Assembly: GCA_039714075.1 (NCBI GenBank)
Contig: JBDLKA010000020.1
Coordinates: 1-45,819 of the forward strand
Direction of reading: 5' to 3'
Length of the DNA: 45,819 nt
From: Candidatus Krumholzibacteriota bacterium
Lineage (GTDB): Bacteria > Krumholzibacteriota > Krumholzibacteriia > LZORAL124-64-63
Under the pieces are notes generated by a model. It ran no database searches. It saw nothing but the letters and a program-made list of their open reading frames with translations, and was not told the DNA's origin. Made by a program: the position numbers and the translations under genes. This document shows positions 1-45,819 of the stretch, in pieces; the stretch's first letter is position 1, and each line of letters starts with the position of its first letter.

Positions 1-1317
1 GTGGACGGGTTGCAGTTCGTCAGCACCATTCGCGACATCACGCGGCGGAAAAACGTCGAACGCAGGATGCAGGCCAACCTCAACGCCCAGCAGGTGATCG
101 GGGCCATCCTCCACCTTTCGCTCGAGCCCATCACCCTGGAGGATTTTCTGCAACAGACCCTGGAAATGATCCTGGACCTGCCCTGGCTGTCACTAATGAA
201 GAAGGGAGCCGTCTTCCTGGTGGAGGACGAACCGGATGTCCTGGTCATGAAGGCGGAAGTCCGGCTGCCGGATTCCCTGCTGGCCAGTTGCGCGAAGGTC
301 CGGTTCGGACAATGCCTGTGCGGGCGGGCCGCGGCCGACCGCGAGATCGTTTTCGCGGATTGCGTCGACCACCGGCACGAAACCGTTTACGAAGGCATGA
401 AGCCCCACGGGCATTATTGCATTCCCATCGCGTCGGAAGACCGGCTTTACGGCGTCATCAACCTCTATCTCCAGGAAGGTCACATCGCCGGCCGAAGTGA
501 AGATACTTTTCTCAAACTGGTGTCCGACGCCCTGGCCGGCACCATCAAACGCAAACAAGCCGAACTGTCCTTGCGGGAGAATGAAAGCCAACTTCTGGCC
601 GCGCAAAGCATCCAGGAACACATCCTGCCCGAAGCGCCCCCGGCGATTCCCGGTTTCCAGATCGCGGGCGCCTACAAACCCGCCGAATTCGCCGCGGGCG
701 ACCATTACGACCACTTCCTTTTGCCCGACGGGACGCTGGGCTTCGGCATCGGCGACGTCAGCGGTCACGGATTCAGCTCGGCCCTGCTCATGGCCTCGAC
801 GCACGCCTACATCCACTCCCTGTCCGGCATGGGGCTGGACATCAGCCAGGTGTTCCGGCAGGCCAACACGAACCTGAACAAGGAGACCGATGTCGGCCAG
901 TTCATCACCGCCATCATGGGCCGGATCGATCCCCGGACCCGCGAGCTGACCTATGTCAGCGCCGGGCATCCCACGGGGTACGTGATCGACGTATCAGGCG
1001 AAATCAAGGCCCAGCTGACCAGTACCGGGATTCCCCTGGCCGTCCTGCCGGAAGGCGACTACCCGCTGGGTGATCCGGTGCAACTGGAACCCGGGGACAT
1101 CGTGGTCATGTTGACCGACGGGGTTCTCGAAGCCATGTCGCCGGCAGAGGAATTTTTCGGGGAGGAACGGACCCTGGCCGTGGTTCGGCGGAACGTGGAC
1201 CGGACCGCGGATGAAGTCGTCGATGCCATCATCCGGGCCGTGGACGAATTCAGCGACAGCGCGCGCCAGGACGACGACATCACGGCCGTCGTGATCAAGG
1301 TGGTGGACAGGGAATGA
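1..1317 (+). CDS. PAS/GAF + PP2C (SpoIIE/RsbU-type) serine phosphatase, 5'-partial
   Basis: PAC-like end (IRDITRRK), GAF region (GQCLCGRAA...HGHYCIPI), PP2C motifs AGDHYD, GDVSGHG, TDGVLEA, DDDIT. The ORF starts at the window edge. Confidence 0.9.
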   Translation: MDGLQFVSTIRDITRRKNVERRMQANLNAQQVIGAILHLSLEPITLEDFLQQTLEMILDLPWLSLMKKGAVFLVEDEPDVLVMKAEVRLPDSLLASCAKVRFGQCLCGRAAADREIVFADCVDHRHETVYEGMKPHGHYCIPIASEDRLYGVINLYLQEGHIAGRSEDTFLKLVSDALAGTIKRKQAELSLRENESQLLAAQSIQEHILPEAPPAIPGFQIAGAYKPAEFAAGDHYDHFLLPDGTLGFGIGDVSGHGFSSALLMASTHAYIHSLSGMGLDISQVFRQANTNLNKETDVGQFITAIMGRIDPRTRELTYVSAGHPTGYVIDVSGEIKAQLTSTGIPLAVLPEGDYPLGDPVQLEPGDIVVMLTDGVLEAMSPAEEFFGEERTLAVVRRNVDRTADEVVDAIIRAVDEFSDSARQDDDITAVVIKVVDRE

Positions 1318-1363
1318 CATGGCGGGCGCCGTTGGATTCCGGTGCCCCGCCGATCCCCGGCTC

Positions 1364-1855
1364 CTAACTCATCGATTTCTTTTCCTGCAGGCGCCGGAAG
1401 GTGAAGTAACCGATCCTCGGTTCAACCAACCGTTCGAATTCCCAGAACGGCATGGTCAGTATTTCGGTGTGGGTTCCCGCGTTGAAGGAAATCGTGTCCG
1501 CCCGGATCAGGCTCCCGGCCACGTAGACCTCCATCCCGTACAGATGGCCGAACGGCGGCATGGCGCCCAACTCGCAGTCGGGAAACAATTCCTCGAATTC
1601 GTCCTCCACCGCCAGGCTGATGGTGTCCGCGCCCGCGGTTTCCCGCAGCAGGTGGAAATCGACCTTGCTGTCCGCCGGCAGCACGGCCATGGCCATCTGG
1701 CCGTCGAGCTTGACCAGGACGGTCTTGGCGAATAATCGTCCCGGCACGCCTGACTTGAAGGCCACATCCTGGGCCGCATAGGCGCTGGGATGCTCCGTCA
1801 TTTCGAAATCGACTTTGTTCTCGGTGAGATATTCCAGGAGTTTTGCGCAGGGCAT
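1364..1855 (-). CDS. YbaK/EbsC/ProX-family aminoacyl-tRNA deacylase
   Basis: AKTVLVK, FPDCELGAMPPFG and FNAGTH motifs. ATG at 1855 gives 163 aa, a typical size. Confidence 0.88.
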   Translation of the reverse strand: MPCAKLLEYLTENKVDFEMTEHPSAYAAQDVAFKSGVPGRLFAKTVLVKLDGQMAMAVLPADSKVDFHLLRETAGADTISLAVEDEFEELFPDCELGAMPPFGHLYGMEVYVAGSLIRADTISFNAGTHTEILTMPFWEFERLVEPRIGYFTFRRLQEKKSMS

Positions 1856-2063
1856 TTCGGTCCTCCCCATTTTATGGGTAAGCGGGGGACCCTGATGCCG
1901 CGCCGGGCGCATATCGAGGCTGGGTAGCTCGCCCGCGCGGCAACGGGCGGCGAACCGGACAGCGGATCGGGGGTGGCTATGCTCAAGGACCCGCGGCGCC
2001 GGTGGATGATGTCTACAATCTAGAAATATTCGGTGGGATTGGCGACCGCCGCCGCCGATGGGA

Positions 2064-2831
2064 TCAGTCCCACACCCCCTGCCCGGTCAATTGTTTTTCC
2101 GCCGCCGGCGCCCACCCCCGGTTCGCGGCCGGGCTGGCCGGGCTAGGGTGCAGCACGGTGCCGATGCGTGCGGGCACATGCTCCAAGGCCCCCCGGGGGG
2201 CCTTCGATCCGAACAGCGAATCCAGTTTTTTGCGGGCGAAGCCCCCCACTCCGATCACCCATTCGGGTTGGTACAGGTCGACCAACCGCACCAGGCGCCG
2301 GTCGCAGGCCGCGAACAGGGGTACGGATTCCGAGGCCGGCAGCTTGTCCGGGGTGCGGTTGCGGGCGCTCTCCTCCATGAACACCAGAGGGCAGTAGTTG
2401 ACGATGAAATGATCAGCGAAAAACCCCTCCGGGCCTCCGAACCGTTCGCCGAAATACCCCCACAGCCGCCGGCCGCTGACCTCCGAGCGGGGGCAATCCA
2501 GCCCCTGGACTGGCCGTTTGGGATGTTCGGGATCGGGACGTCCCACCTGGCCGTCCAAATCCAGAAATTCTTTCACCGCAGCAATTTCCCCAAAGGGCAC
2601 CCCGGTCTGCGCCATGCCCCAGGGCCCCGGATTCATCCCCAGCATCAACACGCGCCGGGGTGAGGCGCCCCACCTGCGAACGTACTGCTCGTGCAGGGGC
2701 CAGGCATACCGAAGGGGGTTGTAGACCCACGCCACGGGGTCGCTGAAACCGAGATCGTCGACTTCGTCGCAAAGATCGGTGGCGGCTGCCAGGACTTTCT
2801 CGGCAAAGCCGGGTTGGTTGAGCTTGGTCAT
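2064..2831 (-). CDS. SMUG1-type (family 3) uracil-DNA glycosylase
   Basis: YNPLRYA, GMNPGPWGMAQTGVPFG, SEVSGRRLW, NYCPL and HPSPASP are SMUG1 signature motifs. Confidence 0.92.
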   Translation of the reverse strand: MTKLNQPGFAEKVLAAATDLCDEVDDLGFSDPVAWVYNPLRYAWPLHEQYVRRWGASPRRVLMLGMNPGPWGMAQTGVPFGEIAAVKEFLDLDGQVGRPDPEHPKRPVQGLDCPRSEVSGRRLWGYFGERFGGPEGFFADHFIVNYCPLVFMEESARNRTPDKLPASESVPLFAACDRRLVRLVDLYQPEWVIGVGGFARKKLDSLFGSKAPRGALEHVPARIGTVLHPSPASPAANRGWAPAAEKQLTGQGVWD

Positions 2832-2943
2832 TCTCTGCTCCGTTTGGGGTCCGCCCGGTCACGCCGGGGAAATCTTGCCATTCCCCCGGGGGCGTGACAT
2901 CCTGTGTTTCGTGTATCCAAACATGAAACGGCGGAGGATTCAA

Positions 2944-4617
2944 ATGCGCATGGCGGTGATTCTCATGATGACGGCGGTTTTTGCCTCGGGTTGTGGAAAT
3001 GGTCCCACCGGCAGCCACGCGGATCTCATCCTGACCGGCGGTCATGTCCTGACCCAGACCGACACTCCGTTCCCCACCCCGCCAACCGCCGTCGCCATGG
3101 CCGCAGGGAAGATATTGTATGTGGGCTCGGACGATCAGGCGCTTCAGACGAAGGGCCCCGAAACCAGGGTCGTCGATCTTAAAGGCGCCACGGTAATTCC
3201 CGGCCTCGTGGACAGCCACTGCCATCTTTACGGGCTGGGCAAAAGTCTGGCACAGATCGACCTGATGGGCACCGGGTCGCCGGAGCAGATTCTCGAAATT
3301 GTCGGCAGGGACGCTGTCAAATTCGCAGCCGACTCCTGGATCGAGGGCCGCGGCTGGGACCAGAACGACTGGGAAATAAAGGAATACCCCCACCGCCGGA
3401 TGCTGGACGGGATCATCGCCGACCGTCCTGTTCTTCTGCGCCGCGTCGACGGTCACGCCGCCTGGGTCAACAGCGAAGCCCTGCGCCGGGCGAGCATCAC
3501 CCGGGACACGCCCGACCCCGAGGGCGGCGAGATCCTGCGTGACGAACAAGGCGAACCGACCGGCATCCTGATCGATAACGCCGGCGCCCTGGTTTCCGAA
3601 AAAATCCCTGATATTGGCGCCGAAGAAACCCGGCGGCGCATCAAACTGGCGATCGACCACTGCGTGGCCCACGGGCTGACCGGGGTCCATGAGGCGGGCG
3701 TTAAGTGGGAGCGCGCCCAGGTCTACCGCGACATGGCCGCCGCCGGTGACCTGGATCTGCGCGTGTACGCCATGTACGACGACCTGCCCGCCACGCTGGA
3801 AAAGGCCTACGCCGAGGGTCCGGTGTTCACCGATGACGGCATGTTGACCATCCGGGCGATCAAACTCTACGCCGACGGCGCCCTGGGCAGCCGCGGAGCC
3901 TTGCTGCTGGAAAATTACTCGGACCGGCCGGATCACCGGGGCCTGCCCGTGACCCCACCAGACCACATGCGCGAAGTCATGGCCAAGGGCGGCCGCGCGG
4001 GCTTCCAGATCTGCACCCACGCCATCGGGGACGGCGCCAACCGCCTGGTCCTGGATCTTTGCGAAGAGGTGCTCGCCGAACTGAACCTGGAAGATGCCCG
4101 CTGGCGCGTGGAGCACGCCCAGATCCTGGACCCGGCGGACATCCCCCGCTTCGGTGAACTCGGCGTGATCGCAGCCATGCAACCGGTCCACTGCACCAGC
4201 GACATGGACTGGGCCGACGAACGCCTGGGTGCTGAAAGGTTGGCCGGCGCCTACGCCTGGCGGTCCCTGCTGGATTCGGGCGCCCATCTCTGTTACGGAA
4301 CCGATTTTCCCGTGGAAAAGGTGAACCCCCTGGCCGGGCTGTATTCGGCCGTCACCAGAACCCACCCCGACGGCACGCCCATCGGCGGGTGGCAGCCCCA
4401 GGAGGCCGTGGACGCCGCCACCGCTTTGGAACTCTACACCGCCGGCAGCGCCTTCGCGGGCTTCCGGGAAAATGAATCGGGCCGCGTTGCTGAAAACCAT
4501 CAAGCGGACCTGACGATCCTCGACGGCAATCCCGTTACCTGCGCTCCCGCCGACCTGTTGACGATGAAAGTGATGATGACCATCGTGAACGGACGTGTGG
4601 TTTACGAAAACCCCTGA
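2944..4617 (+). CDS. Amidohydrolase_3 (YtcJ-like) metallo-hydrolase, predicted lipoprotein
   Basis: PGLVDSHCH, IKLYADGALGSRGA, HAIGD, RVEHAQ and GTDFPVE motifs. GGAGGA RBS precedes the ATG at 2944, and there is a lipobox-like FASGC. Confidence 0.88.
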   Translation: MRMAVILMMTAVFASGCGNGPTGSHADLILTGGHVLTQTDTPFPTPPTAVAMAAGKILYVGSDDQALQTKGPETRVVDLKGATVIPGLVDSHCHLYGLGKSLAQIDLMGTGSPEQILEIVGRDAVKFAADSWIEGRGWDQNDWEIKEYPHRRMLDGIIADRPVLLRRVDGHAAWVNSEALRRASITRDTPDPEGGEILRDEQGEPTGILIDNAGALVSEKIPDIGAEETRRRIKLAIDHCVAHGLTGVHEAGVKWERAQVYRDMAAAGDLDLRVYAMYDDLPATLEKAYAEGPVFTDDGMLTIRAIKLYADGALGSRGALLLENYSDRPDHRGLPVTPPDHMREVMAKGGRAGFQICTHAIGDGANRLVLDLCEEVLAELNLEDARWRVEHAQILDPADIPRFGELGVIAAMQPVHCTSDMDWADERLGAERLAGAYAWRSLLDSGAHLCYGTDFPVEKVNPLAGLYSAVTRTHPDGTPIGGWQPQEAVDAATALELYTAGSAFAGFRENESGRVAENHQADLTILDGNPVTCAPADLLTMKVMMTIVNGRVVYENP

Positions 4618-4770
4618 TCGATACCACTCATTCTCCTGGAACCATGATGCAGGAATGACGTATTGTCCTACTTGTTATCTGTAGATAAGGTTTTTGCCCA
4701 TGACTTCAGGCGTTCCCGCCGGGGTCATCAACCACCGGCCGCGGTCGGACCTTTGAATGGAGTAATACAA

Positions 4771-5979
4771 ATGCGCCCTGACAACCCATTGAAAAGGCTG
4801 GTGCTGCTGAGCCTCCTGGCCGCCTTCGTGTTCGGCGTGACCGGCGCGGCCGTGGCCGCGGAACCGGCCAACTTCACCGAAGCGCTGGCCCAGGCCGCCG
4901 CCGAAGACAAGGTCCTGGTCGTCGACTTCTACACCGATTGGTGACCCGGCTGCAAGGTGTTCGCCCGTGAGGTGAACGAAAACGCCGCCATGATCGCCGC
5001 CCTCGACGGAGCCCTCCTGTGGAAGGTCGACTGCGAAAAAGGTGAAGGCATCGAGATCGCCAAGAAATACGAAATTCGCGGCTACCCCACCTACATCGCC
5101 CTGAACGGCGCCGGTGAAATCACCGATCGCTGGATCGGCTACGAGGGCGCCGAAAAATGGTCCGCCGCCGTGGTGGCCGCCAAGGCCGACCGGCGAACCA
5201 TCGTAGAGAAGAAAGCCGCTTTCGAGGCCGAGCCGACCCCGGAACTGGCCAAGGCCCTGGCCAACGACGCCGCCACCGGTTCCCAGTACAAGGCCGCCGT
5301 GGAGTATTACGGCAAGGCCCAGGAATTGGATCCGGACAACGCTTCGGAATACGGTGATCAGATCCTGATGAGCATGCTCTACGGATTGGAAGACGATTCC
5401 TTCACCCTGGATGAAGTGATCGCCAAGGCCCAGCTGTCCATGGAATCCGACCAGACACCTGCCGCGGGTAAACTGGAACTGGCCCTGATGATCAAGCATT
5501 TCGCCGGCCAGAAAGGCCAGGTCGAAAAGGCCGTTCCCTTCATCGAGGCCGCCTTCGCCGCCAGTGAAGGCAGCACCGATCCCGACGCGATCAAGTACCG
5601 GAACTACCTGGCCGTCGACCACGCCCTGCTGGTGGAAAAAGATACCGCCAAGGCCATGGATCTGTTCCGGGGCCGGATGCCTGAAGGCTGGCAGGAAGAC
5701 GCCGATCAGCTGAACAAGTTCGCCTGGTGGTGCTTCGAAAACGGGGTCAATCTTGAAGAGGCCCAGAAATATGCCCTCAAGGGTGTCGAACTGGCCGAAA
5801 CCGACGGCCAGCGGGCCAACATCCTGGACACGGCGGCCGAGATCTGCAACGCGCTGGGGAATTGCGACCAGGCGCTGGCGCATATCAAGCGGGCCATCGA
5901 ACTGAGTCCGGAACAGGAGTATCTGAAGGATCAGTTGGCGCGGTTCGAGAAGATCGTCGAGGAGAAGAAGGCCGGCTGA
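4771..5979 (+). CDS. Exported thioredoxin-fold + TPR protein with in-frame TGA (probable selenocysteine, W-U-P-G-C)
   Basis: ATG 4771 with GGAG RBS and a signal peptide. VLVVDFYTDW-TGA(4942-4944)-PGCK continues in frame into the 4957..5979 ORF, which has the cis-Pro motif IRGYPT and TPR-like helices. A hairpin lies just 3' of the TGA. Confidence 0.85.
4959..4977 (+). promoter_or_regulatory. Putative bacterial SECIS hairpin
   Basis: GTTCGCC-cgtga-GGTGAAC forms a 7-bp stem (one G-U) with a 5-nt loop, G at loop position 2. The loop starts 21 nt after the TGA. Confidence 0.6.
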
Positions 5980-6000
5980 TCTTCATAGTGTCCGAACAGA

Positions 6001-6027
6001 GAAAGGCCCCCCGGGGGGCCTTTCTTT
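6001..6027. terminator. Probable bidirectional intrinsic terminator
   Basis: GAAAGGCCCCCCGGGGGGCCTTTC is a perfect palindrome with A/T flanks, between convergent genes. Confidence 0.8.
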
Positions 6028-6049
6028 GTTGGTTCAAAAACCGCTGAAT

Positions 6050-7069
6050 CTATTCCCACCCCGCCAGCGAAGCCGAAACCCGCCAGTACCCGTGGTGCTT
6101 GTCGGCATCATCCGGATCCTTCTCCCGGATGTTCTCCACCTTCCAGGTCAGGGTGTGCTCCCCGGGCGTCAACCATTCACTCAGGTCAATAAACTCGGGA
6201 TCGGCCACATCCCCCGGACACCAGCCGCTCCGCGAATAGTCGCTGCTCCAGGATCCGTCCGACCACTTGGCGCAATACGGATTCACGGTCCGGAAATCCC
6301 CGCAGTCATCCCGCCAGGGGCGCCAGCGGTAAACCTCCACCCCGTCGACCAGCAGGACGTTGTCCTTGGTGATGAATTCGTCGGCGTCCCTGCCGTCGGT
6401 GCAGTGGCCCGTCGTGATCGCGGCGACCTCGACCCAGCGGGTGTGCTCGGGAATGGTCACCGTCGAAGTAACCTCAGGCTTCTCGGCGGTCAGCCCGCCA
6501 TCCGGGAACAGGGCCCCCGTCGCCCAGGCCGGCGGATTGGCCCCGCCCACGGCGTCAGGCGCGAACACCAGCTCGGCGTCGACCTTCCAGGCCGGGGAAA
6601 CCCAGGTGTCGATGAAAACCTCGAATTCACAGTGCCCGGTCAACAGCGGCGCCAGGTGGGTGATATCCACCTCGTGGCTGATCGCCCCGCCGTACGCCGT
6701 CATGAACCGCACCATTTCCACCGGTGCTGTGTCCGGCTTGACCAGCCGGATCCAACCCGCGCGATCCCAACGGTCGACCATGTTACGGATATCCTTGCGG
6801 ATGGGCCGCACCGCGAACCGCAACATCACCCGGCCGGGCATGCGCCCCGTCTCCATTTCCCGGTAGGTGGCCATGACCCGGCCCTTGTCCCGGGCCGAAG
6901 CGAAGGGGGAATCGTATTTCGTGGTGTCGTCGGGGGTGAAATGCACGGTCACATCGCGGAACACCGATACGATTTCAGGGTCGGGAGTCGGCACCCTGTC
7001 CCCGCAGCCGGCCACCACCAGCAGGACACAGGCCAATATCGCTGGACACGCCAGAATCTTCATGAACAT
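6050..7069 (-). CDS. Peptide-N-glycosidase F-like lipoprotein
   Basis: DRWDRAG, EMVRFMTAYG, VDITHLAPLL, TTGH, ADEF and SRSGWCPG resemble PNGase F N- and C-domain motifs. Lipobox VAGC. Confidence 0.75.
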   Translation of the reverse strand: MFMKILACPAILACVLLVVAGCGDRVPTPDPEIVSVFRDVTVHFTPDDTTKYDSPFASARDKGRVMATYREMETGRMPGRVMLRFAVRPIRKDIRNMVDRWDRAGWIRLVKPDTAPVEMVRFMTAYGGAISHEVDITHLAPLLTGHCEFEVFIDTWVSPAWKVDAELVFAPDAVGGANPPAWATGALFPDGGLTAEKPEVTSTVTIPEHTRWVEVAAITTGHCTDGRDADEFITKDNVLLVDGVEVYRWRPWRDDCGDFRTVNPYCAKWSDGSWSSDYSRSGWCPGDVADPEFIDLSEWLTPGEHTLTWKVENIREKDPDDADKHHGYWRVSASLAGWE

Positions 7070-7081
7070 CCCCCGTGATCG

Positions 7082-8374
7082 TTATTTGATGTAACCCAGC
7101 GAACGCAACTGCTTGCGAATCTCCTCGTCCACCCCGGGGTCGCGTTCCCCCTCGGGACCGACCGCGGGTCGTAGCGGCAAGTAGCTTTCCACCCGCTTGC
7201 CTTCCATCTTTTGCAGACGCTTCAATCCCGATTCCGTCGCTCCCTCGAGAAGGATTTTACCCGGCATGTCCTTGGCCGGGGGCAATCCCATCAGGGCCAG
7301 AAAGGTCGGGCAGATGTCCAGCAGCTCCAGGTGGCCGAACTGCCGGCCCGCCTCGTACAGCGGGCTGCGCACCAGGAAGATCCCCCACTCGCTGTGCTCA
7401 TGCGTACCCTTTTGCCCCGACGAGCGCGGTCCGTAGAACCCGTGGTCCGACAACACCACCGTTTGGCGGTCCGCCGGGAACCAGCCCAGCACCTCGCCCA
7501 TGACCTCGTCCGACCAGTCGTAGTACCGCGTCACCACATCCTTGAAGACGGCGACTTTTTCCGGATCGAGCCGGGCACTGACCTTTTCCGGCTTCAGGAA
7601 ATCGTAGAAATGGTGGCTGATCATGTCGGGACCGCGCAGGTAGAAGAAGAAGAGATCGAAATCGCCGGTCTCGGCAAGCATGCGCGACACGGCCAGGTAA
7701 CCCAAATCGGCGGCCAGGATGTCCCGCAGCTTGTCCATGTCACGGGGAAATTTTTCTTCAACGGCCGCCAGGTCGTCGGTATTGAGGAACCGCAGCAACG
7801 TTTCGTCGGACAGCCCATCCGGATCGACCCTCAGGGCCACCACCGCGTCGGTCAGGGAATCGGGATGGACCAGGTTGGCCAGGGGCCGGTCGCGCCCGCG
7901 GCCATAGGGCAGATAATCGCTGACCATCACCCCGTCGATGGGCCGGGTGGGGTAGGTGGTCCACATGCCGGCCACCGCCGTGGACATGCCGGCCGCGCCG
8001 ATCATGTCCCACAGGGCCGGGGCGTACCAGGCACTGCCGGTGACGGGTTTCTGGTCGGACCCCTTGACGAAATTGTTGACGCCGTGCACCTCGGGCCGCA
8101 CGCCGGTCAGGATGCTGGCCCACAGGAGGGGCGATTTTTCCAGGGGGTAGAAGGTTTTCATGCGCCCGTGGCTGGACTGCGCCATGAAGGCTTTCAGATG
8201 GGGCAACCTTCCGTCGTCCATCATGGGTTCCAGCAGGCGCCAGTCGGCCGAATCGATGCCGATGACCAGCAGTTTGCGGGCCTCCGGATCGGGGGCCTGC
8301 TCCTGGCCGCCGCAGCCTGACAACAATATCGAAAGTGAAACCAGCAAAAAAAGGAATCGGCCGTGATGAACCAT
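7082..8374 (-). CDS. Alkaline-phosphatase-superfamily (type I phosphodiesterase/nucleotide pyrophosphatase-like) lipoprotein, AlkP-3
   Basis: IGIDSADW, KSPLLWASILTG, GPDMISH, SDHGF, HEH; C-terminal EEIRKQLRSLGYIK; lipobox LSGC. The start could alternatively be 8389. Confidence 0.85.
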   Translation of the reverse strand: MVHHGRFLFLLVSLSILLSGCGGQEQAPDPEARKLLVIGIDSADWRLLEPMMDDGRLPHLKAFMAQSSHGRMKTFYPLEKSPLLWASILTGVRPEVHGVNNFVKGSDQKPVTGSAWYAPALWDMIGAAGMSTAVAGMWTTYPTRPIDGVMVSDYLPYGRGRDRPLANLVHPDSLTDAVVALRVDPDGLSDETLLRFLNTDDLAAVEEKFPRDMDKLRDILAADLGYLAVSRMLAETGDFDLFFFYLRGPDMISHHFYDFLKPEKVSARLDPEKVAVFKDVVTRYYDWSDEVMGEVLGWFPADRQTVVLSDHGFYGPRSSGQKGTHEHSEWGIFLVRSPLYEAGRQFGHLELLDICPTFLALMGLPPAKDMPGKILLEGATESGLKRLQKMEGKRVESYLPLRPAVGPEGERDPGVDEEIRKQLRSLGYIK

Positions 8375-8402
8375 CTTCGCCAAACGCATCCGGAAACTCC
8401 CG

Positions 8403-9224
8403 TCAGATCGAGACTCGCAGGGCATCCTTCATGACCAGTCCCGACAACAGGGAAAAGACCATGAAGGCCACCAGCCAGTGCATTTCAATACCCAGGTAGC
8501 GGGTTTGCCTCGTCGGCAAACGCAGGGTCAATTCGTCCAGGGAACCGTCCCGGTCCAGAGGCGGCGCGCCCGGATAAAACACCCCGTGCAGCCAGTCTTT
8601 TCTACTGCTTTGGCCCAGGGGCGTCAATTTATTCCCGACCACGACTTCGCGGGTCGCAAGCTCGGTCGTTCCGTGCAGGATCCGCAGCAGATGGGTACCC
8701 CGGTCCTCGGCCCGCAGGCGCCAGGCCAAGGCGCCGGAAAACCCGTCCTTCACCGGACCCGCTTCCACCGTCAGGCCCGCAGGCGTTTCCAGGGTCACGT
8801 CCTCCAGGTTGATGTCCGTCTCCGCGGACAGCTTCAACGAAAGGACCGTGGTCTCCCCGGACTGGAAGGGCCGGTGGGCGAACCGGCTGTCCAGTTGTGC
8901 CAGGGTGAAGACCATGGGTACGGTCAGGACGACCAGGGCCGGCAGGGTCAGGCCGAGATACCTGAAATTGGCCCGGGCCAGGTCGCCCTGGATGCGGCCG
9001 ACCACCCGCAGGTGGTCCTGGTACAAACCCATTTCGTAGATGTGGCCGAACAGGCGGTTCCGTGTCGCGGTCAGGCGCGCCTGGGGCGTGACGGCCTTGA
9101 ACAGCAGCAGGGCCCAAGCTGCGGTTATCACCGACACGGCGAGCATCACCAGCAGGGGCGAGCCTCCCAAAAGGACGACCAGCAGGTCGAACAGGTTGCC
9201 GATGATGTCGGTGAGCCAGGTCAT
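8403..9224 (-). CDS. 3-TM membrane protein resembling EMC3/TMCO1/DUF106 (Oxa1 superfamily), with an inserted extracytoplasmic beta domain
   Basis: Amphipathic N-helix, TM1, a ~45-aa helical hairpin, TM2 with P-x6-P, a ~135-aa beta-rich insert and C-terminal TM HWLVAFMVFSLLSGLVMKDALRV. The CDS is well supported; the family call is by eye. Confidence 0.6.
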   Translation of the reverse strand: MTWLTDIIGNLFDLLVVLLGGSPLLVMLAVSVITAAWALLLFKAVTPQARLTATRNRLFGHIYEMGLYQDHLRVVGRIQGDLARANFRYLGLTLPALVVLTVPMVFTLAQLDSRFAHRPFQSGETTVLSLKLSAETDINLEDVTLETPAGLTVEAGPVKDGFSGALAWRLRAEDRGTHLLRILHGTTELATREVVVGNKLTPLGQSSRKDWLHGVFYPGAPPLDRDGSLDELTLRLPTRQTRYLGIEMHWLVAFMVFSLLSGLVMKDALRVSI

Positions 9225-9237
9225 GCCCGATCAGTCC

Positions 9238-9438
9238 TTAAGAGATGTAGCCCAGTCCCTGCATCCGCTTGCGGATTTCCTCTTCGCTGTCGCCGTCCTT
9301 TTCGAACCTGGCGATCTCGCGCTCGAGCACGTGGTGCACGAATTCCTCGGGCGAGGAGTAGCCGGCGATGCCGCTGAACTTCTTCACCTTCGCCAGGAGA
9401 TCCTTGTCGATCTTGATCTTGTCTCCGCCGCCGAACAT
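9238..9438 (-). CDS. 66-aa ribbon-helix-helix (CopG-like) protein with C-terminal LGYI tail
   Basis: Strong RBS (TAAGGAGG) before ATG 9438. Beta-helix-G-helix pattern KIKIDKDLLAKVKKFSGIAGYSSPEEFVHHVLEREI, then tail EEEIRKRMQGLGYIS. Confidence 0.8.
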   Translation of the reverse strand: MFGGGDKIKIDKDLLAKVKKFSGIAGYSSPEEFVHHVLEREIARFEKDGDSEEEIRKRMQGLGYIS

Positions 9439-9460
9439 GGTCGCCTCCTTATCGGTAATA

Positions 9461-11422
9461 TTACTTGTCCGCGCTGAACAGGTCGCCCCCGACCATCTCG
9501 GCCGGGGGTTCAAGGCCGAACAGGCGCAGGATGGTGGGCGCCATGTCCACCAGTGCGGGGTTTTCGCGCAACACCGGCCGGTTGGCCAGCAGGATCCCTG
9601 GAACTTCCGACGCGGCGATGCAGTGATCGCCGCTCCACTTGAGCATGTTGTCCTCGAACTGGACGTCGGGAATGCTGCCCAGCGCCGATTCGTTGCTGCC
9701 GCGCCAGCCCGCATAATACCCCACCACGATGTCCGGGCCGATCCGGGTCATATCCCCATGATAGACCTGATCCGAACGGTCGGCTGTCTTGATCGCCCGC
9801 CGTCCGTCCAGCGGATCGACCACCTCTTCCAGACGGTTTTTCAACTCGGCCAGCAACTGTTCCTGCTCGGCCCCGGGCTGGACGATGCCCTGCGTTTCCC
9901 GCCCGGCCAGGTTGATGTAAAGACCGTTGATCCCGATGGCGTAGGCCCGCGTGCGCCGCCAATCCACCCCGAACAGCATTTCCACGTTGCCGGGCTGCCG
10001 GCCCTCTTCCAGAACCAGGTAGCCGTTGTCGTAAAGCCAGGTGTTCAGGTGAAAGGCGCGGTTCCAGGGCGCGAAGCCGTGATCGCTCATGACCATGATC
10101 ACGGCGTCGGGACCGGCGCGCTCGGCCGCCAGACCCAGGGCCGCATCGAGTTCGGCGTAGACGTCCCGGATTCTCTGTTCGTGCACGTGGTCGCTGGTCC
10201 CGTAGGTGGGCGAATCATGATCCATGTTGCGCCACATCATGTGGCACACCTGGTCGGGCGAGTTGAAGTAGAAGAAAAGCAGGCCCTCGTCCAGGGCCGC
10301 GAACCGGTCCAGTTCGGCTTCCAACTGGTCGAGCCTTTCCTGCAGCACGAAATCGCTCTGCTGGACGTAACCGTCATCCGTGAAGAAATCGTTTTCCAGG
10401 GCGCTGGTATCGTCCGGTAGCCCCTGGGTGTAGAAAAGTCCCGTGTCCTCGGCGATTTCCCGGCTGTATTCCGGCGGCGTGCTGATGGGCATTTCCGGTT
10501 TCACCGGATCGATCTGCACCGGGGTGACGTAAAGCCGCAGATGGGGGCTGGTTTCCATCAGGTAGAACCGGCAGATGCCGCGCACGGTCTTGAGCAGCGG
10601 GATCATTTCGAATTCGACCGTGACCCAATCGCTCCACTCCCCGTCGGCCAGAACGATTTCGCTGTCACCGGCGGTGATCCAGGCCGAACCACTGCCCTGG
10701 TCGACGATGATTTCGACCGGCGACACGGCTTCGGGATCGCCCTCCCGCCAGGAATTCGGGGGGCCCATCAGGTCGGCGGTGCAGCGCCCGCCGTCCAGGT
10801 AGACCGAAACCACCTGGCCGCCGGCCAGGTCCCTCTCGACCGGCGGGTCGTCGGTGATCAGCGTGGAGATGCCGTAATTGCCGGTGATGTCCGGCGTGCC
10901 CATCCCGGACAGGCTGCGTGCTTCACATTCGACCGGAGGAAAATTCGAAGGCACCTTGAAGATGGTCGCGTCCACCCCGGCTTCGGTCAGCAGTTCCCAG
11001 AACGCCGTGCCCTGGCGCAGATTGCGGACCTCGCTGCCGCCGCGGGGCATCTTCCAGGAACCGATCCTCCAGAAGCGGGTGGGCCCCTTGGCCTCGCTGG
11101 CGCTGAAAAACGGCAGCATGGATTCGGGGTCGCGGTGGATGAAATCGAAAATGCCGTGCCCGCCCGCGTCCATGCCCGTGATGAAGTTGGACCAGGCCAC
11201 CGGTGACTGGGGCGGGGTCGAGGTGCCGAAGGGCGTCAACTGGCCGCCGCCGGCCAGGAACCTGTCGAAATTCGGCATGACACCCTGGGCGCGGAACTCA
11301 TCCAGCAGCTTGGGGTCCATGCCGTCGAAACCCAGGACCAGGACCCTGGGGCCGTCCCCCGCAGTCGCCCCGGTTGCGAACAGGGCCAGCAAAATCAGGA
11401 AAGTGTGGCGCAGGCGCCTCAT
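9461..11422 (-). CDS. Alkaline-phosphatase-superfamily phosphodiesterase-like protein with signal peptide, AlkP-2
   Basis: LGFDGMDP, PPQSPVAWSNFITG, HGIFDF, SPDQVCH, MSDHGF, WSGDH; Sec-type signal MRRLRHTFLILLALFATGATA. Confidence 0.88.
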   Translation of the reverse strand: MRRLRHTFLILLALFATGATAGDGPRVLVLGFDGMDPKLLDEFRAQGVMPNFDRFLAGGGQLTPFGTSTPPQSPVAWSNFITGMDAGGHGIFDFIHRDPESMLPFFSASEAKGPTRFWRIGSWKMPRGGSEVRNLRQGTAFWELLTEAGVDATIFKVPSNFPPVECEARSLSGMGTPDITGNYGISTLITDDPPVERDLAGGQVVSVYLDGGRCTADLMGPPNSWREGDPEAVSPVEIIVDQGSGSAWITAGDSEIVLADGEWSDWVTVEFEMIPLLKTVRGICRFYLMETSPHLRLYVTPVQIDPVKPEMPISTPPEYSREIAEDTGLFYTQGLPDDTSALENDFFTDDGYVQQSDFVLQERLDQLEAELDRFAALDEGLLFFYFNSPDQVCHMMWRNMDHDSPTYGTSDHVHEQRIRDVYAELDAALGLAAERAGPDAVIMVMSDHGFAPWNRAFHLNTWLYDNGYLVLEEGRQPGNVEMLFGVDWRRTRAYAIGINGLYINLAGRETQGIVQPGAEQEQLLAELKNRLEEVVDPLDGRRAIKTADRSDQVYHGDMTRIGPDIVVGYYAGWRGSNESALGSIPDVQFEDNMLKWSGDHCIAASEVPGILLANRPVLRENPALVDMAPTILRLFGLEPPAEMVGGDLFSADK

Positions 11423-13542
11423 GATGCGGCCTCCCGGTCGGCATCCTCATCATCGTTCAGGAAAATGCTCCGCCCGGTCATGTGTCCGGGCGCGGCCAGT
11501 CCCAGCAGATCCAGCACCGAGGGCGCCATGTCCACCAGGTTGGGTCTGGTCGAAGCGAAGGGCACCGTGGAGAACAGCACTCCGGGAACCTGCCGCGGGT
11601 CCATGCAGTGGTCGCCCGACCAGCTGCGCGTATTGTCGCTGATGATCGTACTGGTAACCGCGCCCACGGCCGCGTCCCAGTCGGTGCGGTAACCCGGTTT
11701 GTAGCCGACTATCGCGTCGGGACCGTTTTCGCGGTAGGGCCCGCGGTAGATTTCCTCGCAGGCCCACAGCTCGGTGATGGCCTCGCTGTCCTGGTCGGCA
11801 TCGGGCAGACCGCGCAGCTTGTCGTTTATCTCTTTCTTGAGGGCCAAAGCCTCGTCCGGCTCGACACAGCCGCCCTTTTCCCGCCCCTTGATATTCAGGT
11901 AATACCCGGCCAGTCCGTTGGTATACGCACGGGTGCGCGGCCAGTCGATTTCGCCGGCCTCGCATCGTTCCCCCGCGGGAATTTCAGGCAGCGGTCCCGC
12001 TTCGGGATCGGTCTTCAAAAACAGGTAACCGTTCTCGCGGAACCACGCATTCAGGTTCACGCCTCTTTTGAACTGCTTGAACCCGTGGTCCGAGACCACC
12101 AGCAAGGCGTCGTTCTTGCCCATCTTTTCCAGGGTCTCGCCCACCAGATCATCGGCCCTGCGGTACAGGTCGAAGACGGCGTCCTTGTGAACCTCGGTGT
12201 CCTTGTCCCGGTTGGCGGGATGGTCGGCGTCCAGATACCGGAAGAACATGTGCTGGATGCGGTCGGTGGCGTCGAAGACCACCGAAACCACGCCTTCGGG
12301 CTGGCGATCCAGCGCGTGGAAGAACTGGGCCTTGCGTTCCTCGTGGAAACGGTAGGCCTGGTCCAGGAAGGCCTGCTCGTCCAGGACCCGCTCGTTCAGG
12401 GCCCAGGTGTCTTCGGCCAATCCCAGGGTCGCGAACCGGCCCTGCAGCCTCGAGAGGGCCATGGCGTAATGGGGCGGATTGCTGATGGGCATCGCGGGCT
12501 GCCGCGGATCGATGTGCAGCGGACTGACATAGAAGGAGAAACCGGGTTCGAAACCCGTGATGCGGATCAGGCAGATGCCGTGGGCCTGTTGCGTCCTCTT
12601 GCCGAAGCCGACGGGAATCCATTCGGAGTATTCGTTCTCCCCGAGCGTGAACGTTTCGCCCGCCAGAATGAAGGTTGCCCTCTTCGCCCCCGGGTCCACC
12701 GTAACGGTGATGACCGCTTCCATACTCCCGGACCCATCCGGCTTGTCCGGCCCCAGCAACCGCGCGGTCCACTTTTGGTCGCCGGCCGGCTCGAGGTCCA
12801 TCCGCACGCCGCCGGTGGTGCGACCTTCCTCGTTCTTCAGCCCCGGCTCGGTGTAATGTGAGAAGGTGCCCTGGGTGCCGCGCAGGTCGGGCACGCACAT
12901 CGCCGACAGCATCTTACCGCCGAACTTGTCCGGCGGAAACGTGATGGGGATACGCAGGATCGAACTTTCGACCCCCGCCTCGGCGCAGGTCTTCCAGAAG
13001 GGTTTGCTGCGCTTGAGAAGCTCGAACTTGTGGCCGCCGCCGGGCAGGGTCACCGGGCCGATCTTCCGCGCGGGCTTCACGCTCAACCGGGTGGAGGAAA
13101 GAACCGGCAGGTGGGTCACCATGTCCCGGCTCAGAAAATCGAAAATGTTGTGACCGCTGGGATCGACACCGGTCGCGAACGTCGACCACCCCACCGGCGA
13201 CATGGCCGGCCAGGTGGTGCCCAGGGGGCGGAAGCCGCCTTCGTCCTTCAGTCGGATCAGGTTGGGCAGTTGTCCTTCGTCCATCATCTTTTTGCTGATG
13301 ACCGGATCGAGCCCGTCCAGGCCCAGAACCACGACCCGGCGGACCTTGGCGTTTTTCAGCCGCCCGCGACCGCGCAACGAGCGAATGACCACCCGGACCG
13401 GCCAGGCCAGCACCGCCAGGAAAGCCAGCAGGATACCAGCCAGGGCGAACAGGAAAGATCCGCCTAGCGCGAAGCCCGCGCCCGGGCCGATGTAGGCCGG
13501 AGCGAAGACAAATGCGGGCGCAATGATGAGAGCGGGCAACAT
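11419..13542 (-). CDS. Alkaline-phosphatase-superfamily phosphodiesterase-like protein with N-terminal YIGPG motif and TM anchor, AlkP-1
   Basis: LGLDGLDP, PAMSPVGWSTFATG, HNIFDF, TDRIQH, VSDHGF, WSGDH. ATGA overlap with the next gene; clear paralog of AlkP-2. Confidence 0.88.
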   Translation of the reverse strand: MLPALIIAPAFVFAPAYIGPGAGFALGGSFLFALAGILLAFLAVLAWPVRVVIRSLRGRGRLKNAKVRRVVVLGLDGLDPVISKKMMDEGQLPNLIRLKDEGGFRPLGTTWPAMSPVGWSTFATGVDPSGHNIFDFLSRDMVTHLPVLSSTRLSVKPARKIGPVTLPGGGHKFELLKRSKPFWKTCAEAGVESSILRIPITFPPDKFGGKMLSAMCVPDLRGTQGTFSHYTEPGLKNEEGRTTGGVRMDLEPAGDQKWTARLLGPDKPDGSGSMEAVITVTVDPGAKRATFILAGETFTLGENEYSEWIPVGFGKRTQQAHGICLIRITGFEPGFSFYVSPLHIDPRQPAMPISNPPHYAMALSRLQGRFATLGLAEDTWALNERVLDEQAFLDQAYRFHEERKAQFFHALDRQPEGVVSVVFDATDRIQHMFFRYLDADHPANRDKDTEVHKDAVFDLYRRADDLVGETLEKMGKNDALLVVSDHGFKQFKRGVNLNAWFRENGYLFLKTDPEAGPLPEIPAGERCEAGEIDWPRTRAYTNGLAGYYLNIKGREKGGCVEPDEALALKKEINDKLRGLPDADQDSEAITELWACEEIYRGPYRENGPDAIVGYKPGYRTDWDAAVGAVTSTIISDNTRSWSGDHCMDPRQVPGVLFSTVPFASTRPNLVDMAPSVLDLLGLAAPGHMTGRSIFLNDDEDADREAAS

Positions 13543-13668
13543 GGCGTGAAGATGCGGCTTTCTGGTCGGTCAGGTATTTACAGGGCAACAGTGTTAAAGA
13601 GCCGGTCTGAACGTAATCAAGCGACCGGATCGGGGCAACCCGATTACCGGTCACCGGGTTCCCGAATT

Positions 13669-13687
13669 GATAATGATAACATATTCA
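13669..13687. promoter_or_regulatory. Fur-box-like AT-rich site upstream of the AlkP operon
   Basis: GATAATGATAACATATTCA matches the first 11 nt of the Fur consensus GATAATGATAATCATTATC; the right half is degenerate. Confidence 0.3.
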
Positions 13688-13801
13688 TGGGCTGTAGGGG
13701 CCTATTGAGGACCTGCGGGTTGGAGACGTACAGGAGCGCCCTTTGACGGTTCGGCTGAGCCGGTGCAGGGCCCCCCGGGGGGCCCTCATGACCGGGGTCT
13801 G

Positions 13802-13834
13802 AAAAAGCGGCCCCGAGCATTTGCCCGGAGCCGC
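13802..13834 (-). terminator. Intrinsic terminator of the astacin gene
   Basis: Minus strand reads GCGGCTCCGGGC-aaat-GCTCGGGGCCGC-TTTTT. Confidence 0.75.
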
Positions 13835-13860
13835 CTGCCAAGATTGGACCGCTCCTCAAA

Positions 13861-16026
13861 TCATTTGAGAAGAACCAACTTCTGAGTTGACCGGGCCTTC
13901 CCGTCCGTCAACAGGCTCAGGTAAACGCCGGCAGCCACCGGCATGCCTTTCCGGTCCCGTCCGTCCCAGACGACCTCGTAGGGACCCGGCGCCATGGCTT
14001 CATTGCGCAGTTCCCTGACCAGGTTGCCCCGGTAGTCGTAGATCCGCAGGGTGACCAGCGAGGTCTCGCCCACGTTGAAGCGGATCCTGGTCAGCGGGTT
14101 GAAGGGATTCGGATGGACGGAAGTGATTTCCGTCCGGAGCGCGGACCCTCCACCCGTGGGAAGATCGGGATTGTTCCCACCGTCGAATTCCGAATTCAGG
14201 CCCACCGGCACGATGAAGGTCTTGCCGAGAACCCGGATGTCCGGTACGAGGTAGTCGACCTCACCGGCCCGGTAATGCAGACCCAGCGTGCCGCCGGTGA
14301 CGGTTTCGACCTCGATGCTCTCGGCCCCGTCGTTGATCGGGGTCGGGAAATCGATGAAACGCGCCACGGCCTTCATCGAATAATGAACTACCAGATCCTG
14401 CACCCCGTTGCGGTCCATGTCGATCAACCGGCTGGACAGGGGCCGCAGGCATACTTCGGTGTTGCCGACGTACGCATGGTAGGGATCGATGGTGGTCGCA
14501 TCGACGTCAACCGACGGGACAACCAGGGCAAAGGTCCTGGCCGAGGTATCCACATCCGAACCGTCGGGCAGGAATCCCGAGAAGGCCAGTGCGGTCCCGG
14601 ACTGGTCGTGCGGCACGGTGACAAATACTTCACCGATTGTCTGGTTGCCCGAGAAATCGGTCGCCGAGTAGGTCAGGGTATAATAGCGGCCGTCGCCGCC
14701 GCCCAGCCTTTCGGACCGCAGCTGGATGGTGAAGTCGTCGGTGATCATGATGTCCGGCGAAGTGTGTCCGTCGCCGAGTCCGTCGTCGGGTTCGTTGCTG
14801 ACGACGCTGACCAGGGCGATCGCCGGGTCGTCGTCGCAGTTGTCCTCGGAGGTCACCGTGACCAGGATGTCGACCATCTTGTGATTGGGCGGCCACAGGA
14901 CGTTCCGGTTCAGGTCAATGGTCATGGTGGGCGGAGTGACGTCGATGACGGTTACCGTCGCGTCGCAGGACGACGTCTCCCCGCATTCGTCGGTGATGGT
15001 CAGGGTCACGGTGTGGTTCCCGACCTCACACACCTCGACCGACTGTTCGCAGTCGACGGGCATGCCGTCCAACTCGGTGATGCAGAGGGACACGACATCG
15101 CCCGCTCCATCAGGATCGTAGGACCCGTCGTCGATGTCCGCCACGGTGACCTGGATGCAGCAATCCCCGTCCGCTTCATCAATGAAGGGCCGGCACATGG
15201 CCACCGGAACGTGATTCAGGGTGGGGCTGTAACGGGCCGCCATGCCCGCCTTGTCCCGGACGCTCAGGTATTCACGCTGGCCGATCCTGTCCTGCCATTC
15301 GCCCGCCCAGGGCTCCAGGACGGTGATGGTCCGGCAGTTGGCCAGATCGGCACTGCAATCGGCACAGATGTTGAAGGCGCATTGGGGATAGTGCATCACG
15401 GAATCGAAATCGTAGTCGCCGTAGTTGTCGGAGCTTCCTTCGATGTCGAAATTGTGGTCGCAGGGATCACCGCTGCAGCAGTCCTGGCAGACCCGGTCCA
15501 GGTGCACCTGGACAAAGGAGTCCCGGTCGCTGCGGGACTGCTCGTGGATCAGGCCCAGGGCATGGCCTATTTCATGTGAGATGGTGAAGATGCGGTTCCA
15601 GCTGACGATGCTCATTTCCTGCTCGCCGCCGGTCATGCCCACTTCCGACCAGTTGCCCGAGCCGGTGAAGACAAAGATGTAATCGCCGTCTCCCTCCCCC
15701 TCGATGAACTGAAGGTCGGCGGCGCAGGTCCAGTGGAAGGCCCCCAGACGCCAGTTGTCCCGCTGGGCGGCGGTCACTCCGCCGTCGAACGTGTAGTACA
15801 CGATGCCGTCGGTCCACCTGTCGCCGACGAACCCGCTTTTCTCCAGGTTGGACACCTTGAATTTCATATCGTCGATCATCAAGTAGGTTTGACCGGGCGG
15901 CAGGGTTTTCAATAAATCGATCTGATCGGGTGAAAGTGCTTTAGGTTGTTCAGGCAGGAATGTGGATGACGAGGCCGCACCGCTCCAGAGCAGCAGGACC
16001 CCCATGAGAATCAGTATTCGTTTCAT
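13861..16026 (-). CDS. Secreted astacin-family (M12A) zinc metallopeptidase with Ig/HYR-like modules and C-terminal FlgD-Ig (T9SS-like) domain
   Basis: HEIGHALGLIHEQSRSDRD zinc motif, YDFDSVMHY Met-turn, LWPPNHKM module, PNPFNP...WDGRD...GVY...KLVLLK C-terminal domain, signal peptide. Confidence 0.9.
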   Translation of the reverse strand: MKRILILMGVLLLWSGAASSSTFLPEQPKALSPDQIDLLKTLPPGQTYLMIDDMKFKVSNLEKSGFVGDRWTDGIVYYTFDGGVTAAQRDNWRLGAFHWTCAADLQFIEGEGDGDYIFVFTGSGNWSEVGMTGGEQEMSIVSWNRIFTISHEIGHALGLIHEQSRSDRDSFVQVHLDRVCQDCCSGDPCDHNFDIEGSSDNYGDYDFDSVMHYPQCAFNICADCSADLANCRTITVLEPWAGEWQDRIGQREYLSVRDKAGMAARYSPTLNHVPVAMCRPFIDEADGDCCIQVTVADIDDGSYDPDGAGDVVSLCITELDGMPVDCEQSVEVCEVGNHTVTLTITDECGETSSCDATVTVIDVTPPTMTIDLNRNVLWPPNHKMVDILVTVTSEDNCDDDPAIALVSVVSNEPDDGLGDGHTSPDIMITDDFTIQLRSERLGGGDGRYYTLTYSATDFSGNQTIGEVFVTVPHDQSGTALAFSGFLPDGSDVDTSARTFALVVPSVDVDATTIDPYHAYVGNTEVCLRPLSSRLIDMDRNGVQDLVVHYSMKAVARFIDFPTPINDGAESIEVETVTGGTLGLHYRAGEVDYLVPDIRVLGKTFIVPVGLNSEFDGGNNPDLPTGGGSALRTEITSVHPNPFNPLTRIRFNVGETSLVTLRIYDYRGNLVRELRNEAMAPGPYEVVWDGRDRKGMPVAAGVYLSLLTDGKARSTQKLVLLK

Positions 16027-16227
16027 GGTTTCCCCCCAAAGGTTAATTTCCTGGTGATATCACGCCTTTCCCTGGGAATGGTTCGGAAGGATTGGAAAAA
16101 CAACTGCGCATGACCCGCCCCGTCCCCGACTTTAGGACGGATTCCTCCAGTTGAAGGGTAGGTATTCTAACATAAATGAATTTTATTTGTCAACCCGGTG
16201 TCAAACGTCATTCCGCCTGCCTCTGGG

Positions 16228-16265
16228 AAAGAAAAACACGCTCCGGCGGAATCCACCGGAGCGTG
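16228..16265 (-). terminator. Intrinsic terminator-like hairpin with no obvious upstream CDS
   Basis: Minus strand reads CACGCTCCGGTGG-att-CCGCCGGAGCGTG-TTTTTCTTT. Confidence 0.7.
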
Positions 16266-16421
16266 CCGTCGTCCCTCCAATCCCCCTACGGAGCCGGCTT
16301 TGCGATAGAAGAAGCTGTACTCCAGGAGATGCCCCTCGTTCTTTTCCAAGAATCGGTCTCGCGGTCCGAAGGTCTACCGAGGAACACCATGGGCGGCATG
16401 AAATAGTTGCAGGGTAGAAAT

Positions 16422-16449
16422 AAAAAAGGGCGCCCCGACCGGAGCGCCC
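16422..16449 (-). terminator. Intrinsic terminator of the octaheme cytochrome gene
   Basis: Minus strand reads GGGCGCTCCG-gt-CGGGGCGCCC-TTTTTT, about 27 nt after the stop codon. Confidence 0.8.
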
Positions 16450-16476
16450 CTGCCAACAAGAATTGTGATCCGAATA

Positions 16477-17709
16477 CTACTTGCCCGCGTCCGCTTTCAT
16501 ATGGCCCGCCAGCTCACGGATCTCGGTCAGATCCTTCTTGAGCTTGGCGTACCCGTACCAGGTGGCGTAGTCGGGATTCATGTGGAACGTGCCCTGGAAC
16601 GCCTTCATCCGGTGGTCCATGAACATCTCGTAGAGAACCTGCTCGATCTTGGTGTCCACCTCGTAGAAGGCCAGCAGGTCGGGATATTCCGCTCCCGGGC
16701 GCTCCTCGTAGGAAATGATGCCTTCCCGGTAGAGATCGGCCACGATCTCGATGGCCTCGGCGAAGATCTTGTCGATCTCCTTGACCATGAGGTCGGCGTT
16801 CTTGAAGTTCTCGGCCACGAAATTCGGCGTGTGGCATTCTTTACAGATGGTGACGAAGCGGGCCCGCTCGGCGTCGAAACTTTCCTTGTCCAGGCGGGCG
16901 ACCTTGCCGGCCTTGACCACGTCCAGGCGGCCCGTGGGCTGCCCCGCGGGGTCGAGTACGCCGAGAGCCTTGAGGATGGAAACTCGATAGCCCATCCACT
17001 CCTCGTCCTCTTCGGGCAGACGCACGGCCAGGAAACCCCAGGCCGAGTAGACGCGGTGATCGCCGTCGGCCATGTGACAGTCCTGGCAGGTCGGGGCGCG
17101 GGCGGTGTCGCCCTCTTCACCCAGGGCGCGGTTCATCAGGTAGGTCACGCCGTGCTTGGAGCTGGACCACATCTCCCACTGGGGATGGTCGAAGCCCATG
17201 TGGCAGGTCTGGCAGGCTTCCGGTTCCTTGGCTTCGGCCTTGCTGAAGGCGTGGCGCGTGTGGCAGTTCTGGCAATCCATGCCGTACCGGTAATACGATC
17301 GCTCATCACGAACCGTCTGGTCGGTGACACCCTGGCTGTGGCACCCGCCGCAACCCTTCTGACCCGAAATGAAGGGGTCGGGCTGGCCGTGGGTGTGGGG
17401 CATCGCTTCCATGGCGACCCGGCCGAGGGCGTGTTTGCCGTCGAGGTACTGGGTGGCCTGGTCCTCGTGGCATTCGGCGCAGGTTTCAATGGTCGGCAGC
17501 ACGGCCTTGTCCACATCGTCGTTGCCCTTGTGGCTGTCGCCGTGGCAACCGGTGCAGTCCATCTCTTCGGACATGACGCCACGATTGAAATCCGCCACCA
17601 GGTTGGGGGTGATCTTGGCGTGGCACTCCTCGCAATCCGAAGGTACGGCCAGAGCGGCTCCGCCGAGAACGATCATACCCAACATCACCATCATCGTTAG
17701 CCGGAACAT
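16477..17709 (-). CDS. Octaheme c-type cytochrome, hydroxylamine oxidoreductase (HAO)-like family
   Basis: Eight CxxCH motifs (CEECH, CTGCH, CAECH, CGGCH, CQNCH, CQTCH, CQDCH, CKECH); CHTRHAFS, CHMGFDHPQWE, SSKHG, FHMNPDY; signal peptide. Confidence 0.88.
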   Translation of the reverse strand: MFRLTMMVMLGMIVLGGAALAVPSDCEECHAKITPNLVADFNRGVMSEEMDCTGCHGDSHKGNDDVDKAVLPTIETCAECHEDQATQYLDGKHALGRVAMEAMPHTHGQPDPFISGQKGCGGCHSQGVTDQTVRDERSYYRYGMDCQNCHTRHAFSKAEAKEPEACQTCHMGFDHPQWEMWSSSKHGVTYLMNRALGEEGDTARAPTCQDCHMADGDHRVYSAWGFLAVRLPEEDEEWMGYRVSILKALGVLDPAGQPTGRLDVVKAGKVARLDKESFDAERARFVTICKECHTPNFVAENFKNADLMVKEIDKIFAEAIEIVADLYREGIISYEERPGAEYPDLLAFYEVDTKIEQVLYEMFMDHRMKAFQGTFHMNPDYATWYGYAKLKKDLTEIRELAGHMKADAGK

Positions 17710-18016
17710 CCGTCACCCTCCCGGTTTGCGGCCGACGCGGACCGCAGGATCTGAATTGGTCGAACGGGACTCATGAAGTAACTTAATCCAGTTCCAGGCA
17801 TAGAAACAAGATATATTTGTCCAATTATCAACAACAACACAACCAATTGCTGGTAAAGGAATTACATTGTGTCCTGAATGATATTGATTCCCGACATTGT
17901 TATCGACCCTTCGTTGGCGGGGCGGCCTTCGTTATGTTAGCATGCGGCTGGCGGATTCACCCTTCACCAGATGGCGACTCGACCAACCGGCAAAGACCGC
18001 GGGCAGGATCATTTCG

Positions 18017-19651
18017 ATGGCACATCCGGGCACCGACCCCAACTCCCAACCTGCGCGGTATCCCGTCAGGACCACCGTTATCCTTGCCCTGGCCGCCCTG
18101 GCGCTCCGGGCCGGGGTCATTATCTGGCGCCAGGGGCACGACCCGCTGTTTCATCAGCCCATCAACGACGCCGCCATCTACGACCAGTGGGCGCGGGCCC
18201 TCCTGGCGAGCCGGGGTTTCGGGCTGGAAGACGCGCCGTTTTTCCTGCCGCCGCTTTACCCCTACCTGACCGCCCTGCTCTACCGGATCGGCGGGGGCGG
18301 TATCTGGATGGTCACTATTTTCCAGGCTCTGTGCGGCGTCGGAACCGTGCTGGGAATCCATCGCCTCGGCTTCCGGCTTCACGGCCCCCGGGCCGGGCTT
18401 CTGGCCAGCGTGTTGGCCCTGCTTTGCGCACCTGTTCTCTGGTATGAAGGATGGCAACTGCCGACCGCACTGAACCTTTTTCTCCTGACGGTGGTCCTGA
18501 ATCTGCTGATCGAGATCCCCGCCCTGAAACAGCCGACCGGGCGGCGATCATTGGCGGTTTTCCTGGCGCTCGGACTAGCGCTGGGCCTGGCCGCGGTGGG
18601 CCGTCCCCAAAACCTGCTGCTGGCGGTTTTTGTCCTGCTGTGGCTGTGGTGGCGCGGCAAATCGACCGGGGCCGCCGTCTACCGGTCTCTCGGAATCATC
18701 CTGGCCGCCTTGCTGGTTCCCATCGCTCCGGTGACCATCCACAACCTGAAAGCCAGTGGGGAACCCGTCCTGATCTCGGCCAACGGCGGCGTCAATTTCT
18801 ACGTGGGGAACCATAAGGGAGCCGATGGCCGGTTCTCCTTTCCTCCCGGGTTTCCCTCCTACATCGGCCAGATGCAGGCGGCCTCACGTCGGATGGCCCA
18901 AGCCGAGGCAGGACAAGATCTTGACTGGCGGCAAACCTCGGCCCACTGGTTCAAAAAGGGATGGGGCGATCTGACCGAAGACCCGGGCCGTGCCTTGGGA
19001 CTTGGCCTTCACAAGGCCCGCCTTCTGGTGTCCTGGCGCGAGATGGAAAACAACTTCGTGGTGGGCTGGGTGCACGAAAGATCCGGCCCGGGCCGGTTGC
19101 TGATTCCCTCGCTGGGCCTGTTCTGGCTGCTGGCCCTGCCGGCGTTGATCGAAGCGGTCCGGCGACGCGAGCCGAAGGACCTGGCCATGATCATTCCCAC
19201 GGTCACGGTCATCCTGGTGTGCCTGATCTTCTGGGTCAGCACGCGCAACCGGCTGCCGCTGCTGATCCCCCTGGCTGTCCTGGCGGGAGCCTCGCTGAGC
19301 AACCCGCGTTTGTGGAAGTCGCCGGTGAATCTGGGAGTGGTCGCCCTGGTCGCGGTCGCGGTTTTCTGGCCCACGTCCGATCACGAAGGGGCCGGTTTCC
19401 TGTGCGACGTGGGACGCATCCACGCCCAGCAGGGACAGATCACCCAGGCCCGTGAAAACTTCAACGAAGCCCTGCGTCAGGAACCGGACCATCCCATGGC
19501 CATGAACGGACTGGCCCTGACCTATATGGACGCCGGTCAGCCCGAACGGGCGATCGCCCTGCTGCGCCAGGTCGTCAGGAAGCATCCCGATTTCGAGCTG
19601 GCCAAACGGAACCTGCAGGCCATCCTCAACCATCAGAAAAAAAACCGGTAG
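18017..19651 (+). CDS. GT-C fold glycosyltransferase (family 39/PMT_2-like) with C-terminal TPR
   Basis: Multi-TM; PINDAAIYDQWA acidic loop, PFFLPPLYPY, RPQ, NGGVNFYVGN, RNRLP; TPR tail. The start is uncertain (the ORF is open from 17897). Confidence 0.82.
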   Translation: MAHPGTDPNSQPARYPVRTTVILALAALALRAGVIIWRQGHDPLFHQPINDAAIYDQWARALLASRGFGLEDAPFFLPPLYPYLTALLYRIGGGGIWMVTIFQALCGVGTVLGIHRLGFRLHGPRAGLLASVLALLCAPVLWYEGWQLPTALNLFLLTVVLNLLIEIPALKQPTGRRSLAVFLALGLALGLAAVGRPQNLLLAVFVLLWLWWRGKSTGAAVYRSLGIILAALLVPIAPVTIHNLKASGEPVLISANGGVNFYVGNHKGADGRFSFPPGFPSYIGQMQAASRRMAQAEAGQDLDWRQTSAHWFKKGWGDLTEDPGRALGLGLHKARLLVSWREMENNFVVGWVHERSGPGRLLIPSLGLFWLLALPALIEAVRRREPKDLAMIIPTVTVILVCLIFWVSTRNRLPLLIPLAVLAGASLSNPRLWKSPVNLGVVALVAVAVFWPTSDHEGAGFLCDVGRIHAQQGQITQARENFNEALRQEPDHPMAMNGLALTYMDAGQPERAIALLRQVVRKHPDFELAKRNLQAILNHQKKNR

Positions 19652-19662
19652 GGATTCGACGG

Positions 19663-20073
19663 TCAGGATTGAACCAGGGCCTGCTTCAGGTGGGCGGCGT
19701 AGGCCATGTCGTCCTGCAGGATGTGGGAACGAACCCAGTAGCGGAGAAATTCGCGGACATCGGCGGTGACGGGGCGTCCCTCGGTTTCGAATTCGTACTG
19801 GAAGCGCTCGACCTTCTGCATCAGCTGGCGGTGGCGGGCGGTGTGCTGTTTCGTCTCCGGAAATCCGCTTTCGGCCATGATTTTTTCCTCATGGGCGAAG
19901 TGCTCCTGGGTATAGCCCACCAGATCGTTGAGAATGTCCGACATCACGCGGGATCCCCGGCCCCGGCGGCCGGCTTCCTCGAACTTGTTGGCCAGATCAA
20001 CCAGGCGGCGGTGCTGCTCGTCGATACTCGGGATCCCGGTGATGAATTCTTCCGTCCAGTTGATGAATGCCAT
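19663..20073 (-). CDS. Bacteriohemerythrin
   Basis: W...TGIPSIDEQH, HFAHEE, HTARH and HILQDD di-iron ligand pattern. Confidence 0.92.
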   Translation of the reverse strand: MAFINWTEEFITGIPSIDEQHRRLVDLANKFEEAGRRGRGSRVMSDILNDLVGYTQEHFAHEEKIMAESGFPETKQHTARHRQLMQKVERFQYEFETEGRPVTADVREFLRYWVRSHILQDDMAYAAHLKQALVQS

Positions 20074-20297
20074 GGTGCGCGCCTCGTGCTGGTTCCGGCC
20101 GCCTGCCTCCGCGGGCCGGATAAGTCCTTGATGCAAGTTCTATTGTTGTTTTCGGCCACAAATTCCCGGGGTTGAACCAATATGCGGATTTGGGCAAAAA
20201 AACCGGAAAAAACGGAACCCTGGCCCCGTTTTCCGGGTATCCAGTACCTACGATCCGTATCCCCCCTGAGCGGTTCGCCTCTCCGAAAGGAACTACC

Positions 20298-21353
20298 ATG
20301 TTCGCGTTTCCGGCTGCCAAACGCACGCTTGTGCTGATGTTGAGCATCGTCCTCCTGGTATTCGCCTGCAGTGTCCAGGCCGGCGAAGACAAGGGTTATC
20401 TGGGCGTCATGCTGCAGGATGTGACTCCCAGCATGGCCAAGGCCCTGCAGATGGATGAAAAGACCGGCGTCATGATCAGCGAAGTCGTCGACGACAGTCC
20501 CGCCGCCGCGGCCGGGCTGGAAGACGGCGACGTCATCCTCGAATTCAACGGCCAGACGATTTCCGACAGCGGCGACCTGGTCAAGGCCGTCCGCGGCACC
20601 AATCCCGGCGACAAGGTGAAGGTCGTCGTCCTGCGGGGCGGCAAGAACAAGAAACTCGACATCGAGATCGGCAAACACGAAGCCAAGAACGTCTTCTTCA
20701 TGTCCGAAGACGACGCCCCCCGCGTCAAGCATATGGACAAGGTGATCGTCATGTCCGGCGACGACGATGATTTCAAATGGTCCTTCAAGGACAAGGCCGG
20801 GAAATTCAATCTGGACCGCGGCTTCATGGGCGTCCACCTGGACGACCTGAACGAGCAGATGGGCGAGTACTTCGGCGTCGATGAGGGCAACGGCGCGCTG
20901 GTGACCGAGGTCGTCGAAGACAGCCCGGCCGCCGAAGCGGGCCTGAAGGCCGGAGACGTCATCGTACAGTTCGGCGACGACGACATCGACTCCTCCGGGG
21001 CCCTGTACAAGGCCATCGACGACACCGAGTCCGGGCAAAAGACGACCGTCAAGGTCGTCCGCAAGGGCAAAAAAATGAGCCTGGACATCACCCTGGGCGA
21101 GATGCCCGAGGACGCAATCTCCAAGCACCTCCAGATCATCGGGGAAGGTGACGACCACTTCTCCATCCACGCCGCCCCGCGCATGATGAAGCATTTCGAA
21201 CATTTCGGCGGAAAGCACGGCTGTGATGCCGGAGACGTGGACGTACGGGTGATGCGGCGCGGCGAAGCCGAGGGCGAACTGAAGGAAATGCGCGAGGAAC
21301 TGGACAAGATGCGTAAAGAGCTCAAGGAGATTCAGGAGGAACTCAAAAAGTAG
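20298..21353 (+). CDS. Exported double-PDZ-domain protein with C-terminal coiled coil, no protease domain
   Basis: GYLGV/GFMGV carboxylate loops and two copies of V..DSPA..AGL..GDVI; signal peptide; AAGGA RBS. Confidence 0.85.
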   Translation: MFAFPAAKRTLVLMLSIVLLVFACSVQAGEDKGYLGVMLQDVTPSMAKALQMDEKTGVMISEVVDDSPAAAAGLEDGDVILEFNGQTISDSGDLVKAVRGTNPGDKVKVVVLRGGKNKKLDIEIGKHEAKNVFFMSEDDAPRVKHMDKVIVMSGDDDDFKWSFKDKAGKFNLDRGFMGVHLDDLNEQMGEYFGVDEGNGALVTEVVEDSPAAEAGLKAGDVIVQFGDDDIDSSGALYKAIDDTESGQKTTVKVVRKGKKMSLDITLGEMPEDAISKHLQIIGEGDDHFSIHAAPRMMKHFEHFGGKHGCDAGDVDVRVMRRGEAEGELKEMREELDKMRKELKEIQEELKK

Positions 21354-21401
21354 AGTGTCTGAATTTCTCCGGCCGGAACCGCAGGAGGCGGACCGGCCAT
21401 G

Positions 21402-21453
21402 GACCGGGAGCCCGTGCCGCCCCACCGAGGCGCAGGGTTCCCGGTCTTTTTTT
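21402..21453 (+). terminator. Intrinsic terminator
   Basis: GACCGGGAGCCC...GGGTTCCCGGTC followed by a T run. Confidence 0.7.
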
Positions 21454-21620
21454 GTGCTGCGGAATTATTTTCAAAGGTAATCCGCTAGGATGGACACCCA
21501 GGTTGATCATTGATGCGAAAATCCGAGGTTGCCCTCGGAAAACTGGTCGAACAGTCAAAAACAAACTGCGAGAAAAGTCCGCCTTGGTCACCCTGATCAG
21601 CAACCGCCGCCAATGATATC

Positions 21621-21965
21621 TCACAAAATCCTGGGCAGGAAAACCAATGCTCCCACTACCGCCGCGGCCAGCGCCGCGACCAGCACCGCGCCGGCCAGGA
21701 TGTCCTTGACCAGACCATAGCGGGGATCATGGTCCGGGCTCAGGATATCGACCAGTTTTTCCCCCGCGGTATTGACCAGTTCCAGACCCAGGACCAGGCC
21801 CATGGACAGGCTTACCAGACACCATTGCTCGCCCGAAATATCCAGGGTGAACCCCAGCAGGATCACCACCGCGGCGACGGCCAGCATGACCCGGAAATTT
21901 CGACCCCGGGCACCCGCGGCCAGGCCTTTCCAGGCGTAGACGAACCCCTTCAGAAAACCAGTCAT
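21621..21965 (-). CDS. dgkA: Prokaryotic diacylglycerol/undecaprenol kinase family
   Basis: FVYAWKGL, NFR, ELVNTAGE..VD and KDILAGAV motifs; 3 TM. Confidence 0.88.
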   Translation of the reverse strand: MTGFLKGFVYAWKGLAAGARGRNFRVMLAVAAVVILLGFTLDISGEQWCLVSLSMGLVLGLELVNTAGEKLVDILSPDHDPRYGLVKDILAGAVLVAALAAAVVGALVFLPRIL

Positions 21966-24900
21966 GCCATCACCTCCACCAAATTCTCGTCCGTCCCGGG
22001 ATCGGTGAACAGCAGCCAGGTATGGATTTCCCGGTCGGGATAGAGGGCCTCGATCACCTCGCGGTAGGCCGCCAGCTGCGGCCGGTAATGTTCGGTGAGG
22101 GCCTTTCGGTAAGCCGGGTCGTCATCCAACCGGTTCGACTTGTAATCGATGATGTCCACCCGGTCGGGCCGCAGCACCAGGCGGTCGATGCTGCCGGTTA
22201 TGCACTCGCCGACCTGATCCCTCGCGGCGGGTTTCCGGCGATGGATAACCGGTACCTCGCTCAGGCCTCGGCCTGCTTCGGGCCGGAAAATCCAGGCCAG
22301 ATCGGGGTTGGCGAAGACGGCCGCCGCCTCATCGTGAATGCCACCCGAGCCGGCGGGCATCGCACCCAGGTCGGCGGCCACCTGGAGCAGCTGGTGGATC
22401 CTGTTGCCCCGCTCGGTTGGGGATATTCTGTTTTCAATGTCCGAGGGACCCCCGGGGGATCCTTTGGGCACGACGGACGGTGGTGGTGCGGGCATTTCTC
22501 CCGTGGCGGCCGAGGGCGTGATGATCCGGACCCTCTCCTTCAGGACCGGCGGCTGCCAGAGGCGGTACGACTCCAGGCTGGCCGCATCGGCATGATGAGC
22601 CGTTTCAGCCTCGGTGACCGGAGCCGGCGGGCGGTCCAGCCACGGAGGATCCTTCCGGTCCATGCCCCCGCATTCGCCGGTCGCGGCGGAGGCCTGGATC
22701 CGGCGCAGAGGGCTGTCGTGTTCCTCAGTGCGCCATTTGTCCCCGCCCAGGACAACGAGCCGGTCCCGGGCCCGGGTCATGGCCACGTAGAGAAGGTTGG
22801 CCTCTTCGGTGCGGTCCCTGGCGACCGCGGCCAGGGCGGCGTCCTGCAGGCGATCGGTGGGCCAGTCCACCTCGTCCGGCAGGGAAAACCCCTTGCGGAA
22901 ATTTTTCGTCACCTTGAAAAGAAGCGGCGTGTCGCTGGCCTCGGCGTCGGTCCGCACCCGGGGACTTTCCTTGCCCGTGGCCCGGTCGGCATCGACCAGC
23001 AGGACCACCGGCGCCTCCAATCCCTTGGCCCCGTGGATGGTCATGAACCGCACCCGGCCCTCGGCGCCACCGCGCGGCAGGGTGCCCTCCTCCTGGCCGC
23101 CCTGACTGGCGGCACTGGTGATGAGATCGGCCAGGCGCCGCACCGTCGGCGTGCCCGTCATTTCCGGGCTCAGGGCCAGGTCGAACAGGCGCATCAGGTT
23201 GTAACGGGCCTGATCGCCCAGGGCGATCTGGTATCTTTCCAGTACCTGACCCTCGCGATAGATGCGTCGCAGAAGATCATGGCTGCTTTCGAAACCCAGA
23301 TGCTTGCGCCAGTTCTTCAACAGGACCACGGCCGGTCCGGTGACGGGGTGGTCCTCATCCTTCCGCAGGGCGTTCCACAGACCCCTGGGCGGGATGCTTT
23401 TCCCTTCTTCATTCACCCGGAACAGATCGCGCCGGGCCAGCGCCGCCTGGAAATCCTTCTGCCCGAGCCGAAAGATGGGCGAACGCAGCACCGCGGCCAG
23501 GGCCACGTCGTCCTCGGGCCAGACCAGCCACCGGAGCAGCGCCAGGATGTCCTGCACCTCGCGACTGGCCGCCAGCATGCCCCGTCCCGGCGGCACGATG
23601 GGAATACCGGCGGTGCGGAAGGCTTTTTCATAGAGGCTGATCTCGGTCCGCGAGCGGGTGAGCACCAGGAAATCGCCCCAGCGCAGGGGCCGTTCGGTCA
23701 GGTCGTCCCCGAAGCCTTCCCAGGTTGTCGCGCCGGATTCCTTCAATTGCAGAACGATCCGGGCCGCGGCGTCGGCGGCCAGCTGATCGCCGCTGCGGCC
23801 GTCTTCGGTGTCTTCCTCCTGATGGTCGTCAAGCTCGGCGCCCGCGAAGGGGTCCAGCACCAGCACCGATCCTGTCGCTTCCCGGCGCGCCCAATCCTGA
23901 AGGACGGAATCGCGTTCCTCCGCGGTGAAGGAATCGCCCAGGGGCGAGGCGTTGAACAGGCAGCCGACGCCCCCGACCACCGCTTCGAGGCTGCGGAAGT
24001 TTGTCGGCAGATCCAGTTCCGACCCGGGGTCGCGCGCTTTGAGAAGATTCCGCGCGAACAGGAAAATCCCCGGTTCGGCACCGCGGAAGCCGTAGATCGA
24101 CTGCTTCATGTCCCCGACGAAAAACAGGGTGCGCGCGCGGTCACCCGTCCCTCCGGAAAGGAATTCCTCCACGAAGGGCTCCAGCATATTCCACTGGTTG
24201 AAGTTGGTGTCCTGGAATTCGTCCAGCAGGATGTGATGGATGGAGTCGTCCAGGCGGTAAAGCAGGGACAGCGCCTGGGCCTGGTCGCCCATCAGGCGGC
24301 GGGCCATGTCCTCCAGGTCCTGGAAATCCACCACCCGGTCGCGGCGTTTCAACGAGCTGTAGATATCCAGGACCCGCAATCCCAAATGCAGCAGGTCGCG
24401 GTTGAGGGCGTACAGTTTCAGGTAGCCGGTGGTGTAAAGGACGCGCAGCACCGGCAAGGCGTTTTCCACGACCAGGGCGTTGTAGCGGGATTTGATCTCC
24501 GGATCCCTGATCCGGGTATACGCGCGGGTCTTGTCTTCCTTGGTCAGGAGGATGTTCCGGGCCTCGGCCAACTGCTCGGCCGGTGGCAGTTCCAACGCGG
24601 CCAGGCAGGCGGCCCGCAGCTTGGCGGTGTTTTTTTCCGTGCGTCCGGCGTCGCCGCCCATGCCCGCGTCGACGTGGTCCAGGCCCTCGGTCGCCAATTT
24701 CCCCAGCGCTGCGGCCAGCAAAGGAGCAAAGGCCTCCTGGTCGGGCTCCGCGAGCGGGTCAAGGCCGGGAAAAAGGAATTCCCGTAGGTCCTTCAGCAAT
24801 TCCGGCAACAATTCCAGACGGACCCGGTCCCCCCCGACGGTCGAATCCCCGTCGTGTCTTTTCAGCCAGCGTTCCATTCGCATCTGCTCGTGGAAGACCT

Positions 24901-25522
24901 GTTTCACGGCCACCCGCACCGCGCTCGGGTTGGGCCCCACCGTGCGGCCGGCGGCGGCCAGGGTTTCGTCCGCGGCCATTTCCGCTTCCAGCTGGTCGAG
25001 GGCCTCGTCCACCAGATCATCCTGGTTTTCGATGACGGCGAAATGGGGATCCAGCCCCGCTTCGGCGGCGAACCGGCCCAGGATGAGCTGACAGAAGGAG
25101 TGGATCGTGCCCACATGAAGGCCGGCCAGGTCTTCGAGCACCATTTCATACAGCCCCGCGGCGTACCGCATTTCCCGCTCGCTGGGATCGGGGTCGGGGC
25201 GATCGCTGAAAAGATCGTGCAACCGGGCGCGCAGTTCATCCGGTTCCGCCAGCACCATCTCTGCGGCCATGGCCAGCAGGCGTTCCTGGATCTCGACCGC
25301 CGCCTTCCTGGTGAAGGTGATCGCCAGGATGGAACGCGGATGGGTCCGCGCGGGCGTGTCCTCGATGCAAAGCCGGACGAAGCGGTCGACCAGGACCTTG
25401 GTCTTGCCCGATCCCGCCGACGCCCGCAGCGCCACCGACTTGTCGGGCCGCGCGGCCCGGCGCTGGATTTCGGTGGCATTCCGGACAGAATTCCGGACAG
25501 AATTGCGGACGGAATCGTTCAC
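21962..25522 (-). CDS. addA: AddA-type UvrD helicase/PD-(D/E)XK nuclease
   Basis: ASAGSGKT, ITFTRKAA, TIHSFC, DEFQDT, VGDMKQSIYGFRGA, TIHGAKGLE, LYVAMTRARD; nuclease motif GSIDRL...IDYKS. Confidence 0.9.
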   Translation of the reverse strand: MNDSVRNSVRNSVRNATEIQRRAARPDKSVALRASAGSGKTKVLVDRFVRLCIEDTPARTHPRSILAITFTRKAAVEIQERLLAMAAEMVLAEPDELRARLHDLFSDRPDPDPSEREMRYAAGLYEMVLEDLAGLHVGTIHSFCQLILGRFAAEAGLDPHFAVIENQDDLVDEALDQLEAEMAADETLAAAGRTVGPNPSAVRVAVKQVFHEQMRMERWLKRHDGDSTVGGDRVRLELLPELLKDLREFLFPGLDPLAEPDQEAFAPLLAAALGKLATEGLDHVDAGMGGDAGRTEKNTAKLRAACLAALELPPAEQLAEARNILLTKEDKTRAYTRIRDPEIKSRYNALVVENALPVLRVLYTTGYLKLYALNRDLLHLGLRVLDIYSSLKRRDRVVDFQDLEDMARRLMGDQAQALSLLYRLDDSIHHILLDEFQDTNFNQWNMLEPFVEEFLSGGTGDRARTLFFVGDMKQSIYGFRGAEPGIFLFARNLLKARDPGSELDLPTNFRSLEAVVGGVGCLFNASPLGDSFTAEERDSVLQDWARREATGSVLVLDPFAGAELDDHQEEDTEDGRSGDQLAADAAARIVLQLKESGATTWEGFGDDLTERPLRWGDFLVLTRSRTEISLYEKAFRTAGIPIVPPGRGMLAASREVQDILALLRWLVWPEDDVALAAVLRSPIFRLGQKDFQAALARRDLFRVNEEGKSIPPRGLWNALRKDEDHPVTGPAVVLLKNWRKHLGFESSHDLLRRIYREGQVLERYQIALGDQARYNLMRLFDLALSPEMTGTPTVRRLADLITSAASQGGQEEGTLPRGGAEGRVRFMTIHGAKGLEAPVVLLVDADRATGKESPRVRTDAEASDTPLLFKVTKNFRKGFSLPDEVDWPTDRLQDAALAAVARDRTEEANLLYVAMTRARDRLVVLGGDKWRTEEHDSPLRRIQASAATGECGGMDRKDPPWLDRPPAPVTEAETAHHADAASLESYRLWQPPVLKERVRIITPSAATGEMPAPPPSVVPKGSPGGPSDIENRISPTERGNRIHQLLQVAADLGAMPAGSGGIHDEAAAVFANPDLAWIFRPEAGRGLSEVPVIHRRKPAARDQVGECITGSIDRLVLRPDRVDIIDYKSNRLDDDPAYRKALTEHYRPQLAAYREVIEALYPDREIHTWLLFTDPGTDENLVEVMA
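25478..25513. repeat. 12-nt tandem repeat x3 in the 5' end of addA
   Basis: ATTCCGGACAGA-ATTCCGGACAGA-ATTGCGGACGGA encodes SVRN-SVRN-SVRN. Confidence 0.85.
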
Positions 25523-25523
25523 C

Positions 25524-28500
25524 CTAGAACCTGTCCTTGCTGTTGACGAGCTTGTCGAGCTTGCGGTCGGTTCCCGGCGGCAGGTTCCGTTCCTCCAGGC
25601 GGCACGCCCCCCGCAGTTCGCAGAATTCGCAGGGCAGGCTTGCTTCGCCCTCCCCCGCGGTTTCGCGGGGAATCAGCGGGAAACAGCCGGCGGGATCGCC
25701 CGCGCTGACGGCCAGTTCGACCAGGCGCGCGGCACCCTGCAACAGCAACAGCCGCCCTTCGCCGTCGGCGCAATCCAGGTGGGCCTTATGGGGACGGCCG
25801 GGTTTGTCCTCCTTGACCGGGTAGTAGAACCCTTCGACGACCGGGCCCGACACGGCCATCCGGCCCGCCTCGACAGCCGCGGCGTACAATAGAACCTGCA
25901 TTTCGTCCAGGGTCTGGACCTTTCGGGCCGAGGGCGCCCTTCCTGTTTTGTAGTCGATGACGCACAGGGCGCCGGTACCGTCCTGACGGCGGTCGATCCG
26001 GTCCACCGTTCCGCGCAGCACGATGTCCGCGGCGTGCCCGGACAGATCCGGAAGTTGCGGGTCCCAGCCCACGGCTTCCGCTTCCCGGCTGATCCACCCG
26101 GCCAGATCGGCCAACGGCATTTCGAATTGTTCTTCGAGGGCCACCGGCCGCCATTCCTGGAATCGGTCCATCTCATGGGCGATGACCGGTGGTACCGACC
26201 GCAGAAAACTGTCGAGCCACAGATGGCGCAGCGGAAGGTCGTTTGCCCCCGGCGCGAATTTTTCCCGGGCGGTAGCCGTAAGAACCTCCTCGGCCCCGGT
26301 CCGGTCCCCGCCCGCCAGGGCGGCGTACCCCGGTCCGTCGGGCGCCAGGAAATCGGCCAACGCCTCGTGGACCAGACTGCCGTATTCCAGCCGGCCGAAT
26401 TCCTCCTGGACCTCCTCTTCCTTGCGCAGGGCGAAGCCCCTTTCCAGCAGGAACCGGTAGGGACACTCCCGCCACTGGCGCAGGGCGGACCAACTGAGCC
26501 GGGTCAGGTGTCGCACCTTGGCCAGGGCCGGCGGTGCGGGATCCTCTTCCAGAAAATCCGCCGTGGCCGTTTCCAGTTGGGGCCAGGGCACCTCTTCGCG
26601 CCGCCACAGAACAGCGTCCGGCTCGGTGGGAAGCTCGGGCTGCAGCGCCAACTGCAACCGCGAAACAAATGGCGACGGCAGGACCGGCTGCCCTTCCTCT
26701 TCCGTCGTCCAGGTGAGCAGGACCTCCGGAGCGTTGTGCAGCAGACGCAGGAAGAGTTCCGCGTCCCGGCTCAGGGCGTCGCGCCAACCCGGCAAATCGA
26801 GACGGTCACGGATGCCGCCCCCCAGCAGGAGGGGTCGCGGCGGCCGGGCGGGAAATACGCCGTCCCTGAGGCCGGCAATAATAAGGTGATCGTAGGATTC
26901 GAGACGGGCCTCGACCAGACCCGTGACCAGTACCGGCAGGTTCCTCGCGCGGTGGGGCGGCACGTTTTCACCGGACAGAAGCTGTCCCAGGTCGGCGGTG
27001 AAATCGGCCAGATCGACCTGCGGCAGCAGCGTCGCGTCGGCTCTGAGTGTGTCCAGCAGACGCGCCGCCGCGGTCACGTCGGGCCGGTCCATTTTTTCGC
27101 CGAGGGGATGGTCCGGCGCCAGGGCCGTCCAGACTTTCGTCACCGCGTCGGTCAGGTCGTCCCAGTTCCGGGCCCGGGACCCGCGCATTTCCAGGAGGGG
27201 AGCAAAGGCGCCGGCCACCGCCTCGACGAATTCCACCATCCCTTGGCCCTGCTTCCTGAAGATGTTCAGGGCCGACTGGTCACGGTCCGCCGCCTGCCGG
27301 CGCAATCCCGCCAGACCCCCCGGAGGACCCTGATTGCGGCGAAACATCCTTTCCAGCCTCAGGGTCCAGGTCCCGTGGCTGCCCTCGGCGACCGGCAGTT
27401 GAACATAGGGATGCGTCAACACTTCCAGCAGGGGTTCGGGCCGCAGGTCGGTCAGGGCGGCACGCAACATGAACCGCAATAACAGACCCGCCGGCAGCGA
27501 CGACAGGGCCTGTCCGTGGGTGTTGTCCGAATCGATGCCCGCGTCGCGCAGCTGGGCCGTGATCCGGGCGGCCAGCTTGGGATCCCCCACCGCAACGGCG
27601 ATGCTTGGGCCATGCTCGCCGGACCGGGACAGGATTTCCGCCACGTGATGGGCCGCCAGGCGGCTTTCGGCCTCGGTATCCCCGCAGGGCATGAAGGCTG
27701 GCCGCCCCTCGGGCAACCCCTCCGTATTCAGGGCATCCAATCGTTCCTTGAGGGTGGGAATGTCCTGTTCCGTCACGACTTCCGGGGCTTGGCCCGTCAG
27801 CAGGAATTCGGTGCGGCGGGCGGGCGCCAAGGGATCGGTGCCCAGTCCGTCGGGGCTCCATGTGGCCTGGAACAAACGGGACAGACGGCTGGTCGCCGCT
27901 GGGAGATAGAGCCGGCTGTCGCCGCCGTGGTCCAGCGCGGCCCGCAGCAGTTCGGCCCGCACCGGATCGATCCTGCCGAACCCCGCCACCGCGACCAGAT
28001 CGGGGGCCTGTCCGGGAACCCCGCCGGCCGCCAGGGCCTGGGCCAGATCCGCCAGCCGGTCGACCGAATCGCGAGGCACCAACCGCCGATAATGCCCCCA
28101 GACTTCATGGATGCGGCGCAGATCTCCGGCGATGATCTCCGCCTCCGCCGTCGCGGACATTTCCAGAACCCGGTCGCTCCCCCGCGGATCAAGGAGCAGC
28201 AATTCCCGCCTGTGCAGCCGGATTTCGTCGAACAACCCGATGAACTCCGCCGCCAGACCCGGCGCGCTTTCCCGGTTGTCCCGGAGCCAGGGCAGGGTCA
28301 TCAGCTTGCGGGCCAGGATCAGCGGCCGCACGCGGTCATCCGGAAGGTCCGCCGCGGTGAGCCCCAGACCCGCCGCCATCTCGTCCGCCCACTGGGTCAC
28401 CGTCATGATCCGGGGCAGAAGAAGGGTGTCGCGACCGGATTCATCGAGCAATTCGTGCTGCAGGGTCCGGCACGCGCGCGAAGAAGGCAGAATAACGAGT

Positions 28501-28610
28501 GCTCCGGTCAGGTTTCCGGTTCCCGTTCCGGGAAGGTCAGCCGGCAGGTCCGCGGCCAGACGGCGCAAAAGATTGTCTGAAAAGGGAATGTGGCAAATCC
28601 GCGGGGGCAT
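25524..28610 (-). CDS. addB: AddB-type inactive-helicase/PD-(D/E)XK nuclease with 4-Cys Fe-S staple
   Basis: LPSSRA N-terminal motif, PSPFV, ECPYRF, GTVDRID, IDYKTG, CEFCELRGAC; adjacent to addA. Confidence 0.85.
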   Translation of the reverse strand: MPPRICHIPFSDNLLRRLAADLPADLPGTGTGNLTGALVILPSSRACRTLQHELLDESGRDTLLLPRIMTVTQWADEMAAGLGLTAADLPDDRVRPLILARKLMTLPWLRDNRESAPGLAAEFIGLFDEIRLHRRELLLLDPRGSDRVLEMSATAEAEIIAGDLRRIHEVWGHYRRLVPRDSVDRLADLAQALAAGGVPGQAPDLVAVAGFGRIDPVRAELLRAALDHGGDSRLYLPAATSRLSRLFQATWSPDGLGTDPLAPARRTEFLLTGQAPEVVTEQDIPTLKERLDALNTEGLPEGRPAFMPCGDTEAESRLAAHHVAEILSRSGEHGPSIAVAVGDPKLAARITAQLRDAGIDSDNTHGQALSSLPAGLLLRFMLRAALTDLRPEPLLEVLTHPYVQLPVAEGSHGTWTLRLERMFRRNQGPPGGLAGLRRQAADRDQSALNIFRKQGQGMVEFVEAVAGAFAPLLEMRGSRARNWDDLTDAVTKVWTALAPDHPLGEKMDRPDVTAAARLLDTLRADATLLPQVDLADFTADLGQLLSGENVPPHRARNLPVLVTGLVEARLESYDHLIIAGLRDGVFPARPPRPLLLGGGIRDRLDLPGWRDALSRDAELFLRLLHNAPEVLLTWTTEEEGQPVLPSPFVSRLQLALQPELPTEPDAVLWRREEVPWPQLETATADFLEEDPAPPALAKVRHLTRLSWSALRQWRECPYRFLLERGFALRKEEEVQEEFGRLEYGSLVHEALADFLAPDGPGYAALAGGDRTGAEEVLTATAREKFAPGANDLPLRHLWLDSFLRSVPPVIAHEMDRFQEWRPVALEEQFEMPLADLAGWISREAEAVGWDPQLPDLSGHAADIVLRGTVDRIDRRQDGTGALCVIDYKTGRAPSARKVQTLDEMQVLLYAAAVEAGRMAVSGPVVEGFYYPVKEDKPGRPHKAHLDCADGEGRLLLLQGAARLVELAVSAGDPAGCFPLIPRETAGEGEASLPCEFCELRGACRLEERNLPPGTDRKLDKLVNSKDRF

Positions 28611-28763
28611 AAACCAAAAATCCTTTAACTATTTTGATTTCTTGAGGATAAGAGCGTCCAGACTAACACAGAAAAAGGGCATTTCCAACAAAATGGATCA
28701 AAGTTAAAGAAATAACAGGATGTGACACCCGTATGACATACGCGTTTACTATTATTTCTACTC

Positions 28764-28811
28764 ATCCGGCATTTGATCCGGCACTTGATCCAGCACTTGA
28801 TCCAGCAATCG
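28764..28811. repeat. 12-nt tandem repeat x4 upstream of hemC
   Basis: ATCCGGCATTTG ATCCGGCACTTG ATCCAGCACTTG ATCCAGCAATCG. Confidence 0.85.
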
Positions 28812-28836
28812 CGAATTCATTCCGGGAGGATTTCCC

Positions 28837-29778
28837 TTGGCCACCTCGTCCGAAAACCACGCGCAGGAAAACGTCTGCCGCATCGGAACCCGCGGCAGCG
28901 ATCTCGCCCTCTGGCAGGCCCACACCATCCAGGGCAAGCTGAAGGAACTCGGTGTGGCAACCAGCATCGAAATCATCAAGACCCGCGGTGACCGCATCGA
29001 CAACATCCCGTTTTCCGAGCTGGATGGGAAGAATTTCTTCACCAAGGAACTTGAAGACGCCCAGTTGGAGGGCCGCGTCGATTTCGCGGTGCATTCCCTG
29101 AAGGATCTGGCCACCGAGATGCCCGCGGGGCTGACCCTGACCGCCATGGTCGGCCGCGAAGATCCCCGCGACGTGCTGCTGGCCGACCCCGCGGCAATCG
29201 ACCAGGCCAAGGTCGATGCCGGCGACGTGCTGCCCCTGAAAAGCGGCGCGAAGATCGGGACCAGCGCCGCGCGGCGTCAGGCCCAGATCCGCTACCTGCG
29301 CGATGACCTGGAAATCGTCGATCTGCGCGGCAACGTGCCCACCCGGGTGAACCGTCTGCGCGAAGGTCTGTACGACGGCATCCTGCTGGCCCGCGCCGGC
29401 CTGGTGCGCCTGGAACTGGATCTGGACGGCCTGTTCGTCAAACCCCTGGACGCCGAAGAGTTCGTGCCGGCTCCGGCCCAGGGCATGTTGGGCATCCAGT
29501 GCCGCCAGGACGATGTCTGGCAGGAAACCCTGACCCGCCTGGACTGCCCCGAAGCCGGCCGGGCCGTGGCCGCCGAACGCGATCTCCTCCAGCGATTGGA
29601 AGGCGGCTGCCAGCTGCCCTTCGGGATCAACATCCAGCCTGTGGAAGGTGAATGGCGGCTGGAAACATTCCTGTCCGGCAGCGGAGACGAACCTCTGCGC
29701 CTGACCCTCGAAGGATCCGATCTCGACGCCCTGGTCGCCGAATGCTGGGAAATGATCTGCGAGTACAGGGGAGCATGA
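28837..29778 (+). CDS. hemC: Hydroxymethylbilane synthase
   Basis: RIGTRGSDLALWQA, AVHSLKDL, GTSAARR, LRGNVPTR, LEGGCQLP; TTG start after GGAGG. Confidence 0.96.
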   Translation: MATSSENHAQENVCRIGTRGSDLALWQAHTIQGKLKELGVATSIEIIKTRGDRIDNIPFSELDGKNFFTKELEDAQLEGRVDFAVHSLKDLATEMPAGLTLTAMVGREDPRDVLLADPAAIDQAKVDAGDVLPLKSGAKIGTSAARRQAQIRYLRDDLEIVDLRGNVPTRVNRLREGLYDGILLARAGLVRLELDLDGLFVKPLDAEEFVPAPAQGMLGIQCRQDDVWQETLTRLDCPEAGRAVAAERDLLQRLEGGCQLPFGINIQPVEGEWRLETFLSGSGDEPLRLTLEGSDLDALVAECWEMICEYRGA

Positions 29779-29784
29779 CCTGAG

Positions 29785-30510
29785 ATGACCGCAGGGCGCC
29801 GCATCATCCTGACCCGTCAGAGGGACCGCAACACGGCCTGGGCCGCACGGCTCGTCGCCGCGGGCCACGAGGTGGTCGAATTGCCCCTGATCAGGTACGA
29901 GGCCCTGGCCGTGCCGGATGATGTCGACCCCGAGGCTTTCGACTGGATCCTGTTCACCTCGCCCCAGGGCGTGAAGGCCTTCGGCGAAGCGGGGCTGGAC
30001 GCCGGTTCCGCCCGCATCGCCGCCCTCGGCGCCGGCACCGCCGCCGCCCTTGCGGAAGCGGGCCTGAGGAACGACCTGGATGCCCGAACCGCCGATGGAG
30101 CGGAATTCGCCCAGGCTTTTCTGGACGAAGTGTCCGCGCCTGGAAGGCTGCTGTTGCCGGGCCCGAACCGCCGCCTCGAGGAACCCGGGAAATCCCTGGT
30201 CAACGCCGGGTTCGAAGTGCGGGAACTGCCCCTCTACGAAACCAGCCCCGTTCCCGGGAATGAATGGCCGCCGGTGTCGGTGGCCCCCGACGATATTATC
30301 TTTTTCTGCAGCCCTTCGACCGTCCGGGCCTGGACCCAGGCCCGGACCGAGCGGCCGCGCTGTGTCGCCATCGGCGAGACCACGGCCCGGGCCAGCAGGC
30401 CCGCCGGTTTCGAAACCGTCGTGGCCGCCGCGCCCGATCTGTCAGCCATGGTCCTGGCCGCCGGCCTGGATCCGTTACCTGAACCCGCCACCCCGGAGAT
30501 GGAATCATGA
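29785..30510 (+). CDS. hemD: Uroporphyrinogen-III synthase
   Basis: LTR, FTSPQGV, LGAGTA, LYET, FCSPSTV, IGETTA; lies directly after hemC. Confidence 0.9.
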   Translation: MTAGRRIILTRQRDRNTAWAARLVAAGHEVVELPLIRYEALAVPDDVDPEAFDWILFTSPQGVKAFGEAGLDAGSARIAALGAGTAAALAEAGLRNDLDARTADGAEFAQAFLDEVSAPGRLLLPGPNRRLEEPGKSLVNAGFEVRELPLYETSPVPGNEWPPVSVAPDDIIFFCSPSTVRAWTQARTERPRCVAIGETTARASRPAGFETVVAAAPDLSAMVLAAGLDPLPEPATPEMES

Positions 30511-31478
30511 ACCTGCTGGACCGCCCCCGCCGCCTGCGCGCCAATCCCGCCATGCGGGAACTGACCGCCGAGACCAACGTCGAGGCCCGTCACCTGATCA
30601 CCCCCCACTTCGTGGTCGAAGGCACCGGCGTCAAAGAGGAAATCGGCAGCATGCCCGGCGTATTCCACGTGTCGGTGGAAAACCTGGTCAAGGAGGTCGG
30701 CGCGGACCTGGAACTCGGCCTGAAATCGCACCTGATGTTCGGCATCCCCAACGACAAGGATCCGCGCGGGGACTCGGCCCTGAAACCCGGCAATCCCTGC
30801 GAAGCGGGTGTCCAGGCCCTGAAGAAGGAATTCGGCGACGATGTGATCACCGTCACAGACGTCTGCCTGTGCGCCTACACCAGCCACGGCCACTGCGGAT
30901 TCCTGGAAGACGGCAAGGTCGTCAACGACGCCAGCGTGGAGCAGCTGGCCAAGATGGCTCTCAATCACGCCCAGGCGGGCGTCGATATCGTCTCGCCCAG
31001 CGACATGATGGACGGCCGGGTCGGCGCGATCCGCACCCTGCTCGACGATGAGGGTTTCACCGACACCGCGATCCTGGCCTACAGCGCCAAGTACGCCAGC
31101 GCCTATTACGGCCCCTTCCGCGACGCCTGCGACAGCGCGCCGCAGGGCGACCGCAAGACCTACCAGATGGATCCGCGCAACGGTCGCGAAGCCGTCATCG
31201 AAACCATCCTGGATCTGCAGGAAGGCGCCGACATGGTCATGGTCAAGCCCGCGCTGGCCTACCTGGACATCATCCGCCGCGTCAGGGAAGAAGCCCTGTG
31301 CCCGGTGGTCTGCTACAACGTTTCGGGCGAGTACTCGCTGGTCAAGAACGCCGCCGCGGCCGGCCTGGTCGACGAAGCGGCCATCGTCCGGGAAAACCTG
31401 CTGGCCTTCCGGCGCGCCGGCAGCGACATCATCATCACCTATCACGGGCGCGAAGCGCTGACCAAGGGATGGATCTAG
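30507..31478 (+). CDS. hemB: Porphobilinogen synthase (Zn-type)
   Basis: RPRRLR, DVCLCAYTSHGHCG, SDMMDGR, YGPFRDA, MVKPA. Confidence 0.97.
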   Translation: MNLLDRPRRLRANPAMRELTAETNVEARHLITPHFVVEGTGVKEEIGSMPGVFHVSVENLVKEVGADLELGLKSHLMFGIPNDKDPRGDSALKPGNPCEAGVQALKKEFGDDVITVTDVCLCAYTSHGHCGFLEDGKVVNDASVEQLAKMALNHAQAGVDIVSPSDMMDGRVGAIRTLLDDEGFTDTAILAYSAKYASAYYGPFRDACDSAPQGDRKTYQMDPRNGREAVIETILDLQEGADMVMVKPALAYLDIIRRVREEALCPVVCYNVSGEYSLVKNAAAAGLVDEAAIVRENLLAFRRAGSDIIITYHGREALTKGWI

Positions 31479-31479
31479 C

Positions 31480-32757
31480 ATGAGTAACAGCAGCTGGTGG
31501 GAACGAGCCGAAAAAGTCCTGCCCGGCGGCGTGAACAGCCCCGTGCGCGCCTTCAAATCGGTACCCGGCGATCCCTTGATGTTCCAGAAGGCCGGCGGAT
31601 GCCGCTTCACCGATGAGGACGGCAAGGAATACATCGACTGGTGCCTGAGCTGGGGTCCGATGATCCTGGGCCACGCGGATCCCGACGTGGAAGCCGCCGC
31701 CATCGAAGCCATGCGCGAAGGCGCCAGCTTCGGTGCGCCCAGCCGCCGTGAAGTCCTGCTGGCCGAAGCGTTCCTGGGCCGCATGCCCCACTTCGACCAG
31801 GTGCGGTTCGTCAGCTCGGGAACCGAAGCGGTGATGAGCGCCATCCGCCTGGCGCGCGGCTTCACCGGACGCGACGTGATCGTCAAGTTCGTGGGCTGCT
31901 ACCACGGCCACACCGACAGCCTGCTGGTCGAGGCCGGCAGCGGCCTGGCCACCTTCGGCACCCCCAGCAGCGGCGGCGTGCCCAAGGGCTTCACCGACAG
32001 CACGGCCGTCCTGCCCCTGGACGATGATGAAGCGCTGGAATCCTTCTTCAGTGAGCACGGCGACAAGGTGGCCGCGCTGATCGTCGAACCTTTTCCCGCC
32101 AACGCCGGTCTGCTGGTCCAGCGGCCGGAGTTCCTGCAGAAATGCCGCGACCTGACCGCCAAACACGGCGCCCTGTTGATCTTCGACGAGGTCATCACCG
32201 GCTTCCGCGTGGGCGCGGCCGGGGCCGCCCCGGTCCTGGGCATCACGCCCGACATGGGGACCTACGGCAAGATCATCGGCGGCGGTTTTCCCGTCGGGGC
32301 GTATGCCGCAAGCAAGGAGATCATGGATCACGTTTCCCCCGTCGGCCCGGTCTACCAGGCCGGCACCCTGAGCGGCAATCCCGTGGCCATGGCCGCGGGG
32401 CTGGCCACCCTCGAAAAGACCGGGCAACCCGGGTTCTATGAAGACCTCGAGCGCAAGGGTGCGCGTCTGCAGGCCGGTCTGGAAAAGGCCGCCGCGGACA
32501 ACGGCATCACCGCGACGGTGGTCAGGCAGGGCTCTTTGATCTGGAACGTGTTCCAGGACGAGGCTCCGCGCAGCTTCGCCGCCATCGACGGTTCGAAAAT
32601 GGAGATCTACGGCCGTATGCACCGCGACCTCATCCAGCGCGGCGTCTATCTGGCACCCTCCGGTTGGGAGGTCGGCTTCGTGTGCGCCGCCCACACCGAC
32701 GATGACATCGACACCACCGTGGCCGCCGTGGCCGACACCTTCAAATCCTGGAGTTGA
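31480..32757 (+). CDS. hemL: Glutamate-1-semialdehyde 2,1-aminomutase
   Basis: PGGVNSPVRAF, SGTEAVMSA, GCYHGH, FDEVITGFR, GKIIGGG, YQAGTLSGNP. Confidence 0.97.
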   Translation: MSNSSWWERAEKVLPGGVNSPVRAFKSVPGDPLMFQKAGGCRFTDEDGKEYIDWCLSWGPMILGHADPDVEAAAIEAMREGASFGAPSRREVLLAEAFLGRMPHFDQVRFVSSGTEAVMSAIRLARGFTGRDVIVKFVGCYHGHTDSLLVEAGSGLATFGTPSSGGVPKGFTDSTAVLPLDDDEALESFFSEHGDKVAALIVEPFPANAGLLVQRPEFLQKCRDLTAKHGALLIFDEVITGFRVGAAGAAPVLGITPDMGTYGKIIGGGFPVGAYAASKEIMDHVSPVGPVYQAGTLSGNPVAMAAGLATLEKTGQPGFYEDLERKGARLQAGLEKAAADNGITATVVRQGSLIWNVFQDEAPRSFAAIDGSKMEIYGRMHRDLIQRGVYLAPSGWEVGFVCAAHTDDDIDTTVAAVADTFKSWS

Positions 32758-32764
32758 GGCAATC

Positions 32765-33802
32765 ATGTCCGACGTGAAAAACAGCATCTTCCTGAAGAAT
32801 CTGCGCGGCGAGCCCACTGATCGCACTCCCATCTGGGTCATGCGACAGGCGGGCCGCTACCTGCCCGAATACCAGGAAGTCCGTTCGAAGCTCTCGTTCA
32901 CCGAGTTGTGCCACACCCCGGAAGCGGCCTGCGAAGTCACCCTGCAGCCCATCCGCCGTTTCGGTTTCGATGCCGCGATCATGTTCAGCGACATCCTGAC
33001 ACCGCTCGAGCCCATGGGCGCGCCCTTCGATTTCTCCAAGGGCGGGCCCAAGCTGGAACGACCGCTGCGCAGCGAAGAGGACATCGATTCACTGACGAAA
33101 TACGACGCCCGCGAAGGCACCCACTTCGTGGCCGAGGCCATCAAGCTGATGAAGGAAGGGCTGGGCGACAAGACACCGCTGATCGGTTTCGCCGGTTCGC
33201 CGTTCACTCTGGCCACCTACCTGATCGAGGGCGGCGGCTCCAAGAACTACGAGAACCTGAAGACCATGCTGTACAGCCGGCCCGAGCTGCTGAACAAGCT
33301 GATGGACAAGCTGACCGACCAGACCCTTGATTATCTTTCCATGCAGGTCGATGCCGGAGTCGACGCCGTGCAGCTGTTCGACACCTGGGGCGGCATCCTG
33401 CACCCGGCCGACTACGCCGCGGTGGTTCTGCCCTGCGTCAAACGCATCATGGACGGCCTGAAGGACAAGGGCGTTCCGCGTATCTACTTCCTGAAGGGGA
33501 GCGCTCCCTACCTCGACCTGGTCACCACGCTGGACGTCGAGGCCCTGGGCATGGACTGGACCATGGACATGGCCAAATCGCTGCCCCTCATGAAAGGCTA
33601 TGCGGTACAGGGCAACCTGGATCCGCTGGCCCTGTTCGGTTCGGAGGATCAGATCCGCACCCGCGCCCTGGACATCTGCCGGGCCGGATCGAAAGCCCCC
33701 GGGCACGTTTTCAATCTGGGTCACGGGATTTTGCCCCAGGCCCCGATTTCCGCCGTCGAAACCCTGGTCGAAACCGTCCAGGGCTACCGTAAAGGACAAT
33801 AG
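32765..33802 (+). CDS. hemE: Uroporphyrinogen decarboxylase
   Basis: PIWVMRQAGRYLPEY, DAAIMFSDIL, IGFAGSPFTLATY, QGNLDP, FNLGHGI. Confidence 0.97.
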   Translation: MSDVKNSIFLKNLRGEPTDRTPIWVMRQAGRYLPEYQEVRSKLSFTELCHTPEAACEVTLQPIRRFGFDAAIMFSDILTPLEPMGAPFDFSKGGPKLERPLRSEEDIDSLTKYDAREGTHFVAEAIKLMKEGLGDKTPLIGFAGSPFTLATYLIEGGGSKNYENLKTMLYSRPELLNKLMDKLTDQTLDYLSMQVDAGVDAVQLFDTWGGILHPADYAAVVLPCVKRIMDGLKDKGVPRIYFLKGSAPYLDLVTTLDVEALGMDWTMDMAKSLPLMKGYAVQGNLDPLALFGSEDQIRTRALDICRAGSKAPGHVFNLGHGILPQAPISAVETLVETVQGYRKGQ

Positions 33803-33803
33803 A

Positions 33804-35180
33804 ATGCCTTTGAACATACCCGCCGACTTCGTCGAGAAGTACAACAAGCCCGGCCCGCGGTACACCAGCTACCCCACGGTGCCGGCCTGGGACCAGGTGT
33901 TCGGCGAGAACGAGTACCGCGAGGCCCTGACCGAACTCGCCGGACGGACGGACGACGAGCTGGCCATCTACCTGCACCTGCCGTTCTGCGCCAAGGCCTG
34001 CCACTACTGCGGGTGCAACATGCTGGTGACGCGCGAAAAGGGCGCGGTCCACCAGTACCTGGACCGGGTGGAGAAGGAACTCGAGCGGGTCACTTCGATC
34101 ATCGGCACCGACCGCAAGGTGGCCCAGTTCCACTGGGGCGGCGGCACGCCCAACTTCCTGAACGAGGAAGAGACCGAGCGGGCGCTGAACCTGTTCCGGG
34201 CGGCCTTCGACATCAAGCCCGACGCCGAAGTCTCGCTGGAGATCGATCCGCGCATCGCCACGCCCGACCAGGCGGTTTCCCTGCGTGAAGCCGGCTTCAA
34301 CCGCATCAGCATGGGCGTGCAGGATTTCGACCAGCGCACGCAGAAGGCCATCGGCCGCAACCAGACCCGCGAAAAAACGCTGAAGGTCTACCAGGGCTGT
34401 CGCGACGCCGGTTTCGAGGGCGTCAACGTCGATCTGGTCTACGGCCTGCCCGGACAGACCTTCGACTCGTTCACCGACACCTTGAAGGGCATCATCGAGC
34501 TGCAGCCCGACCGCGTGGCCTGCTTCAGCTACGCCCACGTGCCCTGGGTGCGGCCCAACCAGGAGCTGGTCGACACCACGATCATGCTCACCGGTTACGA
34601 GAAGTTCCAGCTCTTCCAGCTGACGGTGGACATGTTCCAGGACGCGGACTACTCCTGGATCGGCATCGACCACTTCGCCAAGAAGAACGATGAACTTTCG
34701 GTGGCCCTGGAGAACAGGGTCCTGCACCGGAACTTCATGGGCTACGCCACCAAGCCGGCGCCCCACATGCTGGCCTTCGGCATGAGCGGCATCGGCGACG
34801 TGTGCGACCGCTTCGTACAGAACGACGCGGATTTCAACAGCTGGTCCGAAGGCATCGACGCCGGCGGCCTGCCCGTGGTCAAGGGGCACAAGCTTTCCGA
34901 GGACGACAAGCTCAGGCGGCTGGCCATCCTGAACCTGATGTGCAACCTGGAGCTGCCCTGGACCCTGACCGAAAAGGCGTATGGCGCCCCGGCGGACAAA
35001 CTGCTGGCCGAAAGCCTGAAAGCGCTGCCGCCGTTGATCGCAGACGACCTGGCCACCATGGACGAGGGCGGCATTCGCATCACCGACAAGGGACGTTATT
35101 TCGTGCGCAACGTGGCCATGATCCTGGATGCGTACCTGGGCAAGGGCAAAGGCAAGCCCATCTTCTCGAAGACCGTTTGA
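33804..35180 (+). CDS. hemN: Oxygen-independent coproporphyrinogen III dehydrogenase (radical SAM)
   Basis: GPRYTSYPT N-terminal motif, HLPFCAKACHYCGC, GGGTP, HRNFMGY, FSKTV: true-HemN features, not HemW. Confidence 0.95.
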   Translation: MPLNIPADFVEKYNKPGPRYTSYPTVPAWDQVFGENEYREALTELAGRTDDELAIYLHLPFCAKACHYCGCNMLVTREKGAVHQYLDRVEKELERVTSIIGTDRKVAQFHWGGGTPNFLNEEETERALNLFRAAFDIKPDAEVSLEIDPRIATPDQAVSLREAGFNRISMGVQDFDQRTQKAIGRNQTREKTLKVYQGCRDAGFEGVNVDLVYGLPGQTFDSFTDTLKGIIELQPDRVACFSYAHVPWVRPNQELVDTTIMLTGYEKFQLFQLTVDMFQDADYSWIGIDHFAKKNDELSVALENRVLHRNFMGYATKPAPHMLAFGMSGIGDVCDRFVQNDADFNSWSEGIDAGGLPVVKGHKLSEDDKLRRLAILNLMCNLELPWTLTEKAYGAPADKLLAESLKALPPLIADDLATMDEGGIRITDKGRYFVRNVAMILDAYLGKGKGKPIFSKTV

Positions 35181-35191
35181 GGGGACCGACT

Positions 35192-36292
35192 TTGACGGCG
35201 CTCGACACATTCCCGCAAACCGCCCTGGATCCCGCCCGGACCACGGGTCTGATCCTGTGCGGCATGGGCGGGCCGGACCGCCCGGAGGCGGTTCAGCCAT
35301 TTTTGCGCAACCTGTTCGCCGACCCGCTGATCTTTCCCGTGCCCCGGCTTTTTGCGGGCATCGCGGGACGCTTCATCGCGTGGAAACGCGCGCCGGAAGT
35401 GCGCAAAAGGTATGCCATGATAAGCGCCGACTCCGCCACGCCCCAGCTGCCTACCACCAGAAAGCAGGCCGCATATCTGGCGGAAAAAATCAGTGCCACC
35501 GGCCGCGACGCCCTGCCCGGAATCGCCATGCGGTACTGGGACCCCTATCCGGAGGCCGCCGTCACCGGGTTGGTGGACGCCGGAGCGGGCCAGTTCCTGG
35601 TCGTCCCCACCTACCCCCAGTACTCCGGGGCCACCAACGGGAGCACCATCGATTTCGTTTTGGACGCCCTGGAAAAAATCGCGCCCGAGGCGCCGGTCAA
35701 CGTGGTTGCGGACTGGCACCTGCTGCCCGGTTTCATCGAGGCCCTGGCCTGGCCCGTCATCACCCGGGTGAGCCAGTGGGCGGACGCGGGTGTGGATCCC
35801 CGCCAGTGCGCCCTTCTTTACGTGGCCCACTCGCTGCCGGAATCATTCATCCGCAAGGGCGACCCCTATCTGGAAAGAACCCGGGCCACCGTTGACGCCG
35901 TGCATTCCAAAGTGAGAAAAGTTCTCGACGCCGCGGGCAAGGGCGCCTGGTTCGCCAAAATCAACGGCGGGACCGAACCCGGCCTTTGTTTCCAGAGCAA
36001 GGTCGGGCCCATCGCCTGGCTTGGTCCGCAGATCGAAAAAGAGGTGCCCCGCCTTGCCGAAGCCGGCATCCGCCGTCTGATGGTGCAGCCGGTCAGCTTC
36101 ACCTGCGAGCATATCGAAACGCTTCTGGAGCTGGACGTCGAATTGAAGAACCAGGCCCGGGACCTCGGCATCGAGGATTTCCACAGGGGCGCGGCCCTGA
36201 ACCTGAACGAGGTCTGGCTGGATTCCCTGGCCGATCATCTGGTCAATTTGGCTTTTTCGCCGGAGGTGGACGGCATTGTCCATGAAGCCTGA
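35192..36292 (+). CDS. hemH: Ferrochelatase
   Basis: MGGP, FLRNLFADP, MRYWDP, YPQYS, AHSLP, FQSKVGP..WL.P, SFTCEHIETL.ELD. Probable TTG start at 35192 after GAGGGG. Confidence 0.93.
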   Translation: MTALDTFPQTALDPARTTGLILCGMGGPDRPEAVQPFLRNLFADPLIFPVPRLFAGIAGRFIAWKRAPEVRKRYAMISADSATPQLPTTRKQAAYLAEKISATGRDALPGIAMRYWDPYPEAAVTGLVDAGAGQFLVVPTYPQYSGATNGSTIDFVLDALEKIAPEAPVNVVADWHLLPGFIEALAWPVITRVSQWADAGVDPRQCALLYVAHSLPESFIRKGDPYLERTRATVDAVHSKVRKVLDAAGKGAWFAKINGGTEPGLCFQSKVGPIAWLGPQIEKEVPRLAEAGIRRLMVQPVSFTCEHIETLLELDVELKNQARDLGIEDFHRGAALNLNEVWLDSLADHLVNLAFSPEVDGIVHEA

Positions 36293-37754
36293 CAGTTCTC
36301 CCCGTGTGGCGGTCATCGCCGGCGGCATCGCCGGGTTGGCGACCGCCCTGAACCTGCGCGACCAGGCAAAGGCCGCGGACCTCGACCTGCAGGTCACCGT
36401 ATTCGAAAAGGGGCCGGCGCCGGGCGGCAACCTGCAGACCATACGCCGGGACGGTTGGCAGCTGGAATGGGGACCCAACGGTTTCCTGGACAACGAACCG
36501 GCCACCCTGCGCCTGGTCGACCGGCTCGGCATCCGGGACAAGCTCCAGCGCAGCAGCGACGCCACCGCCCACCGGTTCCTGCTGGTGGACGGCCGGATCC
36601 AGGAAATCCCCGTCTCGCCCAGGGCCTTCCTCAAATCCGGCATGATGTCCACCGCCGCCAAGCTCCGCATGGCCGGCGAGTTGTTCGTTCCGCGCCGCCG
36701 GGATCTGGGCCGGGCCGCCGAGGATCCCGCCACCGACGAGACCATCGACCAGTTCGGAACGCGCCGCCTGGGTCGCACCTTCGCCGACGTCATGCTCGAC
36801 CCCATGGTCAAGGGCGTGTTCGGCGGGGAAGCGAAAAAACTCAGTCTGGCCGCGGCCTTTCCCCGCATGGTCGAACTCGAAAAGGACTACGGCGGTCTTT
36901 TCAAGGCCATGATGAAGCTGGCCCGCGACAAGAAGAAGCAGGGCAAGAGCAAGACCGACGCCGGACCGTCCGGCGTGCTGCACTCGTTCACCGGCGGAAT
37001 GGCGTCGCTGATCGACGCCCTGGCCGCCGACCTTGACGCCGATTCCCAGGCGGAAATCCGCACCGGCGCCGACGTGCAGAAGGTCACCCCCGGCGAGGAT
37101 GGCTGGACGGTCGACACCGCCGACGGAAGGCACGGCCCCTTCGACGCCGTGGTCCAGGCCGCCCCCGCCCACGCGGCGGCCCGCCACCTGGGGCATCTCG
37201 ATCCCGCGTTCGCCGATCACCTGGCCGCGATCCCCTTCGCGCCCATGGCCGTGATCGCCCTCGGGTTCAGGCGCGGATCCGTCGTCCACGATCTGAACGG
37301 ATTCGGCATGCTGGTGCCCAGTAAGGAAAAACGCGAGTTGCTGGGGGTCCTGTGGACCAGCAGCATCTTCCCGGGCAGGGCCCCCGACGGACAGGTCCTG
37401 TTGCGCTGCATGGCGGGCGGGTCCGGTAATCCGGGCTTCATGGAGCAAACGGAGGACGACATGGTCGGCGTCATCCTGTCGGAACTGCGGCCCCTGATGG
37501 GCTTGAAGGGCGCGCCCGACATGATCAAGGTGATCCGGCACGACAAGGCCATCGCCCAGTATGTTCCCGGCCATCTGGCCCGGCTGAAGGAAATCGACAG
37601 CGCGGCCGGCAGGTATCCCGGATTGTTCTTCACGGGCAGTTCCTACCGGGGCATTTCGGTCAACGCCTGTGTCAAGGAAGCGGAAACCGTCGCCGGTGAT
37701 GTTTTGCAGGGTTTGGCCGCAAAGCACGGCCACGCTCAAACGGAGGCTTTGTAA
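36282..37754 (+). CDS. hemY: FAD-dependent HemY-type proto-/coproporphyrinogen oxidase
   Basis: VAVIAGGIAGL, EWGPNGFL, SFTGGM, GFGMLVP, AIAQY..GH, GISVNACV. Confidence 0.92.
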   Translation: MKPDSSPRVAVIAGGIAGLATALNLRDQAKAADLDLQVTVFEKGPAPGGNLQTIRRDGWQLEWGPNGFLDNEPATLRLVDRLGIRDKLQRSSDATAHRFLLVDGRIQEIPVSPRAFLKSGMMSTAAKLRMAGELFVPRRRDLGRAAEDPATDETIDQFGTRRLGRTFADVMLDPMVKGVFGGEAKKLSLAAAFPRMVELEKDYGGLFKAMMKLARDKKKQGKSKTDAGPSGVLHSFTGGMASLIDALAADLDADSQAEIRTGADVQKVTPGEDGWTVDTADGRHGPFDAVVQAAPAHAAARHLGHLDPAFADHLAAIPFAPMAVIALGFRRGSVVHDLNGFGMLVPSKEKRELLGVLWTSSIFPGRAPDGQVLLRCMAGGSGNPGFMEQTEDDMVGVILSELRPLMGLKGAPDMIKVIRHDKAIAQYVPGHLARLKEIDSAAGRYPGLFFTGSSYRGISVNACVKEAETVAGDVLQGLAAKHGHAQTEAL

Positions 37755-38683
37755 TGGTCCTCATGATGTCGGTGTTCAAGGTCCTGATGCCCATGCTCTA
37801 CCTGGTGGTCTGGGGAACCTATCTCTGGCTTTTCTATACCGATCATCCGACCGCCCGCCGCCTGTGCACCCGTTTCGCCCTGGTCACCGTGGGGCTGCAC
37901 ACCGTCTGCATGGCGAGCCGCGGCATCGTTCTGGGGCGTCTGCCCATGGGTGCGCCCGCGGAATTCCTCTGCGGCCTGTCCCTGGCGATGCTGGCCACGT
38001 ACCTGGTGATCGAAATCAGGATCAAGGCCAAGAACACGGGGTTCCTGGTCACGGGAGTATCCTTCCTGCTGGTGTTCATCGGAAGCATCTTCGTCACCAC
38101 CACGACCGAGGTCAGCCCCTTCCTGAACGATCCCGGTTTCGCGGGCCACGCCGTCCTGGTGCTGTTCGCCTACACCGCCATGAGCCTGAGTTTCCTGTAC
38201 GCCCTGCTGTACCTGATCCTGAACCGGCAGTTGATGCAGCACAAGTTCGGGCTGCTGTTCCGGCGCCTGCCCTCGCTCGAAACCCTCGAACGCATGAGCG
38301 TGGGCGCGGTGAAACTGAGCGTGCCCCTGCTGTTCCTCTCGCTGTGCCTGGGCCATTTGTGGATGTACGACCTGGCCGACCGCATGGATTCGGAAATGGC
38401 CGACATGCTCAGCCCGTGGGATCCGAAGATCCTGATCAGCTGGGTCATCCTGCTGGGATATTCGGTGGGATTGCTGGGCAACCGGTTTCTCGGCTGGCGC
38501 GGCAAAAAGATGAACGTCATGGCCGTGGCGGCCTTCATCGCCGTGGTCGGCGCCATGGGGCTGGTCTACCACTTCTTCCCCAGCTTCCACAATTTCCGGT
38601 CCAGCCAGCCCATCTCCGCCCTGTCGGGTTTCCCCGATTCGGCGGCGGAAATGCTGGTGCTCAACGAGGAGGCCGGTAGATGA
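37754..38683 (+). CDS. CcsA/HemX-like cytochrome c assembly family membrane protein
   Basis: Multi-TM; conserved His residues, RLPSLETLE, WDPKI..W, LGWRGKK, HNF; directly upstream of hemA. Confidence 0.82.
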   Translation: MVLMMSVFKVLMPMLYLVVWGTYLWLFYTDHPTARRLCTRFALVTVGLHTVCMASRGIVLGRLPMGAPAEFLCGLSLAMLATYLVIEIRIKAKNTGFLVTGVSFLLVFIGSIFVTTTTEVSPFLNDPGFAGHAVLVLFAYTAMSLSFLYALLYLILNRQLMQHKFGLLFRRLPSLETLERMSVGAVKLSVPLLFLSLCLGHLWMYDLADRMDSEMADMLSPWDPKILISWVILLGYSVGLLGNRFLGWRGKKMNVMAVAAFIAVVGAMGLVYHFFPSFHNFRSSQPISALSGFPDSAAEMLVLNEEAGR

Positions 38684-40083
38684 TCGGGCCCACCTCACTG
38701 CACGTGCGCAGCATCAACCACAAGAACGCTCCGACCGAGGTGCGGGAAAAGGCGCACCTGGAACCGGAGCGGGCCACGGAATTGATGGATGCTCTGGGTG
38801 GGCACACCGCGGACGAAAACCATGTGCCGAGCGTCAGTGAAAACGGCTGCATCTCGGTGATCCCGGTTTCGACCTGCAACCGGACCGAAATCTATCTCGA
38901 GGTCCTCGAGGGAACCGACGCGGACGCGCTGTTGCGGCACGGTCTGGCCGAAGTGGGCGCCGACGCTGACATATTCTTCTCCGAACACGCCAGTTCCCTG
39001 CAGGATCTGGACGCGGTCAAGCACCTGTACAGTGTTTCGGCCGGCCTGGAAAGCATGATGCTGGGCGAACCCCAGATCTCGGCCCAACTCAAGGACGCCT
39101 ACCGTCTGGCCCGCAGCCACCACGAACCCGGTCCGGGATTGTTGCGCGCCTTCCAGGGCGCCTTCCGCGCGGGCAAGCGCGTGCGCACCGAAACCAGGAT
39201 TTCCAACGGCGCGGTTAGCGTGGCCTTCGCCGCGGTGGAACTGGCCCGGAAGTTCTTCGACAAACTCTGCGACCACCGCGCCGTCCTGGTCGGCGCCGGC
39301 GAAACCGGCGGGCTGGCGGCACGTCACTTCCTGCAGCACAACATCGGACATCTGACTGTGGTCAACCGCAGCCTGGAAAACGCCGAGACCCTGGCCGCCA
39401 CCCTGCGGGCCGAACGGAAGGCCGGCCTCGACAAGAAGTCCTCCAAAAATACCGGCGGGCTGCTGGCTCCGGCGCCCGACCCCGCGGGCAAGTGCGGCAA
39501 GATTTCCGTCCGGCCGTGGGAGTTGCTGACCGACGCCCTGGCCGAGGCCGACGTCATCCTTTCCACCACCGGCGCCACCGACCCGGTGATCCTGCCGGAC
39601 ATGGTCGAAGCCGCGGTGCCGCGCCGCCAAGGCAAGCCCCTGTTCCTGCTGGACATCGCCGTGCCGCGGGACATCCACCCGGACGTGTCGAAAATCGGCA
39701 ACGTGTTCACCTTCGGGCTGGACGATCTGGACGGCATCATCCAGGGCAACCTCGCCGCCCGCGCCGGCCAGGTGCCCCACGCCGAAGGGATCATCGAGGA
39801 AGAGTTGGTCGAGTTCCGGCAGTGGCTCGACGAGATCGATATCCGCCCGACCGTGGCCGAATTCAAGGCCTATCTCGAGGAGCTGAAGGACAAGCAGGTG
39901 GGCTTCGTGCGCAAGAAGCAGTCGGACGAGGTGGCCGCCGCCGTTGACCGCAGCCTGCAGCAGTTCATCAAGAAGGTTCTGGGACGGTCGGTTTCCACCT
40001 TGAAGAGCGCACAAACCCGCGAGGAGCGGGAGCGGGACCTCGAGACCCTCAAGCGGATTTTTGCTCCGGACGAGCGGGACTGA
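38680..40083 (+). CDS. hemA: Glutamyl-tRNA reductase
   Basis: NHKNAP..VRE, STCNRTE, GLESMMLGEPQI, VRTET, GAGE, DIAVPRDI. Confidence 0.95.
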   Translation: MIGPTSLHVRSINHKNAPTEVREKAHLEPERATELMDALGGHTADENHVPSVSENGCISVIPVSTCNRTEIYLEVLEGTDADALLRHGLAEVGADADIFFSEHASSLQDLDAVKHLYSVSAGLESMMLGEPQISAQLKDAYRLARSHHEPGPGLLRAFQGAFRAGKRVRTETRISNGAVSVAFAAVELARKFFDKLCDHRAVLVGAGETGGLAARHFLQHNIGHLTVVNRSLENAETLAATLRAERKAGLDKKSSKNTGGLLAPAPDPAGKCGKISVRPWELLTDALAEADVILSTTGATDPVILPDMVEAAVPRRQGKPLFLLDIAVPRDIHPDVSKIGNVFTFGLDDLDGIIQGNLAARAGQVPHAEGIIEEELVEFRQWLDEIDIRPTVAEFKAYLEELKDKQVGFVRKKQSDEVAAAVDRSLQQFIKKVLGRSVSTLKSAQTREERERDLETLKRIFAPDERD

Positions 40084-40160
40084 TTTCCGACTCATTCCTA
40101 TTATGTGAGTTACCGGGTCCTAGCGGTTTACGAAGGGGTCTCCAAAGAGCGGGGTCCGCA

Positions 40161-40559
40161 ATGTTACGCACATTTCGGTACTTCTGGTTGGTCAACCTGC
40201 TGTTTTTTTCGGCTGGATGCAGCGGTTATCGTGTCGTTGGATATTCCCTTCCCGAAATCACCTCCGAAACGCAACAGGAAATTGCGGCCGACACGAAACT
40301 CCAACCGGGTGATCGGGCCAGGGTCCAGTTGGTGGACGGAAGCAGGGCCGAGGGAATCGTCCAGGCGTTGTCTTCCCGGGAAATCACATTGCTGTCCGAT
40401 GACGAAGCCGGGCGGACCCTGTATTTTTCCGCCGACCAGATTTTTTCCGTCGAAAAGCACACTTCCTCGCAGACGACCACCCTCATCCTGGTGACCTTCA
40501 TCCTTGTGATAGCTGGAACCATTGCCATGGTGCCCTTTGACCTGATCTCAGGGATGTGA
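40161..40559 (+). CDS. Hypothetical small lipoprotein with C-terminal hydrophobic segment
   Basis: Lipobox-like FSAGC, small beta-rich core and hydrophobic tail; fills the gap between hemA and the symporter. Confidence 0.55.
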   Translation: MLRTFRYFWLVNLLFFSAGCSGYRVVGYSLPEITSETQQEIAADTKLQPGDRARVQLVDGSRAEGIVQALSSREITLLSDDEAGRTLYFSADQIFSVEKHTSSQTTTLILVTFILVIAGTIAMVPFDLISGM

Positions 40560-40579
40560 AATCACCGTAGGGCGGGTGT

Positions 40580-41932
40580 TTATTTATCCTGTTTCAATTG
40601 GTCGGTGCCCAAAACAATCACCGAAACGACCAACCCCGGGAAGATCGCCTCGACACCCAACCACGGCCCCCCGTGCCCGGCTATCAGCCAGGCCAGGGCA
40701 ACTGCCCCGGCAAGAAGCATCGAAACCAGAACCCGTCCCCCCGAAACCCGCCTTCGCGTATGCGCCAGCACCAGCGGCAAAAGCAACATGGGCGTCCCGA
40801 TCGACCCCAAGGTCTTCCACAGCTCGATCACCGACCCGGACCACAACGCCAGCCCCACGGCCACCACCGCGGTGGCCACCAGACTCCAGCGAATAACCGG
40901 CAGCGAGTCCTCTTCACCGATTCCCCGCCAGCGCCCGATCAGATCCCGCCCCAGGGTGATCGAACCGATGAAGGCGTAACTGTCCACCGTCGACATGATG
41001 GTGGCCAGCAGACCAACCGTGAACATTCCCTGCCAGAAGCCGGGCAATACCAGCTCCGCCAGGGCCGGAAAGGCCTGCACCGGGTCGGCCAGATCCGGCA
41101 GCAGCACCCGCGCGTACAAACCCGCCGTGGTGGTCAAAAAGTCGAACACGATCCAGAAACCGATGGCCGCGGCGATCCCCCACTTGGCGGTCTTTTCCGT
41201 GCGGGCGGCGTAGCACCGCTGATAGAAGGCCGGTTCGACCAGCGTGGACAAGGCGATGAAATACCATACCGCGATCGCCTGGAGACCCAGGCCGCCGTCC
41301 CATTTCAGATGCCCTTCCGGCAAACCCGCCTGCAAAAACGACCACCCGCCGAACCGTGACACGCACACCGGCACCAGAACACCGAAGGCAAGGAACATCA
41401 GGAAGAACTGGACGACGTCGGTGGCCACGACGGCACGCAGGCCGCCGCGAAACACGTAGCTGATCGATAGTAGTGTACCCAGCACAACGCCTATCCACAG
41501 CGGCAGGCCGGTGGCAAAATTAACCAGCACGCCGAGCATCAGGACGTAGGCGGCCGGGGCGGTCATCACGAACAATACACCCGCCCCCGCCAGGGCCGTT
41601 GGGCGGCCGAAGCGCTCTTCCAGCAGATCGGGTACGGTGAGAACGGCGGAGCGTCGGGCGCGGGCGGCGATAAAAACCGCAAACACGCCGGCGTACAGAT
41701 AGTAGGGCACCCCGAACACCAGCCAGTTGCTGACGCCGTAGGTCCAGGTGTATTCACCCACACCGAGAATACCGCCGTACCAGGTGGTCACCAGGGAGGC
41801 GGTGAAGGCGGGAAGGGTCAGGCGGCGGCCGGCGACGATGTAGTCCGCCGCCCCGGAAGAAGGCTTGCGAAAAAGGCGCAACACCACGAACAGGAGGAAG
41901 GCCGCGTAGACGACTCCGGCAACGGAGTTCAT
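40580..41932 (-). CDS. Sodium:solute symporter family protein (putative thiamine transporter)
   Basis: DYIVAGRRL, TVPDLLEERFG, GGLRAVVATD..QF, YQRCYAA, LATIMSTVDS; last gene of the TPP-riboswitch operon. Confidence 0.88.
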   Translation of the reverse strand: MNSVAGVVYAAFLLFVVLRLFRKPSSGAADYIVAGRRLTLPAFTASLVTTWYGGILGVGEYTWTYGVSNWLVFGVPYYLYAGVFAVFIAARARRSAVLTVPDLLEERFGRPTALAGAGVLFVMTAPAAYVLMLGVLVNFATGLPLWIGVVLGTLLSISYVFRGGLRAVVATDVVQFFLMFLAFGVLVPVCVSRFGGWSFLQAGLPEGHLKWDGGLGLQAIAVWYFIALSTLVEPAFYQRCYAARTEKTAKWGIAAAIGFWIVFDFLTTTAGLYARVLLPDLADPVQAFPALAELVLPGFWQGMFTVGLLATIMSTVDSYAFIGSITLGRDLIGRWRGIGEEDSLPVIRWSLVATAVVAVGLALWSGSVIELWKTLGSIGTPMLLLPLVLAHTRRRVSGGRVLVSMLLAGAVALAWLIAGHGGPWLGVEAIFPGLVVSVIVLGTDQLKQDK

Positions 41933-41933
41933 G

Positions 41934-42662
41934 TCACTCGTCCTCGAAAACGTCTTCGACGAATTCGGGGCCCAGTTCCCGGTAGACCGCCACCAGCAGG
42001 GAGCCGGTGCCCACGGAAACCAGAAGCGGCGACATCGTCACCCGGTTGCTGATCGTCGCGGGGCCGCCGGGTTCCAGGGTATCGCCCAACAGCGGGTACA
42101 TGGCGCCCTCGAAGGTCACGCCCGTGACCGGCCCGCACATGGGAATCACCGAAAACAAAACGCCCGGCGACAGATCCCAGGAAACTTTCGAATCCGCGCC
42201 CAGGCGAACGGTGTCTGCGTGATGGCCGGCAATCAGGATGCGCAGCCGGCCGGCGAACCGTTCCAGCAACTGCACGTTGAACAGCGTGTGATCCAGCCGC
42301 CACCCAGTCGACCCCATGAGGACGACTTCCTCGAACCCTTCGTTCTCCAGATAGAGAAGGGCTTTCTCGCTGTCGGTGGTGTACTGGTCGGAGACCTGCA
42401 GGAACTTGGGACCGTCCCGGCCCGAAAGAATGCGTCCGGCCAGGGAATCGAAATCCCCGATCACCACATCGGGCGACCGGGGCAGATGGTCATAGGGGTG
42501 TCCGGCGGCATCGGCGCAAACGAAAAGATCCGCGCCGTTCAACCAGTATTCCAGCAGGGGCACGGGCGGTTGCGGACCGTTGCACAGCACTACGGCCCGC
42601 TTGCCTTTCTTGCGGAAGATGGGACACGCGGCCCCGCCGGTTTCAGGATCGTAGTGGCTCAT
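41934..42662 (-). CDS. thiN: Thiamine pyrophosphokinase
   Basis: VCADAA, IGDFDS, DQYTTDSEKAL, GWRLDHTL.N, ISN; the ATG overlaps the TonB receptor stop. Confidence 0.9.
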   Translation of the reverse strand: MSHYDPETGGAACPIFRKKGKRAVVLCNGPQPPVPLLEYWLNGADLFVCADAAGHPYDHLPRSPDVVIGDFDSLAGRILSGRDGPKFLQVSDQYTTDSEKALLYLENEGFEEVVLMGSTGWRLDHTLFNVQLLERFAGRLRILIAGHHADTVRLGADSKVSWDLSPGVLFSVIPMCGPVTGVTFEGAMYPLLGDTLEPGGPATISNRVTMSPLLVSVGTGSLLVAVYRELGPEFVEDVFEDE

Positions 42663-44908
42663 CAGAAATTGTAATCCATCCCGACTGCGAAATTCCGCCC
42701 CGCGGCGGGTGTGTAAAAGTTTTCCTGATCCCAATCGCTCCAGTATCCCCATGTTTCGTATTCCGTGTCACCAAGATTTCTCACATGAACGAAGCCCCGC
42801 GCTCCATCAAGGGAAGGCAGACCCATTTTGCCCAGATTGAACCACAGGGAAAGATCGACCGTGGCCCAGGGATCGATGGTGTGTTCCCGGTTGCCTGAAT
42901 TGTCCAGATGCTGCCTTCCCGTATTCCGCAAACGGGTCCGGCTTTTGACGGCCCCGGTCCAGGCGGCGTCCCAGGTCACCATCAGCAGGCGGCTGGGAAA
43001 AAGGGCGATGGGATTGCCTGAATAGTCTTCTTCCGGCCCGACCTCACCGTGGTAGATGAATTCCTTGAACCTGTCCCAGCTCCGCGAGGCGGCTACCGCC
43101 AGATCATGGCGGTCGGTCAACCGGGCACGCAGGCCCAGTTCCAAACCCTTGTGTTCCGTTTTGCCGGCGTTGCCGCGGATGGAGCTGCCGTCTTCGCTGG
43201 TGCCGCCGTAAGGAACGATCTCGTTCTTGAAGTCCATCCAGTAGCCGCCCAGGGTAAAACTCAGGTGCGGGTTCTGCCAGGAGAAGCCGATTTCATAATC
43301 GTCGACACGTTCTTCCTGCACCTGGGGGCCGGACCATTCGAGGTAATCCACCGAACCGTCCGCCTTCAGTACTTCCCGACTGGTATCGAACAGAGGATCA
43401 ACATCAAAGTCGCTACCGCTATCCCAGATGTTGAAGAGTTCACCATCGGTGGGTTCGCGATGGTTGCGGCCGACCGATCCGTACACCGCCATGGAGCCGC
43501 CAACCACCCGCCCGGGCATCTGCCAATGCAACGCAGCCTTGGGGTTGAAAAAGTCGTAGTCCACCGTGTAGGCATTGCGCTGGTTGCCTACAAAATTGCC
43601 GACCTCATTTTGCATGAAGCTGTATTCCTTGTGCTGGAAGTGCAGATCCACCGTCGCGGTCAAACCGCCAACGATCCGGTAACGCTGGTTGGCGTACAGG
43701 GAATAGGCGTCTTTGTCTCCCGTATATTCGTGGTACTTGAACTGCTGGTTGAAATCCGCCGGGGTGAAACCTTCGGCCCAGAGAACGTCGCCCCAATGAT
43801 TCGAATGAAAGGTGTACAAGTCGCCTCCCACCAGCAGCCGGCCGCGATCCTGATTCCATTCCAGACCGGGCACCCAGCCGACGTGGTCCTTGCGAACCCA
43901 CTTCTGACGGATCAGATCCAATTCGTCGTCTGGTGCCACCCCTGAGATAAAGTCCAAGGCATAATTCTCGGCCGTTTGGTCATCCTTATAGTTCTCGTAA
44001 TATCCCTCACCCTGGATGTAATAAAGCCGGTTCGTCAGGGACAGACTGTCATTCAAATAGATCGTGTTGTGAAGTTCGTAATGGGGCTGCCGGAAGTTGT
44101 CCACCGCGTTGTGGTAGGTCTCCTGGTTCGCCTTGCGGTTTGTTTCGAGCACCGATTCGGGAACCGCGTCCCAGGCGTGATGGGTCAGCTCCTTGCCCGT
44201 GTAGATGTTGATCCGGGTCCAGGTGCTGGCCGTCTCGTACTGGCCGCTCCAGAAAACACCCCAACCCTCATGACCCGAACGGTCACGGTAGCCATCGCTT
44301 TCCTGGCGCGAAAGACGGATCATCGAGCTGAACCCCTGGCCCAACTTGCCGGTCTGGTAACTGATCATCTGCCTTGAGAACCCATAGCTGCCGGCGTTCA
44401 GGGAAAACATCCCGCCGGGTTTTTCCGCCAAATCCGCCGAAACGATGTTCACCGTCCCCCCGATGGCGGTCATGCCGCCGATGGAGTTGGTGACCCCCCG
44501 CTGCACCTGAATGTCCTGCACGCTGGCCGCCAGGTCGGGCATGTCCACCCACCAGACCTGGTGATCTTCGGGGTCGTTCAGGGGAATCCCGTTGAACAGC
44601 ACCCCGACCCGCCGCTGGTCGAAGCCGCGAATCTTCAGGTAGGTGTAGCCCAACCCGCTGCCCGCGTCGCTGTAGGAAAACACGCCGGGGATGCCCTGCA
44701 AAAGCATCGGCAGTTCGAGATCGGGCTCGCGCAGCTGCAACTCTTCCTGGGTGATGTTGGTGACATTCATGAGGGTGCCGTCATCGTAACGGCTCGCGGT
44801 AACGACGACTTCGCCGCTTTCGTAGGTCCGATCGGGATCGGTCTGGGTTTCAGCGAAGGCTGCTGTTGCAACAACAAGACTCAGAACGATATAAAGTGCG
44901 GGTTTCAT
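42662..44908 (-). CDS. TonB-dependent receptor (putative thiamine receptor)
   Basis: Signal peptide, EVVVTASR TonB-box region, plug motifs IRGFDQRR / NGIPLNDPE / GGTVNI, C-terminal YNF; first gene after the TPP riboswitch. Confidence 0.92.
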   Translation of the reverse strand: MKPALYIVLSLVVATAAFAETQTDPDRTYESGEVVVTASRYDDGTLMNVTNITQEELQLREPDLELPMLLQGIPGVFSYSDAGSGLGYTYLKIRGFDQRRVGVLFNGIPLNDPEDHQVWWVDMPDLAASVQDIQVQRGVTNSIGGMTAIGGTVNIVSADLAEKPGGMFSLNAGSYGFSRQMISYQTGKLGQGFSSMIRLSRQESDGYRDRSGHEGWGVFWSGQYETASTWTRINIYTGKELTHHAWDAVPESVLETNRKANQETYHNAVDNFRQPHYELHNTIYLNDSLSLTNRLYYIQGEGYYENYKDDQTAENYALDFISGVAPDDELDLIRQKWVRKDHVGWVPGLEWNQDRGRLLVGGDLYTFHSNHWGDVLWAEGFTPADFNQQFKYHEYTGDKDAYSLYANQRYRIVGGLTATVDLHFQHKEYSFMQNEVGNFVGNQRNAYTVDYDFFNPKAALHWQMPGRVVGGSMAVYGSVGRNHREPTDGELFNIWDSGSDFDVDPLFDTSREVLKADGSVDYLEWSGPQVQEERVDDYEIGFSWQNPHLSFTLGGYWMDFKNEIVPYGGTSEDGSSIRGNAGKTEHKGLELGLRARLTDRHDLAVAASRSWDRFKEFIYHGEVGPEEDYSGNPIALFPSRLLMVTWDAAWTGAVKSRTRLRNTGRQHLDNSGNREHTIDPWATVDLSLWFNLGKMGLPSLDGARGFVHVRNLGDTEYETWGYWSDWDQENFYTPAAGRNFAVGMDYNF

Positions 44909-44954
44909 TGCTGGCACCTCGAGAGGTTGGCCAGGCGGAGAAATGGACAGCCAC

Positions 44955-44990
44955 AAAAAACGGCGCCTCCGTTGATTTGGAAGGCGCCTG
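44955..44990 (-). terminator. Riboswitch expression-platform terminator
   Basis: Minus strand reads GGCGCCTTCC-aaatcaac-GGAGGCGCC-GTTTTTT, between the aptamer and the start codon. Confidence 0.75.
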
Positions 44991-44997
44991 ATGCGGC

Positions 44998-45089
44998 CCG
45001 TTTCCCTACGCCGGCATGATCCGGTTCAGGTTCCAAGGGTTTTTCTCAGGCTGGATCCCATTTTTCGGCGGGTCAGCCACCCCCAACGG
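44998..45089 (-). ncRNA. TPP riboswitch (THI element)
   Basis: Minus strand CCGTT-GGGGGTG...CTGAGA-AAAACCCTTGGAACCTGAACCGGATCATGCCGGCGTAGGGA-AACGG has the conserved THI-box and a P1 stem, upstream of thiamine-related genes. Confidence 0.96.
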
Positions 45090-45159
45090 TCACTGGCAGA
45101 ATAGTCGTCGAACGTTGCGGTGTCAAATGGCTGCACGTGACATGGAGCGGAATCGAGCC

Positions 45160-45819
45160 TTATCGCCTGAGGTTGTATCGGGGAGAAATCTCCCGCACTG
45201 CCTTGCCTTGGAATCCCCGTTCATGCCACAGCCGATGGCAGGACGCACAGAGTGTCATCAGGTTTTCGGGTTTGTTGTTTCCTCCTTGCCGGCGCGGTTT
45301 GAGGTGGTGTACCTCCAGGAACCTTGTTCGTCCGCAACCAGGCGCCCGGCAGCGGTGATTGTCCCTGGCAAGAACCTCCCGGCGCACTCTTGGGGGAATT
45401 GTCGTCGTGTTGCGGCCTTTGTGTTTGCACACCGCTGCGTCGCAGCGGATTCGTTCGGCCTCGGCCCGGCTCAACTCGCGCTCGCCCGCGTCGGTTTGAA
45501 CCGTCATCCGACCGGTTTCTTCATTATCGTGAACGTGGATCTGCACCGGCGGACGACCGGAGAAGTGTCCCCGGGGACACTTTTGGCCTTGTAACTCCTT
45601 TGTTTCCAATAGCGCGGCCAATGCTTCTAAAACCAGCTCAGCCCGGTCGTTCGGCACGCCGCCCAGCTTGTGGAGCCTTTCAACCAAGGCGGCCCGACGA
45701 GCTTCCTGCTCCGGTGTAAGATCCATCTGGAAGCGAACCGGCAGTTCTCGCGGCGCCACCACCGGCGGCGAGGCTGGCAGCAACGAACCCTGACCCGGAT
45801 CAACCTTGGCTGCCCGTTT
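45160..45819 (-). CDS. HNH endonuclease-domain protein, 5'-partial
   Basis: VRREVLARDNHRCRAPGC...LEVHHL...GGNN..ENL.TLCASCH...H. The frame is open to the window edge. Confidence 0.85.
   Translation of the reverse strand, partial: KRAAKVDPGQGSLLPASPPVVAPRELPVRFQMDLTPEQEARRAALVERLHKLGGVPNDRAELVLEALAALLETKELQGQKCPRGHFSGRPPVQIHVHDNEETGRMTVQTDAGERELSRAEAERIRCDAAVCKHKGRNTTTIPPRVRREVLARDNHRCRAPGCGRTRFLEVHHLKPRRQGGNNKPENLMTLCASCHRLWHERGFQGKAVREISPRYNLRR

What the first reader, a model, noticed from the sequence alone, without database searches (positions are those of the whole stretch)
8403..9224. Bacterial protein with the architecture of ER/archaeal Oxa1-superfamily insertases (EMC3/TMCO1/DUF106)
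Seen: amphipathic N-helix, then P-LLVMLAVSVITAAWALLLFKAVT (TM1), a helical hairpin starting PQARL, LPALVVLTVPMVFTL (TM2), a large beta-rich insert, and G-x3-WLVAFMVFSLLSGLVMKDALRV (TM3, ending in a K-x-L-x-V tail). Known: archaeal DUF106/Ylp1, TMCO1, EMC3 and Get1 share the 3-TM core with a cytosolic coiled coil after TM1 and a W-x3-Y/F-x3-S TM3, whereas canonical bacterial YidC has a 5-TM core. Inference: a minimal ER-type insertase homolog in a bacterium, placed in an enzyme operon rather than a ribosomal-protein operon. It may be a dedicated insertase or a repurposed membrane scaffold/conduit.
Basis: inference. Interest (0 to 1): 0.8.

Follow-up and report, generated by a model that had tools for sequence, protein, structure and literature searches.

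The report
Archaeal-type insertase relative in bacteria
This 273-residue bacterial membrane protein is a distant relative of the archaeal and ER "YidC-like" insertases with an added periplasmic domain, and because it is always encoded beside two phosphatase-like enzymes and one tiny protein, it probably has a specialised job that is still unknown.

Summary
The ORF at 8403-9224 (- strand, 273 aa) is real and has the described anatomy: an N-terminal helix, TM1, a basic helical hairpin, TM2, a ~130-aa beta insert and TM3.

It is not the housekeeping insertase, because the genome has a canonical YidC. The gene is the last member of a four-gene unit: a TM-anchored NPP-like enzyme, an exported NPP-like paralog, a 66-aa protein, then this protein. 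That unit was kept in 43 of 45 loci from Krumholzibacteriota, Eisenbacteria and Dadabacteria/Thermodesulfobacteriota.

The function is inferred only. My best guess is a dedicated membrane subunit or assembly factor of this enzyme module.

Earlier notes from this scan describe the same unit on other DNA. I found no paper on bacterial members.

The parts
8403..9224 (-). Gene for the 273-aa DUF106/Ylp1-like membrane protein (P0001)
   Evidence: Searches give the ORF. Searches give the homologs. link it to PF01956 and MJ0480. Searches give the model and the fold match.
9171..9221 (-). N-terminal helix, residues 2-18. By topology it is predicted to lie on the periplasmic side.
   Evidence: Helix 2-18 in the model. 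F12 is 73% and D13 is 68% conserved in the family. The region aligns to the start of MJ0480.
9090..9158 (-). TM1, residues 23-45, with conserved S31 (90%) and polar T34
8949..9089 (-). Basic cytoplasmic helical hairpin, residues 46-92. It includes Q48 (95%) and, in the close family, the near-invariant stretch GHIYEMGLYQD.
   Evidence: invariant columns; helices 48-67 and 72 onward; 8 K+R against 3 D+E.
8880..8948 (-). TM2, residues 93-115, with conserved P96, P103 and Q110
8484..8879 (-). Insert of about 130 aa with an Ig-like/filamin-type beta sandwich, residues 116-247, predicted periplasmic. W168, R169 and P218 are nearly invariant.
8415..8483 (-). TM3, residues 248-270, with H249-W250-x3-F254-x3-S258 and K266
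   Evidence: domain 2, aligns it to MJ0480 residues 173-197.
9238..9438 (-). 66-aa soluble protein with a conserved MFGG start and an invariant GLGYI C-terminal tail. Its gene ends 13 nt before the gene above starts.
   Evidence: 37 orthologs, 51-92% identical. (found in 69 of 121 genomes, the same families as the membrane protein). It has only a weak NikR N-terminal hit at E 0.027, so 'ribbon-helix-helix-like' is inference.
9461..11422 (-). 653-aa NPP-like alkaline-phosphatase-superfamily enzyme with an N-terminal signal-peptide-like leader, predicted periplasmic
   Evidence: PF01663. Model pLDDT 88. The nearest structures are Xanthomonas NPP, ENPP1/3/5/6 and PhnA at 10-13% identity. Metal-ligand and nucleophile columns are invariant.
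11419..13542 (-). 707-aa NPP-like paralog with a leader, the invariant AYIGPGAGFA motif, one TM helix and a polybasic stretch. Its catalytic domain is predicted cytoplasmic.
   Evidence: PF01663. N-termini of the orthologs. It overlaps the next gene by 4 nt.
7082..8425 (-). 447-aa PF01663 lipoprotein-like paralog (lipobox LSGC) directly downstream. It is a Krumholzibacteriota-specific addition to the unit.
   Evidence: It is present downstream in 28 of the 30 loci that have downstream DNA. It is absent at that position in L036, L037 and L040-L049.

Best explanation
The protein is a divergent bacterial member of the DUF106/Ylp1 (EMC3/TMCO1/Get1-type) branch of the Oxa1 superfamily. It has the three-TM core, an N-out/C-in topology and a basic cytoplasmic hairpin between TM1 and TM2. 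An Ig-like periplasmic domain of about 130 aa is inserted between TM2 and TM3.

It is not the cell's general insertase. It is the membrane component of a conserved four-gene module:
- a membrane-anchored NPP-like enzyme whose catalytic domain faces the cytoplasm;
- an exported NPP-like paralog;
- a 66-aa soluble protein with a GLGYI tail;
- this protein.

My committed mechanism is inferred, at roughly 45% within this frame. The protein stays bound as an adaptor subunit. Its TM core holds the single TM anchor of the 707-aa enzyme, whose invariant AYIGPGAGFA segment sits at the periplasmic membrane face. Its Ig-like domain docks the periplasmic 653-aa enzyme. Its conserved hairpin contacts cytoplasmic partners. 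In this way the two enzymes are assembled on opposite faces of the inner membrane. A purely transient, dedicated insertase role for that anchor is the nearest variant, at about 20%.

Shown here: the homology, the fold, the topology prediction, the co-occurrence and the gene order. Inferred: every physical contact and any activity.
For: Homology:
- Profile A2 against PDB sequences finds only MJ0480 (E 2.5e-7, positions 8-118 against 9-123), plus TM3.
- P0134 alone finds MJ0480 at E 1.2e-7, and the next hit is at 0.45.
- PF01956 is hit by 2 of 27 members and by 20 of 135 members. P0134 is above the curated cut-off.

Fold:
- YidC 3wo7_A is rank 10, and the Get1 cytosolic domain is at ranks 44 and 50.

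Not housekeeping:
- A canonical YidC lies elsewhere in the genome (206 bits).
- The distribution in the phylum is patchy, with 70 of 121 genomes positive: f1 46/48, f5 12/12, f8 8/8, f2 0/9, f3 0/5, f6 0/8.

Module:
- The small gene and the 653-aa paralog lie upstream in 32 of 33 loci, 2 of 2 and 9 of 10. The two exceptions have no upstream DNA.
- This holds down to 26% identity of the membrane protein.
- The small protein is found in 69 of the 70 positive genomes and in 0 of the 51 negative ones.
- The enzyme pair follows the same pattern.

Specific contacts are suggested by several features:
- W168, R169 and P218 in the insert are nearly invariant.
- The hairpin is strongly conserved.
- AYIGPGAGFA is invariant next to a variable leader.
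Against: - P0001 and its 33 close relatives do not reach PF01956 themselves, so membership rests on intermediates.
- The tool does not print the identity of chain 8 of 7TUT.
- No conserved charged residue lines the TM segments, so a hydrophilic groove is not demonstrated.
- No fused forms were found that would prove physical association (which is weak evidence).
- Genome G033 carries two diverged 234-aa copies without the small protein or the enzyme pair, so the fold can work outside this module.
- Related genomes are not independent, so the co-occurrence counts overstate the support.

Confidence: 0.6

Rival explanations
1. It is a dedicated but transient insertase. The protein catalyses insertion of the N-out single-span anchor of the 707-aa enzyme, or of other module proteins, and then lets go, as YidC, EMC and Get1 do with simple N-tail or tail-anchored substrates.
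For: It has the Oxa1-superfamily fold and homology. The 707-aa paralog has a very short periplasmic N-tail followed by one TM and a polybasic stretch. From the passages of PMC5868721 read, that is the substrate class of this superfamily. The hairpin is basic, like the ribosome- or factor-binding coiled coils of the family.
Against: The genome already has YidC. In Eisenbacteria and Dadabacteria the 707-aa orthologs carry a classical leader ending A-x-A before the invariant motif, so Sec and signal peptidase could suffice. A transient catalyst would not obviously need a conserved periplasmic Ig-like domain with invariant residues.
Confidence: 0.2
2. It is a lipid or substrate conduit. The membrane-thinning Oxa1-type groove moves a lipid-linked phosphoester substrate or product between the cytoplasmic and the periplasmic NPP-like enzyme, working like a scramblase.
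For: The two catalytically intact paralogs are predicted on opposite faces of the membrane. A paper titled 'Lipid scrambling is a general feature of protein insertases' exists (PMC11047089; I saw only the listing and the start of the abstract). In other phyla the unit neighbours membrane-bound sulfatase-domain proteins (PF00884 after an N-terminal region of about 240 aa with no Pfam match), further PF01663 genes and an APS kinase.
Against: No substrate is known. Conserved polar residues in the TM helices are few and uncharged: S31, T34, Q110 and S258. Nothing here tests transport.
Confidence: 0.12
3. It is a second general-purpose insertase of archaeal type that works alongside YidC, and its operon position is incidental.
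For: It is homologous to archaeal YidC-like proteins.
Against: It is not near secY or ribosomal genes, which is the archaeal context described in PMC5898192 (passages). It was not found in 51 of the 121 phylum genomes searched, including whole families of 95-100% complete genomes. It is gained and lost together with the enzyme pair and the small protein. Its gene order is fixed across phyla.
Confidence: 0.04
4. It is not an Oxa1-superfamily protein. It would be an unrelated three-TM protein whose resemblance comes from hydrophobic composition and a common helical arrangement.
For: There is no direct Pfam hit for P0001 or its close relatives. Profile A1 finds nothing in the PDB. Foldseek finds only Ig-like domains. 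Helical models can reach a middling Z by chance (note).
Against: Two independent sequence searches single out MJ0480 among 177,635 PDB sequences, with the next hits at E 0.45 and 1.9 and low bias. The match is collinear over the N-helix, TM1, hairpin, TM2 and TM3. PF01956 is by far the most frequent Pfam hit in the family, at 20 members against 9 for the next family. Three Oxa1-superfamily entries appear among the top 50 of 48,161 chains.
Confidence: 0.04

Closest known systems
MJ0480 / Ylp1 of Methanocaldococcus jannaschii (archaeal DUF106, Pfam PF01956, COG1422; PDB 5C8J)
   Same: The match is collinear over the N-terminal helix, TM1, the cytoplasmic hairpin and TM2 (profile 8-118 against chain 9-123), and over TM3 with W-x3-[FY]-x3-S. 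It shares the three-TM core, the conserved Q after TM1 and the tryptophan at the start of TM3. Lewis & Hegde describe a conserved interface tryptophan and a conserved polar residue in H1 for archaeal YidC (passages).
   Different: This protein is bacterial. It has an Ig-like domain of about 130 aa between TM2 and TM3, where MJ0480 has a short loop. It is encoded in an enzyme operon rather than near secY and ribosomal genes (PMC5898192 passages). It coexists with a canonical YidC. It is too divergent for PF01956 to score it directly.
Eukaryotic ER members TMCO1, EMC3 and Get1
   Different: No partner of the EMC6, Get2 or C20orf24 type is evident. The protein has the periplasmic insert. There is no evidence of ribosome or Get3-like binding.
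Bacterial YidC (PF02096), e.g. B. halodurans YidC2 (PDB 3WO7)
   Different: The core has three TMs rather than five. There is no sequence relation to the genome's own YidC (hhalign probability 2.3%). There is no conserved positive residue inside TM1 (family mean K+R in TM1 is 0.1), whereas YidC homologs are said to have a strictly conserved positive groove residue (abstract of PMC8920935 in the listing).

Membership tests
Oxa1 superfamily (architecture as defined by Anghel et al. 2017, PMC5868721; passages read) | Three-TM core | tested here: met
   The model and hydropathy give three hydrophobic helices at 23-45, 93-115 and 248-270. They superpose on a chain of 7TUT over model 17-273.
Oxa1 superfamily (architecture as defined by Anghel et al. 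2017, PMC5868721; passages read) | N-out / C-in topology | tested here: met
   This is a prediction from the positive-inside rule only. The N-terminus has 0 K+R, the hairpin has 8 K+R against 3 D+E, and the C-terminus has 2 against 1. Family means agree. It is not an experimental result.
Oxa1 superfamily (architecture as defined by Anghel et al. 2017, PMC5868721; passages read) | Cytosolic coiled coil or helical hairpin between TM1 and TM2 | tested here: met
   Helices 48-67 and 72-92 precede TM2. They match the Get1 cytosolic domain and other coiled coils.
Oxa1 superfamily (architecture as defined by Anghel et al. 2017, PMC5868721; passages read) | Lipid-exposed hydrophilic groove | tested here: inconclusive
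   Conserved polar residues S31, T34, Q110, S258 and K266 exist in or at the TM helices. I could not inspect coordinates, and no charged groove residue is conserved.
Oxa1 superfamily (architecture as defined by Anghel et al. 2017, PMC5868721; passages read) | Membrane-protein insertion activity, or ribosome or targeting-factor binding | not testable with these tools
   This needs biochemistry.
Pfam PF01956 (EMC3_TMCO1 / DUF106) | Score at or above the gathering cut-off of 27.1 bits | tested here: not met
   P0001 has no hit at E<=1 or E<=10. None of the 34 close relatives hits. The HMM run over the genome misses this ORF. Distant family members do hit: P0134 at 28.6 bits, and 20 of 135 at E<=1. 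This sequence is therefore a homolog beyond the reach of the current model, not a scored member.
Pfam PF01956 (EMC3_TMCO1 / DUF106) | Significant sequence similarity to a founding member (MJ0480) | tested here: met
   The family profile scores E 2.5e-7. P0134 alone scores E 1.2e-7. P0134 matches the A1 profile at 7.6e-54 over its full length.
   W250 is 99%, F254 is 87% and S258 is 83% conserved. They align to W, Y and S of MJ0480 (domain 2, which is weak on its own at 4.1 bits).
Archaeal YidC orthologs (arCOG02673) | Gene neighbourhood with secY and ribosomal protein genes (PMC5898192; passages read) | tested here: not met
   The neighbours are PF01663 enzymes, a small protein and a PNGase F-like gene. 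The order is conserved in 43 of 45 loci.
Bacterial YidC/Oxa1/Alb3 (PF02096) | Match to PF02096 and a five-TM core | tested here: not met
   PF02096 finds only C14:36405-36983 in this genome. hhalign of A2 against that YidC gives probability 2.3%. There are three TM helices.

The most novel reading that the evidence does not exclude
The four-gene unit is a previously unrecognised machine that spans the inner membrane. A cytoplasm-facing and a periplasm-facing NPP-like phosphoesterase or transferase are coupled through a bacterial DUF106-type protein. The Oxa1-type groove of that protein has been repurposed from inserting proteins to passing a lipid-linked phosphoester or sulfoester intermediate across the inner membrane. 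This would be the first Oxa1-superfamily member whose native job is small-molecule or lipid transfer within an enzyme complex.
Probability: 0.12. Interest if true: 0.85.

Novelty: new variant of a known kind. Interest (0 to 1): 0.62.

Why it matters
The papers I read treat DUF106/Ylp1-type three-TM insertases as an archaeal and eukaryotic lineage, and treat five-TM YidC as the bacterial one.

A large bacterial family of the archaeal type, with 2275 representatives at 50% identity, sits beside a normal YidC and is locked into an enzyme operon. This has two consequences:
- It changes the phyletic picture used to argue how Oxa1-superfamily proteins evolved.
- It offers a natural case of the fold being specialised for one client system.

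The case is also tractable. There are four small-to-medium genes, they have clear orthologs, and the predicted localisations can be tested.

Tried and rejected
- Direct Pfam and NCBIfam scans of P0001 gave nothing.
- Scanning 34 close relatives against Pfam at E<=10 gave no PF01956 hit.
- The PF01956 HMM run over the whole genome gave only an unrelated 13-bit hit on C6.
- The close-family profile A1 against PDB sequences gave 0 hits.
- Foldseek against the PDB, and its VIA second look, gave only Ig-like domains for the insert. They could not see the TM core.
- The protein atlas showed neighbours without Pfam, plus one cluster with PF01956 on 17% of members at score 0.86, which is a lead only. 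The N-terminal part against named clusters gave no usable hit.
- hhalign of A2 against the genome's YidC showed no relation.
- A search for longer, fused forms found none (weak evidence).
- Complex prediction of the membrane protein with the 66-aa protein gave no verdict, so it says nothing either way.
I used single proteins and the genome search instead.
- A metagenome scan with P0294 found nothing.
- The promoter and terminator scan of 5800-14200 gave nothing above the shuffles.
- phmmer of both large enzymes and of the small protein against the PDB gave nothing meaningful.
- I could not obtain archaeal DUF106 sequences within the rules. Therefore no true profile-profile (HHpred-like) test against PF01956 and no joint phylogeny was run.
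- I considered that the in-frame TGAs reported in orthologs of the 707-aa enzyme might be selenocysteine. I rejected this because those matches run past residue ~700, that is, through the terminal stop into the overlapping next gene.

Full report
**Observation**

The window has an ORF at 8403..9224 on the - strand that encodes 273 aa (protein P0001). Two spacings were slightly miscounted: the sequence has G245-x4-W250 and K266-x2-L269-x-V271.

An AlphaFold2 model built on 34 relatives (mean pLDDT 86.1, pTM 0.75) shows:
- helix 2-18
- helix 23-45 (TM1)
- helices 48-67 and 72-115 (a hairpin running into TM2)
- strands between 125 and 234
- helix 250-268 (TM3)

Charge counts fit an N-out/C-in topology, with a cytoplasmic hairpin and a periplasmic insert:

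| Segment | K+R | D+E |
|---|---|---|
| N-terminal 22 residues | 0 | 2 |
| Hairpin 43-92 | 8 | 3 |
| Insert | 16 | 18 |
| C-terminal 8 residues | 2 | 1 |

The window also encodes a TonB-dependent receptor, so the organism has an outer membrane and a periplasm.

**The gene is real and belongs to a large family**

The word-indexed search found 170 proteins at E<=1e-3, almost all 265-277 aa long and aligned end to end. A profile of 34 of them, run against 1.84 billion cluster representatives, found 2275 proteins at E<=1e-3 and 544 at E<=1e-30. These again are about 270-285 aa and match over the full length.

Record titles and source names place members in several groups:
- Krumholzibacteriota, the window's own group
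- Eisenbacteria
- Dadabacteria
- Thermodesulfobacteriota
- 'Deltaproteobacteria' MAGs

The protein atlas adds Acidobacteriota, Aminicenantota and Planctomycetota as the commonest labels of neighbouring clusters.

Across 135 diverse members the nearly invariant positions are S31 (TM1), Q48 (just after TM1), W168 and R169 (insert), P218 (insert) and W250 (start of TM3). F254 is 87%, S258 is 83%, Q110 is 88% and K266 is 73% conserved.

**Is it an Oxa1-superfamily (DUF106) protein?**

The direct tests fail:
- P0001 has no Pfam or NCBIfam hit.
- None of its 34 close relatives hits PF01956 even at E<=10.
- The PF01956 model run over the whole genome does not pick up this ORF.
- The close-family profile finds nothing among PDB sequences.

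The wider family supplies the link:
- Of 27 distant members, 2 hit PF01956. One of them, P0134, scores 28.6 bits against a curated cut-off of 27.1, with residues 24-121 on model positions 15-117.
- Of 135 members, 20 hit PF01956 at E<=1, the best at 4.8e-8. It is the most frequent Pfam family by a wide margin.
- The 135-member profile, searched against 177,635 distinct PDB sequences, finds exactly one significant match. This is MJ0480 (PDB 5C8J), the archaeal DUF106/Ylp1 protein, at E 2.5e-7. Profile positions 8-118 align to chain residues 9-123. A second, weak stretch aligns TM3 (248-272 against 173-197) and places W-x3-F-x3-S on W-x3-Y-x3-S.
- P0134 alone finds MJ0480 at E 1.2e-7 by phmmer, with the next hit at E 0.45.
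- P0134 is itself a full-length family member, at 7.6e-54 to the close-family profile.

The fold evidence agrees:
- Foldseek saw only the Ig-like insert.
- Get1 cytosolic domains appear at ranks 44 and 50.

Some sources' automatic annotation already labels a few relatives 'uncharacterized membrane protein (DUF106 family)': P0027, P0030 and P0070, P0271 and P0272, and P0315. This is the COG1422 name. PMC5898192 equates COG1422 with pfam01956.

**What differs from known members**

- There is no sequence relation to the genome's own YidC (hhalign probability 2.3%), and no conserved positive residue lies inside TM1.
- The genome has a canonical YidC on another contig (PF02096, 206 bits).
- The gene context is not the secY and ribosomal context that PMC5898192 describes for archaeal YidC.

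**Surroundings**

On the - strand the genes run as follows:

| Gene | Coordinates | Junction with the next gene |
|---|---|---|
| 707-aa PF01663 protein | 13542-11419 | overlaps it by 4 nt |
| 653-aa PF01663 protein | 11422-9461 | gap of 22 nt |
| 66-aa protein | 9438-9238 | gap of 13 nt |
| This gene | 9224-8403 | overlaps it |
| 447-aa PF01663 lipoprotein-like protein | 8425-7082 | gap of 12 nt |
| PNGase F-like protein | 7069-6050 | - |

The order large enzyme, second enzyme, small protein, membrane protein is kept widely:
- 32 of 33 Krumholzibacteriota-type loci. The exception has only 31 bases upstream. L011 has about 3 kb inserted before the membrane gene.
- 2 of 2 further loci, namely L036 from Eisenbacteria at 32% identity and L037 at 38%.
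- 9 of 10 Dadabacteria/Thermodesulfobacteriota loci at about 26% identity. The exception starts at base 3. L045 has a sulfatase-domain gene inserted.

The 447-aa paralog follows in 28 of the 30 loci that have downstream DNA, but not in the other phyla.

Presence in a sample of 121 genomes of the phylum:

| Feature | Genomes | f1 | f5 | f8 | f4 | f2 | f3 | f6 |
|---|---|---|---|---|---|---|---|---|
| Membrane protein | 70 | 46/48 | 12/12 | 8/8 | 2/25 | 0/9 | 0/5 | 0/8 |
| Small protein | 69 | 46/48 | 12/12 | 8/8 | 2/25 | 0/9 | 0/5 | 0/8 |

The same two f1 genomes lack both genes. The small protein is in no genome that lacks the membrane protein. The only mismatch is G033, discussed below. Close orthologs of the enzyme pair follow the same pattern. 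Weaker single paralogs at 32-39% identity occur in some negative genomes, namely f6 7/8, G032 and G065. In Eisenbacteria 9 of 10 genomes have the membrane protein. Related genomes are not independent, so these counts describe a unit inherited and lost together. They are not a statistical test.

**The partners**

- Both large paralogs keep the metal-ligand and nucleophile columns D33, S73, D390, H394, D447, H448, D599 and H600 in the numbering of the 653-aa protein.
- The 653-aa protein folds confidently (pLDDT 88). Its nearest solved structures are the NPP family (Xanthomonas NPP, ENPP1/3/5/6), phosphonoacetate hydrolase and PafA, at 10-13% identity. It also has an all-beta insertion of about 200 residues.
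- The 653-aa protein starts with a signal-peptide-like leader, so I read it as periplasmic.
- The 707-aa orthologs have a variable leader. In Eisenbacteria and Dadabacteria this is a classical one ending A-x-A. Then come an invariant AYIGPGAGFA, one hydrophobic helix, a polybasic stretch and the enzyme domain. By the positive-inside rule the catalytic domain is cytoplasmic, and only about 9 invariant residues face the periplasm. This is inference.
- The 66-aa protein is very conserved, at 51-92% identity across three phyla. It has an MFGG start and an invariant GLGYI tail. Its only family hint is a weak NikR N-terminal match at E 0.027, so 'ribbon-helix-helix-like' is a guess.

**How it most likely works**

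Shown here:
- The fold and ancestry are of an archaeal-type insertase.
- It has a periplasmic Ig-like domain and a conserved basic cytoplasmic hairpin.
- It is linked obligately to two NPP-like enzymes, predicted on opposite membrane faces, and to a small soluble protein.
- A separate YidC is present.

Inferred, and my committed reading: it is a dedicated membrane subunit or assembly factor of this module. It holds the TM anchor of the 707-aa enzyme, docks the periplasmic enzyme through the Ig-like domain, and contacts cytoplasmic partners through the hairpin.

My odds are:

| Reading | Odds |
|---|---|
| Stable subunit | about 45% |
| Transient dedicated insertase | about 20% |
| Lipid or substrate conduit | about 12% |
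| General insertase | about 4% |
| Not a homolog | about 4% |
| Something else | the rest |

The conduit reading is made conceivable by the report that insertases scramble lipids (PMC11047089; I saw only the listing and the start of the abstract). It also draws on the membrane-bound sulfatase-domain and APS-kinase neighbours in other phyla.

The one binding test I could run, the membrane protein with the 66-aa protein, gave no verdict.

**Literature and novelty**

- Searches for DUF106 + bacteria + Oxa1 superfamily returned 5 papers.
- Ylp1/YidC/bacterial/DUF106 returned 13 papers.
- PF01956/COG1422/EMC3_TMCO1 returned 4 papers.

No paper returned by these searches is on bacterial members. That rests on titles and starts of abstracts for most of them, and on passages for the four below.

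The passages I read describe DUF106 as archaeal and eukaryotic: PMC5868721, the bioRxiv version of Lewis & Hegde, PMC8887752 and PMC5898192. Lewis & Hegde state that they removed non-archaeal sequences, which they name as EMC3 and TMCO1, from PF01956. The library holds only open-access PMC papers and bioRxiv preprints, so absence there is not proof.

Earlier notes of this scan describe the same four-gene unit and the same MJ0480 link on other genomes. One of them claims at least ten phyla. These are AI notes, not independent evidence. My own tests agree with them for the three groups I examined.

I rate this a new variant of a known kind.

Noticed in passing
window 7082-7130 (-) and 9238-9290 (-): The 447-aa PF01663 lipoprotein-like protein and the 66-aa protein end in the same kind of tail, an acidic stretch followed by I-R-K-x3-x-L-G-Y-I-[KS]. 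One is predicted periplasmic and the other cytoplasmic. The two large paralogs lack this tail. The tail may be a motif that contacts the AlkP domain.
   Followed up: partly
window 13468-13497 (-): The motif AYIGPGAGFA lies between a variable leader and the single TM helix of the 707-aa enzyme. It is invariant in every ortholog whose N-terminus lies within the fetched DNA, across three phyla, whereas the leader varies freely.
   Followed up: partly
L038:283-987 (-) and L039:582-1286 (+) (genome G033): One Krumholzibacteriota genome has two copies of a diverged 234-aa version with a shorter insert. It has no small protein and no enzyme pair. By eye only, the neighbours look like sulfotransferase and APS-kinase genes. 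They were not scanned.
   Followed up: partly
L041:2274-4331, L045:223-2280 and 6975-8888, L036:1585-2187: In Dadabacteria/Thermodesulfobacteriota the unit is preceded by a 686-aa protein with a sulfatase domain (PF00884) after an N-terminal region of about 240 aa. In L045 it is also interrupted by a similar 638-aa protein. In the Eisenbacteria locus an APS kinase sits among extra PF01663 genes. This hints at envelope phospho- or sulfo-ester chemistry.
   Followed up: partly
genomes G011, G012, G029, G084, G088, G099, G114, G115: A second, weaker relative of the 66-aa protein (E about 1e-6 to 1e-7, ORFs of 78-101 aa) is present. In G011, G012, G029, G099 and G114 it lies about 9-10 kb from the module on the same contig. 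In G084, G088 and G115 it is on another contig.
   Followed up: no
window 6050-7069 (-): A PNGase F-like gene (PF09113 and PF09112) follows the unit by 12 nt. It is kept there in 6 close loci: L004-L007, L009 and L033.
   Followed up: partly
window 13861-16026 (-) and 16477-17709 (-): Upstream on the same strand there is an astacin-family metalloprotease with a FlgD-Ig domain and a weak, sub-threshold match to a Por secretion tail. There is also a multihaem cytochrome c.
   Followed up: no
protein P0329: A 74-aa fragment in a 90%-identity cluster of this bacterial family is labelled 'Candidatus Undinarchaeales archaeon' by its source. It may be a binning error or an archaeal member. It was not checked.
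   Followed up: no
window 21962-28610 (-): There is an AddAB-like pair: a 1186-aa UvrD-type helicase with a PD-(D/E)XK nuclease domain, and a 1028-aa PD-(D/E)XK protein.
   Followed up: no
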